A stretch of DNA of 63,650 bases, the filler included, from Aduncisulcus paluster (taxonomy: Eukaryota): assembly GCA_024181965.1 (NCBI GenBank). It is 14 parts of 14 records of this genome, joined end to end, with 100 filler letters (N's around TTAATTAATTAA, not from the genome) between each part and the next. Parts side by side here need not be neighbours in the genome. Positions count along the whole stretch, not along the records: positions 28,617 to 41,605 come from BQXS01011532.1; 13 more parts are not named here. One strand, written 5' to 3'. The position numbers and the translations under genes are program-made. Positions 1 through 63,650 of the stretch are shown one piece after another; the first letter of the stretch is position 1, and each line of letters opens with the position of its first letter. The notes beneath the pieces were generated by a model that was given only the letters and a program-made list of their open reading frames with translations, was not told the DNA's origin and ran no database searches.

Positions 1-2
1 TG

Positions 3-2423
3 AGCACCAGTGACATCGATGATCTTCCCACGAGCCTGGAGACGCTTACGCTGAATAACATTGACATTGCGCCGAACACTGATTTCTCGCGTCTGACGTC
101 TCTGCGTGCATTGTACTTGACTGTTGGAGCCGTTTCTTCTGGCGACTACTGGGCGACTCAGCTGTCGTCCCTGAGTCCTCTGTTCGACTCTGACAATCAC
201 TATGATGTGACTGTGCAAGGCATGTTCCCATCGTCCCTGACCACGCTTTCCATCTCTGGGCGCACGAACGTCACGTTCCCCGGGTTCTTTTCGAGTCTTG
301 CCCTGTCCGATGGGTCAGCCCTTCCCGCGCTGACGACGTTGGATCTGAGTGGCACGAGCGTGTATGACTTGTCTCCTGTGCCAGCGACTGTTACGTCATT
401 GAATGTGATGGAAGGTTTAATTGATGGGTTGGGTTACGAGTACTCATATCTTGTCAACGATAGCCGTGATCTTGGTTCAATCCCATCCACTGTAACAGAA
501 CTTACTATTGGATATACTGTTATTTCAGATTTGGATTTCATCGATAACCTCCCAACCCTTGTTAGTCTGGATCTGATGTACTGCTATATCTACGATCTTT
601 CCAAACTATCCCAAGTGAATGATACTCTTGCACATTTCAGTGCGTCCCATAGTGAGATCAACTGCAGCTTGGATGTGTTGACTGAGTTGACAAATCTGAA
701 ATATTTGGATTTATCTTATTCAACCACTGACCTTTCTGACTATCCTGATCTTTCCTCCCTTACATCTCTGACCCATCTTGACCTTCATGAGTTTAGGGGA
801 GCTGTAGACTGGTCTATCTCTTGGTTATCCTCCCTATTGAATCTGGAGTATTTGGATCTATATTCCGCAGATATTTCAGATTTTAGTAGCGATCAACTAT
901 CCAATATCGCCAATATGAAAGTAATTAATATTTATGAAGTTGGTGATACTTCCATTTCTTACTCTTTTCTCGAAAATGCTTCGAGCTTGGAATCTTTAAG
1001 CTTTGGAAGGTATAATTCTGAATGCAATGACATACCTGATATGTTTAATCTGCCCAATCTCCAACAATTGACGATGAAATGTTATACTATCGATGACTCC
1101 GATCTCCAGAATATCGCTCAATTATCTAATTTAGAGAAGTTGGACGTCAGGTCAAATTACCAAATTTCCATTTCTAATATATCCTCTCTTTATCCCCTAT
1201 CTTCTCTCAAATCTCTGCAGATCATTTGTTATAAACTTTCTGATGTATCCATCCCTTTTCTTCCCTCTCTTGAATATATCAGGCTTCCTGATTTAGACTT
1301 TGCCGTTATTCCTGATCTTTCTACAGTTCCCAAGTTGCGTGTATTTTATTGTGATGAGATTTCAGATATCTCAAATTTATCCACTGCTTCTGCCCTTCAA
1401 TCAATCACCATTTATTCATACTTCTTCCAAGATGCCACACAGCTTTCAACTGTTCTCTCCTTCTTATCAAGCATGATGGAACTTAGAATAATGGTCGATA
1501 ATCCAGTATCATTCGATCTGGGCTCCATCACGAGTCTAAAATATCTAGAGATATTTGGAACGTGGAATGACATGTCTGACGCCATTCTTCCTTCAAATGT
1601 AAGAGAGTGTATTATGTATAGTCTTGAACTCACCACACCTCCAGACTTGTCATCATTGACCAGTCTTCAGGTTCTTTACCTTGAAAGCAATTATTCTCTT
1701 TCTGACATCTCTTTCCTTTCAGCCGAATCCTGTCCTTCATGCTCTTCTCTGAAGGAATTGCATCTTCATTATAATTCCATTGAGGACATCTCTCCTCTCA
1801 GTGGGATGACATCTCTTGAGTGGTTGGAATTGGATCAAAATTCTATCTCTGATATCTCTCCTCTTTGCAATATTGAAGCATTGAATTATCTAGATATCTC
1901 CGACAATTGTATTACTGATCTATCACCACTTTCACAACATGAAAGTTTATATTATCTTGATATTTCAGATAATTCTGTTTCTGCTCTCACAGTTCTTTCA
2001 AGTCTTCCAGGGTTATTGGTTTTGTCAGCGTACAGCAATGATATTACAGATATTTCCCCATTAGAATCTCCTATTTCACTAAAATATTTGGATTTAAGTT
2101 CGAATAATCTTACGGATATTACATCGATAGAATATCTTCCGTCATTGAGTGTTTTGGATTTATCTGGTAATTTAATTTCTGATGTTTCATCCCTTTCTTC
2201 TTTAGTTTCACTCAACTTCTTGTTTTTGAACGATAACAATATTGTTGACGCATCTCCTTTATCAACACTCACCTCTCTTGTCTATCTATTTATTTCAGAT
2301 AATGAAATTGCGATATTCGACGGTTTGGGACAAAATTCCTTGAAATATTTGGATGCATCTAACAATTATCTTTCAGATATTTCATTCCTCAATTCCATGG
2401 ATCAACTTTTGTATCTTTATATT
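3..2423 (+). CDS. Leucine-rich-repeat (internalin-like LRR) protein, partial at both ends
   Basis: The frame is open from base 3 (STSDIDDLPTSLETLTLNNIDIAPNTDFSRL...) to the linker. It has many 22-aa LxxLxLxxNxIxDIxPL repeats. The N-terminal part resembles NTDLGYLPLSLVELSLEAVYLDADSDFS in the 10412-15335 protein. Confidence 0.9.
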
Positions 2424-2523
2424 NNNNNNNNNNNNNNNNNNNNNNNNNNNNNNNNNNNNNNNNNNNNTTAATTAATTAANNNNNNNNNNNNNNNNNNNNN
2501 NNNNNNNNNNNNNNNNNNNNNNN
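2424..2523. other. Artificial contig linker N44-TTAATTAATTAA-N44 (stops in all six frames), first of 13
   Basis: Identical 100-nt spacers start at 2424, 5013, 10312, 15336, 20243, 25344, 28517, 41606, 47081, 49641, 53232, 55757 and 60994. Confidence 0.99.
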
Positions 2524-2758
2524 CCTTGATGACCTGTTACAACAAGCACATCAACTCCAGAAAAACGAAACTTATGCAGCCTATATGTGGAACGCTTTCA
2601 GAGAACATAAATGGTCTGAGATGGGCGACCTTTATATTGTGCTGAGTTCTCTATCATTTTATTTTTTCTATTTTCCATTGATTTTGACTCAATACATGCA
2701 ATTTATCCCATTTTCTACGACATTTCTTCGTTTTCTATGGATTTTGAAAAGTGGAATT

Positions 2759-2783
2759 CTAAAAATAGAATTTCTAAAAATAG
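2759..2783 (+). promoter_or_regulatory. Tandem pair of CTAAAAATAG elements (MEF2/MADS-type consensus)
   Basis: Exact CTAAAAATAG at 2759-2768 and 2774-2783. The same 10-mer recurs in other intergenic regions. Confidence 0.4.
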
Positions 2784-3329
2784 AAATGTAAAAAATATTT
2801 TTGTTCCTTTCGCGTCATACGTGTCATTTATATTGGATTTTCTTCCCAGAAGTTGTGATTTATGGTAGTTTTGAATATTCTGAAATCGTGTTGAATAGTT
2901 TGATTGTCTATAGTTTCGGTTCCAATTAAACATATATTCTGGGCTGATTGAGAGATATTTGTTTTCACAAGGAAGTGTTTAGAACGTTATCTCCATCAAT
3001 ATGAAGTCCTTTAAAAGATAAATAAACCACGAACTGCTGTTCGTTGACTTTCTTCTTCAAATGGAAAGGGAATTGAGATTCCAAAATATTTATTGCTTCA
3101 ATTCGACAAGAATGAGGAACCAAGCGATTTTCCACACTATTTTACTCGAATAAACCCTCAATGAAAGGATATGAATGCCCATATGGGCATTGCCCATCAT
3201 ACAATCATTGTATTACATGAAAGAATTGATGATCAATGATGAGCCTCATAATGAGGAAGTATAACAGATGATTCAACATAATTTCAACAAAAATTTGAAT
3301 TATACGACTCTTGTTCAAGAATATATAAG

Positions 3330-5012
3330 TTAAATTTTGCGTTTGCTTTCCTGGATAGCTCTTTTGAACATATTATTAGCAACAATAACCCTTTCTTTCC
3401 TATTTAAAGGAATTGGAAGATTTTGAGCGAGTGGTGATAAACCCGAATCGAGTAGTTTTGGCATGACATGACTAAGAATGGATAGTCTAGCATACGTGCG
3501 AGGATATTTTACCACAGCATCATTCATTTCAAGCCGCTGAATATACAACGCATCTTCCCACTCGTGAACACATTTCGTCAGCGAGAGATGGTCCCCACAG
3601 CCAAGCAAGAAGGATTGACGTTCGACAGAAATCCCATGACCGAAGTAATCTACGAGCGACACGAATGATCGATCAACGTATCGAAGAGAATGAGTAACGA
3701 TGTTCAAAAGATACGTCTTGGCTTGATCGACATTTCCACAGCCAGCTTCGTGTATGAAGCCAACATAACAAACACGAGCAAAACAATCCTCGGCATCATA
3801 ACCCTTTTCAATGGACCTACCAGATAATAGTGCCGATAAAGATGTTGAAACAGATTCTGATACAGAAGTTGTGGATTTTAGTTTGCCGGAGGAAGAATCA
3901 ATATTCATCCTTTCATAAATCAGTCTTCGTTTCAGTAATTGACACGAACGAAGAATACACGCCGATGCAGAGAAAGGCAAAGAAAACACGGCCCCAACAA
4001 TACTTTGAAGAACAAGGAGAGACGATACATTAGAAGAGGGGATAAAATGATCTGACACTGACTCTAAATCGGTTTTTTCAATCGAGAGATCTGATATCTT
4101 TCCTCGCTGTTTTGTTATGTAACCGTGTAACATCCTTTCGAGGAAAGTAATGAGAGTGTCAGCACTTTTGACAACCCCAGAATCTCTTGCATCACTCACA
4201 AAAGAACCAGAATCAGAGGAACCAGAATCAGAGGAACTGAGAGATGATCGGTCAAGTTGAGCCTGAAATACACATTTAGCATAGCTCCAAACCCGATCCA
4301 TACCACCCAACGCACCCTTTGCAAGCCAATTAAGCATGTGAGAATGGAGCAGAGTCATCGATACATCCTTCTCAAGTTCAGAGAGGTTGAAATAGAGAGA
4401 AGGAATGAAAGGAGATTCGCGTATCGTGGATAATGTGGGAGTAAAAGTACTAGATTTGGATGGAACTGATTGCAACGATCCACTATATCCACACTGTGCA
4501 CACACAATATCTTGCCGAAGTTTCCACAGCATGACACTGCCACTCAAAAGGCCACACGCTGACTGAATTTCACAGATAAATGTGTATAAATAATTTAGAA
4601 TAATTTTGATTGTCCCTTTGCCTCGCATTTTGAGAAGGTTTTCCTCTATGAATGTTTTCTCTCGTTTTTTTCTTCCAACAGATTTTTCTTCACTCAAAGT
4701 ATCATATATCTTCCTAATACAAGCCTGAATAGTATCATTTTTATCTATTTTTAGCCCTTGAGAAATTGCGATAAGAACAAGATCAAGCTGACACAACCCA
4801 ACCATCGCACATTCGAGGAGAATTCCAATACAGATTTCCAAAGATGACGATATAATATGAAACAAATAGCCAGATTTCACAAAGGACTTTGAACCTGATC
4901 TTGATGTTGAGGGATTTGACACACTCTCAGAATCAGGATTCAAAAGGACCATTTGCTGAGCAATGTAAGAATAGGGCTTTGGTAATCCATGACTATTGGA
5001 TGCAATTCCATT
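3330..5012 (-). CDS. Hypothetical protein, 5'-partial
   Basis: The 540-aa ORF stays open upstream of the ATG at 4952 to the contig end. I recognise no domain. Confidence 0.75.
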   Translation of the reverse strand, partial: NGIASNSHGLPKPYSYIAQQMVLLNPDSESVSNPSTSRSGSKSFVKSGYLFHIISSSLEICIGILLECAMVGLCQLDLVLIAISQGLKIDKNDTIQACIRKIYDTLSEEKSVGRKKREKTFIEENLLKMRGKGTIKIILNYLYTFICEIQSACGLLSGSVMLWKLRQDIVCAQCGYSGSLQSVPSKSSTFTPTLSTIRESPFIPSLYFNLSELEKDVSMTLLHSHMLNWLAKGALGGMDRVWSYAKCVFQAQLDRSSLSSSDSGSSDSGSFVSDARDSGVVKSADTLITFLERMLHGYITKQRGKISDLSIEKTDLESVSDHFIPSSNVSSLLVLQSIVGAVFSLPFSASACILRSCQLLKRRLIYERMNIDSSSGKLKSTTSVSESVSTSLSALLSGRSIEKGYDAEDCFARVCYVGFIHEAGCGNVDQAKTYLLNIVTHSLRYVDRSFVSLVDYFGHGISVERQSFLLGCGDHLSLTKCVHEWEDALYIQRLEMNDAVVKYPRTYARLSILSHVMPKLLDSGLSPLAQNLPIPLNRKERVIVANNMFKRAIQESKRKI

Positions 5013-5112
5013 NNNNNNNNNNNNNNNNNNNNNNNNNNNNNNNNNNNNNNNNNNNNTTAATTAATTAANNNNNNNNNNNNNNNNNNNNNNNNNNNNNNNN
5101 NNNNNNNNNNNN

Positions 5113-5995
5113 GTCCATGATCGGAACCCACTGTCACCATGGAGGGGTTCTCGTCAAGGGAGAGAAAATAACGCTGAGTGCATGTGGATTTCATTTCTTC
5201 GAGAGAACAAGGACGAGGGAGAATGGCAATGAAATCTTGATCATGACCAGAGATAATTCCACTCTGAAGATAGTATGGTAATATTTTGAAGGTCTTTAGC
5301 CACATCAATGCCTCACTTGAGAAGAATATATCATTTCCAGTGAATATTTCTAAACCATCGGCAGCAGAAACAGCCATTTCATGGGCTCTGAGCAAAATCA
5401 AACCAATAGAAGCAGCTGTACCAGCTGTTATGAATTGAAGTTCATTATCTTTCTTCCAACTCTTGAGTAAATCGGTCAAACGACCACCTCCTGGGAAACT
5501 GACAGAAGAAGGGGAGAGACCAGGGAGAAAAGGAGAGAATCGCAGAAGCTTGGAAGTGACGGGAACAATACCTTCAAGCTTAAGGGATTTGGAACTGGTA
5601 TCCCACATCAATAATTCTTTTCCAAGCTCTTGTATTGTGAAATTCTGAGTGGGAGTGGAAGAATACCTTGATGAAGAAGAAGTTGATGATGAGGAAAGTT
5701 GCATTTTAACATGGTAAGCCACTTTTAACAAGTTGATTTCTCTCAATAAAAGCTTACCATCGCCAAAGAATGATGTTTCTTCGATTCGATTGCGACACAC
5801 AGGACAAGTGGGTTGCGTTGACTTCCAGCGTCGTATACATTCTGAATGAAATACGTGTTCACATCCAAGTTGGAAACAATTCTTTTCACAGAGCAATCCA
5901 AAGCAAATTGGACAAGATTCAAGGTGTTTGTTAGAAAGGGCTCCACACAAGGCAATATCAACAGGGGGTTCAATAGAATCGAAAAATGGATCCAT
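5113..5995 (-). CDS. RING-H2 finger protein (putative E3 ligase), 3'-partial
   Basis: CPICFGLLCEKNCFQLGCEHVFHSECIRRWKSTQPTCPVCR fits the C3H2C3 RING-H2 pattern. The ORF runs into the linker. Confidence 0.85.
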
Positions 5996-6691
5996 TCACA
6001 AAAAATGGCAAATAAAATGTTTGAATATTGGAACAAATAACTGAGTTAGAGCGAATAAAAATAAATTGGAGGTATATGGATTAGGTTCATTATGTCTAGT
6101 GTGTAAATGCTATTTATATTAGATATTGATTAATTTTTGGGCGGTTTTCTTTTTCCCAAAACTCGCAGTATTCGAAGATGGAGGATGTTTTTTTCTGCGA
6201 CACTGATGGGTCTTCTTTGGCTATGTTAAGTGCAATGGGGGTGTAATACGAATCTAAATCACATGGAAAAGGGTCAATTGTTGATTCATCTATGTATCTG
6301 GATGTTCCTGGCTCATTCAAAATTTTCAAAAAACAATGTAACAGACTTTACTGCGATGGAAAATACAACAAATACTAAATTGCTATTCTGATAAAATATA
6401 AAAGAAATATTCGAATCATCGGAATACCATAGAACAATCCCATTCTGGCACGATCGCAAAAAAATATGAAAGAACCTATAGTTCGGTTGTAGAATGGTCG
6501 CAAATTGTAAAAAGATAACAAAACAAACAATAATAAAGGAAAAAAGGATAAATATGGTATTGATTAAAGTTTTTTTATGATCAAACGTCGCACAGAACCA
6601 GAAGAATTTTCAATGGGTTGACAATTAACTCTGAAAGAAAATATTATGATTCTACTAATAACTAATTGTTTTAATTTCAATTGAAATGTTT

Positions 6692-9600
6692 CTATCTTTC
6701 TTTTCTCTTCATTAGATCTTGGGACAATATCTCGAGTGCGAGACGTTCAGACTTTCTCAAACTCCCTTCTCGGACCATTCTTTCGCCAATTTGAATTGAT
6801 GGGGATATCAAAAGAGTATCTTGAATTCTTGGATCCAGTGAGGAAGAGGAGGAAGAAGAGGAACGAATATATGAAGACTTTGGCCGAGTTCTTTGGATAG
6901 ATCCTCGAGAGGAGTTGACAACATTAATTGAACTATTGCCAGTGCTCTGAGGACGCATTAGTCGACGATTCTTCATCCCAACTCTTCCATTTCCTATACT
7001 GTCAGCAGTCTGAGGTCTCTTTCTTCTACTTAATGGAGGATGGGGGACAAAGGAAGAGGAGGAAGAGGAGGAAGAGGAGGAAGAGGAGGAAGAGGAGGAA
7101 GAGGCTGGACGGAGAGAAGGAGGAAGAGAAGGAGTGGAAACAGCAGAACGGGAGGAGGGTAATGAGGAAGAAGGAGAGGAAGAAGGACGATTTGGAACCT
7201 TTGATTGACGTAAACGAAGAATAGCACGTTCCTCGGGTGTCATATGTGTTAGAATCCGACTCAGATTGTTCCCAGAGAACCTTGACGACTGGCAGAAATA
7301 GACAGAATGAGGATCAGTTAAGAAAGAGTACTGAGGAGTGTGGAAAAATGGGTTGATTCGATCATCAAACCCTTGTTCCCTTTGTTTTTGACGCTGTTTC
7401 TTCACTTTTTCACCCTTTTTCGCCCCTGTATTCACCGAAGATGTCCCTGGGAGCACAGAAAGAGGAGTAAATGCCATCGGAGATGTGCTGGACTTTGGAG
7501 GAGGAGGAAGAGGCTGGACGGAGAGAAGGAGGAAGAGAAGGAGTGGAAACAGCAGAACGGGAGGAGGGTAATGAGGAAGAAGGAGAGGAAGAAGGACGAT
7601 TTGGAACCTTTGATTGACGTAAACGAAGAATAGCACGTTCCTCGGGTGTCATATGTGTTAGAATCCGACTCAGATTGTTCCCAGAGAACCTTGACGACTG
7701 GCAGAAATAGACAGAATGAGGATCAGTTAAGAAAGAGTACTGAGGAGTGTGGAAAAATGGGTTGATTCGATCATCAAACCCTTGTTCCCTTTGTTTTTGA
7801 CGCTGTTTCTTCACTTTTTCACCCTTTTTCGCCCCTGTATTCACCGAAGATGTCCCTGGGAGCACAGAAAGAGGAGTAAATGCCATCGGAGATGTGCTGG
7901 ACTTTGGAGGAGGAGGAGGAGGAAGAGGAGGAAGAGGAGGAAGAGGAGGAAGAGGCTGGACGGAGAGAAGGAGGAAGAGAAGGAGTGGAAACAGCAGAAC
8001 GGGAGGAGGGTAATGAGGAAGAAGGAGAGGAAGAAGGACGATTTGGAACCTTTGATTGACGTAAACGAAGAATAGCACGTTCCTCGGGTGTCATATGTGT
8101 TAGAATCCGACTCAGATTGTTCCCAGAGAACCTTGACGACTGGCAGAAATAGACAGAATGAGGATCAGTTAAGAAAGAGTACTGAGGAGTGTGGAAAAAT
8201 GGGTTGATTCGATCATCAAACCCTTGTTCCCTTTGTTTTTGACGCTGTTTCTTCACTTTTTCACCCTTTTTCGCCCCTGTATTCACCGAAGATGTCCCTG
8301 GGAGCACAGAAAGAGGAAGAGGGAAGAGGAGGGAGGAAGAGGCTGGACGGAGAGAAGGAGGAAGAGAAGGAGTGGAAACAGCAGAACGGGAGGAGGGTAA
8401 TGAGGAAGAAGGAGAGGAAGAAGGACGATTTGGAACCTTTGATTGACGTAAACGAAGAATAGCACGTTCCTCGGGTGTCATATGTGTTAGAATCCGACTC
8501 AGATTGTTCCCAGAGAACCTTGACGACTGGCAGAAATAGACAGAATGAGGATCAGTTAAGAAAGAGTACTGAGGAGTGTGGAAAAATGGGTTGATTCGAT
8601 CATCAAACCCTTGTTCCCTTTGTTTTTGACGCTGTTTCTTCACTTTTTCACCCTTTTTCGCCCCTGTATTCACCGAAGATGTCCCTGGGAGCACAGAAAG
8701 AGGAGTAAATGCCATCGGAGATGTGCTGGACTTTGGAGGAGGAGGAGGAGGAGGAAAAGATAAGGATGATGATGAACCATATATACTCCTACCCTGTGGA
8801 TGGGAAGAAGCGGGAGCAAGGGAACTGTGGAGACTTCCGCTTCGTTCAGATCCTTTGATCTCAAGTTCCCTTGTCATATTACGCATGAACTCACGGTCTG
8901 ATCTCATTTGTTCTTGGTGTCTCCTCTCTTGGATCCATGTATCCGTGCCAATCTCAACACGGGGAATCCTTGAATGGGGCTCTGAGATGAGAGCAGCACC
9001 GGGAGGAGAGGGGAAAGCAGGTGTATGAGCAAAGGAAGAGATGGACGGATGTTGGGGATTCTTCTGGCTTTGGTGGGAACGGCGGGAAGATGGGATAGTT
9101 GAGGCTGAGGAAGGACGAACGGAAGCAGCGGAAGTGGTGGTAGAATGAGAACCGGTACCTACCGGTGTCGTGGCGGCGATTATATCAACCGGATGGAAAG
9201 GGTTAACTTCTCTTGGGCTACGTGGTTTTATCTCGGATAGACTAGAAGCATGATCTTCAAGGGATCGAGAAAACACCATTTCAGAGAGAGTTGGATCCTC
9301 ACTAGCTAAATTACGAATCATCCCACATTTTTCAGAACGGAACACTCCCTTTTCACTTTTAATGACAAGATTCCTATCCCTATCACATATTTCGGGTGGT
9401 ATCTGACGAATAAGGTCTCGAACTTCCTGGATTTCTTGTGATTGTTGGATCAATGGGTTTTTCAAAGCATTGAAATACTTCTTTCTCGCCTTATAATGAA
9501 CATGACCTAGAGCAACTGTTGATAACGTTTTCTTCTGTTTCTTTCCTTTCTTACGTTTCTTTTTGGCTACTCTTTTCTTGATGGTATGTCTAATCGAATC

Positions 9601-10311
9601 TGTAGTATCGTTTTCCTTATGGGTATTTGCAGAAGCAGAGCGGGACTCAGGTTGTTCTTTACCAGCAATACAGGACTTCACAGCATAAACACCTCCTTCT
9701 TTTGGAATAGGAGGAGGAGGAGGAGGAGGAGGAAGAGGAAGAGGAAGAAGCAGTGTGAGTATACTCGTCAGTGTGGTCAACAACTTTCATCTCTGGTCTT
9801 GACTCCTCTTGACTTGCAGTTTTGAGCTTCTTCATCTTCTTATCTGCTCTTTCTTGCTCCTTCGTGTGTTCAGAGAGAAGAGCAGAGATGTGAGATGAAG
9901 AGTCAATGGATATTGTCTTGTTAAGAGAAGAGGAAGGAAAAGGAGGAGGAGGAGGAGGAGAGAAAGACTGTTCCTCTTCTTCTTCTTCTTCATGGCCAAT
10001 GTTGCTCTTGACCACATCATCTCCCACTTCTGCTATTCCTTGCATATCCATAAGGTCCAGATCTCCCATTGTTTCCTTATGTTGTTGTTCAGAGGATGTG
10101 ACAGGTGATGCATCAAATGGAGTGACTTCAAGAACATCATTGGGAGAACCCATACCTCCATCAATTTCAATATCTTGCAGGGGCACTCTTTCTCTCTCTT
10201 CCATGTCTTCTCTCTTGAGGAAAGAGTTAGACGAATCGCTGGTCTTTGGAGTCCTCTTCTTCTTGGAGTAAATGCCATCGGAGATGTGCTGGACTTTGGA
10301 GGAGGAGGAGG
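6692..10311 (-). CDS. Ser/Pro-rich low-complexity protein, split over ORFs 9659-10204, 7819-9783 and 6692-7636 by probable mis-assembly
   Basis: The frame switches fall in (GGA/GAA)n microsatellites, and one block of about 0.4 kb appears four times. Confidence 0.65.
7095..8755. repeat. Four near-identical tandem copies of a 390-440 bp unit bounded by GGA-rich microsatellites
   Basis: GAAGAGGCTGGACGGAGAGAAGG recurs near 7099, 7508, 7950 and 8337. Copies differ mainly at the microsatellite junctions. A fragment also ends the contig at about 10265-10311. Confidence 0.9.
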
Positions 10312-10411
10312 NNNNNNNNNNNNNNNNNNNNNNNNNNNNNNNNNNNNNNNNNNNNTTAATTAATTAANNNNNNNNNNNNNNNNNNNNNNNNNNNNNNNNN
10401 NNNNNNNNNNN

Positions 10412-13400
10412 TAAATCGGGAAGGAGCGTGATGTTGGAATTGGAATCTAAATTTAGAGACAGAAGGTGAGAAAGATGCATCAAAGAATCGAGGCAGGCAG
10501 GCGAAACAGCCGTATTCAAATTGTTTAAACTCAGGTCAAAACTAGTGATTTCAGTGATGTGTTCAATTCCAGTCAAATCAGTTATACCCATACTTGGACA
10601 GGATAATACTGGGGAATATACACCGTAACCATCATCAACAGATACAAGAGTTTTTAACGAAGCAACACTGAAAAGGGAAGGAGAGGTAGCTGTTCTGTGA
10701 GTGTAATCAGGATTTCCATTAGAATCTGTGCCAAACATATCAGCAACACAATCATGCAAGTTCTCATCAACGATTACTTGCTGACACGATGTTGAAGTTG
10801 AGGTTGAGTCATATCTGCACTCATATCCATACTCACACCCGCCAGAGCATCCAAATCTACCATCACCATTATCTGGGGAAGTACATGAAAAGTCCTCAGC
10901 AGATGTGTATGACGTGAATGAATCACTGGCACACACAACATACCATGTGTTAGATCCAGGTTTTGTCTCACTGCAGACCTTGTTGGCATCGAGTGGAGTC
11001 GAGCCGAGGTCATCAGAGGAACATATACAATCTTGCCCAGAAGCACTAACTGTTGCAGGAGAAAACTTAGATGCAAGGAAAGTCTCAATTGCACTATCAC
11101 CATCATCACCATCACAGATATAATTATTGGACAAGTCAAGACTGATCCAAGAACTATTGCTGGACAAAGCATACAACGGGGAAGGATCGGATATCCCTGT
11201 TGATGAGAGGTCGAGAGAGGTGAGAAGTGAAAGTGAAGCAAAGGCACTGAGAGAGGATGAAGTCGGGATGTTTGAGGCATTGCTCACATCAAGAGACACA
11301 AGATTCGTGAGATTGGAGATGGTTGAGAAACTCGTCAGTGAGGAACAGTTGTTTGCAGTCAAGGTCGTGATTGATGTTGGAATGGAAGAGAAAGATGACA
11401 ATGCAGTGTAACTAACATCAAGAGATGTGAAAGATGAAGAAGATGATGAAGATGAGGATGGGAATAGGGCAGAATTTGTCAAATCATACGAAGAATTGTT
11501 CTTCAAGGAGAGTGTTGTAAGATTGGGGAAGATAGAGAAGTCACTATCAGCATCAAGATAGACAGCCTCAAGAGACAACTCAACGAGGGACAAAGGAAGG
11601 TATCCAAGATCAGTATTCCCAATGGACACAGAACTAGACGAAGTGCCAGAGATAGACAAAGACGTGAGGTTCACAGCAGATTGAAGACCTTCAAAGGAGT
11701 CCACAATGGAAGCACTCACAGAGGTCACGGTTGCCATGTCTGAAAGAGTCAGATCATCACAGGAGGAATCGTGAGCACTTGGATTAACGACAGCCAGACA
11801 TACGGCACTTCGAAGGTTGGAATCGGGAATGTCAACATATTCACAAGAATCTCCATGGAAGCCAAATGAACATCCACATGAGATATCTGATGAGTTGAGA
11901 TCAAGAATCGGAACAAAGATATCTTTCCTCTCACATACTTGGCAACGAATGGAATCTGCTGAGGAAACAGCTTCAACACACGAATTAGTTTCTTTATCCA
12001 AGAAGTACCCATTCCAGCACTCAACTTGATAATAACCATTTGAACGTTTGCGACAGGTCTTGTGAGAAGAAAATGATACATCAGCCCCTTCAGAACATGG
12101 ACATGTGGATTGACTTGTTGCATTAATTTTAAAGTCAATGTTTGTGAAATGCGATTGCAGCATCGTCACGACATTATCAATGTCACAGATGCTATTGCCA
12201 CTGATGTCAAGGGTTGTGAGAACATCTTCGGGGAACATGGAAGATGTGATGAGAACAGACACATCTGAGATGTTGTTATCAGAAAGATTCAATGTCGAAA
12301 GCTTAAATGGTCTTGTTGATTGATCAATTTCAGAAATAGAAGAAAGTTCCAAAACATCTTCAATACTCTCAATTCCGCAACTTTCAAGGTTCAAAGTAGT
12401 AAGACCAGAATGAACGGAATATATTGCATCATCGAGGGTATATTCGTAATCAATCGCTTTGGCCAAAGTTTTAATTACAAATTTATCATATTCATCACCA
12501 TCTGTTGATATATTATAATTATAAATGCTCAAAGTTGTTAATGCACTAATGAATTCAATTCCTCGAAGAGAGCTAATTGGATTACTATCTGATACATCAA
12601 CACTCAAAGAACATCCATTATCACATTCAATGTCTCTTAAACTTGCAACACTAATTGGAGCTGTTGATTGAGTTGCAATATCGATCCATCCTGAAATAAT
12701 CGTATTTCGAAGGTATTCATCATGAATTGTTGAACAAACAAGAACATTTTGAACATATTGTTGTTTTGAAATAGCGTTACATTCAATTATGCCAAGATCA
12801 ACATTATATATCTCATTATTCACAATGCTCGGACACAAGTCGGATGAAGAACAATTCAATTCTTCAGCATTAAGTGTACAAACATTATTTGTATCAACAT
12901 CATTCAGGAGAGGGAATATTGAGGAAAGATATGAATCAAATTCTTGATCATCTTCAGTTCTGCATAAAGGAATAGAACTAGAAACGGTGGAATTTGATAG
13001 AGTAAGTATTTCAAGACCAAAATTTGCGTATAACAAAGAAATATCAGAAAGAGTTGTAAATCCATATAGGACAATGGAATTAAGCCGAGTTAGAGAGTAT
13101 CCGATTGAGGAAAGGTTTGGCATAATCATGTTATTTTGATCAGAATACATATAAAACTCGTACAATTCAGGATGTTCAGCAACAGGGGCAATGCTATAGA
13201 TAGATGTAGAATTATTGATACTTATCAAATTTACATTATATATATATTCTACTCCACCTATGTTTGAAATGCCTCGATCACTAACAAATATAGAATTGTC
13301 TTCAAAGAAAGAAACATCTGCCAGTTCAAATTCAGATATATCGCACAAGATAAAGCCATATCCATGAATTGAACATATTTCTTGTCTGAACAACTCGTCT

Positions 13401-15335
13401 GGAATATACACTTGATACAATTGATCACAATCATCTCCATACCATGCAGCTCGACATCCACATGTGATGGATGAAGCTCCTTCCTCAAGAACAGGCATCA
13501 TATTGGAATGGCCTTCACATACTTGGACACGAATGGCATCATCAACAGAGGCACTCACAGATACACAAGTTCCACTTTCAGTATTAAGTTCAGAGCCACT
13601 ATCACATGCAGAAACACACTCTCCAGTCGATTTGTCGAGATAGTACCCATTCCAGCACTCAACAGCCCATTGATCGGGATACACTTCACGACACACTTGG
13701 TAGGATGAAGAAGACACAGATGCAGAACAATGGCATGTTTGGTCAGAATATGTTATAGATGATAGGGTTGAGAAGTTGGATTGTAGAGCACTCACCATTC
13801 CTTCGATATCACAGATGTTATTGCCACTGATGTCAAGGGTTGTGAGAACTCCATCAATACTATCAGGAAACATGGAAGATGTGATGAGAACAGACACATC
13901 AGAGATGTTGTTGTTGGAGAGATCAAGTGAAGTGAGTTTGAAGGGTTGTGTGTATGTGTCAAGTCCTAAAGCATTATCAACAATAGGAGTCAGATCAAGA
14001 ATATCGCCAACAGCACTCAATCCACACCCACTCGCAGAGAGAGATGTGAGACCAGAATCAATGGAACCATAATCATTCGAAGCAATTACAGCCTTCGCTA
14101 AGATCTGAACAACCAACTTATCATACTCGGCATTATCATTGATATCTCCACTCAAGTCATACCCATCAATGTTGAGAGATGTCAGTGAAGTGGCATACTC
14201 AAGACCTTGCAGAGTCGTAATGGAATTCACAGATGATATGCCCATATCTGTTACAATGGATGAGAGAGACAAAGAGGAAGAAGGACATGACAGAGAACTC
14301 CTCAATGTGGCAACACTAATCATCCCATTGGATTCAATATCAGAGCTAATCAGACATCCATTGGTGGGATCAGACAAATAAGCCCGAATATTATCATCAT
14401 GAATGGTATAACATATGAGATCACCATCATCAACAGAGCCACTCGTCTTTGCAATGAAAGCACATTCTTTAACTGGAGTATCAGCAACACTGTTGTACAC
14501 TTCGTTAAGAACAATGGAAGGACAATTTGATCCACTGCAATAATAATAATTATCCAAGTTAATTGGACAGGAGTTGGGAAGGAAATAACCATCCTTGCTG
14601 CTTTGACTCGAATAATGGATAGGGAAAACAGCTGCAATGAAATCCCAGTAAGGGGTATCATCTTCTGACCGACAAAGAGGGATAAATGCGGACTTACTTG
14701 TATTTGAAATATGCAACATATACATCCCAACATTTCTAAATGATACAGAAATATCATAGATTTGTTCGTTTCCGTAGATATACAAATATTGTAATCTATT
14801 CAAAGTAAACAAAGAATTGAAATCATAAATGTTGAGACTATAATCACTATTAGCAAAAATATATAAATATAATAATTGATTAAGGGGGGAAAGGGAATTA
14901 GCAGATGTGACATCTGTATTTGCACCTTGGAAAAAAGACAAATTAATTAAATATTGTACACCTTCAAATGACTTAATATGAGTACTACCTACGTTAAATA
15001 TTACAGACTGCCCAGCCATCTCAAACTCAGACACGTCACAAGGGATCGCTCCATATCCGGCATAATTACACACTTTCTCCCTGAACAACTCATCTGGAAT
15101 ATACACTTGATACAATTGATCACAATCATCTCCATACCATGCAGCTCGACATCCACATGTGATGGATGAAGCTCCTTCCTCAAGAACAGGCATCATATTG
15201 GAATGGCCTTCACATACTTGGACACGAATGGCATCATCAACAGAGGCACTCATATATACACAAGTTCCACTTTCAGTATCAAGTTCAAAGCCACTATCAC
15301 ATGCAGCAACACATTCTCCAGTCGATTTGTCGAGA
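10412..15335 (-). CDS. Large modular LRR + Cys-rich (EGF-like) surface-type protein, partial at both ends
   Basis: Internalin-like caps (IPDELFREKVC, IPDSNLRSAVC) and LRR blocks ending in N-x-I-C alternate with Cys modules (CGCRAAWYGDDCD, CSGGCEYGYECRY). 13395-13650 and 15092-15335 form a near-identical internal repeat. Confidence 0.9.
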
Positions 15336-15435
15336 NNNNNNNNNNNNNNNNNNNNNNNNNNNNNNNNNNNNNNNNNNNNTTAATTAATTAANNNNNNNNN
15401 NNNNNNNNNNNNNNNNNNNNNNNNNNNNNNNNNNN

Positions 15436-15895
15436 GAACATTAGAATTGACCCAGTGACGACCTCGGAAACAAATGCCTCTGTGCCCCCACTTGGTGCTG
15501 CAACGGAACGACCGCAGCCCACGACTGCCACTGCGGTGGACTATGGTGGTGGAGACGACAAGGAAGAGGAGGAAAGCGCGGAAAAGATGTCTACGGATGA
15601 ATTAAACTCAATGTTTGTTAATTGCAGCTATGCTGACCTTCGGCATATTCCAATTACACCTTTTGCTGTGTTATCAAACGGGTTCATGGGCACTTATGCT
15701 CTGAAATTCATTCATGGAATCGCAATGCAAGCATCGGATTTCAACACGCCTGGGGACTCTAGGAGTGAGAGGAGCAGGAGGTGGAAAGAAAGACTCCTGG
15801 TCCGGCTCGGATGTGCATTATGTCGCAGAGAGCTGGGCTGTCTCAAGGATTATGAAATGAAGACGTTGGAAACTGATCCCAGGCCGCCTGTATGA
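15436..15895 (+). mobile_element. Probable 3' end of an RLE-type (CRE/SLACS-like) non-LTR retrotransposon ORF
   Basis: RIDPVTTS ... YADLRHIPITPFAVLSNGFMGTYALKFIHGIA ... WKERLLVRLGCALCRRE resembles the C-terminal pattern of restriction-like-endonuclease elements (KY..L...F.PFAVE..G..G..A..FL..LA ... RL...LQR.N). It is GC-richer than its flank. Confidence 0.45.
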
Positions 15896-16247
15896 CGTGT
15901 CTGGAGACCTCTGTTTTAAACCAAAAACTGAAGTTTTTCTGAAAGAAAAATTTATATAGCAAAATATTACTTATCAAAAGGAAGTCTTTGTTTATTTCTT
16001 TTCGCACAAAGCAGAGTTTGCCGTCATATAAATAAAAAGAGTGATCTTTATAGATTCATAATCTGGCCTTTGATCGGTCTATTTTAATCTTTTTTATTTA
16101 TCTTAGTAAAAGTTTAAATGATTTTTTGACCCCCTTTATATATTAATTTTACAGAATGCGCCGGAATACCACAAAATTCAGAATTTTGTTGTTTGTGAAA
16201 TATTTTAGAAATAGAACGTTTATAAATTTGTTTACAAAATAGTATTA

Positions 16248-19200
16248 ATGGATAATATGTCATTGGATGATCCTGAATTTCAGTCTTTTCAACATTTTCT
16301 AGATCTATCTCTCTCAGGTCGCGAATTACCAGATTCCGACAAATTGAGTAGTTTAAAAAGTATTTTAACATCATATCCATTATTGCTTAGGCTTGATATC
16401 TCCAATAATCATATATCTTCCCTTGAAGGTATTGATCAATGCCCACAACTGAAATCAATTGATTTATCAAATAATATTATTATATCTTGGTCTTCTTTGC
16501 GGCCATTAACTTCATTAAAATTTCTCAAAAGTCTTTATATACGGGGAAATCCACTCCCTCTCTCCCCTTCATTTATTCAATCATATGTTGCAAAATTTTC
16601 GAAAGAAAAGTTATTCACACTGATTCTTCGCGCTATAACTCTCGAATCAACTCACTCTACATCCATTCATACCTCTCGATCTTCACACGAGCGAAATTCT
16701 CCTTCCACCTTTGTTAATCTTATTTCCTTTTTCAAAAGGCTTGTCGTGATATCTATTCTGCCACAATTAGTTTCTCTCGATGGTGTTCCAATCACAGATG
16801 ACGATCGTCTACTTTCTTCAAGTCTTGTCGATTTACAGCGATTCTTTCCAACTTCCCACGGATTTATTCATGATCATGACAGCACATTATCGACATTATC
16901 CTCATCAACTAATACGAATATATCACATTTGACCCTCGTTGATTCCGTTTCTGGAGCTCTTCAAGGCATGGAGCAGAAACCATCGATTCCACAATATCAC
17001 ACGCTAGAAGAGGAAGATGAAGCTGTGCAATTCAAAAATTATTCACATAAACTAACAAAACAACATGATTACACCATAATTGCCTCCCCAAAACGATCTC
17101 ACGTAGTTCCATTCACCCCTAATAGTTCTGGAGATAGTCGACCCATTCGTATTGTTACAAATACCAAACACTCATCATCTCCAACGATATTTGTCTATAA
17201 ACCTTCTGTTGTCGGTGAATTTGATATTCCTTCGATTCCTCCCCGTCCTCATGATAAACCATCATTACCTCCAAGAGAAAAGTATGGTGATCTTAGCTCA
17301 GTTCAAACGAATAGTACAACGAATTCATCATCCAAAACAATTCAACAAAGATCCACGACAGGCTTCATTGTTGCAAAGGGACCTCAATCTTCTTCTTCTT
17401 GTTTCACTTCCCCAAAAAAGGAAAAGTCTTTTGAAGAAATTGACCGCAAAGAACAAACAATGCATATTCAAAAGAGAGAGATTCTGCATGGACCTTCCTT
17501 TAAAGACTACTATAAAGATGCTATGAAGACAATGCACATTGAGGGTGAGGGTGATGATGTTGTAGTTGGATCTGACAATGGTAATTATGAGGAGCATGAG
17601 CATGAGCATGAAAAGAGTAGCCAGTTATTCCAGGCTGATCCTGAATCGTCTCTTGGAATTTCTAGCGGAAAAACAATGAAGAAAAAGAGAACGACAACAA
17701 GTCGAAAAAAGAAAAAACACGCCAATTCATCGAAAGCAGCGAAAGGAGGTCACAAACCAATCGAATCTTCATCATCAGCATCATTATCATCATCCTTGAA
17801 GCCATCTTTCTCATCTGTTTCTAAAAATAGGTACAATCAACATTCTCACAGGATGAGTGGAAAACATAAATATCGGCCCTCAAGCGCTCCACTTCGAAAC
17901 CATCACCGTCGTCCTATTTCTATTCAAGGAATTACAGTGAAACCGATGCCGACACTTGATTTATCTGAGTTTGAAACCATTAGAAAGAGAAAAGAACAAG
18001 AGAAAGCCAAGAGATTGAAGGAAGCCATTCTTTATGAAACCAAACGAATTCGAGAAGATCGACGGAAATCTCACAAGAAAGCACACGATCTCGATAAAAT
18101 ATGGCGCAAAAAAACCATGAAAGTATCATCAATGCCTCCAGCCTCTTTTAAGATTCGACCTAACCGAACTCAACAGCTCTCTCCCTCTTCCTCTCTCAAG
18201 ATTCACACAAGGCCCATCTCCGTGTCTAGTGTTCTTCCCCATACTACCTCCTCAGCAACCAAGCCTGCACCACATTCTCCCTCTCCCTCTGAAGTTATTC
18301 ATACCACAGTTAAAGCCAAAGAAGGAATCTCATCCATCGGTGTTCACGGTTTCCTTCATAAGAGTCGGAAAATACACTCTCCTCTTGGTATTTCTACAGA
18401 GAAGAAGAAGAGAGAATCATCCCATGGTGATATGGAGTATAACATGATAAATACTGATGCCGATGCTGATCAAGCTATTATTTCTTCATGGAGCATTGAT
18501 GGCAGAGAAGGAAAAGAAGGAAGAGAAGGAAAAGAAGGAAGAGGAGGAAAAGAAGGAAGAGAAGGAAAAGAAGGAAGAGAAGGAAAGGAAGAAGTTCCCC
18601 TAAGCAGAGTGAGTGAGCATGCAAGAATGACTCAATCCAGAAGAGATGGAAAGAGTAACCCCACAAGAGAGACAGATGACTTGACTCAACGTGATTATCT
18701 GAACAATGCCAGTGAGAGAGATAAAATCGAAGTAATAATGATGGCGCACAAGAGAAAAGAGTTGAAGGGAAAGGAGAGGAAAGGACAGAGAGAAGGAAAG
18801 ACTTCAACCGCCTCAACAACTATGGCGACTCTTGAACAATCGACTATTCCTTCGCAATTACATGAGAGAGGAAAGAAGCGAGGGAAGAAAAAGAAAGAAA
18901 AGAAATCGATGTTGAGCATGAAGAAAGCTCATCAAGGAATCAAGAAGGGCAAGAACAAACCTTTGATGTCCTCCAATTCTTTAGAAGCTTCTTCTTCAAC
19001 TCAGAAAAATGCCTCCCTGAAGAGAGAAGAAAGAGAAGTATTTGTGGATGAATCTTCTTCTAGTCATTCTGAGGTTGGACAGGAAAAGATACCACGTAAC
19101 CCATCCTTACACAATGAACTTAATGATATACCAATGCAAGACGATGGGTTTTTGTTCCCCCGTGGAGATACATTCGTAACATCTCCTTCATCTCTTCATC

Positions 19201-19895
19201 AAATCCGAGTTTGTGACCACAAACTTGCATCTAGAACCACAACTCAGCCCATATCAAAATCTATTGTTAATGCTGCTCAGCGATCTCAGTCACACCCTTT
19301 GTTAGGAGTCATTCCATCTGACATTTTATCTGTTGTTCATGATGTCACTATTCCAATCGATAGTAACGACTTTCATTCTTCTTCCTCCATAGTTTCTCAT
19401 CCCCTTCCAAATATAGAACACCCCAAAATAGCACAACCAGTGCAGGAGCAACCTCTCATTCAGCCTATTACCTCTTCTTATGAGGTGATAAAGCAGTATC
19501 GGGAATATATCACTGCTGATGAGGCCTCAAATAGTATCGATGATGTCCAATATGTTGAAAAAGAAAGACAAGCAAAAGAAAAAGAAGAAGAAGGAAAAGA
19601 AGAAGGAAAAGGAAAAGAAGAAGGAAGAGTTGGTGATGATTATATTCCTGGTTATGAATATGGAGACAATCAAGATATGATAGCCCCTCTCTTCTCTCAC
19701 CAAATAATTCCCACTCCACTAAACCCATTAAACAACGATAATGGCTTGTTAACAACGAAACGACAATATTTGTCAAGGGATTTTACTGAAAAGAAAAAGA
19801 AGAAGAAGGAAAAGAAGAAGGAAAAGGAAAAGAAGAAGGAAGAGTTGGTGATGATTATATTCCTGGTTATGAATATGGAGACAATCAAGATATGA
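16248..19895 (+). CDS. N-terminal LRR + LRRcap protein with a long disordered basic tail
   Basis: LDISNNHISSLEGIDQCPQLKSIDLSNNII...LYIRGNP and the LRRcap LPQLVSLDGVPITDDDR. The 3' end is confused by duplicated blocks at about 19626-20213. Confidence 0.8.
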   Translation: MDNMSLDDPEFQSFQHFLDLSLSGRELPDSDKLSSLKSILTSYPLLLRLDISNNHISSLEGIDQCPQLKSIDLSNNIIISWSSLRPLTSLKFLKSLYIRGNPLPLSPSFIQSYVAKFSKEKLFTLILRAITLESTHSTSIHTSRSSHERNSPSTFVNLISFFKRLVVISILPQLVSLDGVPITDDDRLLSSSLVDLQRFFPTSHGFIHDHDSTLSTLSSSTNTNISHLTLVDSVSGALQGMEQKPSIPQYHTLEEEDEAVQFKNYSHKLTKQHDYTIIASPKRSHVVPFTPNSSGDSRPIRIVTNTKHSSSPTIFVYKPSVVGEFDIPSIPPRPHDKPSLPPREKYGDLSSVQTNSTTNSSSKTIQQRSTTGFIVAKGPQSSSSCFTSPKKEKSFEEIDRKEQTMHIQKREILHGPSFKDYYKDAMKTMHIEGEGDDVVVGSDNGNYEEHEHEHEKSSQLFQADPESSLGISSGKTMKKKRTTTSRKKKKHANSSKAAKGGHKPIESSSSASLSSSLKPSFSSVSKNRYNQHSHRMSGKHKYRPSSAPLRNHHRRPISIQGITVKPMPTLDLSEFETIRKRKEQEKAKRLKEAILYETKRIREDRRKSHKKAHDLDKIWRKKTMKVSSMPPASFKIRPNRTQQLSPSSSLKIHTRPISVSSVLPHTTSSATKPAPHSPSPSEVIHTTVKAKEGISSIGVHGFLHKSRKIHSPLGISTEKKKRESSHGDMEYNMINTDADADQAIISSWSIDGREGKEGREGKEGRGGKEGREGKEGREGKEEVPLSRVSEHARMTQSRRDGKSNPTRETDDLTQRDYLNNASERDKIEVIMMAHKRKELKGKERKGQREGKTSTASTTMATLEQSTIPSQLHERGKKRGKKKKEKKSMLSMKKAHQGIKKGKNKPLMSSNSLEASSSTQKNASLKREEREVFVDESSSSHSEVGQEKIPRNPSLHNELNDIPMQDDGFLFPRGDTFVTSPSSLHQIRVCDHKLASRTTTQPISKSIVNAAQRSQSHPLLGVIPSDILSVVHDVTIPIDSNDFHSSSSIVSHPLPNIEHPKIAQPVQEQPLIQPITSSYEVIKQYREYITADEASNSIDDVQYVEKERQAKEKEEEGKEEGKGKEEGRVGDDYIPGYEYGDNQDMIAPLFSHQIIPTPLNPLNNDNGLLTTKRQYLSRDFTEKKKKKKEKKKEKEKKKEELVMIIFLVMNMETIKI
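18501..18590 (+). repeat. Coding 18-bp minisatellite (GREGKE)x5
   Basis: GGAAGAGAAGGAAAAGAA units. Confidence 0.85.
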
Positions 19896-20803
19896 TAGCC
19901 CCTCTCTTCTCTCACCAAATAATTCCCACTCCACTAAACCCATTAAACAACGATAATGGCTTGTTAACAACGAAACGACAATATTTGTCAAGGGATTTTA
20001 CTGAAAAGAAAATGAAAATGGAGGAAACGAGCGAAGGAAAATCTATAGGAAAATCCAGTAAGAAAATAGGACCATATCAAACAAAGAAACTCCCCAAAAA
20101 AGATTTAACAATGCAGCAAAAGAAAAAAACGAGGATTTGTCAAGGGATTTTACTGAAAAGAAAATGAAAATGGAGGAAACGAGCGAAGGAAAATCTATAG
20201 GAAAATCCAGTAAAAATATCACATCAAAAACCTCATCTAAAANNNNNNNNNNNNNNNNNNNNNNNNNNNNNNNNNNNNNNNNNNNNTTAATTAATTAANN
20301 NNNNNNNNNNNNNNNNNNNNNNNNNNNNNNNNNNNNNNNNNNATATGTATGTCTGTATTGAGTTTTATGGTGGTTTTAATGATATGTGATATTATTCTGG
20401 CTCACATTCTCATCCTCTTGTTCTTTGATCCTTTCATCAGGAAGTTATCTGAGGTATATTTTACTGTGGGTTTGACAAATGTCATTGAAAATAGAGTTTA
20501 ACTAGCCCAGATATGGAATGTATGATATAGATTGAGTCCAAATAGAAATATGGTTCTTTCAAGGTTTGATTAGATTCAGAGATATCTCCATGGAAAAGGT
20601 TACAACATCCTAAACTGTGCTAGAATTAATAGTAAATCATCAGACCATAATCGAAGGGAAAGAGACAATGATATATCTTCCATTAAAATGATATCTACAC
20701 AGCTAAATATAACCCTTTACCAAATAAATATGATATGGTTGTATAATAAATTGAGATATAATTCAATAAAATCACATGAATAATCATATGAATATTTTAC
20801 AAA

Positions 20804-22768
20804 CTATTTATCCTCGATCTTGAAGAAACTTATTCTCTTCTGATTCAGACCACGGATACCAATGGCAGAGCTGTCGGCTAGCCATTGGGGTGACCGAAGT
20901 CCAATTCCAGGCCCGAAAGGTCTCTCAATCCTTAGAACAACCTTACAGTCGTCAACATTGACAATATCTACAGTACAATTTGTCTTATCTATGGCCAGAT
21001 ATTTACCATTCGGACTCAAGGATACTGACTGGGGCTCGAAAGGTTCAGGAAGTGGGACAGAAGCTCTGAATATGAGAGGATTATCAATAGAATCTGAATC
21101 AATATCTTTTTCATCGGCAATCTCAAAGATCGTGATACAATTTCTCTTCTCAATAAGAACAGTTCTAGTGTATTTATAGACAGGAACAATCTTTGTCTTA
21201 TGTTTCTTTTCAGAACTCTTTGCAGAAATCTCCTCTTCTTCTTTCTCCTTCTTGCTGGCATCTTTTTTACGATCATGTTTGCCTGGTTTTTCTATCTCTT
21301 TCTCTCCAACAAGCTCTGAAATAACACACATGTTACGAATCTTACCGTCACATGAACATACCTTGGAGATATTCAAGGGGAAAGTAGTATCTCTTGGAGG
21401 AGCTTTAGACAGGGATGCCTTCTTCTCGGCAACAGCAGATTCTGTTTCTGTAGCACGCTCGGCACGACGAGCCTGTTCCTCTGCTTCTTTAAGCTTAGCA
21501 GCCTCTTCTTCCTTGCGAAGCTTCTTCTCTCGCTTCAGACGATCTTTTCGTTGTTCTTTTGTCTCATGTCTCACTTTCTTCTCTTGTCCGTCAACAATAA
21601 TCGTGTCTTTCTTCAGTTCTTTCTCGGTGCACATGACTAACTGGCTGTAATCCCCACAAGAGAGACTCAGACAACTTCCACAGTTTCCACTGAGATTCTG
21701 GACCTTGGAGCCACTCACGGAATGCTCACTCAGATCATTGTTTGTGCGAGTAGACACATGGAAGACCTCAATGGAATCGTTGGACATGACGACGGCCACA
21801 CAGACGCTGGACAGAGCAAGAGGAGATGTGGAGGAGAGGAAAGTGGTTGTACTTCCTGGGAAAAGCTCATCAGGGGAGATGGATGAGGATGGGATGGAAG
21901 AGGCAAGAGCATCAGCAACAATGGCATCATTAATCTCTTCTTTAGTCCTTTCTTTCCTCAAGGGGGCCACACCACTCAACTTAAGATAAATGGCACCGAT
22001 GGGGGCAGCATACTCCTTAAGAATCTTGAAGGAAACATCTTTTGTGATTTGTATGATCACAATCATCTTACCACCACCAATGATAGCAGCAAGAATGTCT
22101 CGAGAGAGGAAGATGACTTGTTTGGGATCCTGACGAGGACCACTAAGAGCCAAAGAACGATGTGTTTTAATTCCTTTTGAAGAAAGGTCTCGAGCATCGG
22201 CAAGACGGATCTCAGAGTGGGTACATAACACAATTCGAGAAGGAGTCGTTTCGAGTGAAGTGGGAGCGTGGGGCCAGATGTCATAACCTAAAACGGGTTC
22301 AACCATACCCTTAAACTGGTAGGATGGAGTTGAAATGCTGGGTGGAGGAGGAACTCGAGAAGGAACAGGAATACTATCTTCAGAATCTTCTGTCTCTAAT
22401 CCAGCTTTAATACGTTCTTGTTTCTCTGCCAAACGTTTTCTTCTTTCTCTTCTTCTTTGAGTTTCTTTCCTGCTCTGTTCCCTTTTAGCTTTGGCTTGTT
22501 GAGTACTTCCGACAAAACACATAACAAGNNNNNNNNNNNNNNNNNNNNTACTATCTTCAGAATCTTCTGTCTCTAATCCAGCTTTAATACGTTCTTGTTT
22601 CTCTGCCAAACGTTTTCTTCTTTCTCTTCTTCTTTGAGTTTCTTTCCTGCTCTGTTCCCTTTTAGCTTTGGCTTGTTGAGTACTTCCGACAAAACACATA
22701 ACAAGTAAAAACAACCCCACAGCAGCTGTCGTTGTGGATAAAAATAATACATGTTTCTCTATTTCCAT
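20804..22768 (-). CDS. Membrane-anchored WD40 protein, TBL2-like
   Basis: An N-terminal TM helix is followed by a charged segment. IRLADARDLSSKGIKTHRSLAL and the C-terminal SVSLSPNGKYLAI...RISFFKI resemble TBL2 WD repeats. It contains a 157-bp duplication (22372-22528 / 22549-22705) around a 20-N gap. Confidence 0.55.
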   Translation of the reverse strand: MEIEKHVLFLSTTTAAVGLFLLVMCFVGSTQQAKAKREQSRKETQRRRERRKRLAEKQERIKAGLETEDSEDSXXXXXXXLVMCFVGSTQQAKAKREQSRKETQRRRERRKRLAEKQERIKAGLETEDSEDSIPVPSRVPPPPSISTPSYQFKGMVEPVLGYDIWPHAPTSLETTPSRIVLCTHSEIRLADARDLSSKGIKTHRSLALSGPRQDPKQVIFLSRDILAAIIGGGKMIVIIQITKDVSFKILKEYAAPIGAIYLKLSGVAPLRKERTKEEINDAIVADALASSIPSSSISPDELFPGSTTTFLSSTSPLALSSVCVAVVMSNDSIEVFHVSTRTNNDLSEHSVSGSKVQNLSGNCGSCLSLSCGDYSQLVMCTEKELKKDTIIVDGQEKKVRHETKEQRKDRLKREKKLRKEEEAAKLKEAEEQARRAERATETESAVAEKKASLSKAPPRDTTFPLNISKVCSCDGKIRNMCVISELVGEKEIEKPGKHDRKKDASKKEKEEEEISAKSSEKKHKTKIVPVYKYTRTVLIEKRNCITIFEIADEKDIDSDSIDNPLIFRASVPLPEPFEPQSVSLSPNGKYLAIDKTNCTVDIVNVDDCKVVLRIERPFGPGIGLRSPQWLADSSAIGIRGLNQKRISFFKIEDK

Positions 22769-22956
22769 ATTTTGTCCGTAGATTTAAGAGGGGTCCTCTC
22801 AATAACAAGAAAATTAAGAATTTATTCTTTGTTCTGAATCATTGAAAAGATGGGTTCAAAATATATAGGATATGGATAAACCTGATTTTTTAGATCATGA
22901 AATTGATTAATTTATTCACAAAAAACTTGAAATGTCATGAAGTCACGTTGCACAAA

Positions 22957-23643
22957 TTACTTCGAAAATTGAAGAGGGACATCGTCTTCCATCTCAATAC
23001 TCCAATATTTATAATATTGATGCTTCCGAATACAGTACATGTCTTCCATTTCAGGCCGGAAAGAAGAAAACTCATCACCAATTTTGAATAAAGGTAATAC
23101 CGGAGTAATGGATGAAATATATGCTGCAGATATCTTTGAAAATACTAAAATATGAGATGATAATTGCTTTGTCCTTGATATTGAACATTCCAAAAAACAA
23201 ACTGAACTACTGATCATTGGAAGACTTAATTGACCTTTTATGATATCTACTGAGTGTTTTTGAAGATCTTCAGGAGAAAATAACCATTTTTTCTGCAATT
23301 CCAACATTAATGAGCGTTGGTGTTGACCTACAACATTCACAGCGAATTTAGATATTTTTTTCTCCCTAAGTTTTGAATATTGTTCACATGTTAGACAAAT
23401 CATAATATATGGCGGTCTTCCCGAACAAAAACTCCATGATGTAACGGGAAGTATAATCAGTTGATTAGGTGAATGTATTGAAAAGGCTGAGATCATAAGC
23501 ATTGTTTTTGGAAATAGAGATAATGCTTCACCCAATTCAAGGCGTTTTAATGGACGGAACATCCGGATGGAACTCCAATCAAAATCTCCGATATCATCAA
23601 CTCTTTCGTCGGAGGAATGGCTTGATGATTCTTCATCACACAT
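22957..23643 (-). CDS. Flavin reductase-like (FMN split-barrel) domain protein
   Basis: PVTSWSFCSGRPPYIMICL, FAVNVVGQHQ and PMISSSVCFLECSI...SHILVFSKI match the Flavin_Reduct pattern (S.EPP.V.V, F.VNVL, P.L......LEC.V......DH.L). Confidence 0.75.
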   Translation of the reverse strand: MCDEESSSHSSDERVDDIGDFDWSSIRMFRPLKRLELGEALSLFPKTMLMISAFSIHSPNQLIILPVTSWSFCSGRPPYIMICLTCEQYSKLREKKISKFAVNVVGQHQRSLMLELQKKWLFSPEDLQKHSVDIIKGQLSLPMISSSVCFLECSISRTKQLSSHILVFSKISAAYISSITPVLPLFKIGDEFSSFRPEMEDMYCIRKHQYYKYWSIEMEDDVPLQFSK

Positions 23644-23964
23644 TATAATATTTAATTATTTGTTCCACTGGCAAGTGACCATTTGATTGGGAGAAGGACA
23701 GCTTCCGCGGAAACTCCGAATTGACGACTTGTCACCATCACGAGATATGAGACACTTTTCCAAAATAAATGGGAAGCTGTTACATCTATTTTATAGCATT
23801 ATATTACTATTTCTGATTCTTATTTCGAAATATAAAATTCTTTGAAAGCAAAAACTGAATTTGGCTGAAATAGGAGAGGTGGGTGCATTATTTGCCTCAA
23901 TTATAATCTATTTTTGCTTATTTATTGTATTTAATTATTTTTGTCCTTAAATTAGTGTTGGAAA

Positions 23965-25343
23965 ATGTCGGAAATGACAATAGTTAGAACAAAGTATCTT
24001 GGCGGAATGATTGCTAAGATTACAAAGCGAAAGATGAAAAATCCATTTGAAATGTTGATGTGGTATTACAATAATCTCCATTTAGTTCCTCATGTGATCC
24101 GAGATATCTTTGATAAAGACAAAAATCCTGATCTCTGTGAACCAGATCCACCTCCAAAACCCCGGCCCAAAGTTGTTAGAAAGCCGGGAGCAAATCAGAA
24201 TAGACGTAAGAAACGTAGGAAGAAGAAACATTCTGCCTTTTCTTTATCTCCAAAAACCAAGAAGGAAACCAAGAAATCTAAGTCCTCAAAAACCGCTGGT
24301 GATGAGCTCTATCAGGAAGAAGAATCCTATGAGGAGGAAGAATTGTTCCCATTCCGTGTTGTTGAAGTTCCTCGACCTGAATCTGATCTTCTAATCCCCT
24401 CCATCCCTTCTCTTAAGCCTTCCTCAGTATACGAGCCTGGTCTATTCCATCTTCCCTCTTCCTTGTGGCTATATCACTCCCTCTCACATCCTCAGCGTCT
24501 CATGGAGTACTATGAAGACCTCTGTGCATGTGGCTGTGAGTGTCCTTGTGGAGGTTATTATGAAAGTGAATGTTTCTGCCCGGAATCTATCAATGCAAAA
24601 CGACACGAAGAAGAGGAAAAGGAGCAGATAGAGAGTGGAGATGAAGCCTCTGATGAAGATACGGCTATTAATGATTCAGGGGAAAAGGATAAGAAAGAGG
24701 TTGAACCTCTTACATCTATAAATATCTCTATTGAGAAACTTGAGAAAAGACCTACGAGAAAAGCGGCAAGTCATAATACTCTTCAATTTCAGGATTGGGA
24801 GGATGAAGAAGAAGAAGAAGAAGAAGAAGAAAGAAGATTAAAAACAGATTTGTCTTCTCCTTCCACAAGGTTAGCTGCAACAAAACGAGAGCAGAAATGT
24901 TCTGGTTTGTGTGGGAGGTGGAAAAAGATATATAAAGAACAGCTTGAAGAAGAGTATATTAACGTCCAACAGGAAAAGAGAAGGAGGATGAAAGTTTCCT
25001 CCAAAAAGGTCCCTGTTAAAAAGGTCCCTGTTAAAAAGGTCCCTGTTAAAAAGGGGCGTAAGAAATGGTTATCCATGAAATTCGATGAAGAGGAGAAAGG
25101 ACCTCGTAGGAGCAAACGCTTAGGGCATAACGATTGGGAAGAAGAAGAAGAAGAAGAAGAAGGAGAGCTGAATGAAGGTATTGGAAAGGAGAAAAAAGAA
25201 GAGGGAGAAGGAGAAGAGGAAGATTATTCATATTTATCTGTTGAAATGTTTGCCAAGAGGAAAGAAGCTGAAGAATTATCATTGGTTCGAAAATATGTTC
25301 CATCTGTCTTCAATCTCTCTTCTTTCCACTTAAACGATGAGGA
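23965..25343 (+). CDS. Hypothetical charged protein with a Cys cluster, 3'-partial
   Basis: ATG-started ORF that runs into the linker. It contains CACGCECPCGGYYESECFC and (AAAAAGGTCCCTGTT)x3 = KKVPV at 25003-25047. Confidence 0.7.
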
Positions 25344-25443
25344 NNNNNNNNNNNNNNNNNNNNNNNNNNNNNNNNNNNNNNNNNNNNTTAATTAATTAAN
25401 NNNNNNNNNNNNNNNNNNNNNNNNNNNNNNNNNNNNNNNNNNN

Positions 25444-26454
25444 CATAAAGAAGGTAGAGTTAGCAAAAGAGAGGCCTCAGCCCAATCCCTGTATTCTTCA
25501 GATTCTACGATTATCACAGAGAGTAGCACTGATTCTCCTCGAACGGTTACAACTTCCTCCACAGCATCCACGACCTCTGTTGCTGCCTCCACGACCTCTG
25601 GCTCCATTATGCGTTCTGTATCTGATGAGTCCATTACAGTTCTCCCCTCTGTATCTCCATCCACATCCCCCCTCCCAAGTCCCTCAGACTCTCTCTCTTC
25701 CTCTTCCTCTTCCTCGAGTGACCATGTTGCAAAAGACTCATCCTCTTCCTCCCTTTCCTCCTCCTCCTCTTCTTCTTGTAAACAACACCGTCACCGTCAT
25801 CGTCACTCTCACTCTCACTCTCATTCTCATGACGATGCCTCTGAAGGAAAAGATCTGAGTGGTCACTCTCATCGCCACAAAAAGGGCTCTCATGTCAAAC
25901 GTCGAAAGGTCCATAAAGAAGGTAGAGTTAGCAAAAGAGAGGCCTCAGCCCAATCCCTGTATTCTTCAGATTCTACGATTATCACAGAGAGTAGCACTGA
26001 TTCTCCTCGAACGGTTACAACTTCCTCCACAGCATCCACGACCTCTGTTGCTGCCTCCACGACCTCTGGCTCCATTATGCGTTCTGTATCTGATGAGTCC
26101 ATTACAGTTCTCCCCTCTGTATCTCCATCCACATCCCCCCTCCCAAGTCCCTCAGACTCTCTCTCTTCCTCTTCCTCTTCCTCTTCATGCGAGTTTGACT
26201 CCTGTACATCGAATTCAGCCCGTGGTGCTGGTGCATCTAGTCCCCATGTCTCCATTCCTTTCTCCCCAAGCTCTGTGAAGGCCGTCCTCACAACCCTGTT
26301 TGGAGGAGACCATAAGTTGGCACATTTGATTGTTGAGAAAGAGGGAGAGAAGAGCATGTTGCTGGTGTTTGATAAGGAAAAGAGAGAAGCTTTAAGAAGG
26401 AGGTTAACGGCATCATCTGGTGTGGAGTCTCTGTGCTCAAATCAATCAGAGTGA
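25444..26454 (+). CDS. C-terminal part of a Ser/His-rich protein, 5'-partial
   Basis: The frame is open from the contig start. About 270 bp (25444-25714) is repeated at 25912-26182. Confidence 0.6.
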   Translation, partial: HKEGRVSKREASAQSLYSSDSTIITESSTDSPRTVTTSSTASTTSVAASTTSGSIMRSVSDESITVLPSVSPSTSPLPSPSDSLSSSSSSSSDHVAKDSSSSSLSSSSSSSCKQHRHRHRHSHSHSHSHDDASEGKDLSGHSHRHKKGSHVKRRKVHKEGRVSKREASAQSLYSSDSTIITESSTDSPRTVTTSSTASTTSVAASTTSGSIMRSVSDESITVLPSVSPSTSPLPSPSDSLSSSSSSSSCEFDSCTSNSARGAGASSPHVSIPFSPSSVKAVLTTLFGGDHKLAHLIVEKEGEKSMLLVFDKEKREALRRRLTASSGVESLCSNQSE

Positions 26455-27710
26455 AAGTAAGGGGGGTATAAAAGGAGAAGAAATGAAGGGAAAAGAATCT
26501 CTATATATTTATATATTCCCCTTGTTCTCATCTTCTATCGCCCATTACTAGTTTCTAAATTTCTGTTATTTTTTTGTTTTATTATTGATTCGACTTATGA
26601 TTATGATTACCTTAAAAATGATGTTTTTATTATTTTCTATCAATAGGACATGAATAATCATTGTGAAATCATATATTTTGTCTAAATATTTTTTATTTGT
26701 CTGTTTCGATTTTTTTTTTTTTATTTTGATTTTTCTCGGATTAAATATATTATTTGTTTTTAAAACAATTTCTTCCTTATGATGATCTATTTTTAGTTTT
26801 TATCTCCCCCCTCTTCTCTTTTTCTCCCTATTCTGGTTTTAAATTATTATTATTTATTATAAAAAAAATTACAATTACTCTTCTCAATATCTCTCGATTT
26901 TACATGCAAATATATACTCTCCTTTAAAGCTATTAATAACTATATTTATTGCCTACACCTTATGTGGGATTTGTACTTACGTTCTTTCACCATATACCCA
27001 ACTGGTGATCAAGATTTTTTTTTTTACGTATTTCTTGTATTCATCCGTTGATTATGTGCTGAGATTTCTATACATTTCCCAACTTACTTCTCCTTCAATC
27101 TTTCACACACTCTATTGAATAGAGTCTATTCCGTGAGTGATTTCAAAATGGCCCCATGAAAAAACAAACAAACAAAAAAGTTAATATCCGGAAGTTCATT
27201 TTTTCAAAAATGACGACAAAAAAAAACAAAACAAAACCTAATGCAAAAAAAAAAAAAAAAAAAAAACTAAACTCGCATTCAATCCGAAGTTCAATTGTTT
27301 CTGATTCTGCCAACATTCTTGATAGTATCATTCTAACATTTCTCACTTTATTTCTATTTCAATTTTATAGCAATTTACCATGTCTAGATCACTTTTTCAT
27401 TGTGACTTATTCAATTGGTACGTGTGTTTTGAATCGAGAACTGATGACATTGCAGATTAAACAATAAAATGGGACAAATTATGAATCACCAGTGGTGATA
27501 TGATCACCACTGTTCATTTCGCTGCATAGATTCTATGTCATAGAAGAATTCAAGGTATTACTTGCTCGCTCCTTTGCCTATGACAAATTGTCATTGACAA
27601 TGGTTTGAATTCAGAGTTAGAATCGTCAATCTTATGAGCTCCGCTGTAGTTACCATGCCACTTCGAGGTTCATGAGTTTGAAGAGGGGAATAATCAGACA
27701 TGCATTCACA

Positions 27711-28450
27711 TCACAAGAACCACTTATGGGTGAGCACTTGCCTTGCTGTGGGTCTATCACGTGGATGTTCACTCACACATGCGGCACAGATGGAATGCAC
27801 TTCTGCAGGCATGCACACACCGTCAAGTGCACCGAACACATCCTGAACAAGCACACCGAACGAGAACATGTCACTCGCGGGAGAAGGGTGTGGATGACGG
27901 TGTTCTTTCAGGGCAAGCTCAAGTTCAGGCGCAATGAAGGTGGGTGTCCCAAGACGCAGAGTCTTACTGAACAATCCGATCGTACGCTCTCCACAATCAA
28001 CAGCTCCCTCGAAGTCGCACAGAAGACCATTGCACGCATCATCGATCAGCACATTCTGAGGCTTCAGGTCACAGTGCACAATCCCATGCTCATGCAAGAA
28101 CGACAGCGCGTGAAGAACACATTTCAACACTTGACGCACATGGCACACACTTGGCGACGAAGTGCGCAGCCATGTCGTCATGTCTCCACGAGCGTAATAA
28201 GGGAACACCAAGTAAGCACCACTCTTGGAAGGCATGAGAACATGCTCATCATGGAAAGCACACAGCAGAGGCACGATGAAGGGACAGTCGCCACAAGCAC
28301 GTGCAGACAAAGCAGAACGAACCAATGTTCGGAAGGCAGACATGGGCAGTGCAGATGTGGAGGATGCAATGGATGTGGAGGATGCAATGGATGTGGAGGA
28401 TGCAATGGATGTGGAGGATGGTGGAGATGGAAGATCAATGTGTGGTGTTA
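27711..28450 (-). CDS. Ser/Thr protein kinase domain (N-lobe incomplete or in a missing exon)
   Basis: CPFIVPL, HCDLKPQNVLI, LCDFEG, GTPTFIAPE, SDMFSFG and RDRPTA motifs. An in-frame (SSTSIA)n repeat lies upstream of the ATG at 28343. Confidence 0.8.
28354..28420. repeat. 18-bp tandem repeat GATGTGGAGGATGCAATG, about 3.7 copies
   Basis: Read directly from the sequence. Confidence 0.9.
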
Positions 28451-28616
28451 CCTTAGTTATAAGAATAAAACCAATCTTAGTGTAATATACCTTATATTAT
28501 ATCATATTTTTATTATNNNNNNNNNNNNNNNNNNNNNNNNNNNNNNNNNNNNNNNNNNNNTTAATTAATTAANNNNNNNNNNNNNNNNNNNNNNNNNNNN
28601 NNNNNNNNNNNNNNNN

Positions 28617-31600
28617 TTCAAAAGTTTTTCCACACAGTTCTTCCGTGGAAAGTAGTGACCGGAATACCTGAAGATACATGTGGGCTTCCTACATCTTCTA
28701 TTTATATTTGTAGTTCCATTAGTTCGGAATCTGAACTTATTAAACATATTGAACAGATGAAAATAAGTTTCCATGATTATAAAGAGCGTGATGAATTAGA
28801 TGGTATATCATGGATCGAAGATAATGATGATTTTCATGATAGATGTCCCTATGGCAGAGCATTGTCCTTAGCTTTAGCCAAATTGATAGGAAAATTCAAT
28901 GTTTTAACGGAAGGATTAGATTATATGAAACAAAAGGAATTGATTGAACGTCTTGTCGTGCCATGTCCGTATTGTATGTGTGGTTGTCCTCTGTGTTCTC
29001 AAAGTTCTTCTTCACAATGTTCTATTTCTACAACAATATCTACTCGCTATAAAGCTGTAAATCTATCCAATTCATCGAGTGCTTCTTGTTCATTTTTTTC
29101 CTTTGCATCTCAATCAAGTTCCTCTGTCCCTTCCTTGCTTCCTCTCCATCCATGTCTGCACGCTTTGTCCTCGCCTCCTTTATCAACATTATTGTGCACA
29201 ATAGCCCGCAAGAAATCAATTCCTTTCCTAGCGTCTCTCCTTTGTGCTACTTCTATTGTTGTAAGAGCTGATGCTTGTCCCAAGTTGTGTGTATCTCTCA
29301 GTACTGGAATGGTAACTCCGATGTGGTTACAAGTTTCTGGCTCTCCTGTTGGGATACGATCTTGGAAGGAACGAAAGAAGAAGGAATCGCTACTATTTTC
29401 ATCTCACTCTTGTTCCGATGGTATTTATGGGAAACGAAGATGGCAAGGGAAATGGATGGAACTTCCAGTTATTAAAAGGACGAGTAATATTAAATTCCCA
29501 GTCTTTTCGTCATCTTTTGATACCCCTGGAATGGAAAGGATGGATCAATCACAACCAAGAACTCCAAGATCATTGGGTTCTAATCCACTGACCTCCGCAT
29601 CATTTCCGCTCCCATTGAACTCATTACATTCAAATCCAGGGCATCTTTCATCGAATCAAGGTCGAAGTTCCCTTGATATTCCCCTCTCAGCTTCTATTCA
29701 TCAATCCTCCTCAAAACACGTTCATCACCATCGGTTTGTATCCTTAAAAATGCACACTAAATATACTCCCTCTCATCAACCCTTTTTTTCTCAGATATGT
29801 CACGTTTCGATCCCTTACGTTGTTGCCTCTCTGAATGTGAATTTGAAACATCACAAAGTTGTGTGTGATACTCTTGCTAAATGTTTAAAACAGTGTAAAT
29901 TTTGGGATTGTCATGGAGATATCATTCCTCTATCGTCCAGAACATCCTTCAAATATACTAAAAGAAATGAATATCTCGATTATACGAAATCTCATTCCCT
30001 TGAATGGAGAATTCTCTCATGTGCTCTTGAAGTTCAGTCTTATCGATCATGCTGTATGTCTAAGCGATCAATCACTCCAAATAATGCAGCTAAAGTTATC
30101 CTATTTGTCCTTCCTTATGTCTGTCAAATCAAAGAACTTTTTGGAGAAGCCAATGTTGCAAAGATTCGGCAAGCAATCAAGCAATTTATCTGTGGTCGTG
30201 ATTTAATGTGTGTTTCATGCGTCTGTTCCTCGCTCTTGCTCTCAAAAGTTCCTTGGCGTACATACTCTTCTCGTCAAGGGAGGCTCCAACTTGAGTCTTC
30301 TGTGTTCGATACATGTGTCATTGTCTGTGAGTTCTTTTTTGCTTTTATTCTACAGTCCTTATGTTCTCTCCTGTTCCACATTTTCCCTTCGACCACGAAT
30401 CCTCTACTCTTTCCGAGGATGTCCTGGAACGCCCAAGTTAGAATTTTTGAGAAAAAATCAATTCCCAAGAAAGACGATTCCTTGCCTCCTTCGGCTCTTC
30501 TTCCGGTGGAAAGAGTGGCCAGAAATAAGAAAGAATTGGAATCTGCTCCAAACAAGGGGTCAACCTCAACTATTCTTGAGCATAATCGAGGTGGAGTTCT
30601 TCGCTCTTCTCGTGGTCGAGGAAAAGTTGAAAATAACGCTCACCCACATTCATCCCAACTCTTGACATCTTTCCTCCCTTCTTCACTCTCTTTCTCATCT
30701 CCCACGCCCCCTTCTCGGCCAGTGTTCCCTGCTCTTTCCGATATCAGAACACCCGGAAGAACAATGGCAACAGAAGTGTCTTCAAAGATATCATCTTCGC
30801 TAAATTATATTCCCGATGCCAGCTTTCGTGTTGTATTCATTCCANNNNNNNNNNNNNNNNNNNNGGGGTCAACCTCAACTATTCTTGAGCATAATCGAGG
30901 TGGAGTTCTTCGCTCTTCTCGTGGTCGAGGAAAAGTTGAAAATAACGCTCACCCACATTCATCCCAACTCTTGACATCTTTCCTCCCTTCTTCACTCTCT
31001 TTCTCATCTCCCACGCCCCCTTCTCGGCCAGTGTTCCCTGCTCTTTCCGATATCAGAACACCCGGAAGAACAATGGCAACAGAAGTGTCTTCAAAGATAT
31101 CATCTTCGCTAAATTATATTCCCGATGCCAGCTTTCGTGTTGTATTCATTCCAAAACGTGGCGACGGGAGGAAAGGAAGACCGATATTTCTTCCTATTCA
31201 AAAGAAAACAACCAAGCATGGAGCATCGAGCAATTCGTCTATAAATCCCACCAAAAATCGTGAAGTTGATATGCAATATGCCGTAGGATGTCTGCGGAGT
31301 GCTATAAATCATAGCGATGGGAGCGGTGCGGCTGTGCCATCTCGAAGATATGCCTTGGATGCACTAAGAAAACTTAAACAGGATACAAGGGCCCAATCTT
31401 CTTCTTCTTTTCCTGAATATTATGGGTTTTCGGCTGATGTTGCTGCTGCCTTCGACTCACTATCCCAAGCCGTGATAAAACGCCGTGTAAAGTTATTGTT
31501 TGCCTCTTTAAATCGATTCTTTGAGAGTAATCATTGTGGCCTTGTGCAAATGGGAAGATGTTGGAATCAAGAAGGTGAGTGCAAATCTGTTCGAAAAAGT

Positions 31601-33799
31601 GTGGTGCTTCCTTGTTCCCCCGTTGACGGTATTGATATTCCTTCGCATGGTGTGCCTGATCCTGGTCAAGTTGGGAAAAGGAGACATATTGAAGCCCATT
31701 CATTTTCACCACATTTGTGTGATCCAAAACCATTGAAACGAAGCAAAACTCTTGCAAAACCCAAGAAAAGTACAAAAGATAAATTCATTCCTTTCCCTTC
31801 ACCCTCGAAATATAAATTATTGACTTCTTCCAAAAAGGATGAAGATTTACAACATTCCTCTTTTTCTTCGCAAAACGATATTGATTTGATGATCCATTCG
31901 ACACCCGTAGCTTTTTTAGGTTCACAACTTATTGCTGTCCCCAGAGGAATTCGTTCAATTTCCACCCAAACAAGAGGATATTCACCTCATTCTTCCTTTC
32001 AGAATTTCAAAAGTATCTCTGAAGTTCGAGATTTTGTGCTGCGAATGGTGTGTTCACCTGTGGTACGGATGCCTGTTCCTATCCGTTGCTCAATTTTTCC
32101 TTCAATCCAACCCAACCCACCATCACAGTCATCTGAACATTCATCTTCTCAACCATCTAAAAATAGATCATCTGAAGATGATTCACGGCCTCAAATAATC
32201 ACTACTTCGAGTGCTTTCATGGTTAGAGGTGTTCCTCAAGGGGCATCTATTTCTTCTTTATTATGTACTCACACTCTAAGCTCTGTTGATAGATTTGTAT
32301 GTGAATCGGAAAACAATGATTTTGAAAGCAATCAATTGGCACTTCCATCTGATCAATCTCCTTTTCCATTGAAATCTGGTATTCAATGTGGTTCTGGCGT
32401 CTTGATTCGTTATGTCGATGATTATTTATATATGACAACTCAAAATGAGAAAGTTCGGATTGTATATGATAAAATTAGAAAATATTTGGCACAGGAAGGT
32501 CTTCAATCAAACGATAGCAAGACTCAGTTCTCTGATCAATCCTGTCATACGTCCAGGGATGTTCAACATGATTCTGCCCACTCCTCTAGTGCTTCATTCA
32601 TCACTTGGTGTAAAATCAGAATCCTTCTCCCTGCTCTAATTATAGCTCACGATCCTACTGTTTTGTTAAGTGAAGACAGAGCCATGTTTGATGAGTTCTT
32701 CAGTGGTGGTATCGGAATTTCTTCTCACTCAATCTTGCCTGCTGTCGGTCGTAAGTTCGTTTCGAAGGATATCCTCCATCAAGAAAGACGTAAAAGACAT
32801 GCTTCCATTATCAGAGATGAGATACTTGGGAAAATTGGAATGGGATTGTTGGATGATATTGGAACAATGCAACATCAACATCCGACAACTGGTGCCATTA
32901 CAGATCATCGAATGCAATCAAAGGGGTCAAATTCTTCGGTTGGAAGTTCGGAAGAAATGACCAAAGTTAATGTTCTTCGTAGTATTTCTTCACAGTTCAC
33001 CAGAATTCCTCTTTCTTCTAGTTTTCAGCATGTAATTCGGACTCCTGCCCAGGAGTTGGAGAACAACATTGAAAAACAACTGAACAGAAGGATAAATACT
33101 CTATGTTTGTGCCAATCGGACCGGTTGGCGACGATATTGTCTTGTCTATCGAACATGTCCTTATCGTGTACCAGTGTATTTGTGTGTACAATCTGCCATT
33201 GTTCTTCGCTCCCATTCATTAATTTCTCCTTCCTTCGAAAGCTCATGTTGTTTGTTATTGGTCGTATGGCAGAGAAAATATGTAAAACAACCCGCTTGAG
33301 ATTTACCCATGATTCCTTCAAATGGGAAGAATGGGCAAATAATCTCTCAGAAATCGGAGGGAAATTGCCTCCTTTTCCTCCATGTTGCCAAACAAATAAG
33401 TCCACATCTTCAAGAGATGGGAATTCATTGCATTTATCATTATCTCACACTTATTATAGCTGCGTATATTGTCTTGTTCCGGCTATTGCAAGGTGTGTAG
33501 GGGCACATTTTAGGAATTGGGCAACAAAAAGAATGCCAAAGAATCACAAAACCAAAAAATCATCGACGAACCCAAAGTCTCATATATTTCGGATATTTCA
33601 GATTGCGAAGTGTCTTCAGGGTGTTTCTTCTCAAATTAGGAGTATGCATAATGCTCAGAATTATTGTCGGGAAAGGGATGGATTATTTTATTCGAGTTGT
33701 AGGAGAAAGACGAGAGGAAAACATTTAAAGTGGATTAAACAGGTTTGTTGTCTTTGCGAGATCAATTGTCGAATGTATTTGAAGGAATTGCATAGTTAA
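28617..33799 (+). CDS. TERT: Telomerase reverse transcriptase (5' end probably cut by the contig edge)
   Basis: Motifs occur in canonical order. TEN/GQ: QKELIERLV and WLQVSGSPV (about 29330). QFP-like: LFGEANVAKIRQAIKQFI...VPW. Degenerate T motif: LFHIFPSTTNPLLFPRMSW (about 30370-30427). Motif 1 FRVVFIPK, motif 2 GRPI, A YYGFSADVAAAFDSL (Asp 31436), B' GVPQGASISSLLC (32228), C LIRYVDDYLYMT (32411), D GLQSNDSKT, E FITWC (32606), then a C-terminal extension. Confidence 0.93.
30556..31153 (+). repeat. 289-bp exact duplication flanking a 20-N scaffold gap inside TERT (artefact)
   Basis: 30556-30844 equals 30865-31153. The offset is 309 nt (103 codons), so the frame is kept. Confidence 0.9.
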
Positions 33800-34234
33800 T
33801 TATTTTTATTGTATGCAGTATTATTTGATTCAATGGCAATCGTAAGAGTATAGTATACTTGGAATTCACATTTGATGAGTCAAGTTCTCATTATGCTGAA
33901 AATATAGCAGTTTAACGGGGGACAAACAGATATTTTATTAGTGACAATGTCAAATCACTCAAGATAAAGGAATTAGACCTGAATCCTGAGCTTTTAAAAG
34001 TCAGTTGTAACATTGCACAATCAACTACAAAAAAAAAAAAAAAAAAAAAAAATCAAGGAAAACAGCTTGTTAGCCAGATGCCCATGAGTGATGTTACTCA
34101 TGTGTTACAGTATGAGAAAGAAGTAATACTAACCAAGGAAAATATGAGTGGAGAAATAGTGTTCGTTTCATTGTTCGAGTGTGTCACACGTGTGAGGCAA
34201 TAAAGATAAGAATCATGTTGTCAAACCTTTTTCA

Positions 34235-34285
34235 ATGTGGGATATAGTCATAATCATCATGTGGGGATATAGTCATAATCATCAT
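34235..34285. repeat. Tandem duplication of about 25 bp
   Basis: (AT)GTGGG(G)ATATAGTCATAATCATCAT occurs twice. Confidence 0.85.
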
Positions 34286-35486
34286 ACAATCCAAATTGAT
34301 CTCCAAGTTGGAGACTCCAACAATTGTTTGTTCTTGCTGAATCTGAGTTGGTTTGTTATGTTCTAGATAAGGAAATAAATTATCCATTGATTGCCATGTA
34401 TACACTGTACTTCAAGAACTTGGATGGAATCACACTGCAACTAGAACAAGAAATATTCAGAGAAGAGGGAAAAAATCAATAAAACGAGATTTTAAAAAAA
34501 TAAAAAAAAATAAAAACCTACAAAATATCCATAATAGAATCCGTAAAATAATAATAAAAGTAGCAATAAAATCAAAAATCATTACATTTGATACCTAAAT
34601 GGTCCACAAAAAAAGCACTAATGATTTGAAGGAGTCAAAATAACGTATTTTAAAACCATTGTTTATCGCAAATATTTGCAATATGAATATGAATTGTGAA
34701 TGGATAATAGGGAAATATTTCAGACAGAGTGATTAAGATCTGCAGAAAGAAGATATACATAAATACTACAATTACAGTATAAATGGACAGATTATTCATA
34801 TTATCTCATAATAAAAATAACAATTATTTAAAATTCATGTTATTAAAAAAATAATTATAAAAATAAAAAGAAAAATAAATAAAAAAATAATAAAAGAAAT
34901 GTTATGCAACAAATGATCACAAGTTCAGAATAGTGCAAAAGGACAGTTGTAAACTATGATCATATCCAAATTTCTTTCTCATAATATCGTTTTTAAATGT
35001 TTTTTAAAAGGGTGGCAATATTGCAGTTGAGGAAGTTAAATAGAACAGTACAGTAGTATAAATACTATTATCATTATTCATATTCAACAACATTCTCAAA
35101 ACCTAAAAATAGAATACATTATTATTTCATGTTGAAACATCATAATTCTCAGCTCTCATATGGCATTTGAAGAGAATGAAAAATGTTAACATTGATTAGT
35201 ACAGCAAAAATAGAAAAATCAAATATAAAAAAAGATACAATAAAGTATCGGAACCTAAAAATAAATACCTCGTAAAAATCCGGTATGGGGAAATCCCACA
35301 AAACCTCATTATTCAGAAAAATTTCACTATAAATAGGAATAATATATATAACAAAAATAATTAAATAATAAATAAATAAATAAAAAGTAAGAGATATTAG
35401 AAATTAAATTTTCAAATTATAATGCAACATCGATGATATTAGATCCCAACTCAGTTGGGATTGTGACAAAATTGATTCTAATTTCC

Positions 35487-38400
35487 TTATACAGCGTTCA
35501 GGACGATGCACAATCCAAGGAGGAGAGCAAAGAATAGAATAACAAAGTAACATCCAGCCTTATCATATCCGTCAATGAATTGTTTGCACCCTTCAATGTC
35601 TTCAGGGCATCCCTCAAAAGTACAGAAACTAACCATTCCATTATTTGAAGACTTTCTCAACGTTTCACAGAACCGAGTGTCATCTTCTGAATCGCTAGAC
35701 TCATCAAAAGTACACAAAAGATCCCCTAATGACCAGATGTGAGATATTTCGTACACGCTAAGCTCAATATCACATACTGTTTCATAGTCAAGGGTTGAAG
35801 AGGAAGAAGAGGAAGAATCTGTGATGTTTGAGGTACATAGATCTTCATCCGGATAGTCAGTGATGATCACAGCAAGAGTGTTTGTGTGGGTATCTTGGAA
35901 AAATAGGAACTCTGGGGTTACTTCATTGGAAGCAACACAGTCTGAGGATAGTTGACCACTTAGGAAAGGCTGAGTGATCGTTTCTCCGCCAATACTGAGA
36001 GATGTGGACTCGACGAGGGCATCTGTGTTCAAGTAATACTCAGATTGTATTGAACCAGAGTATGGGCAATAGACGTCGTGAGCAATGAACACATTATTAT
36101 CAAGAAGAGCATTCCCAACCCCCGGGGATAGATCAAAAATAAACTTTGATTCCCCATCCTCAACAGAACTGATTACTTTAGAGAATTGGATGCTGTGTGT
36201 GATAAATAGAACTTCACCACTCGAGGAGAGTATGTAGCACTCAATGTTGCTCTCAGCACAGACTGTCTCATTGAGAGCTTGATTCACAATGGTGGTCGTT
36301 ATCATTGACACTGAACTGTATCGAACAACTTCATTGAGCTGGGCTGAGGCATTTGTAGGGTTGTCAACCTCAACAATGATAGGACTAATGATCGTAAAGA
36401 CGGGAATGGCAGCGGGATAGATCATGAACAAAGAAGCAAATATGTAATCGGCATTAGAATACCCCATTCCCAGAGATTGTTGGAAGTATCCTCGTTCAGC
36501 AATATTCAGGGAATAGCCAAGTGGGGGATATAAATAGAAATAGAGGATAGAAAGGTATGGATCGATCAATCCGTTGGCATACACAACAGTCTTCTTGGCC
36601 TCTGAAGAACCATATTCATAGGTCCAATAGTAAGAATACATTGAAGCAAATCTCACGGATGCAAGCTCACCATCAGTTCCATATGTTTGAGATGAGGGAT
36701 CTCCATTGAAGTAATTGGAAATATCTTGGGCCAGTTCAACTGTAATTTCATCCTGAGATGTGATTCCTAACCGTTGCATCGTGGTCTCGTCCTCAAGGAA
36801 GAATTCAACACCATTGTAAACCATAGTATCAGATGCAAACAGAGTATAATCAGATGAAATGGCCTTGTATCCAAGCAAAGAGAGATCCTCATCATCAAGA
36901 TGGTCAACAGTACTGAACTCTGTCGGATAATAACATGCCTCTTTGCTTGTTAGAGGACTATATTCAGTTCCAGAGTAAGAAGAATCGTATTGAGTTGGGT
37001 AATTAGTATCACACACGTTCGTCATGATTGTGTCTGTGATGTCAATGACATCTCTTGAACCCAAGCTGACAACAAAAATGAACCCACTTTCTTCTCGAAA
37101 TGTCCAATGATACTCAACAGAAATGGGATATACAGAGGAAATATCGTTGTGAGTCTGTCGTAGAACAATAGCAGACACCACGCCATCATCGACATGGTCC
37201 TCAAGGATGGAATCAAGGATAAGCTCTGAGAAAGTGAGTGCGCCATCGTCGCAAGACGAACATGACAAAATAACTTCAAGTTCATCAATGGAAGCTGCTG
37301 TTGAACTCTTACCAGATGATGTCAAAGCAGAGTGAGCAAGCAATGCACCATCAATGTTAAACATCATATAGTATGAATATCTCTCCAACAAGAACATGTT
37401 ATCGAACACAGAGCCATACATGTTCATAATGTAGGACTCGTCAGTGCCATCGATATACACAGGATCCTGGTAGAGCGCTCTTTCTACCTGATTCAAGGCA
37501 ATGTAGGTCATAATATAGCCCACAATCTCCAGATCAGCATTAAACAGTGCTTTTGACACAGTCAGAGCAGAGTTACCAATGACAGGATCTCGGGTGGAAG
37601 AGAAAGCCATTGGCATGGCCGAAGTTAGAAACTCATGGTTAGTGGAACAGTTCTCAATATCGGCAGCATCAGACAACGAGCATCGAACATTGATGAAAGT
37701 CTTGAACAGGAAAGAGATATCAATCTTTCTAAGCTCACTTAACGTGTCCCTGACAACCGCTGACAATCCCAAGAGTTGACTCCACGCGATGATATCTTGG
37801 TCACACGTGGTGGAAGAGGAAAGACTTGAGCATAACGTTTCCCCGAATGTAAGATACTCGGAACCATATGCAGGGATATAGATAAGGCCTCCTTCAGAGG
37901 CTTCTTTGACGTCGATTCGTAGAACAGCACCTCTCATGTCACGGAAATTGGACATAATGGTGTCAATCTGAGAAACATTATGACGGAGAGCTGCAAGTTG
38001 GGTACGATCAGAGGAAATAAGGGATGGTTTCTTTGAAGTGGAGCTATTAATAGAATTCTGAGAAGAAGAATAAGACGTGGTTATTTCATAACCTCCATAT
38101 CCATCCAATAGCGCGCGCTGTGTATCTAAATATATCCACACCGGTAAAATTGGTGCGCCAGAAATAGATGCAAACTGTTTTTTCAGCCAGATGAGGAAAT
38201 ACGGGTGCGGAGTAGCTCCAAGACTCATAAATACAATGGACAGCGGTGATCCCTTTGCCAACGGTCTTGCGGATGCGTTCAAAGAATCTCTCTCAACCCT
38301 TGAAGCGTGAGATACAGTTGCTATCTTCTCAGTAAGGATGTCGGAGAGCATGATGGAAGGTTCGACTGCGGATCTGAGGAGTTTCATGGCAAGGGAAGTT

Positions 38401-39788
38401 GCTGAGAACATTGGATTGTTCTCTTCTGCATATGCAGCATTCGAGGAGGAAGAATCTTCCACAATATGCCCACTCGAAGTGAGCTCATCATACGTCAGAG
38501 TTCCAAAGTATTTCTTAACGTTAGAAATAAGTTTTGTTTGGGCCTCAACCGTCATCTTTGAGAGTCCACCGGTTCGTTTTGTGCTTGTGGCTTGACCATA
38601 ACATGTCTTTGCGGCAGTCGACGACTCCGGGAATAAGTGTCCACGCCATTCACCAGATGTGTCTACGACAGCCAGGTAAGTGTTCTCATCCAAAGAAGAG
38701 ATATATTCGCTCAGAGAGGCCAGAAGTCCTGTAAGTAGCTGAGAATAGGTTATCTGAGAAAGTATATAAGCCGAGGAAGAGGAGCTGGATGAATTGTTGT
38801 ATGTCGACAGAGTGGTGGCCAGTGCACTCTTTGAGAAAATATTACTTCCTAACTCATGAGAGAGCAGGGAGTACACAGTCTTATCAATGGTGGTATCGAG
38901 AACGATTACAACACCTCTGCGCAATCCAAATGAGTTGGCGGACAGAATACCAGGCTCATTCATGGGTTCTCTTGTCATGCGGTCCTTGATGGACACAGAT
39001 GTGTCCATAGATGTGGAGCCAGAGTAGATTCCAGGCCATGTGAATTCAAGACCACCGGAAGTGATTATACGTTGAAAACCAGTAAATTGATTGGTTATCT
39101 TCTCGTTATTTCCATTTGGGGAATTGAAACCGTTCAAAAAGGTCTTTAATCCGCCTAAAGTGGAATCATAGTCAGACGCGACAGTTTGTTCAATTGCACT
39201 TGCAAGAGCATACTCCTTTGTGATCAGAGACGATGACGATGTATTTATAGAACTTTGAGAAGAATTATAAGAATGGGGAATGAAAAAACTCATGCTTTCA
39301 TATGTCATTTGGTACCATTCATCAGAAGTGCCAATAAATTGTTCTGGAATATCTTCCCGGGAAATCGTTTGAACATCCGAATCAAAAGGGAGGGTAGAAT
39401 CGGCGGCAAAGGAAGATAGATCAATTGAATTGGTTTCTTCATTAAGAGAAGTTATTTGATGCAGGGAGGTTGAAATAGCATCAGCAATAGTGGAAGTATA
39501 TGTTTCCGCGTCTTCAATGACATCTTCGAGAAATTCTCCAACTGAATCAATGAGAGAATTGGCGTATGGGGCTCTATCGATGGAGGGAGCTGTAGATAGA
39601 TACACAGTCTTGAAAGAATCTGTAGGAACGGCAGTTTCAGCAATAGAATCTGTGAAAAAAAGAAATGTATCCAAAAAGGAACTCATCTTATCATCACTTG
39701 TGAGAGCATACGCGGTGGAAACAATTGCGGCAACAAAAAGAGAAATATAAAAAATAAAGAACGAAAAATAGTTGGAAGTACCTTGCAT
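35487..39788 (-). CDS. Alpha2delta/CACHD1-like VWA + Cache domain membrane-anchored protein
   Basis: Signal-like N-terminus (FFIFYISLFVAAIVSTAYA) and VWA start GVVIVLDTT. Cache-like motifs RDPVIGNSALTVSKALF...IVGYI, YYMMFNIDGALLAH, NIAERGYFQQS and ECYILSSSGEVLF. Cys-rich end and hydrophobic C-terminus. Confidence 0.75.
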   Translation of the reverse strand: MQGTSNYFSFFIFYISLFVAAIVSTAYALTSDDKMSSFLDTFLFFTDSIAETAVPTDSFKTVYLSTAPSIDRAPYANSLIDSVGEFLEDVIEDAETYTSTIADAISTSLHQITSLNEETNSIDLSSFAADSTLPFDSDVQTISREDIPEQFIGTSDEWYQMTYESMSFFIPHSYNSSQSSINTSSSSLITKEYALASAIEQTVASDYDSTLGGLKTFLNGFNSPNGNNEKITNQFTGFQRIITSGGLEFTWPGIYSGSTSMDTSVSIKDRMTREPMNEPGILSANSFGLRRGVVIVLDTTIDKTVYSLLSHELGSNIFSKSALATTLSTYNNSSSSSSSAYILSQITYSQLLTGLLASLSEYISSLDENTYLAVVDTSGEWRGHLFPESSTAAKTCYGQATSTKRTGGLSKMTVEAQTKLISNVKKYFGTLTYDELTSSGHIVEDSSSSNAAYAEENNPMFSATSLAMKLLRSAVEPSIMLSDILTEKIATVSHASRVERDSLNASARPLAKGSPLSIVFMSLGATPHPYFLIWLKKQFASISGAPILPVWIYLDTQRALLDGYGGYEITTSYSSSQNSINSSTSKKPSLISSDRTQLAALRHNVSQIDTIMSNFRDMRGAVLRIDVKEASEGGLIYIPAYGSEYLTFGETLCSSLSSSTTCDQDIIAWSQLLGLSAVVRDTLSELRKIDISFLFKTFINVRCSLSDAADIENCSTNHEFLTSAMPMAFSSTRDPVIGNSALTVSKALFNADLEIVGYIMTYIALNQVERALYQDPVYIDGTDESYIMNMYGSVFDNMFLLERYSYYMMFNIDGALLAHSALTSSGKSSTAASIDELEVILSCSSCDDGALTFSELILDSILEDHVDDGVVSAIVLRQTHNDISSVYPISVEYHWTFREESGFIFVVSLGSRDVIDITDTIMTNVCDTNYPTQYDSSYSGTEYSPLTSKEACYYPTEFSTVDHLDDEDLSLLGYKAISSDYTLFASDTMVYNGVEFFLEDETTMQRLGITSQDEITVELAQDISNYFNGDPSSQTYGTDGELASVRFASMYSYYWTYEYGSSEAKKTVVYANGLIDPYLSILYFYLYPPLGYSLNIAERGYFQQSLGMGYSNADYIFASLFMIYPAAIPVFTIISPIIVEVDNPTNASAQLNEVVRYSSVSMITTTIVNQALNETVCAESNIECYILSSSGEVLFITHSIQFSKVISSVEDGESKFIFDLSPGVGNALLDNNVFIAHDVYCPYSGSIQSEYYLNTDALVESTSLSIGGETITQPFLSGQLSSDCVASNEVTPEFLFFQDTHTNTLAVIITDYPDEDLCTSNITDSSSSSSSTLDYETVCDIELSVYEISHIWSLGDLLCTFDESSDSEDDTRFCETLRKSSNNGMVSFCTFEGCPEDIEGCKQFIDGYDKAGCYFVILFFALLLGLCIVLNAV

Positions 39789-40072
39789 TGCACACAAAAA
39801 TGGGAAAAAAACTGTTACTATCCAGATAGCAAGCAAATTGAACTAAAATTGATGATCTCTTGAATTTACGAATATTATCCACAATTTCCGGACAAAGATG
39901 TTAATATTCCTACTATTTATTATTTGTGACTATAAATTTAAACATATATCAAAACTTTTATAATAGAACCGACAATCAGACCATACAGGATAATATAGGG
40001 CAATAATTCTTCAAATGCCCCATATTATATAGTTATATGGGTGCATATATTACCAATATTATATTATTATCC

Positions 40073-41605
40073 TCACCATATTTCAGGAATTACCCCCAAT
40101 TCATCATCATCACTTTCTTCTCTTTTCCACTCAACCTTTTCTTCTCCAATACTTCCACCAGCTCCATCCCATACAAGATATATAGGAGATATATACTGAC
40201 TGGATCTAGGCAAAGGACATGGGGAAAAAGGGAAGAAGAGAGAAAAAGTATATTCCGGCGAAGTGCATGATTGGTTTCCTGATTGTCCACCCAGTCCAAT
40301 CAAGCTGGATGAAAGAGCTTCAGGCCCCCTCTCTTCATCATCTATTCCAATTCCTGCCATGAACTTCATCTTATTCCACACAGATTCTTTCCTTCTCTCC
40401 TCTTCCCTTCTCTGTGATATTACGTGTCCAATGTCACACACGTCATATCGGTGAAGAAGCTTGGCAAACTCGGAGACGACATCAAGTTGCACAATATCCA
40501 AGGATCTCAAGCCACACCCGAACACACACATACATGCATCAGCATCATCCCCAAAGTACAGCAGCTGTCCATCTTCGACAAAATCTCTCCAGCGAAAGCA
40601 TATGATGTACATGATCATGCACACGCAACAATAGTAGATGGGACGTCTCGAGAGATATGAAGCGCGGGAAGACATCGATAGGGGACCCGAGTGTACGAAG
40701 CCAGAGATAGCATCTTCTAGAGCCTCCATCTTATCGCCATCACTTGAGAGAATCCTTACCTGAGCCGCTGTGAATATGTCGATGGCTGCACTGCCCTGTG
40801 CTTGCTGCTTGTGCCTCATATCCCACATTCCACGCACATAAGTCTTGCACCACCGAATGAGGAGACCAATGCACTCCTTCAGTAAGGTCACAGGGGAGAA
40901 CATGGAACGTGAAAGGAAGGAGGCAAGGTATGAAGCAGCAACGATACGGATACCAGTGTCTGATGAAGATGTCACAGAACTAGATGAAGCAAAGGGAAGA
41001 AGAAGAGGAAGAGGAGGAAGAGGAGGAGGAAGTTGAACCTGAAGTTAAAAATAGTCTGAGAAAGTGAGAAGTTAGTTTCCTTGAGAAAGATGGGTGCAAG
41101 GATGATATGAAGAAGAGTAAGAATGGTGTGTAAGCGAGGGAAGGAGAGTGCAAGAGCAATGAAGACACAGATAGAATAGACTTGAATAGAGAGGCTAGGG
41201 GCTGGGATGGAGGCGTGGATGAAGTGGATGAAAGATGGGGGAAAGAGGTTGAACGAGGCATGGATATGCCACTGCTGGCCATTCCAGACAACGAGGGTGA
41301 GGAGGAGTACGATGGAGTGTCGCTGGTACTAAGACGAGCAAATGCAGCAGCTACAACGGTTGCAGCAGGGATTGGTGCACTGGAAAGTGATGGAGATGAT
41401 CGAGCACTCGTGATAATTGATCCACCTCTGCTCTCTGACTTTGCACACGATACATTCAACATCATGTCAAACATTCCTGATAAGTAAACATCCATGATCT
41501 CAAGGGTCTGCTGAGACTTCTTGTACGCAAGGGATGGCATGGAGGAGGAGGAGGAGGAGGAGAAGGGCTGGCCTAGACTCCCAGCACTGAGCACAGAGCC
41601 AAGGT
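40073..41605 (-). CDS. RRN3: RNA polymerase I initiation factor RRN3 (TIF-IA), 5'-partial, with a frameshift near 40990-41030
   Basis: RIVAASYLASFLSRS...LLKECIGLLIRWCKTY, YYCCVCMIMYIICFRWRD and FFPFSPCPLPRSSQYISPIYLVW match RRN3 C-terminal blocks. The upstream ORF carries AYTPFLLFFISSL...F. Confidence 0.85.
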
Positions 41606-42075
41606 NNNNNNNNNNNNNNNNNNNNNNNNNNNNNNNNNNNNNNNNNNNNTTAATTAATTAANNNNNNNNNNNNNNNNNNNNNNNNNNNNNNNNNNNNNNN
41701 NNNNNATAATCACACAAATTTGGGCAAACGCAACCCAGGTGCCGATATGAAAGAAATAAATTGGACATACAATTTAGTGGGAAAATGCTTAGGATTCAAA
41801 ACTTCTTGGATTTCCCTTTCAATTTCACCAATCTTGTCAAGCAATTCTATATTCATTATGAAGGGGAAAAATCTTTAATAAGTTTCGAATATGTTTAAAA
41901 TCACAAAGAAAGAGACGTTTTGATTTTGAATCACGATCCAAAGGCGAATACACCATTATAAATTAGATAATTATATTCCTTTATTCATTTTTAAACATAA
42001 TATCATATTTGATGGACGATTTCATTTTCCACTAAGATGGAAGATTCTTTTCCTTTATATTGATGGATTCGATTG

Positions 42076-45000
42076 ATGTATATATCATTAGCATCATGTT
42101 ATAGTGCTAAAACAAGCTTGAATACAAGTGGAATTGTATTATATTCGTCAATTCCTTCTAGAATTACGGCTAAAACTGATTTTTTCTGTACTGTTGGAAT
42201 TGTTGATGATTCAATCCCTTTTCATACTCCAATTCGATTATCTATTTTTATATCACCCACTAAAGATGCTATTCCTTTCCATTCTCTCCCTCCACCGCCT
42301 GGATCAGTTCTATTGTTGAAAAATGTCACTAGCAAACATTCAGGAGAGGGAAGAATCTTTTTAGGCACAACCAAATCGTCTAAGATCATGGTTTTCCCCG
42401 GACAGATTGATAAATCCTCCTGGTCTTATCTAGATGATGAAGCTGTCCAAAAATGTTTGTTAGTTCGCCGTGTATTATTTAGATTTGATAAAATGCCGAT
42501 AATTTCATCTTTATTGGTCGATAAAAAATATATAAATATTGGAGATAAATATTCTACCCTATTCCCGAAATATTCTTTTTCTGATTCAGTACTAAAGTCA
42601 TTTTTAATACATAGTTCCTTTTCTCGTGTTTTTCAATCATGTACTATATCTCAATTAATACCTTTACTCTCTATACCCAAATCTTTAGAATCCATGTATG
42701 AAAGTATGGTTCTCGCTCCTTCTAGAGGATTATTTGAGGAAATATTTCAAAAATCTGAAGAATCTCAGGATTTAACTCTTCGAACAATCCCGGATCCCAT
42801 CGTTATTTCCTCTTCTTATCCATTTTCATTAACACCTCCAATAATCTCTACATGCCCGTCATTCTTTCATCCATTATCCTTCGGAGCAGTTTCTCCAATT
42901 CCATATATGCCTTCCTCGGCCACAAATGCCCCAATTCCGACTTGTACTCTCGTTGGTAAAATTGTGGGATATAGAGTTGTGTCCGAGGCCATTCCGTCTG
43001 TCGATTCGTCAATTCCAGCTGGAAAAAGCGATCAAGATGATTCTAGAAAATATTCTAAATCGATTCCAAACATTGTGAAACGAAGATTTTTGTTTTTTGA
43101 CGATGGGACTTCTCTCCCCTCGCTTTGTATTCGTCCCCATCGAATTGAATACCCTCTATGGAAACTATGGTGTGACAGAGATCAGGATAAATGGTTAAAT
43201 CACAATGCCATTGTTCTTGGCATATTGGGAGAGGTATCTGCTGAATTACTTGCTGAGAAAGACAAAGAGGAGGAAATGAAACTTGGAAAACGACGCACTC
43301 TTGCCCGTTCTGATTCTCTATTCTCTGGAGATTCGTCAAGCATGACGATTCCTTCCTTCTCAGCCTCCCCTCGTGCTGCCAGTGAAGCCGGTGTCACTTT
43401 TGATAGCGGGGATCAAAAGGGGGAATATCATTTCGTCGAAAACGCTACGACAACTCAGGAAAACCCTCTAGATGCGACTGAAACACATGCAAACGCTTCT
43501 TGGAATGACACATCTAGTTCTTCTGGAATTCCAAAGGAATGTGTGATCGGATGCAATGGTGAGTGTTATGATCTTTTTGAGGAAGTATTTTCATATAAAT
43601 CCCATGATTTCTCCTTCCATCCAATTCCTGAAGCTCCCCGTACAATGTCTCAGCTCTCGAGATACCCCCATGATCGAATGGTTGGTAATTCTCTTGTCCA
43701 CCCGTTGCTTTCACCTTCTAACCGTGTGTGTGGCTCCATCAGTGGGTGTGTTGGGATATGTGTTGATGATGAGGGGTTGTGTTGTGGAAACATTGGTGGA
43801 ACGTGTGATTTCCTTGCCAATATGGATAAGAAGAAAGAGTACGTCGCTGCAATCGAAAAGGAAATGGAATTGGATGAGAAACATCGGATTAAACAACGAT
43901 TGGCAAGGCAAAAGAGGAGAATTGATGAGTCTGAACGGTATAGAGTGGATGAAGAGTTGGAAGAAGGTGGAGAAAAAACATCTGTTGAAACTCAATCCTC
44001 AAGTCAGCCTTCTCAACCATTGCATGCTTTATCCCATTTGTTCCAAATATCAGGTGTTGAAACACAGTTTGTCAATTCTGCTATTCTTTTCCAGCAATCT
44101 CTGTCATCATTACAGCAATATTTCTCCCATGAAAATGTTGCTCGTCGAAATCCTTCCCAAACATCGCATTTAATCAAGGTTTTGGCAAGGCAAAAGAGGA
44201 GAATTGATGAGTCTGAACGGTATAGAGTGGATGAAGAGTTGGAAGAAGGTGGAGAAAAAACATCTGTTGAAACTCAATCCTCAAGTCAGCCTTCTCAACC
44301 ATTGCATGCTTTATCCCATTTGTTCCAAATATCAGGTGTTGAAACACAGTTTGTCAATTCTGCTATTCTTTTCCAGCAATCTCTGTCATCATTACAGCAA
44401 TATTTCTCCCATGAAAATGTTGCTCGTCGAAATCCTTCCCAAAAGGAAATGGAATTGGATGAGAAACATCGGATTAAACAACGATTGGCAAGGCAAAAGA
44501 GGAGAATTGATGAGTCTGAACGGTATAGAGTGGATGAAGAGTTGGAAGAAGGTGGAGAAAAAACATCTGTTGAAACTCAATCCTCAAGTCAGCCTTCTCA
44601 ACCATTGCATGCTTTATCCCATTTGTTCCAAATATCAGGTGTTGAAACACAGTTTGTCAATTCTGCTATTCTTTTCCAGCAATCTCTGTCATCATTACAG
44701 CAATATTTCTCCCATGAAAATGTTGCTCGTCGAAATCCTTCCCAAACATCGCATTTAATCAAGGTTTTGGCATCGATTCCGCCTTTAGTCCATACAAATA
44801 ATGGTCTTCTTCCCATTTGTGGCGTTAGAATATACACTTCTCTTCGAATGACTCGACATAGTAGAATCCGAGCTCTTGGTTCTTGCGTCAGTGATGCTGT
44901 TTGTGCGTATGGGAAATTGAAAGAATATGAAGAAATGGAAGATTGGATAGATGGGAGTGGATTTGTGGAACTTCTTGGCGTGGGAAAGGATTCTTCAACA

Positions 45001-45450
45001 GCTCCTTCTTTTTCCTCCAGCACATTTTTATCCATCTCTTCTGTACGATCTTTCACGCTCTCTCAGCCAACTGAGGCTGTTCCTTGCATCAAAGTTACCC
45101 CCGTGAGTGCGTGTACATTTGCTAAGATATCTCAGGGAGGCCAGAATGTCCGTATGATGGCGAGAGTATGGGTGGAAGATTGCACTGGTTGTTGTTTGTG
45201 TTTGCTTGAGCCACGGCACATATGTATTTTGTATGGATTGCCCGAATCATTCATTGAAAAGCTCCAGGATTCGTGTAGAAGGCGAGGATTCTCACTTGAG
45301 GAGTCGATCGAAGCCTATAACAAGGTATGTCGAGGGTTAAAATATGCCAATAAGTTCTTTGTGATGCGTGGAAGATGTCACAAGATGATTGGAATCATCG
45401 AGAGTGTTTCTTTATTCTCTGAGCCTGAATTGTCAGAAAGAGGAGAATAG
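42076..45450 (+). CDS. POT1: POT1/TEBP-alpha-like telomeric ssDNA-binding OB-fold protein
   Basis: OB1: LNTSGIVLYSSIPSRITAKTDFFCTVGIVDDS...GSVLLLKNV (compare VNVYGVV...KGTDYCSVVTIVDQT...GDIVRFHRL). OB2-like: TCTLVGKIVG...FLFFDDGT. C-terminal OB-like: MMARVWVEDCTG (compare MTFTLDDGTG). Confidence 0.7.
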   Translation: MYISLASCYSAKTSLNTSGIVLYSSIPSRITAKTDFFCTVGIVDDSIPFHTPIRLSIFISPTKDAIPFHSLPPPPGSVLLLKNVTSKHSGEGRIFLGTTKSSKIMVFPGQIDKSSWSYLDDEAVQKCLLVRRVLFRFDKMPIISSLLVDKKYINIGDKYSTLFPKYSFSDSVLKSFLIHSSFSRVFQSCTISQLIPLLSIPKSLESMYESMVLAPSRGLFEEIFQKSEESQDLTLRTIPDPIVISSSYPFSLTPPIISTCPSFFHPLSFGAVSPIPYMPSSATNAPIPTCTLVGKIVGYRVVSEAIPSVDSSIPAGKSDQDDSRKYSKSIPNIVKRRFLFFDDGTSLPSLCIRPHRIEYPLWKLWCDRDQDKWLNHNAIVLGILGEVSAELLAEKDKEEEMKLGKRRTLARSDSLFSGDSSSMTIPSFSASPRAASEAGVTFDSGDQKGEYHFVENATTTQENPLDATETHANASWNDTSSSSGIPKECVIGCNGECYDLFEEVFSYKSHDFSFHPIPEAPRTMSQLSRYPHDRMVGNSLVHPLLSPSNRVCGSISGCVGICVDDEGLCCGNIGGTCDFLANMDKKKEYVAAIEKEMELDEKHRIKQRLARQKRRIDESERYRVDEELEEGGEKTSVETQSSSQPSQPLHALSHLFQISGVETQFVNSAILFQQSLSSLQQYFSHENVARRNPSQTSHLIKVLARQKRRIDESERYRVDEELEEGGEKTSVETQSSSQPSQPLHALSHLFQISGVETQFVNSAILFQQSLSSLQQYFSHENVARRNPSQKEMELDEKHRIKQRLARQKRRIDESERYRVDEELEEGGEKTSVETQSSSQPSQPLHALSHLFQISGVETQFVNSAILFQQSLSSLQQYFSHENVARRNPSQTSHLIKVLASIPPLVHTNNGLLPICGVRIYTSLRMTRHSRIRALGSCVSDAVCAYGKLKEYEEMEDWIDGSGFVELLGVGKDSSTAPSFSSSTFLSISSVRSFTLSQPTEAVPCIKVTPVSACTFAKISQGGQNVRMMARVWVEDCTGCCLCLLEPRHICILYGLPESFIEKLQDSCRRRGFSLEESIEAYNKVCRGLKYANKFFVMRGRCHKMIGIIESVSLFSEPELSERGE
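43858..44772 (+). repeat. Exact in-frame triplication inside POT1-like ORF (probable assembly artefact)
   Basis: The block starting TTGGCAAGGCAAAAGAGG occurs at 43900, 44182 and 44485. Removing 585 nt leaves one copy and a protein of about 930 aa. Confidence 0.85.
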
Positions 45451-46361
45451 GTTTATTCATATATATATTATATATTCCATTTTTTGGTTATTTATTCAAT
45501 GTTTAGAGTGAATATTTTGTGCTTATTTCAAAAATTACTATGATATGCATATCATATTATGATGTGGTCTGAAAATCATTATGAGCCTTTCATCAGGAAT
45601 TTGGGAGATCAAAGGAGAACGTGAAAAATTTTCACTGAAAATCCAATCTCATTCGAAGCAACATTTTTACTTGAAAGAAAACCAATGATAGTAATAATTG
45701 GACTCCAATATTTGAATAATAGCAGAATTAGAAATAATTGAAATAATATCAAATGTTCAAAAATAATATAAAAGTGATTGGATATTCTTGCTCCAATCGT
45801 AAAAATAATTAATTTATAATAAAATTAAAGAACCGGAGGATGCGCAAAATGCATCGACGTCTAGAAATTCTAAAAATAGAGGAGATGTTTAAATATCTAT
45901 GGCATATATCACAATATAAGAAGGGAATAGAATGCGCAGGAAGTTCGTACAGAAGGGGATACAAGAATGCCGGAAAAGTGTTGTGCAATTAAGACTTGAC
46001 CTGAAGGGAAAAGAGAAATAAAATTGTTTAAAAAAATATTATAAATAATACAGAATTAAATTAAAGTAATATCATAATATTTATCACATTTATAAAATCA
46101 TATTTATAACAATAGAACGGATTGAAATGATCACGTATGCCAATCTTATAATAATAATAAAAAAAAAAATATATAATAAAAAAACTGAGATTCAGAAACT
46201 ATCAAATGAGAAATTACAAAGTATCAATAAATACAGAAATAAAAGGAAACAATTAAGGATACAAGAAAGCATTGAAAGAGGAAAATAATAATATTATAGA
46301 TTATAAAAAATAAAAAAAAAGGGAGGGGGTGGGGTAAAGTTAAAAAAAGGGGGTGATATTT

Positions 46362-46387
46362 CTAAAAATAGAGATTTCTAAAAATAG
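46362..46387 (+). promoter_or_regulatory. Second tandem pair of CTAAAAATAG elements
   Basis: Exact copies at 46362-46371 and 46378-46387, with a single copy at 45870-45879. Confidence 0.4.
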
Positions 46388-46847
46388 ATTAAGTATGTAT
46401 ATGAGATGGAAAAGAGGCAAATACGATTCAATAATAATATAATTATCAATTTTCATATCATCATTTTAAAAATATTTGACTCACAAAAAAAAGTTTGATA
46501 CTTAGATTTCAGAATCCAAAAAAAAAAAAAAAAAACTGAAAAAATTACTTACTCACACAAAAATATGAATATATACTAGAATAAAATAGAAATTAAAGAA
46601 AATTTGGAACAAATATTGGAAATAATTCTCGGAAAAAAATAAAAAAAAATAAAAAATAATTGCTTGCATTTGTAAATGAATAATATAAATATTGTATCGA
46701 AAATCCCATGAAAATCAGAAAAAAGAAAAAAAAAATAAAAGAAAGTCATAAAAAAGTCACAACTAATGTAAAAACTATCATTATTTTAGTTTTGAAAGGT
46801 CCGTAAAAAAAGGAAACACTGATTCCCTCAATAAACCCCCTTAAATA

Positions 46848-47078
46848 TCATAATCCCTCTTCCGAGGCATTTTCTTCATCTTGTTCCTCGTCAATTCCAA
46901 AATTACCCTCTTTGACTGGCTCAATATCGAGATCAAAGGAGGAAATGGCGCAAGTAATAGAAGGAAATCCAAATGAGAAGCCTGAAGAGGAAGAAACTGA
47001 AGAACAAAGTGAACACTCAGTGTTTGTTACAAATCCACCATTCTGCTTTCCTTCTTTCGTGGAAGTCGATTCCGCCTT
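46848..47078 (-). CDS. C-terminal fragment of a hypothetical protein
   Basis: Open frame from the contig end: KAESTSTKEGKQNGG...GIDEEQDEENASEEGL-stop. It has coding-like composition next to very AT-rich DNA. Confidence 0.5.
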   Translation of the reverse strand, partial: KAESTSTKEGKQNGGFVTNTECSLCSSVSSSSGFSFGFPSITCAISSFDLDIEPVKEGNFGIDEEQDEENASEEGL

Positions 47079-47180
47079 TANNNNNNNNNNNNNNNNNNNN
47101 NNNNNNNNNNNNNNNNNNNNNNNNTTAATTAATTAANNNNNNNNNNNNNNNNNNNNNNNNNNNNNNNNNNNNNNNNNNNN

Positions 47181-47435
47181 AAAAATTATGTGCAGACGTT
47201 GTTACAGAGAGAAAGCTTCAACTGATGGTATGTTAAAAAGATTGCTTTTATTGTTTCATTTATGTTATGTTTAGATCATTTTTTAAAATAATATTCATCT
47301 AATTATTTCCTTACTCGTCCAATAGAATACAAAAAAATGGGACTTGCTGTTGGAGTAGGAGTTTTAAGTATTGGTGTTGCTGGAATGATTATTAAGATGA
47401 TAGCCATTCCTGTTAGGAAAACCATTGGATTTTAG
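47181..47435 (+). CDS. SEC61G: Sec61 gamma subunit: end of exon 1, intron 47228-47325, exon 2 47326-47435
   Basis: Splicing GTATGT...AATAG gives ...IMCRRCYREKASTDEYKKMGLAVGVGVLSIGVAGMIIKMIAIPVRKTIGF, matching Sec61g ([40 protein letters not shown]). Confidence 0.88.
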
Positions 47436-47515
47436 GGTGTTTATTTCCATTTTCAGTAAATATTGATCTGTTAATCTCAATTTTTAATTTGTTTTTGCTT
47501 TTGGGGCCAATTTAG

Positions 47516-49640
47516 ATGGGATTTCTATATCGGCCATCTTTTGACAGAAAATCTTTCAATAATGATGAAGATTTAGGTATGTTTTTTATGTATATTCCTT
47601 TCTATCCTTGCTTCCATTATCTTCCTGATCTATCTTATGTATTGATGATTTCCTATGAATTATTTTACTAGTTTTCCAATTGATAGAAGGTGATTCGTAT
47701 AATGGACCTAAAACTCCCAATAGATGCTCAGAAATGATCCATTATAGGAAAAGATATTCTGATCTTCCCGCTGATTCTGAGCATATCATTCGTTTTTATG
47801 GAGTTACTGATAAAGGACACAGTATTTGTGTTCATATTCATGGCTTTCTTCCTTATTTGTATATTCCTGCGCCTCCAGGTATTTCCCCAGCTGACTTCCC
47901 TAAAATGATTGAATTTTTGAATCGAAAGCTCTTTAATGGGACTCGTGATAAGGGTGTTAAGAAGATTGAAGAGGTTTACAAGAGAACGATCCATGGATGG
48001 TATGGGGAAGAAAAACGTCGCTTTTTACGGATCACTGCAACATTTCCCAAGCAAATTCCTGGTCTTCGATCCCACTTTGAGACCCCTGGGGCTGCCCTTA
48101 CCGATTATATCTCTCAGCAACCTAATTTTGCTGGTTCTCTTGAGTCCGACATTCTTTTCCTGCAGAGATTCCTAGTAGACAATAATATCGTTGGTTGTGG
48201 ATGGGCAAAAATAACAAAGTCAAAGTATTTCCTTCGATCTGAAGCTCAAAAGCACAGTACATGTCAATTGGAGATTGATATCTCATGTTCTGACATTTAT
48301 ACCCTTGGTACTGAAGGTGTTTACTCCAAATTAGCTCCCATGGTCATTTTATCGTTTGATATTGAATGTATTAGCCCTAAAGGTGGTTTTCCTGATCCCC
48401 TAGAAGATGACGATAAGATCATAACCATTGCTTCCTCTGTGCATGTTTTTGGTAAAGAAGAGAGTATGTACTCTGTCAAGAAAACATGTCATTGTCTCCA
48501 TGATACTGACCCTGTGCGTGATGTTAATGTTATTAGCTTTGATAGTGAGAGAGAATTACTTAATTCATGGGCTCAATTTGTTCTTGATGCAGATCCTGAT
48601 ATTATAACTGGCTATAACACATCTGGGTTCGATTTACACTATGTTGTGACTCGTGCAAAGAAGCTGAAATGCGATCGTGGTTTGTATTTTTCTCGACTCC
48701 GTGATTTTGAAATAACTAGCGAAAAACACAAATTCCAATCAAAACAGATGGGTACAATCCACTCCTTCAAAACTGAAATACCCGGAAGAGTTGAGATCGA
48801 CATGCTTTCATGGTTCAGAAGGACATTTAAACTCCGTTCTTATACATTGAATGCTGTTTCTCAAGAATTTCTTGGAGAACAGAAAGAGGATCTCCATTAT
48901 TCCCTCATTCTTCCTCTATTCAAACAAACATCTGCCGATCGACAGAGGATAGCCGTGTATTGTGTTAAAGATAGTGAGCTACCATTCCGACTAATGATGA
49001 AGCTCATGACTCTTGTCCAACAAGTAGAAATGAGTAGAGTCACAGGTGTTATGTTATCCTTGCTATTGACTAGAGGAGAGAGTATAAAAGTCGTTACACA
49101 GGTGTATAGGGCTGCGAAGGATAGAAATTTCTTGGTACCATATAGAAGTAGTTCTGATGCCGATGGAGCTGCTGATGGTGGATATGAAGGTGCAAAAGTG
49201 TTTGATCCCATCCAAGGATTTTATAGGAAAGACCAACCGATTTGTGTTCTGGATTTCTCATCTCTTTATCCTTCTATTATTATAGCTCATAATTTATGTT
49301 TCACAACTTTAGTCTCACAAGCTACTGTCAGAGCAAAGAAATTGGTGGAAGGGGTTGACTATGAAACGACTCCTGAAGGGTTTATGTTTATAAAGAAAGA
49401 GAAACAAGAAGGGTTACTTCCTCGTATTCTTGAAGATCTCTTGGGAGCAAGAAAAGAGGCAAAGAAACTGATGAATGCAGTACCTAAGGACGAACCTGAC
49501 GCAGAACTTAAGAAACAGGTTTATGACGCAAGACAGAAGGCTCTGAAAGTGTCTGCTAACTCTGTCTATGGGGTGACTGGAGCAAGTGTTGGATCGATGT
49601 CTTGCATGCAAATCAGTAAGAGTATCACTGCATATGGAAG
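47516..49640 (+). CDS. POLD1: DNA polymerase delta catalytic subunit, 3'-partial; exon 1 47516-47576, intron 47577-47671
   Basis: The spliced start reads MGFLYRPSFDRKSFNNDEDLVFQLIEGDSY. ExoI SFDIEC, ExoII GYNTSGFD, ExoIII YCVKDSELP, LRSYTLNAVS, region II DFSSLYPSII and region III KVSANSVYG. Confidence 0.95.
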
Positions 49641-49740
49641 NNNNNNNNNNNNNNNNNNNNNNNNNNNNNNNNNNNNNNNNNNNNTTAATTAATTAANNNN
49701 NNNNNNNNNNNNNNNNNNNNNNNNNNNNNNNNNNNNNNNN

Positions 49741-52489
49741 GTTTGTCTGAGCTAATTGCACAACACTGAGCCCTACAAAAATGTCAGAGAGCATCCCTTT
49801 GCTCAGGATAGAACGACCGTACGATGCATGGATGGAGGATTCTACATATCTGGCAGCATTGTATGAGGTTAAGGCTTCAAACTTTTCACTTGAATATGAC
49901 TTAAACAGAGAATTGGCAAGGGAGAATCCCTTTTCAGGTATTTCGTAGTAATCATGAGTGTTGACAAGCCAAGTAGTGTCATCACAAGCACCAATGACAC
50001 ATCCAAGTGTGGGACTTCCCAAGCAAGCACACATGTAGGAGAGGTGAGCACCAGAAAGATTACCTGGGAAAGCAAGAACAGCTCGTCCAAAGTTGGTTAT
50101 ATAGAATCCTGCAACATCAACAAGTCCTGTCTCCTCTTTGTTTTCATCCAGCATGACATACTTAACACTTCGGCCAAAGATATTGTCTACATCTTTCTCA
50201 ATGATCGGTAATATTCGTTCACTATGCTCAAGAACATATCCTTCATGCGATACACACACACGCCTGGGTCTCGAGGAGATGCTGAAGTGCAAGGACACAT
50301 ATGCTCAAGAGAGGAGTGTTGGGGAGAGATGTGAGGATAGAAATAGCATCTGGATAGGAACCTTGGGGAAGACGAGAAGAATACACGGTATTACCACACA
50401 TTTGCATATGATCTTCCTCTTCCTCTTCTTTGTCTTTGTTTCCACTACTTGCTTCAGCTTCGACGTCTTGTATATTTAGGTCAGTGTCACTCCCACTTCT
50501 ATATTGGAGGTCAGAAGTTAGACCTGTGGGAGAAATCTCAATGGAAAACTCCTCATCCTCGTCTTCTTCTTCTTCATAAAACATAGAGTCTCGTTTCACA
50601 AAGGATTCTAGACTCAAGATACGCAATAAAGCCTTCTCAATGGTGCCAAGTTCTTCCTCACAGGGTTGAAAGTCAGCAAATCCAGTTCTATTCAGGCAAG
50701 CAAAGTACATACCATCAGAAACACGACCGGCACGACCGGCACGCTGAGCAGACGAGGACATTGAGCATTCTTGCGTCCTAAACTCTTTCGAATATTTAAT
50801 TCCACTTGATCCGCATGTCCTAAATTCTGGATCTTCCTCAGAAAGACCATTACCGAACACAGAACGTTCGAACCCACAGTCCACAACAGCTCGAACACTT
50901 GGCACTGTTATAGAAGACTCAGCAATATTTGTGGCGGCAATAATACGTGTTCTATCACGTTGCACTGGCAAGAAGACCTTCTGTTGTTGTTTATAGGCCA
51001 TCAATGAGTGTAATTTGATGTGATTCTCAAAGTGATGTTGCTCGATGTTGTCCCTGCTGTATTTGTCAAGCATAGCCAATAGTTGGTGCTGTTCTTTCTC
51101 TCCGGGGAGGAAGCAGAGGATTGTGTGACCCTTTGAAGACCGTCTGGTTGGAGGAGATGATTTTCCACACTCTTCAGATAATACCCCACTTCTGGCGGAA
51201 GGTATGGTGGAATATGGAACGAGACGAGGCGTAATTGAATGCTCGTGCTCGATATCGATGATCAAATCCTCAACATACCATTGCTGAGCAAGACATATAC
51301 AGAGACGATACATTAATTGGATAATGAATGAGTATTGCTTCTTCCATCCGGAAGGATTCTTGTTCTTTCGGGGCGCTATCAACTCTTGAACCTCGTTAAA
51401 TCGCTCTGAGAGCTCTTTCAGACCATTATAAACACGGAGGATAGAACGTTGAGATAGAACAGAAGTTGAACGGATCGCATCTTCTTCAAAACGTTCTTTG
51501 TTCGAAATATGTTCATTTTCGCAATCTTTAAGTTGTTTTCGATGGTCATTTTTGGAAGTCGTGGAAGATCCATCATTCATTTTGGGAGCATGCTGGAGTT
51601 CAATATTTTTTTTCATATCAATTTTCATTTCGAAAGAGAACAACAAAGAATGTGGATCCTTCATTTCCTCGATTTCTTCAAGAAGATCGTCTCGATCCTG
51701 ATACACGATGTTCCTTATCCGAAATCCAAGGGAAGATAGCACACTACAAGAATAAACATAAATTTCATTAAAATAAACATGCATCACAGAGTATGGCGAG
51801 GTTCCAATAGAAAAACTTTGCGGGATGGCTTTTCTAGGAAGATATTGGGAAAAGAAGCGATTAAACATATCAGCATCAAGAGTAGCCGACATAACAACGA
51901 GTTTTAAAGTTATAGATGGACCTAACCTTCTTGTAGCAGCTTGAGTCCCAATTAAAACTAATAAATGGGTGTCTAGTGTGGCTTCATGTGCTTCATCAAT
52001 AATAATACAATCTACCTGGGACATAGATGAAGGCTTATGTGATAACAATTCAACTAACCATCCGGCTGTAACAAATACAATTCCTTGCCGTGTCGATCCA
52101 GCTTTTCGTCCAGAAATACAATAACCAACAGCATTGTTCCTACGATCTCGAACTGACTTAAATCCAAGACTTTTTGCAATTCTATCAGCTAATTGAATGG
52201 CTGCTAAACGTCTTGGCTGGGTTACATAGATCAGTGGAAGCTTCTCACGGCCAGAGAGAAACCTTCCGTTCATGATCTCATTCTTAAGAGAATATAGATA
52301 ATTCAGAAGGAAAATTGGAACTAAAGTAGATTTTCCGGAACCTGTACTTGCTGAAAAAAGTGAAATATTATTGGAAGAGAACGTATCAATGATTTCATCC
52401 CGATATTTATAAGTTGGAAGAGATTCAAGATCATACCCTGGGGAAAGCTTAAACAAACTTTTTAATTTATCTTTTGTCACATCTGACAT
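49741..52489 (-). CDS. DEAH/RHA-family RNA helicase, 3'-partial, with a frameshift at a (GT)5 tract
   Basis: GSGKST, TQPRRLAA, DEAHE, MSAT, FLPG, ATNIAESSITVP and QRAGRAGR. The HA2-like ITNFGRAVLAFPGNL lies in the downstream frame. Confidence 0.9.
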
Positions 52490-52691
52490 TTGATATCACT
52501 CTTTGGCAACCGTTCCCAGAGAAATGATAAAAAAAATATATAGGATCACAAAAGTTAAAAAACAATTTATATTTCTTGGTACAAATTAAACGAGAATTTA
52601 TTGAGAGAAATAAATACTAATGAAATAAAACGGATGTTAAATTTCTTACCAATAAGAATTGATCCTAAACGGAATGATGATAAGGCTAGAG

Positions 52692-53231
52692 TTACTTCTC
52701 GTGCCTAGAATTGTATTCTTCTTGCCATGTTTCTTTATATTTGGCACCCCAGAGCCAGACAAGGATAATGAAGAGGGCAAGAAGGACAGAAAGAATAAAT
52801 ACACCCCACTCGAAACCGGGGAGAATATCAATACAAGACTCAACGACATCACCATTTACAAGCTCTTGGCATTTCTGGATCATGTCAAAGTTATCATTGG
52901 CATCCATGGAAACAGAAGCAACGGTTTGACCATAACGGACAGGATAAGACCTGAAAATGAAGTTAGAAATGTAATCGGCAGTGTTCTTCTTGCTTCCACG
53001 ACCCTCAAGGTTGTCGAAGACGAAGGAAAGAGGATCGTAGGTGAGGTAACTGGGAGGAGCATCACAGGGTTTGCCAGAGTCGTCATCACATCCGTCACGG
53101 GAGTACGCACCAGAGTAGGAGTAACCAGCGACAGCAGCAACAGCATCCCCGTCATCAGCTATGGAATGACCATCAGTGAGTGTACCAGTAGAAATAATCT
53201 GACTTGTAGTGCTATCATCAAAAGTGCAAGC
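52692..53231 (-). CDS. C-terminal part of a single-pass membrane protein, 5'-partial
   Basis: The frame is open from the contig end (ACTFDDSTTSQII...) through the TM segment WGVFILSVLLALFIILVWLWG to a short tail and TAA. Confidence 0.75.
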   Translation of the reverse strand, partial: ACTFDDSTTSQIISTGTLTDGHSIADDGDAVAAVAGYSYSGAYSRDGCDDDSGKPCDAPPSYLTYDPLSFVFDNLEGRGSKKNTADYISNFIFRSYPVRYGQTVASVSMDANDNFDMIQKCQELVNGDVVESCIDILPGFEWGVFILSVLLALFIILVWLWGAKYKETWQEEYNSRHEK

Positions 53232-53331
53232 NNNNNNNNNNNNNNNNNNNNNNNNNNNNNNNNNNNNNNNNNNNNTTAATTAATTAANNNNNNNNNNNNN
53301 NNNNNNNNNNNNNNNNNNNNNNNNNNNNNNN

Positions 53332-55756
53332 TGGATGTTTCGGCGAGATTGAGAGAGCTCAAGGAGGTGTACGTATCAGCACACTCGGAAGTGTCGGGAA
53401 GAGTAGACACAGAAGTGACAGAAGAGAGGGTCAGAGTGGAGAGTGAGTGAAGGGAGCAGATGAACGACAGATCAGAAAAACCTTCAATGACATTCCCATC
53501 AGCATCCTCAGGAGCACCATACATGTTATGGGCAAGGGAAAGGGACTCAAGACCATGCAGAGAACCCAATGGATCAGCACTCACAAAGTTGTGATATGGC
53601 AACGAAATGGATGTAAGAGAGCGGACATGTTCAATTCCATCAAGCAGTGTGAATCTATCAGAGTTGGAGAGAGCAAAACCATCATTCGACAGAGTGGAAG
53701 TGGAAATGGTCCGCAACGAAGCAACACTGAAAAGGGAAGGATCATCTTCTGTTTCTTCTGTTCGATGAGTATCATCAGCATTTCCATCAGAATCCACAAA
53801 CATATCAGCAACATATGCATGTAAGTTCTCATCAACAATCACAGGATAGCAAGAAGAGGTGGATTGAGTTAATTCATCATCAAATCTACATTCATATCCA
53901 TACTCACACCCTCCAGAACATCCATATGTTTCACCATCTGCGTTGAGTGGAGCTAGACACTCGAAGGTATCCACAGATGTGTATGATACAATACTATGGC
54001 TGGAACACACATAATGCCATGAACCAGACCCAGGCAGAGTCTCACTGCACACGACATTGTCAGTGATCGGGGTATCGGTGAATCCAATTGCAGTGCTATC
54101 AGAGGAACATTCACATTCTTGTGTTTCCAATACAATACTCACAGATGATTGTGTGAATTTGTCAATTAAATCTGCAGTTGAATTTGTTTCTAAACATATC
54201 TCGTTACCAGAAAGCATAAGATTTGTTAGATTTGGAAAGTCATACAAGGGAGAAAGATCAGAAATGGAACAACCCATCGCATAAATAGTATCCAACAAAT
54301 ACAATCCCATCTCAGGCAATGGAGCTAGAGATGTAATATCGGGGTTGGAGTGAATATACAGATCAGTCAAAGTATCTGCACTCTTGGACAAATCAGGAAT
54401 ATTCTGTAGATTACAATTGGACAAATAAATAAACTCCAAACTTGTCATTTCGGAAATGACATCATTAAATCCATCATAAATGGAATAATCATAGAAAAAA
54501 AACATTTTAACAGTCGATAATTGGTTCTCCGATAAGGATTCAATGGAAGTAATCATGTTATCTTCTCCTCCGAATCCAATATATTCAAGAGATGGCAAGT
54601 GATTATAACCAACATTCTTATCAAAACCAGCTTGAACGGTAGGAGAATGATATATTCTCAATTCTTTAATTGTAGAAGGAAGAACATACCGATCTGAAGG
54701 AAGAGTTAAGGGCATATCTTGGATAAATAATGTTTCAAGGGAAGAAAGACCTGTGAAATCAGGCAAATCAAACGGGTCCACCAAATCAGCAAGAGTGCTG
54801 TCATACAAAAAGAGATAATTGAGATTAGATAGTGTTGATAGGGGTTCAAGATCATTCGTTGCAGAGATATCAAGATGATAAAATTGCATTTTTGTAATGA
54901 ATCCAACATGTTCAATACCAGAAAAATTACTCACTAAATCTCCAAGATTATTACAATTAATTTCTGGGCTGACATTTCCATCTTCATCTTCTACAGATAT
55001 GAGAGTCTTCAAGGAAGCAACACTGAATGTTTGATCTGTTGTATCACAATGTAAGTCGGATCCTTCAAACAGACCATAGATAACATGGTGCAGGTTCTCA
55101 TCAACTATCACTTGTTGACACTCTCCTGTTGTGAAAGTATCATCACCAATCACTTCATCACCAAGATATCTACACTCATATCCATACTCACAGCCTCCAG
55201 AACAGTTCGTGGTGGATGAATCTGGCTGAGTGCATGTAAAGTCCTCAGCAGATGTATATGACGTGTATGAATCACTGGCACATACAACATACCATGTGCT
55301 AGACCCAGGTTTGGTTTCACTACAGACCTTGTTGTCAGTGATCGGGGTATCGCTATATCCAATGTTATCAGGGGAGGAACATTCACATGTTTGGTCTGTT
55401 GAAAAGTCAGATCCAAGATCAAGACTAAACCCAGCAACTCCATGATTCTTGAACTTCTCAGCAAGATCTTCAGTGGACTCGGAGGAACCCACACAGATCT
55501 TATTGCCAACAACAGAGATGGTCAGCAGGTTCGGCAAGGAATACAATGGGGAAAGGTCTGAAATGGAACAGTTGGTACAGATAAACGTTTCAAGGTATAA
55601 CAATGAAGATAATGAATAAATATCAGAAATGTCACAACTATCGCATCTAATATATTCAAGATTTGTCAACCCTTGCTCAACCAAGGGATACACAGACGAG
55701 ATGTCACTATTGTTCGAGAGATCGATGGATGTCAGAGTGGATGAGGAAAGTGATAG
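53332..55756 (-). CDS. Modular LRR + Cys-rich protein fragment (same family as 10412-15335)
   Basis: WYVVCASDSYTSYTSAEDF...CSGGCEYGYECRY...QQVIVDENLH...FSVASLKTL modules separated by LRRs. Confidence 0.9.
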
Positions 55757-55856
55757 NNNNNNNNNNNNNNNNNNNNNNNNNNNNNNNNNNNNNNNNNNNN
55801 TTAATTAATTAANNNNNNNNNNNNNNNNNNNNNNNNNNNNNNNNNNNNNNNNNNNN

Positions 55857-57581
55857 GTCTGAGGACGAGTCTGAGTCTGAGTCTGAGGGTTCACTATCAT
55901 CAGCAGTATCATCAACACTCACATACTTGCCATCAGCACACCAACGCTTGGCAAACGCACTCACACTGCCTCCAACACAGAACTCCATCAGGAAGCCATA
56001 CACACCTTTCATATCGCAATCAAGCAGGTCAAGGATATACAGAGGACGTGGGATACGGTTGAAACATTTGGGATTCGTAAACAACTTGAGTTGCACTTTA
56101 AACTCCTTCCGACACCCTTTCACAACAGTTTTGTCCGCAATCCGAAGCATCTTCTTCAGAACACATGGGAAAGGAATGCCATCAATAAGAACAAGAAGAA
56201 CCTCTCCGAACCCACCACTGCCAATGATGCACTGTGAAGTCAGCGTGGATGCAGATGTCAGGGTTAGCGAGTCGTGCTTGGGGTTATACTTGGGCTTGCC
56301 ATGCTTGGGGTCATGTTTCTTTTTATCCTTATGCTTCTTCGGTTTGGTGTCTTTTGGTCTAGGATCCTTATCATTTCCTTTAATAACAATTTCTTGTTTT
56401 TGTTGTTGTTCTTCTTCTTCTTTCACAGGTTTTGATGGCAAGGACAAAGTTGATGTGGGTGTCTTGGAGGAACAGGAAGGAACAGGAACAGGAGTAAGAG
56501 GAGGAGGAGAGGTAAAGGGAATATCATCACCTCGAATGAAAACAAGGGAGTAGATCCAGAAAAACCGACTATTCTTATCAAACCACCATCCTTTCCCTTC
56601 AATCTCACACAATACAATATTATACAAATCAATAGGAAGGAAGTGCCATTCATATCCATGTTCAGGTCTTGTGAATTCATACTTCTTGCATGTCTTCTTA
56701 CCATCACAATCAGTAAAAGTGAAGAGAAGAGAGGGCGAACTATAATCCTCATTCACACAGATATAAGCACCTTTCATTGGATTAGGTGATGGGAAAGGGA
56801 TGGAAAGATGGGATAGGTCAACATCATCTTCCCCTTTTAACATTTTTTGCGCTTCTGAACTCTGATCATAATACCAAGATTCCTTACAAAACGCATCATT
56901 CTTGCACTTAACCATTGAAAATGAAGGATCAACAAGCTTTGGGTCATCTCGTGGAATGGGAATAGAAGCTCTACCTTTAGATTCTTCATCTCCTTTCTTA
57001 ACAAACTCTGGTTTCACAACTGGAGCTTCAGACCATAGTTTCTCTCTGGCTTCACGAGATTTGATTTCTTCAGGAGTTTCTTCTCTACTAATGAAAACAA
57101 GGGAGGCGATTCCAAAACACCCTTCCTCTCTTCCTTTCCCTGAAATCTCACACAGAACAACATCAGGGAGATCAACAGGAAGGAAATACCAATATTCACC
57201 TTCAAATTCAGGAAACTCGTATTTCTTGGATGTTTTATCACCCTTTGAAGATGTGAGAGTGAAGATAAGATGTGATGGAGGTGAAGAATAGCTTGCTAGA
57301 CAGATATAAGCACCTTTCATTGGGGAAGATGAAGAGAAAGGAATGGAGATATGGGTAAAATGTCCACTATTACCCTCTCCTTTCATCATATCTTGTGCCC
57401 AAGAACTCTGATCGTAGTTTTTATCACCTTCTTCCTTGGTTCCATCTATCGCTTCGATAGTTGGAAGCTCTGCACTCTTAATATTGGGGGCATCTCCAGG
57501 AATTGGTGAGCAATACTGAAAGCCTTCATGAACAAACTCAGGTTCCACAGTTTGAATAACAGCATCTGTGGATGAACTCAT
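55857..57581 (-). CDS. Protein kinase with two tandem N-terminal beta-rich repeat domains, 3'-partial
   Basis: Two repeats of about 180 aa (PEFV..G...IP.D.P...H.SIPF.S..PMKGAYIC...KKYEF...W.FLP.DL...VLCEI.GKG), then IGSGGFGEV, CVLKKM, EFKVQ and FLMEFCVGGS. Confidence 0.88.
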
Positions 57582-58935
57582 TTGAATAGAGATAGAATTT
57601 CTTATCTAAAATATAAAAACAAGCAGAATAATGAATGAATCCAATTAAAATATTTCTTAATATCCATCTAATAAAAGATGCAACATATAGTAAACATACA
57701 ATTTGCTTGTTTGCCAAGAAATCGAAAAAAATGGAGGACTGAACAAGCAACCCTTCAATAGATAAGATTGGAAATTTAAAAAAACACATATAAACGAGTT
57801 AAATGCTGACAAATGATAAAAACATGTTTTATTTTCATTTCCATGCCATGGTGTTTATTCTCGATATCTCAGGCTTTTGGAGAACCCTCAGGACTGGATA
57901 TAGTTCCATTTCACGTGTTAAGAACATTTATGAACGATTTCGATGCTATTCAATAACATGGATATATTTCCATTTCATTTCTATCCTTATCCTTGCCTTT
58001 CTGTTCATTTTCACTTGCTTTTGCTTACAATCAAAAATATCAAGAACTCGGAATACGATGGTATACATGTGTCTGTATACCGCTATGAATCCAATCCCCT
58101 GATGCTTCATGGAACATGACATTTCATTCCACCCAATTCCAATTCCAACTCCAACATCAACTTCAACTCCAACTCCAATTTCAACGCCCCAATGCCAGAT
58201 CCTGATCATCTGATACATTTAATACTGAGCTTTGTGCTATTTCACCCTAGATTGACAATGTGACAATCATGGAAAGTGATATCGTAGGGCTCCAAGCCAG
58301 ATCCTGATTACATGATACTGAGATTTATGCTCTGTGTTTATTGTCTTTCTGGCTTTCTATATTTGCTTCCTGAACGCAGCGTTGACAGTTTGCGCCCTTT
58401 CGGAGATTTTCTGGTGCCTCAAATTTGTCAATATCTATATCTTCTTATTGGCGATAAAATTCTTGGTGTCACACATCCATTTAAGTAAAATCCAAGACAT
58501 CCGTTCGTTGAGAAAATCCACGTGCGACCCTTTTTGCAGCCAGATAAGATGAAAAGTAAATAGGATTTCTTTTCAAGAAGAAGGCATAGCAGGCTTTAAT
58601 ACTATTGATGCCTATGGGTCTCCGGAATTTTATCCGATTCTGTAATACTTGCAACCACTTGCTGACACTGGGTCCTCGAGGGTTTCTGTATTGAGAGAGA
58701 TCCTTCAGGAACGTTGTTAGACTGGTCTGCAGAGTCAGAGCATCAGTTCCAATATCTTAGGAATCTGTTCATGTCCTGTATAATCAGTATTTTTGAAACA
58801 TTCCTGGAGGAATTCGGACGTTATTCCATAATCAAAAAGTTTATGGGCAACTTCACTGATGTCCATAATGTTTGTATACAAATAACCACAAAGCTATCTC
58901 AAACACTTAGAAATCAGAGGTTATAGAAACACAAT

Positions 58936-59919
58936 CTATTTCTTCCTTTTCCATGATGATCTCCTAAAAATATTTTCGTAATTCATCCACATAATTCGTT
59001 CAACAAGAATATGGAAGCATTCGATAATAATACGTGGTTTAAATGCCTTTAATCCAACAAACGCCTTCTCAACTTCAAGATAAGTGGTTTGACTTGTAAT
59101 ATCAATAAAATACTCTTTCCTAAATCCTTTTCTTATTTTTTTTGCGGATAACCTTGGTAATTCACAAATAATTCCATGCTCATCAAGAGATTGAAATATA
59201 GAAATGTTCTTGCCATATAACAAAGCCCCGAGATATGGGTGAAGAGGAAGAACTGTTGAAAATCGAGAACAAAACTTAAAAAACTCGACGGAAATTGGAA
59301 GCTTTGAGGGTAACAGTTTCCTCAATTTTCCCAAAAATATCTTTACAAAAGAGTTTCCGTCAATATGTCGATAATTCATATTGGAGAGGAAAAACGAGAT
59401 CAAATCTCTAACAGTTGCAGTATTTTCAATTTCAGCAAGAATATTTCGTTTAGCAAACTTTAATCCATCGAAATTTCCATTATCGAGACCGCAAAGAACT
59501 GAAACTGTCCGGATTTCGACTAAAATAACATTATCCGTGTCGACGATACAATCAAGCCATGCATAAGAAAAAGTCGTGAATTCCGGAAAACGAACAGGTC
59601 GACTGATTTTCGTCCCATCAAATAAAGTTAGAGTAATTAACAATGCAGTTGGAACACCACCAGCCCAGAATAATTTAAAGAAAATGGAATAGATATTGGA
59701 GGGCTCCTCGAGTGGAATCTTCATGTAATTAAATAAACCAGGCTTATTTTGGCGTATTAACGATAGTAAACGAGGGTCATAGGGAGTATCAATAATTTGG
59801 TATAGATTCTGTTCTGTTTGAAGCTCCTTATATCGAAGAGGAATACGACAACTATCTATAATTGGAATGTTCTTAAGATACTGGGATCCAATAGAAACAA
59901 TTTTACATGGAAAGTTCAT
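58936..59919 (-). CDS. Hypothetical protein with a divergent copy of the same beta-rich domain
   Basis: FNYMKIPLEEPS...PTALLITLTLFDGTKISRPVRFPEF...AWLDCIVDTDNVILVEI aligns with FTHISIPFSSSS...PSHLIFTLTSSKGDKTSKKYEFPEF...YWYFLPVDLPDVVLCEI. Confidence 0.65.
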   Translation of the reverse strand: MNFPCKIVSIGSQYLKNIPIIDSCRIPLRYKELQTEQNLYQIIDTPYDPRLLSLIRQNKPGLFNYMKIPLEEPSNIYSIFFKLFWAGGVPTALLITLTLFDGTKISRPVRFPEFTTFSYAWLDCIVDTDNVILVEIRTVSVLCGLDNGNFDGLKFAKRNILAEIENTATVRDLISFFLSNMNYRHIDGNSFVKIFLGKLRKLLPSKLPISVEFFKFCSRFSTVLPLHPYLGALLYGKNISIFQSLDEHGIICELPRLSAKKIRKGFRKEYFIDITSQTTYLEVEKAFVGLKAFKPRIIIECFHILVERIMWMNYENIFRRSSWKRKK

Positions 59920-60083
59920 TCAAAAGAGCTAAGATTTTGGGACCGCCGGCGGCAAGTGGTACCGCTGATTTTTAGTTTATGAGATTTGAATTCGTTTTCT
60001 TCTATTTTTTGCTATGGGTTTATTTTGCATCAAATTGAGGTCAAAACAAAATTATTATTGCTTTTTGGATGAATGGATCATTA

Positions 60084-60570
60084 TTATTTCCCTTGACTCT
60101 TTTTAAGTTTCTCCTGAGTTTCAACGAATTCTCTTCTAAGACGGCTCAATTCTTTGATTTTTGCCTCCATCACTTTTTGCAACTCGCCAAGTCTTGTCTT
60201 GATAATTGAACGACGCTTATCGACAATAGCTGCTGCAGTTTTAACATCTTTTTGAATCAATATTCCATTTATAAATTGATATGCTCTTCTTTCAGGGTCC
60301 AAATCATTCATTGTTTCAATAACACGGCTAATTTAAAGATGGAATCAATTTTGGGATATCAAACGAATAGAAAACGAATTTAAAATTGGAAATGAATAAG
60401 TAACTTAATAATATGCAAATGCACATCAAAATGTTTAATTGAAAAGATCAGGAAACGACATACTTATGCTCTTCATAATCAACAGTTAACTCAATTATTT
60501 GGTTCCTTAACCGTGATACAAATTGTTGTGAAGCCATTAATTTTTGTTGTTTTTGCTTTAAATCTTCCAT
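60084..60570 (-). CDS. PFDN2: Prefoldin subunit 2; exon 60570-60464, intron 60463-60328, exon 60327-60084
   Basis: Splicing GTATGT...TTAG gives MEDLKQKQQKL...IIELTVDYEEHNRVIETMNDLDPERRAYQFINGILIQKDVK, matching PFDN2 (ELEMELNEHSLVIDTLKEVDETRKCYRMVGGVLVERTVK). The start codon is uncertain. Confidence 0.82.
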
Positions 60571-60788
60571 GATTTTTTTCTGAATCAGACCCAAACAAGA
60601 TGTTCGCCTCTGAAATTAACATACTGATTGAAAGAAGCATTTGAACTTGATGATTCTTAGTATTGTGGATTTTTAAATTATTTTTGATTCTTTCAAATCT
60701 TTTTTTGTCTTGACTTCTCTGTGACTATTCCACGATCGATTCTCTCAACTCAACATTTGTTGTGATTTCCTCCTGCTTTGCTCACAAG

Positions 60789-60903
60789 ATGTCAAAGGGA
60801 AACAAGAACCAAGGTCATGATGATGAGGGCTCTTTTAAAAGCTTTTTGAAGAATACAAAAATTATGTGCAGACGTTGTTACAGAGAGAAAGCTTCAACTG
60901 ATG
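60789..60903 (+). CDS. SEC61G: Sec61 gamma exon 1 (continues in the contig starting at 47181)
   Basis: MSKGNKNQGHDDEGSFKSFLKNTKIMCRRCYREKASTD is followed by a GTATGT donor at 60904. 60857-60993 matches 47181-47317. Confidence 0.85.
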
Positions 60904-61093
60904 GTATGTTAAAAAGATTGCTTTTATTGTTTCATTTATGTTATGTTTAGATCATTTTTTAAAATAATATTCATCTAATTATTTCCTTACTCGNNNNNNN
61001 NNNNNNNNNNNNNNNNNNNNNNNNNNNNNNNNNNNNNTTAATTAATTAANNNNNNNNNNNNNNNNNNNNNNNNNNNNNNNNNNNNNNNNNNNN

Positions 61094-63650
61094 GAGGAAA
61101 TGGAAGAGAAACTCACAAGAATGGATGGATCAAACAATGAAGTCGTTTCTGCAACATCATCATACAACGCCGCACCATTCATTATCAGCTCCGTCAACGA
61201 AACATTGGTAGAGTCGGCAGCAACAAGAAGAGCACTAACATCAATAATGGATGTTTCGGCGAGATTGAGAGAGCTCAAGGAGGTGTACGTATCAGCACAC
61301 TCGGAAATGTCGGGAAGAGCAGACACAGAAGTGACAGAAGAGAGGGCCAGAGTGGAGAGTGAGTGAAGGGAGCAGATGAACGACAGATCAGAAAAGCCTT
61401 CAATGACATTCCCATCAGCATCCACAGGAGCACCATACATGTTATGGGCAAGGGAAAGGGACTCAAGGCCATGCAGAGAACCCAATGGATCAGCATTCAC
61501 AAAGTTGTGATATGGCAACGAAATGGATGTAAGAGAGCGGATATGTTCAATTCCATCAAGCAAGGAAAATCTATCAAAGTTGGAGAGAGAAAAACCATCG
61601 TTGGACAGAGTGGAAGTGGAAATGGTCCGCAACGAAGCAACGTTCGACAGAGTTGAGGAGGAAATGGTTCTCAATGAAGCAACACTGAAAAGGGAAGGAG
61701 AGGTAGATGTTCTGTGGGTATAATCAGGATCTCCAACAGAATCCACAAACATGTCAGCGACACAGGCATGCAGGTTATCATCAACGATCACTTGCTGACA
61801 CTCTCCTGTTGTATAAGAAACACCACCAATCACTTCATCACCAAGATATCTACACTCATATCCATACTCACACCCTCCAGAACAGTTCGTGGTGGATGAA
61901 TCTGGCTGAGTGCATGAAAAGTCCTCAGCAGATGTGTATGACGTGTATGAATCACTGGCACACACAACATACCATACACCAGACCCAGGCTTGGTCTCAC
62001 TACAGACAAGATTATCAGTGATCGGAGTGCATGAGGAATCAGAGGTATATGCGATCGAAGAACAACCAGTAGAGTCGCACGTTTGATCGGTTGCAAGATC
62101 AGACCCAAGATCAAGGATGAACCCAGCCTCTCCATAATTGTGGAACTTACTACCAAGATCTTCGGTGGACTCAGAACCCATGCAGATATTATTGCCAACA
62201 ACAGAGATGGTCATTAAGTTAGGTAAGGAATACATTGGGGAAAGGTCTGAAATGGAACAGTCATTGCAGTTGAAAGTTACAAGTTGAGATAATCCTTGTG
62301 CAGCCAGAGGATATACTGATGGAATTTCACCATTATTTGAGAGAATAAGAGAGGTTAATGAATCCTTTGAGGAAGAAAGGTCAGGGATGGAAGTCAGATC
62401 GATATTTTTCAGAATAACAGTTTGTAAGCTGCTCATTGAATCCAATTTTGACTGAAGATCAACAATATCAAAAGACGAAGAAGTATCTCCGATTCCAAGA
62501 GTTGTGAGTGACGATGACACCACGGATATGGAGGAAATAGCAGTTGTATTGCCGATAACAAGGGTCTTTAAATTTTGAAGATGATCCGCACATACGTGAA
62601 TGTCGAATCCTGCCTGATCGGTCGGAGTATCATACATTCGAAGAGATCTGATCGAAGTTGGAAGCAAGGATGACACATTTGTTGAAGAGGATAAACTAAT
62701 ATTTGTCGAAGATATATCAAGGTATTTGAGAGGAAATCCAGAGAAATCAGGAAGAGATGTCAATGAAGAATTATAAGAAATATTCAACGACTCTAAGTTA
62801 TCGAGAGTTGAGATATTAGAAAGAGAAGAGTTTGGGAGAGAAGTATTTTCAAGAATAATTTCTAAAACATTTCCAACATGTTCTATTCCAGATAGTTCAG
62901 ATATTACAACATTAGAGCATGTCAATGATAGAGAGTATTCTTTAGAGGTATTATCAAAACTGCCTGCAAGGGTCTTCAAGGAAGCAACGGTAAAAAGGGA
63001 TGGGGTGGAATCTGTTCGATGTAAGTAATCATTAGCTCCAAACATGTCAGCAACACAATCATGTAAGTTCTCATCAACGATCACTTGCTGACACTCTCCT
63101 GTTGTATAAGAAACACCACCAATCACTTCATCACCAAGATATCTACACTCATATCCATACTCACACCCTCCAGAACAGTTCATGGTTGATGAATCTGGCT
63201 GAGTGCATGAAAAATCCACAGCAGATGTATATGACGTGTATGAATCACTGGCACACACAACATACCATACACCAGACCCAGGCTTGGTCTCACCACACAC
63301 CTTGTTATCAGATAAACTTGGATTATCTGTCGAACAGTGACAGTCTTGAGTACCAACACTGATAACAATATCAGGGGAAGAAGAAGTAAATATATTGTTA
63401 AGAACGTTCAGAGCATCATCGGTTCCATCCTCACAGATAGCATTGTTAGATAGATCGATACTGTCCCATAAAGAGCTACTGGATAATGCATACAATGGGG
63501 AAGGATCAGAGATGTTATTGTTGCTCAAATCAAGGGATGTCAGTGAAGAAGGGAATGTTTTGGCCGAAACCAAGTCAAAGACAGTCCCATTAATGATGGA
63601 TAGAGAAGTCAGGGATGAAAACCCAGATAAATCAATCTTAGACACAATGG
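61094..63650 (-). CDS. Modular LRR + Cys-rich protein fragment (same family)
   Basis: Two near-identical Cys cassettes (about 61770-62000 and 63063-63292). The block 61248-61640 is near-identical to 53332-53740. Confidence 0.9.

Follow-up and report, generated by a model that had tools for sequence, protein, structure and literature searches.

A long open reading frame of the free-living fornicate Aduncisulcus paluster is likely to be the telomerase reverse transcriptase (TERT) gene of this organism, in the form of a very fast-evolving orthologue. The candidate protein has a length of about 1,490-1,620 residues. The assignment is carried by its reverse transcriptase (RT) core, in which the catalytic residues are intact, and by a match to the QFP block in its RNA-binding domain (TRBD). 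A reading made from the sequence alone (in the following the sequence-only reading) had already taken the RT for that of a TERT in a probable free-living fornicate, and both points held.

The window, i.e. the whole stretch of 63,650 nucleotides that was analysed, consists of 14 contigs joined by N44-TTAATTAATTAA-N44 spacers. The candidate lies on a contig of 12,989 bp (28617-41605 of the window), on which the flanking genes, e.g. RRN3, are ordinary. From stop to stop its frame covers 28565..33799 on the plus strand (1744 codons). Since the window is made of contigs joined by spacers, real sequence begins only at 28617, such that the frame is open at the 5' contig edge and the N terminus of the candidate protein is cut by the contig end. 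Within the frame, positions 30865-31153 are an exact second copy of 30556-30844, which amounts to an in-frame excess of 309 nt including 20 N. Two Logan contigs from two runs, X1 (5354 nt) and X2 (7093 nt), each omit exactly 309 nt at the duplication and are elsewhere identical to the window with no other letter changed, one of the two runs possibly being the source of the GCA_024181965.1 assembly itself. They extend 228 and 2001 nt, respectively, past the 5' end of the A. paluster contig. The duplication and the gap are thus an assembly artefact, and the true sequence is obtained by deleting either 309-nt stretch. This bears out the earlier statements that the duplication is artefactual, that 30845-31153 can be deleted and that one frame of over 1600 aa then remains: after removal it runs uninterrupted over 1,623 codons in DNA of 39% G+C. 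The features of the frame are compiled in the table.

Features of the TERT candidate and its surroundings (positions of the window)
Feature	Position	Strand	Basis or remark
Whole frame	28619..33799	+	5' end open at contig edge; 1,623 codons without the 309-nt artefact
First in-frame ATG	28757..28759	+	may not be the true start; public contigs reach further 5'
TEN-like block ending in GQ-type motif WLQVSGSPV (29324-29350)	29153..29353	+	motif-level match only
Ser/Pro-rich low-complexity linker, TEN-like block to TRBD candidate	~29486..29743	+	translation; no secondary structure in low-confidence model
QFP block of TRBD (KELFGEANVAKIRQAIKQFICGR...KVPW)	30131-30271	+	purpose-built TERT profile
Remnant at T-motif position FHIFPSTTNPLLFPRMSW	30374..30427	+	placed by extended colinear alignment only
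Assembly artefact	30556..30864	.	first copy of 289-nt duplication (30556-30844) and 20 N (30845-30864)
RT motifs 1-2 FRVVFIPKRGDGRKGRPI (FRVVFIPK...GRPI)	31133-31186	+	TERT profile alignment
RT motif A YYGFSADVAAAFDSL, catalytic Asp	31418-31462	+	hhalign 33.3, 0/40 shuffles as high
Insertion at TERT insertion-in-fingers position, mostly low complexity	31463..32221	+	
RT motif B' VRGVPQGASISSLLC	32222-32266	+	Pfam, TERT profile alignment
RT motif C VLIRYVDDYLYMT, catalytic Asp-Asp	32399-32437	+	Pfam, TERT profile alignment
RT motif D (GLQSNDSKTQF), conserved Lys	32498-32530	+	TERT profile alignment
RT motif E (SFITWCKIRI), aligned with WcG of reference TERTs	32594-32623	+	TERT profile alignment
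Presumed C-terminal extension (thumb)	32624..33496	+	length and position fit; similarity undetected
Intron of GenBank model (GTAGGG...TTGTAG, GT..AG)	33497-33702	+	GKT13678.1 C-terminus compared with frame
Exon 2 of GenBank model (EKDERKTFKVD, stop 33736-33738)	33703-33738	+	
TAA stop of frame	33797-33799	+	

For the comparison with known TERTs we collected 118 canonical TERT loci (L007-L124) from metagenomes, canonical meaning here the combination of PF12009, RVT_1 and PF21399, and built profiles from them. The set was verified with Pfam: all 19 long ORFs out of 19 were positive for PF12009. When aligned to the TERT RT profile, the candidate showed motifs 1, 2, A, B', C, D and E in order, just as the sequence-only reading had described them. 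The residues P, D, D, Q, D, D, K and W of these motifs are conserved and the Asp triad is intact. Pfam detected RVT_1 at 2e-09 (37.9 bits, cut-off 29.6). The slice from B' to E scored 58.2 against the TERT profile, a value that none of 40 shuffles reached. For the C half as a whole hhalign gave 84.2 (E 1e-9) against the TERT RT profile compared to 62.5 against a bacterial RT profile. On the TERT RT profile the genuine TERTs, left out singly, scored 176-684, far more than the candidate, and the best bacterial RT 70.7, only slightly less. The TERT reading is supported, though not cleanly. Between the Asp of motif A and the Gln of B' the candidate has 267 aa, as against 116-177 aa in 11 reference TERTs and 47-54 aa in 6 bacterial RTs. 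By position and size, not by sequence similarity, this insertion is TERT-like. The RT comprises fingers and palm with a large fingers insertion, and by analogy with known telomerases it would copy the short template of a telomerase RNA onto chromosome 3' ends. On the TERT reading the enzyme is predicted to be active. A search of the window for telomeric repeat arrays of six kinds found none.

Directly upstream of the RT core the QFP block scored 27.9-29.0 with hhalign against the TERT profile (28.5 in a second run). Shuffled sequences had a mean of 14.0 and a maximum of 21.9 in one series (0/150 as high) and a mean of 13.9 and a maximum of 21.4 in the other (0/100), and none of 51 native tiles, taken from other ORFs in the window, exceeded 16.7. 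The QFP block, which had been proposed as a QFP-like TRBD block beforehand, is the sole TERT-specific domain segment that passes a statistical test. As in all TERTs, the TRBD would hold a telomerase RNA. An extended alignment was colinear across the CP, QFP and T positions, with a weak placement of CP: the CP-motif slice scored 13.2, a level reached by 31 of 80 shuffles. At the T position a canonical motif was not recognisable. Taken alone this slice scored 12.8, which was matched in 21/80 shuffles, and where canonical TERTs have FYxTE...YYRKxxW the candidate reads FHIFP...FPRMSW, keeping only F...R..W. The T motif appears to have degenerated in the candidate. Motifs 1-2 lie ~134 aa past the Trp of the T position, a distance due to the low-complexity linker that stands between TRBD and fingers.

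The ends of the protein are less distinct. The GQ motif WLQVSGSP, which had been assigned to a TEN domain, is present: extended by one residue (WLQVSGSPV) it gives N residues 1-340 their highest-scoring local hit on a TEN profile, but shuffles equalled the score in 30/150 and 15/150 cases. When the N half was shuffled 20,000 times, a GQ pattern derived from the 11 reference TERTs turned up in 158 of the shuffles. The motif lies 345 aa ahead of the T position, within the 259-563 aa found in the references. From this motif we infer that the N-terminal ~290 residues may form a TEN domain. Likewise, the last ~290 residues after motif E presumably form the thumb, whose slice (thumb/CTE) scored 13.3 against the TERT profile with 29/40 shuffles as high. 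Of the four domains announced by the sequence-only reading, testing upheld the RT and, within the TRBD, the QFP part, while TEN was matched at motif level only and thumb/CTE was undetected.

General databases returned little beyond the RT. Searching the frame and its sub-pieces with Pfam at E<=10 gave no match to Telomerase_RBD (PF12009), TEN_TERT (PF11474), TERT_C or TERT_thumb (PF21399, PF17984); of the profile matches suggested earlier only that to RVT_1 was obtained, and the TRBD was recovered by the purpose-built TERT profile only. Judged by Pfam, the sequence-only reading does not pass the check that it had named itself, a match to TRBD or TEN. In a sequence search of the PDB three sub-pieces had no match at E<=10 and the C half had no relevant match at E<=1. 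A full HMMER scan across 1.84 billion representatives matched no TERT; apart from the candidate, its only hit was a bacterial RT (P0003, E=1e-3). Giardia TERT, too, was missing from the matches at E<=1e-3. The TERT-specific domains of protists that evolve this fast thus escape standard profiles (Pfam, PDB, the 1.8-billion-protein scan). In the Atlas, which compares language-model features, the best 10 family-bearing clusters of the C half were all TERT, with scores of 0.95-0.90. The best of these clusters shared 192 of 256 features with it, at a recognition value of 1910 that lies below the tool's mark of 2300, which makes this weak evidence, and the N half had no neighbour above 0.80. Single-sequence AlphaFold2 models had a mean pLDDT of 38.4 and 35.8, too poor for a fold search. 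In an RT tree of the candidate and 11 canonical TERTs, with 6 bacterial RTs as the only other group, the candidate stood on a long branch (2.0) between the canonical TERT clade (96/97) and the bacterial RTs (82/83). Such a placement would agree with the candidate being sister to the canonical TERTs.

Among RTs, the nearest relatives of TERT are those of Penelope-like elements and further eukaryotic retroelements. They have the RT core motifs in common with the candidate. The frame could encode another eukaryotic RT, namely a Penelope-like or non-LTR retroelement, possibly one without an endonuclease, or a domesticated form of such an element, with a TERT likeness that reflects shared RT ancestry. 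The position outside the canonical TERT clade would fit such an origin, as would a TERT-profile score within the upper range of bacterial RTs and the generic bacterial RT as sole non-self match in the large library. An A24 tract at 34029-34052, 230 nt past the stop, would fit as well, but it is not special, because the window holds three further A/T runs of at least 12. We nonetheless consider a retroelement unlikely: The QFP-type block lies well above shuffled and native controls, the GQ motif stands upstream at the expected distance, the A-to-B' insertion is of TERT type, and all Atlas neighbours of the C half are TERT clusters. Over the whole frame Pfam found RVT_1 only and no GIY-YIG, AP-endonuclease, zinc-knuckle or other retroelement domain, and a second copy was absent from the other 13 contigs of the 63 kb window.

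Somewhat less probable still is a TERT-derived gene that no longer serves as telomerase, i.e. one that is decaying or re-purposed while telomeres are kept in another way. The extreme divergence, the loss of a recognisable T motif, the long low-complexity insertions and a Ser content of 14.9% point in this direction, as does the coding signal, which is weak over the final ~230 codons (the codon-usage preference is ~0 after ~33100). Against this speak the 1,623 open codons at this G+C content, codon usage that favours the frame along nearly its entire length, and motifs 1, A, B', C and D, whose catalytic residues are all intact. Moreover, Giardia TERT, likewise lacking the T motif, is active in a TRAP assay according to a review (PMC10999387). 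On the strength of this description a protein can count as a TERT without the T motif.

A part of the gene is already deposited. GKT13678.1, named "Telomerase reverse transcriptase like protein, partial" and stemming from the A. paluster draft genome (PMC9933649), is encoded on the same 12,989-bp contig, comprises the C-terminal 888 aa of the frame and is 100% identical to it over 30866 to 33496. The model begins at the gap, within the duplicated linker, and lacks the 742 upstream codons that bear the GQ and QFP blocks. For the N half no matching protein was found in the searched protein collection. The expectation that the gene could be annotated as hypothetical thus failed for the RT half, which is named telomerase-like. 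At its end the GenBank model has a second exon of 11 aa after an intron of 206 nt, whereas the full frame is open straight across this intron and reads on to 33799. The intron is retained in both X1 and X2, either of which is possibly not RNA. Given the GenBank intron and the drop in codon usage, the last ~100 codons of the long frame may not be coding. That misassembly fused an unrelated upstream gene to an RT gene is highly improbable: the junction of the halves does coincide with a scaffold gap, and the GenBank annotation is limited to the downstream one, but the two separately assembled public contigs, one of which may come from the assembly's own source run, are colinear with the window from 28617 to 34016 save for the 309-nt skip, and it is in the upstream half, precisely where TERTs have it, that the TRBD match is located. 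In practical terms the gene model can be corrected: what has been deposited corresponds to the back half alone, and the front half, which includes the RNA-binding domain and probably a TEN domain, is situated 5' of the scaffold gap, a gap closed cleanly by the public contigs. The gene, which would be a TERT of a free-living Giardia relative, is of limited biological interest.

Canonical TERTs and the candidate share the same order of elements: GQ (in the candidate at motif level only), linker, QFP, T position, 1, 2, A, long insertion, B', C, D, E and tail. They also have the conserved residues RPI, PQG..S..LLC, VDD and WC in common. The candidate differs from them in that it fails all TERT-specific Pfam models, branches outside the clade of the 11 references and has the longer A-to-B' distance given above.

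A close counterpart by description is Giardia TERT (GL50803_16225), which the review portrays as a fornicate protein that is Ser-rich and far from yeast and human TERT, like the candidate (PMC10999387). In the same account Giardia TERT possesses all four domains and lacks the T motif only (PMC10999387). The suggestion that A. paluster has the more complete metamonad TERT was consequently not sustained: the T motif is unrecognisable here too, and a greater completeness is unsupported because statistics detect neither the T and CP motifs nor TEN and thumb. Tentatively, the candidate may be a working telomerase whose TERT, as that of Giardia, does without a canonical T motif and has gained low-complexity spacers of ~100 aa between TRBD and fingers and of ~150 aa inside the fingers. 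If so, T-motif loss and a changed grip on telomerase RNA would predate the parasitic diplomonads and would be a fornicate trait rather than a parasitic reduction. The lack of a recognisable T motif in a free-living relative of Giardia argues against parasitism as its cause, as far as one sequence and a negative result can. Compared by description, both proteins combine an unrecognisable T motif with a catalytically intact RT (PMC10999387). They differ in size, Giardia TERT having 960 aa from a single exon (PMC10999387), and, as far as the review describes the Giardia protein, the candidate has in addition ~100 aa of low complexity after the TRBD and ~150 aa in the fingers.

The 63,650-base window is made up of 14 separate contigs that are joined by N44-TTAATTAATTAA-N44 spacers. 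Since it consists of 14 contigs of 2.4-13 kb rather than one genome stretch, any ORF or feature that runs across a spacer is artificial. The stop-to-stop frame of the TERT candidate starts inside such a spacer while the genuine sequence begins only at 28617, such that the frame is open at the 5′ edge of its contig. Among the other 13 contigs of the window no overlap extending this edge in 5′ direction was found. Two Logan contigs from public sequencing runs that cover the gene, X1 (5354 nt) and X2 (7093 nt), extend beyond the edge by 228 and 2001 nt, respectively. The missing 5′ sequence of the gene is therefore present in public data.

Within the frame an exact duplication flanks a 20-N assembly gap, amounting together with the N's of the gap to 309 nt in frame. 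Both X1 and X2 join 30555 directly to 30865, skipping the 309 nt, and agree with the window from 28617 to 34016 without a single mismatch elsewhere, although X2 may be source data of the assembly, such that this support is not fully independent of the window. The duplication, already suspected in the sequence-only reading, is thus an artefact, the joined form being produced by two other assemblies. The stretch that the assembler duplicated is the low-complexity segment between the T position and motif 1. The same assembler artefact is seen in a second contig, where another 20-N gap lies between exact 157-nt duplicates inside an ORF.

After removal of the artefact the frame comprises 1,623 codons, or 1,534 codons with the 3′ model of GenBank. 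The part downstream of the gap (C half) is 100% identical to GKT13678.1, an 888 aa protein named 'Telomerase reverse transcriptase like protein, partial [Aduncisulcus paluster]', which was also the sole match of a word-based homologue search. This model begins at the assembly gap and ends with a GT..AG intron followed by a second exon of 11 residues; the frame is also open through the intron to its stop without splicing. The in-frame codon-usage score stays above zero over the whole frame and falls to about zero after approximately 33100, which makes the last stretch the least certain. For the N-terminal 742 codons the word-based search gave no corresponding protein (8000 candidates scored at near lengths and 6917 at longer lengths). 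The host had been taken for a free-living fornicate, which holds for A. paluster (PMC9933649). Its genome, a MaSuRCA assembly with 39.1% G+C, was annotated by Braker2, InterProScan and BLASTP (PMC9933649). Half of the gene already carries a name in GenBank; as a whole it adds a very divergent new member to a known family. The useful gain is the repaired gene model together with an upstream half shown to belong to the gene. A full-text search found no literature naming Aduncisulcus together with telomerase. Among the full-text matches listed for Metamonada, Kipferlia, Carpediemonas or Trichomonas (at least three of five terms) the term telomerase reverse transcriptase was absent, and the main text of the Carpediemonas genome paper mentions neither telomerase nor TERT.

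Standard homology tests mostly do not bear out the TERT reading. On the C half, RVT_1 was detected by Pfam (2e-09). With both halves and five sub-pieces at E<=10 it returned RVT_1 and chance matches only, with no match to TEN_TERT, Telomerase_RBD, TERT_C or TERT_thumb; the TRBD or TEN profile match anticipated from the sequence did not appear even for the sub-pieces. Nothing relevant was obtained in a PDB sequence search with the C half and three sub-pieces. A HMMER scan of 1.84 billion representatives returned the query itself and one 214-aa RT (E=1e-3), whose relatives are bacterial (6 loci). A search of metagenome loci with the B′-E region matched 124 stretches containing 0 relatives. Single-sequence AlphaFold2 models of the two halves were unusable (pLDDT of 38.4 and 35.8). 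With language-model features the ten best family-bearing neighbours of the C half were all TERT clusters (top value 0.95, 192 of 256 features shared), which is weak evidence for TERT, being under the tool's own mark for recognition. For the N half, i.e. the frame upstream of the gap, no Atlas neighbour exceeded 0.80.

We therefore turned to a purpose-built reference, for which metagenomes were scanned with a degenerate T-motif pattern, [FY]YxTE-x9-[FY][FY]RKxxW. This provided at least 118 loci, a set biased to TERTs with a canonical T motif; all 118 listed matches read in frame as T motifs. Telomerase_RBD was found by Pfam in each of 19 long ORFs scanned among these loci, many of which also carried RVT_1, TERT_C or TEN_TERT, and this family (PF12009) was absent from 14 control genomes. 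Many loci contain an in-frame TAA or TAG inside the T motif, e.g. FYCTEK*KEYS... (L013, L027-L029, L042, L056, L057, L064, L066, L076, L081, L090, L097, L104 and L113), which is what one expects of ciliate-type codes, where both codons stand for Gln. Profiles were built for the TRBD (19 and 40 sequences), the RT with C-terminal extension (11) and the TEN domain (10 and 11).

Alignment to the TERT RT profile recovered the RT motifs in the order originally described: 1-2 (FRVVFIPK...GRPI), A, B′ (PQGASISSLLC), C (YVDD), D and E (WCK). The slices covering motifs 1-A and B′-E scored 33.3 and 58.2, respectively, values reached by 0 of 40 shuffles each, and a joint alignment shows every one of the residues P, D, D, Q, D, D, K and W to be conserved. 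The motif A Asp and the motif B′ Gln are 267 aa apart, a distance that ranges from 116-177 aa among 11 TERTs and from 47-54 aa among 6 bacterial RTs. The insertion sits at the TERT insertion site but is longer than in the references. Between the T position and motif 1 lie about 134 low-complexity residues, where the references have about 30. In the C-terminal ~290 residues no thumb similarity to the references was found, the real score being reached by 29 of 40 shuffles. The C half scored 84.2 with the TERT RT profile and 62.5 with one built from seven bacterial RTs. Bacterial RTs scored 13.9-70.7 with the TERT profile, and true TERTs left out singly scored 176-684, values that are inflated by the T motif contained in their slices. 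The RT is less TERT-specific than would be desirable.

Upstream of the RT, the top match of the N half to the TRBD profiles fell on the QFP block, with a score of 27.9 (hhalign P of 0.002-0.006), 28.5 in a second hhalign run (platform version) and 29.0 with the 40-sequence profile. The real score was reached by none of 150 shuffles of the 286-aa candidate region (mean 14.0, maximum 21.9), none of 100 shuffles with the 40-sequence profile (mean 13.9, maximum 21.4) and none of 51 native tiles from the window's other 20 ORFs (mean 12.4, maximum 16.7). The QFP-like block noted earlier thus withstood every control. A permissive alignment is colinear from the CP position over QFP to the T position. 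There, FHIFPSTTNPLLFPRMSW stands in place of the FYxTE...YYRKxxW of the references. Taken alone, the T slice is matched by 21 and the CP slice by 31 of 80 shuffles. As these two slices do no better than shuffled sequence, support for a TRBD comes from the QFP block only, and the canonical T motif appears to be absent. A T-motif-like FKYTK...YLDYTK upstream of the QFP block was rejected, since it is out of order and 31 of 80 shuffles were as good.

For the TEN domain, N-terminal residues 1-340 gave their top local profile match at MWLQVSGSPVGIR, aligned with YiQlxGxPl of the references. The GQ motif proposed from the sequence therefore coincides with the best local TEN match, but its score does not stand out: 15.1 was reached by 30 of 150 shuffles, and 14.6 for a trimmed 56-column block by 15 of 150. 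The preceding helices fall into a plausible colinear alignment. A GQ pattern based solely on the 11 reference sequences, Q[LVI][CSATI]G.[PHSNL][LVIAT], matched the N half once, at this same site, and occurred in 158 of 20,000 shuffles; with a preceding aromatic residue it occurred in 1 of 20,000, Trp having been admitted at that position after the fact. The distance from the GQ-type motif to the T position is 345 residues (259-563 in the references). Motif and spacing may indicate a TEN domain, which we regard as suggestive and no more.

The rival to a telomerase is the RT of a retroelement. When the query was placed by IQ-TREE among 11 TERTs and 6 bacterial RTs (477 columns), the canonical TERTs formed one clade (96/97) and the bacterial RTs a second (82/83). 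The query fell between the two clades, with a branch length of 2.0. This position would fit a fast-evolving TERT and equally any other eukaryotic RT class. Worth noting in favour of a retroelement is also an A24 tract downstream of the stop, at which X1 and X2 both terminate; however, it is not alone, as the window holds three other A/T runs of at least 12. For TERT speak the QFP-type block that immediately precedes the RT, the GQ-type motif at a fitting distance before it, the insertion at the TERT position in the fingers, the TERT clusters among the Atlas neighbours of the C half and the independent naming as telomerase-like in GenBank, as well as the ordinary single-gene context and the fact that no endonuclease domain was found. 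Together these make it likely that the gene is a TERT rather than a retroelement RT.

The other ORFs of the window are eukaryotic and include RRN3 on the TERT contig, a family B DNA polymerase, a DEAD-box helicase and many leucine-rich-repeat proteins; 10 of 20 ORFs scanned lacked a Pfam family. The RRN3 ORF covers the C-terminal part of the protein only, and its missing portion must be situated further upstream, either beyond an intron or past the contig end. LRR_4-type repeats occur in 5 of 20 ORFs, and DNA segments that are 79-96% identical between such contigs indicate an expanded repeat-protein family. Two contigs that share an identical 137 nt at their ends are probably direct neighbours in the genome. 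A direct repeat with identical copies of 272 nt could be genuine or one more duplication introduced by the assembler.

Features of the window by position
Feature	Position (strand)	Remark
Spacers, first seven	2424-2523, 5013-5112, 10312-10411, 15336-15435, 20243-20342, 25344-25443, 28517-28616	
Spacers, last six	41606-41705, 47081-47180, 49641-49740, 53232-53331, 55757-55856, 60994-61093	
TERT candidate contig	28617-41605	12,989 bp
Stop-to-stop TERT frame	28565-33799 (+)	
Earliest in-frame ATG	28757 (+)	
QFP-block match	30131-30271 (+)	residues 505-551
Duplication in TERT frame	30556-30844, 30865-31153	exact copies
Intron of GKT13678.1 model	33497-33702	
A24 tract	34029-34052	230 nt 3′ of TERT stop
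Further A/T runs	26710, 27245, 46518	A22 at 27245, A18 at 46518
ORF adjoining TERT gene	35487-39788 (-)	1,433 aa; no Pfam family at E<=1e-5
RRN3 ORF	40073-40903 (-)	profile positions 414-555 of 558, E 5.8e-19
Family B DNA polymerase	47734-49638 (+)	exonuclease and polymerase domains; truncated by contig end
ORFs with LRR_4-type repeats	222-2423, 10412-15253, 16248-19895, 53333-54889, 61096-63183	
Contigs with 79-96% identical segments	53332-55756, 61094-63650, 10412-15335	
Shared 137 nt	60857-60993, 47181-47317	last of contig 55857-60993, first of contig 47181-49640
272-nt direct repeat	25444-25715, 25912-26183	one contig, 468 nt apart
Second 20-N gap	22529-22548	contig 20343-25343; duplicates at contig positions 2030-2186, 2207-2363
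ORF with 157-nt duplication	20804-22768 (-)	

Telomere-type repeats (TAGGG, TTAGGG and TTAGG on both strands, at least 3 units) were absent from the window. A known system for comparison is the TERT of Giardia, described in a review as a single-exon, Ser-rich (10.7%) protein of 960 aa with TEN, TRBD, RT and CTE that shows activity in TRAP assays despite lacking the T motif (PMC10999387). By comparison, the A. paluster protein has a higher Ser content (14.9%) and is about 1.6 times as long, and like Giardia TERT it is devoid of a recognisable T motif (PMC10999387). In none of the features examined is it thus the 'more complete' metamonad TERT that had been considered possible. If anything, the sequence suggests that the degenerate T motif also occurs in a fornicate that is free-living.
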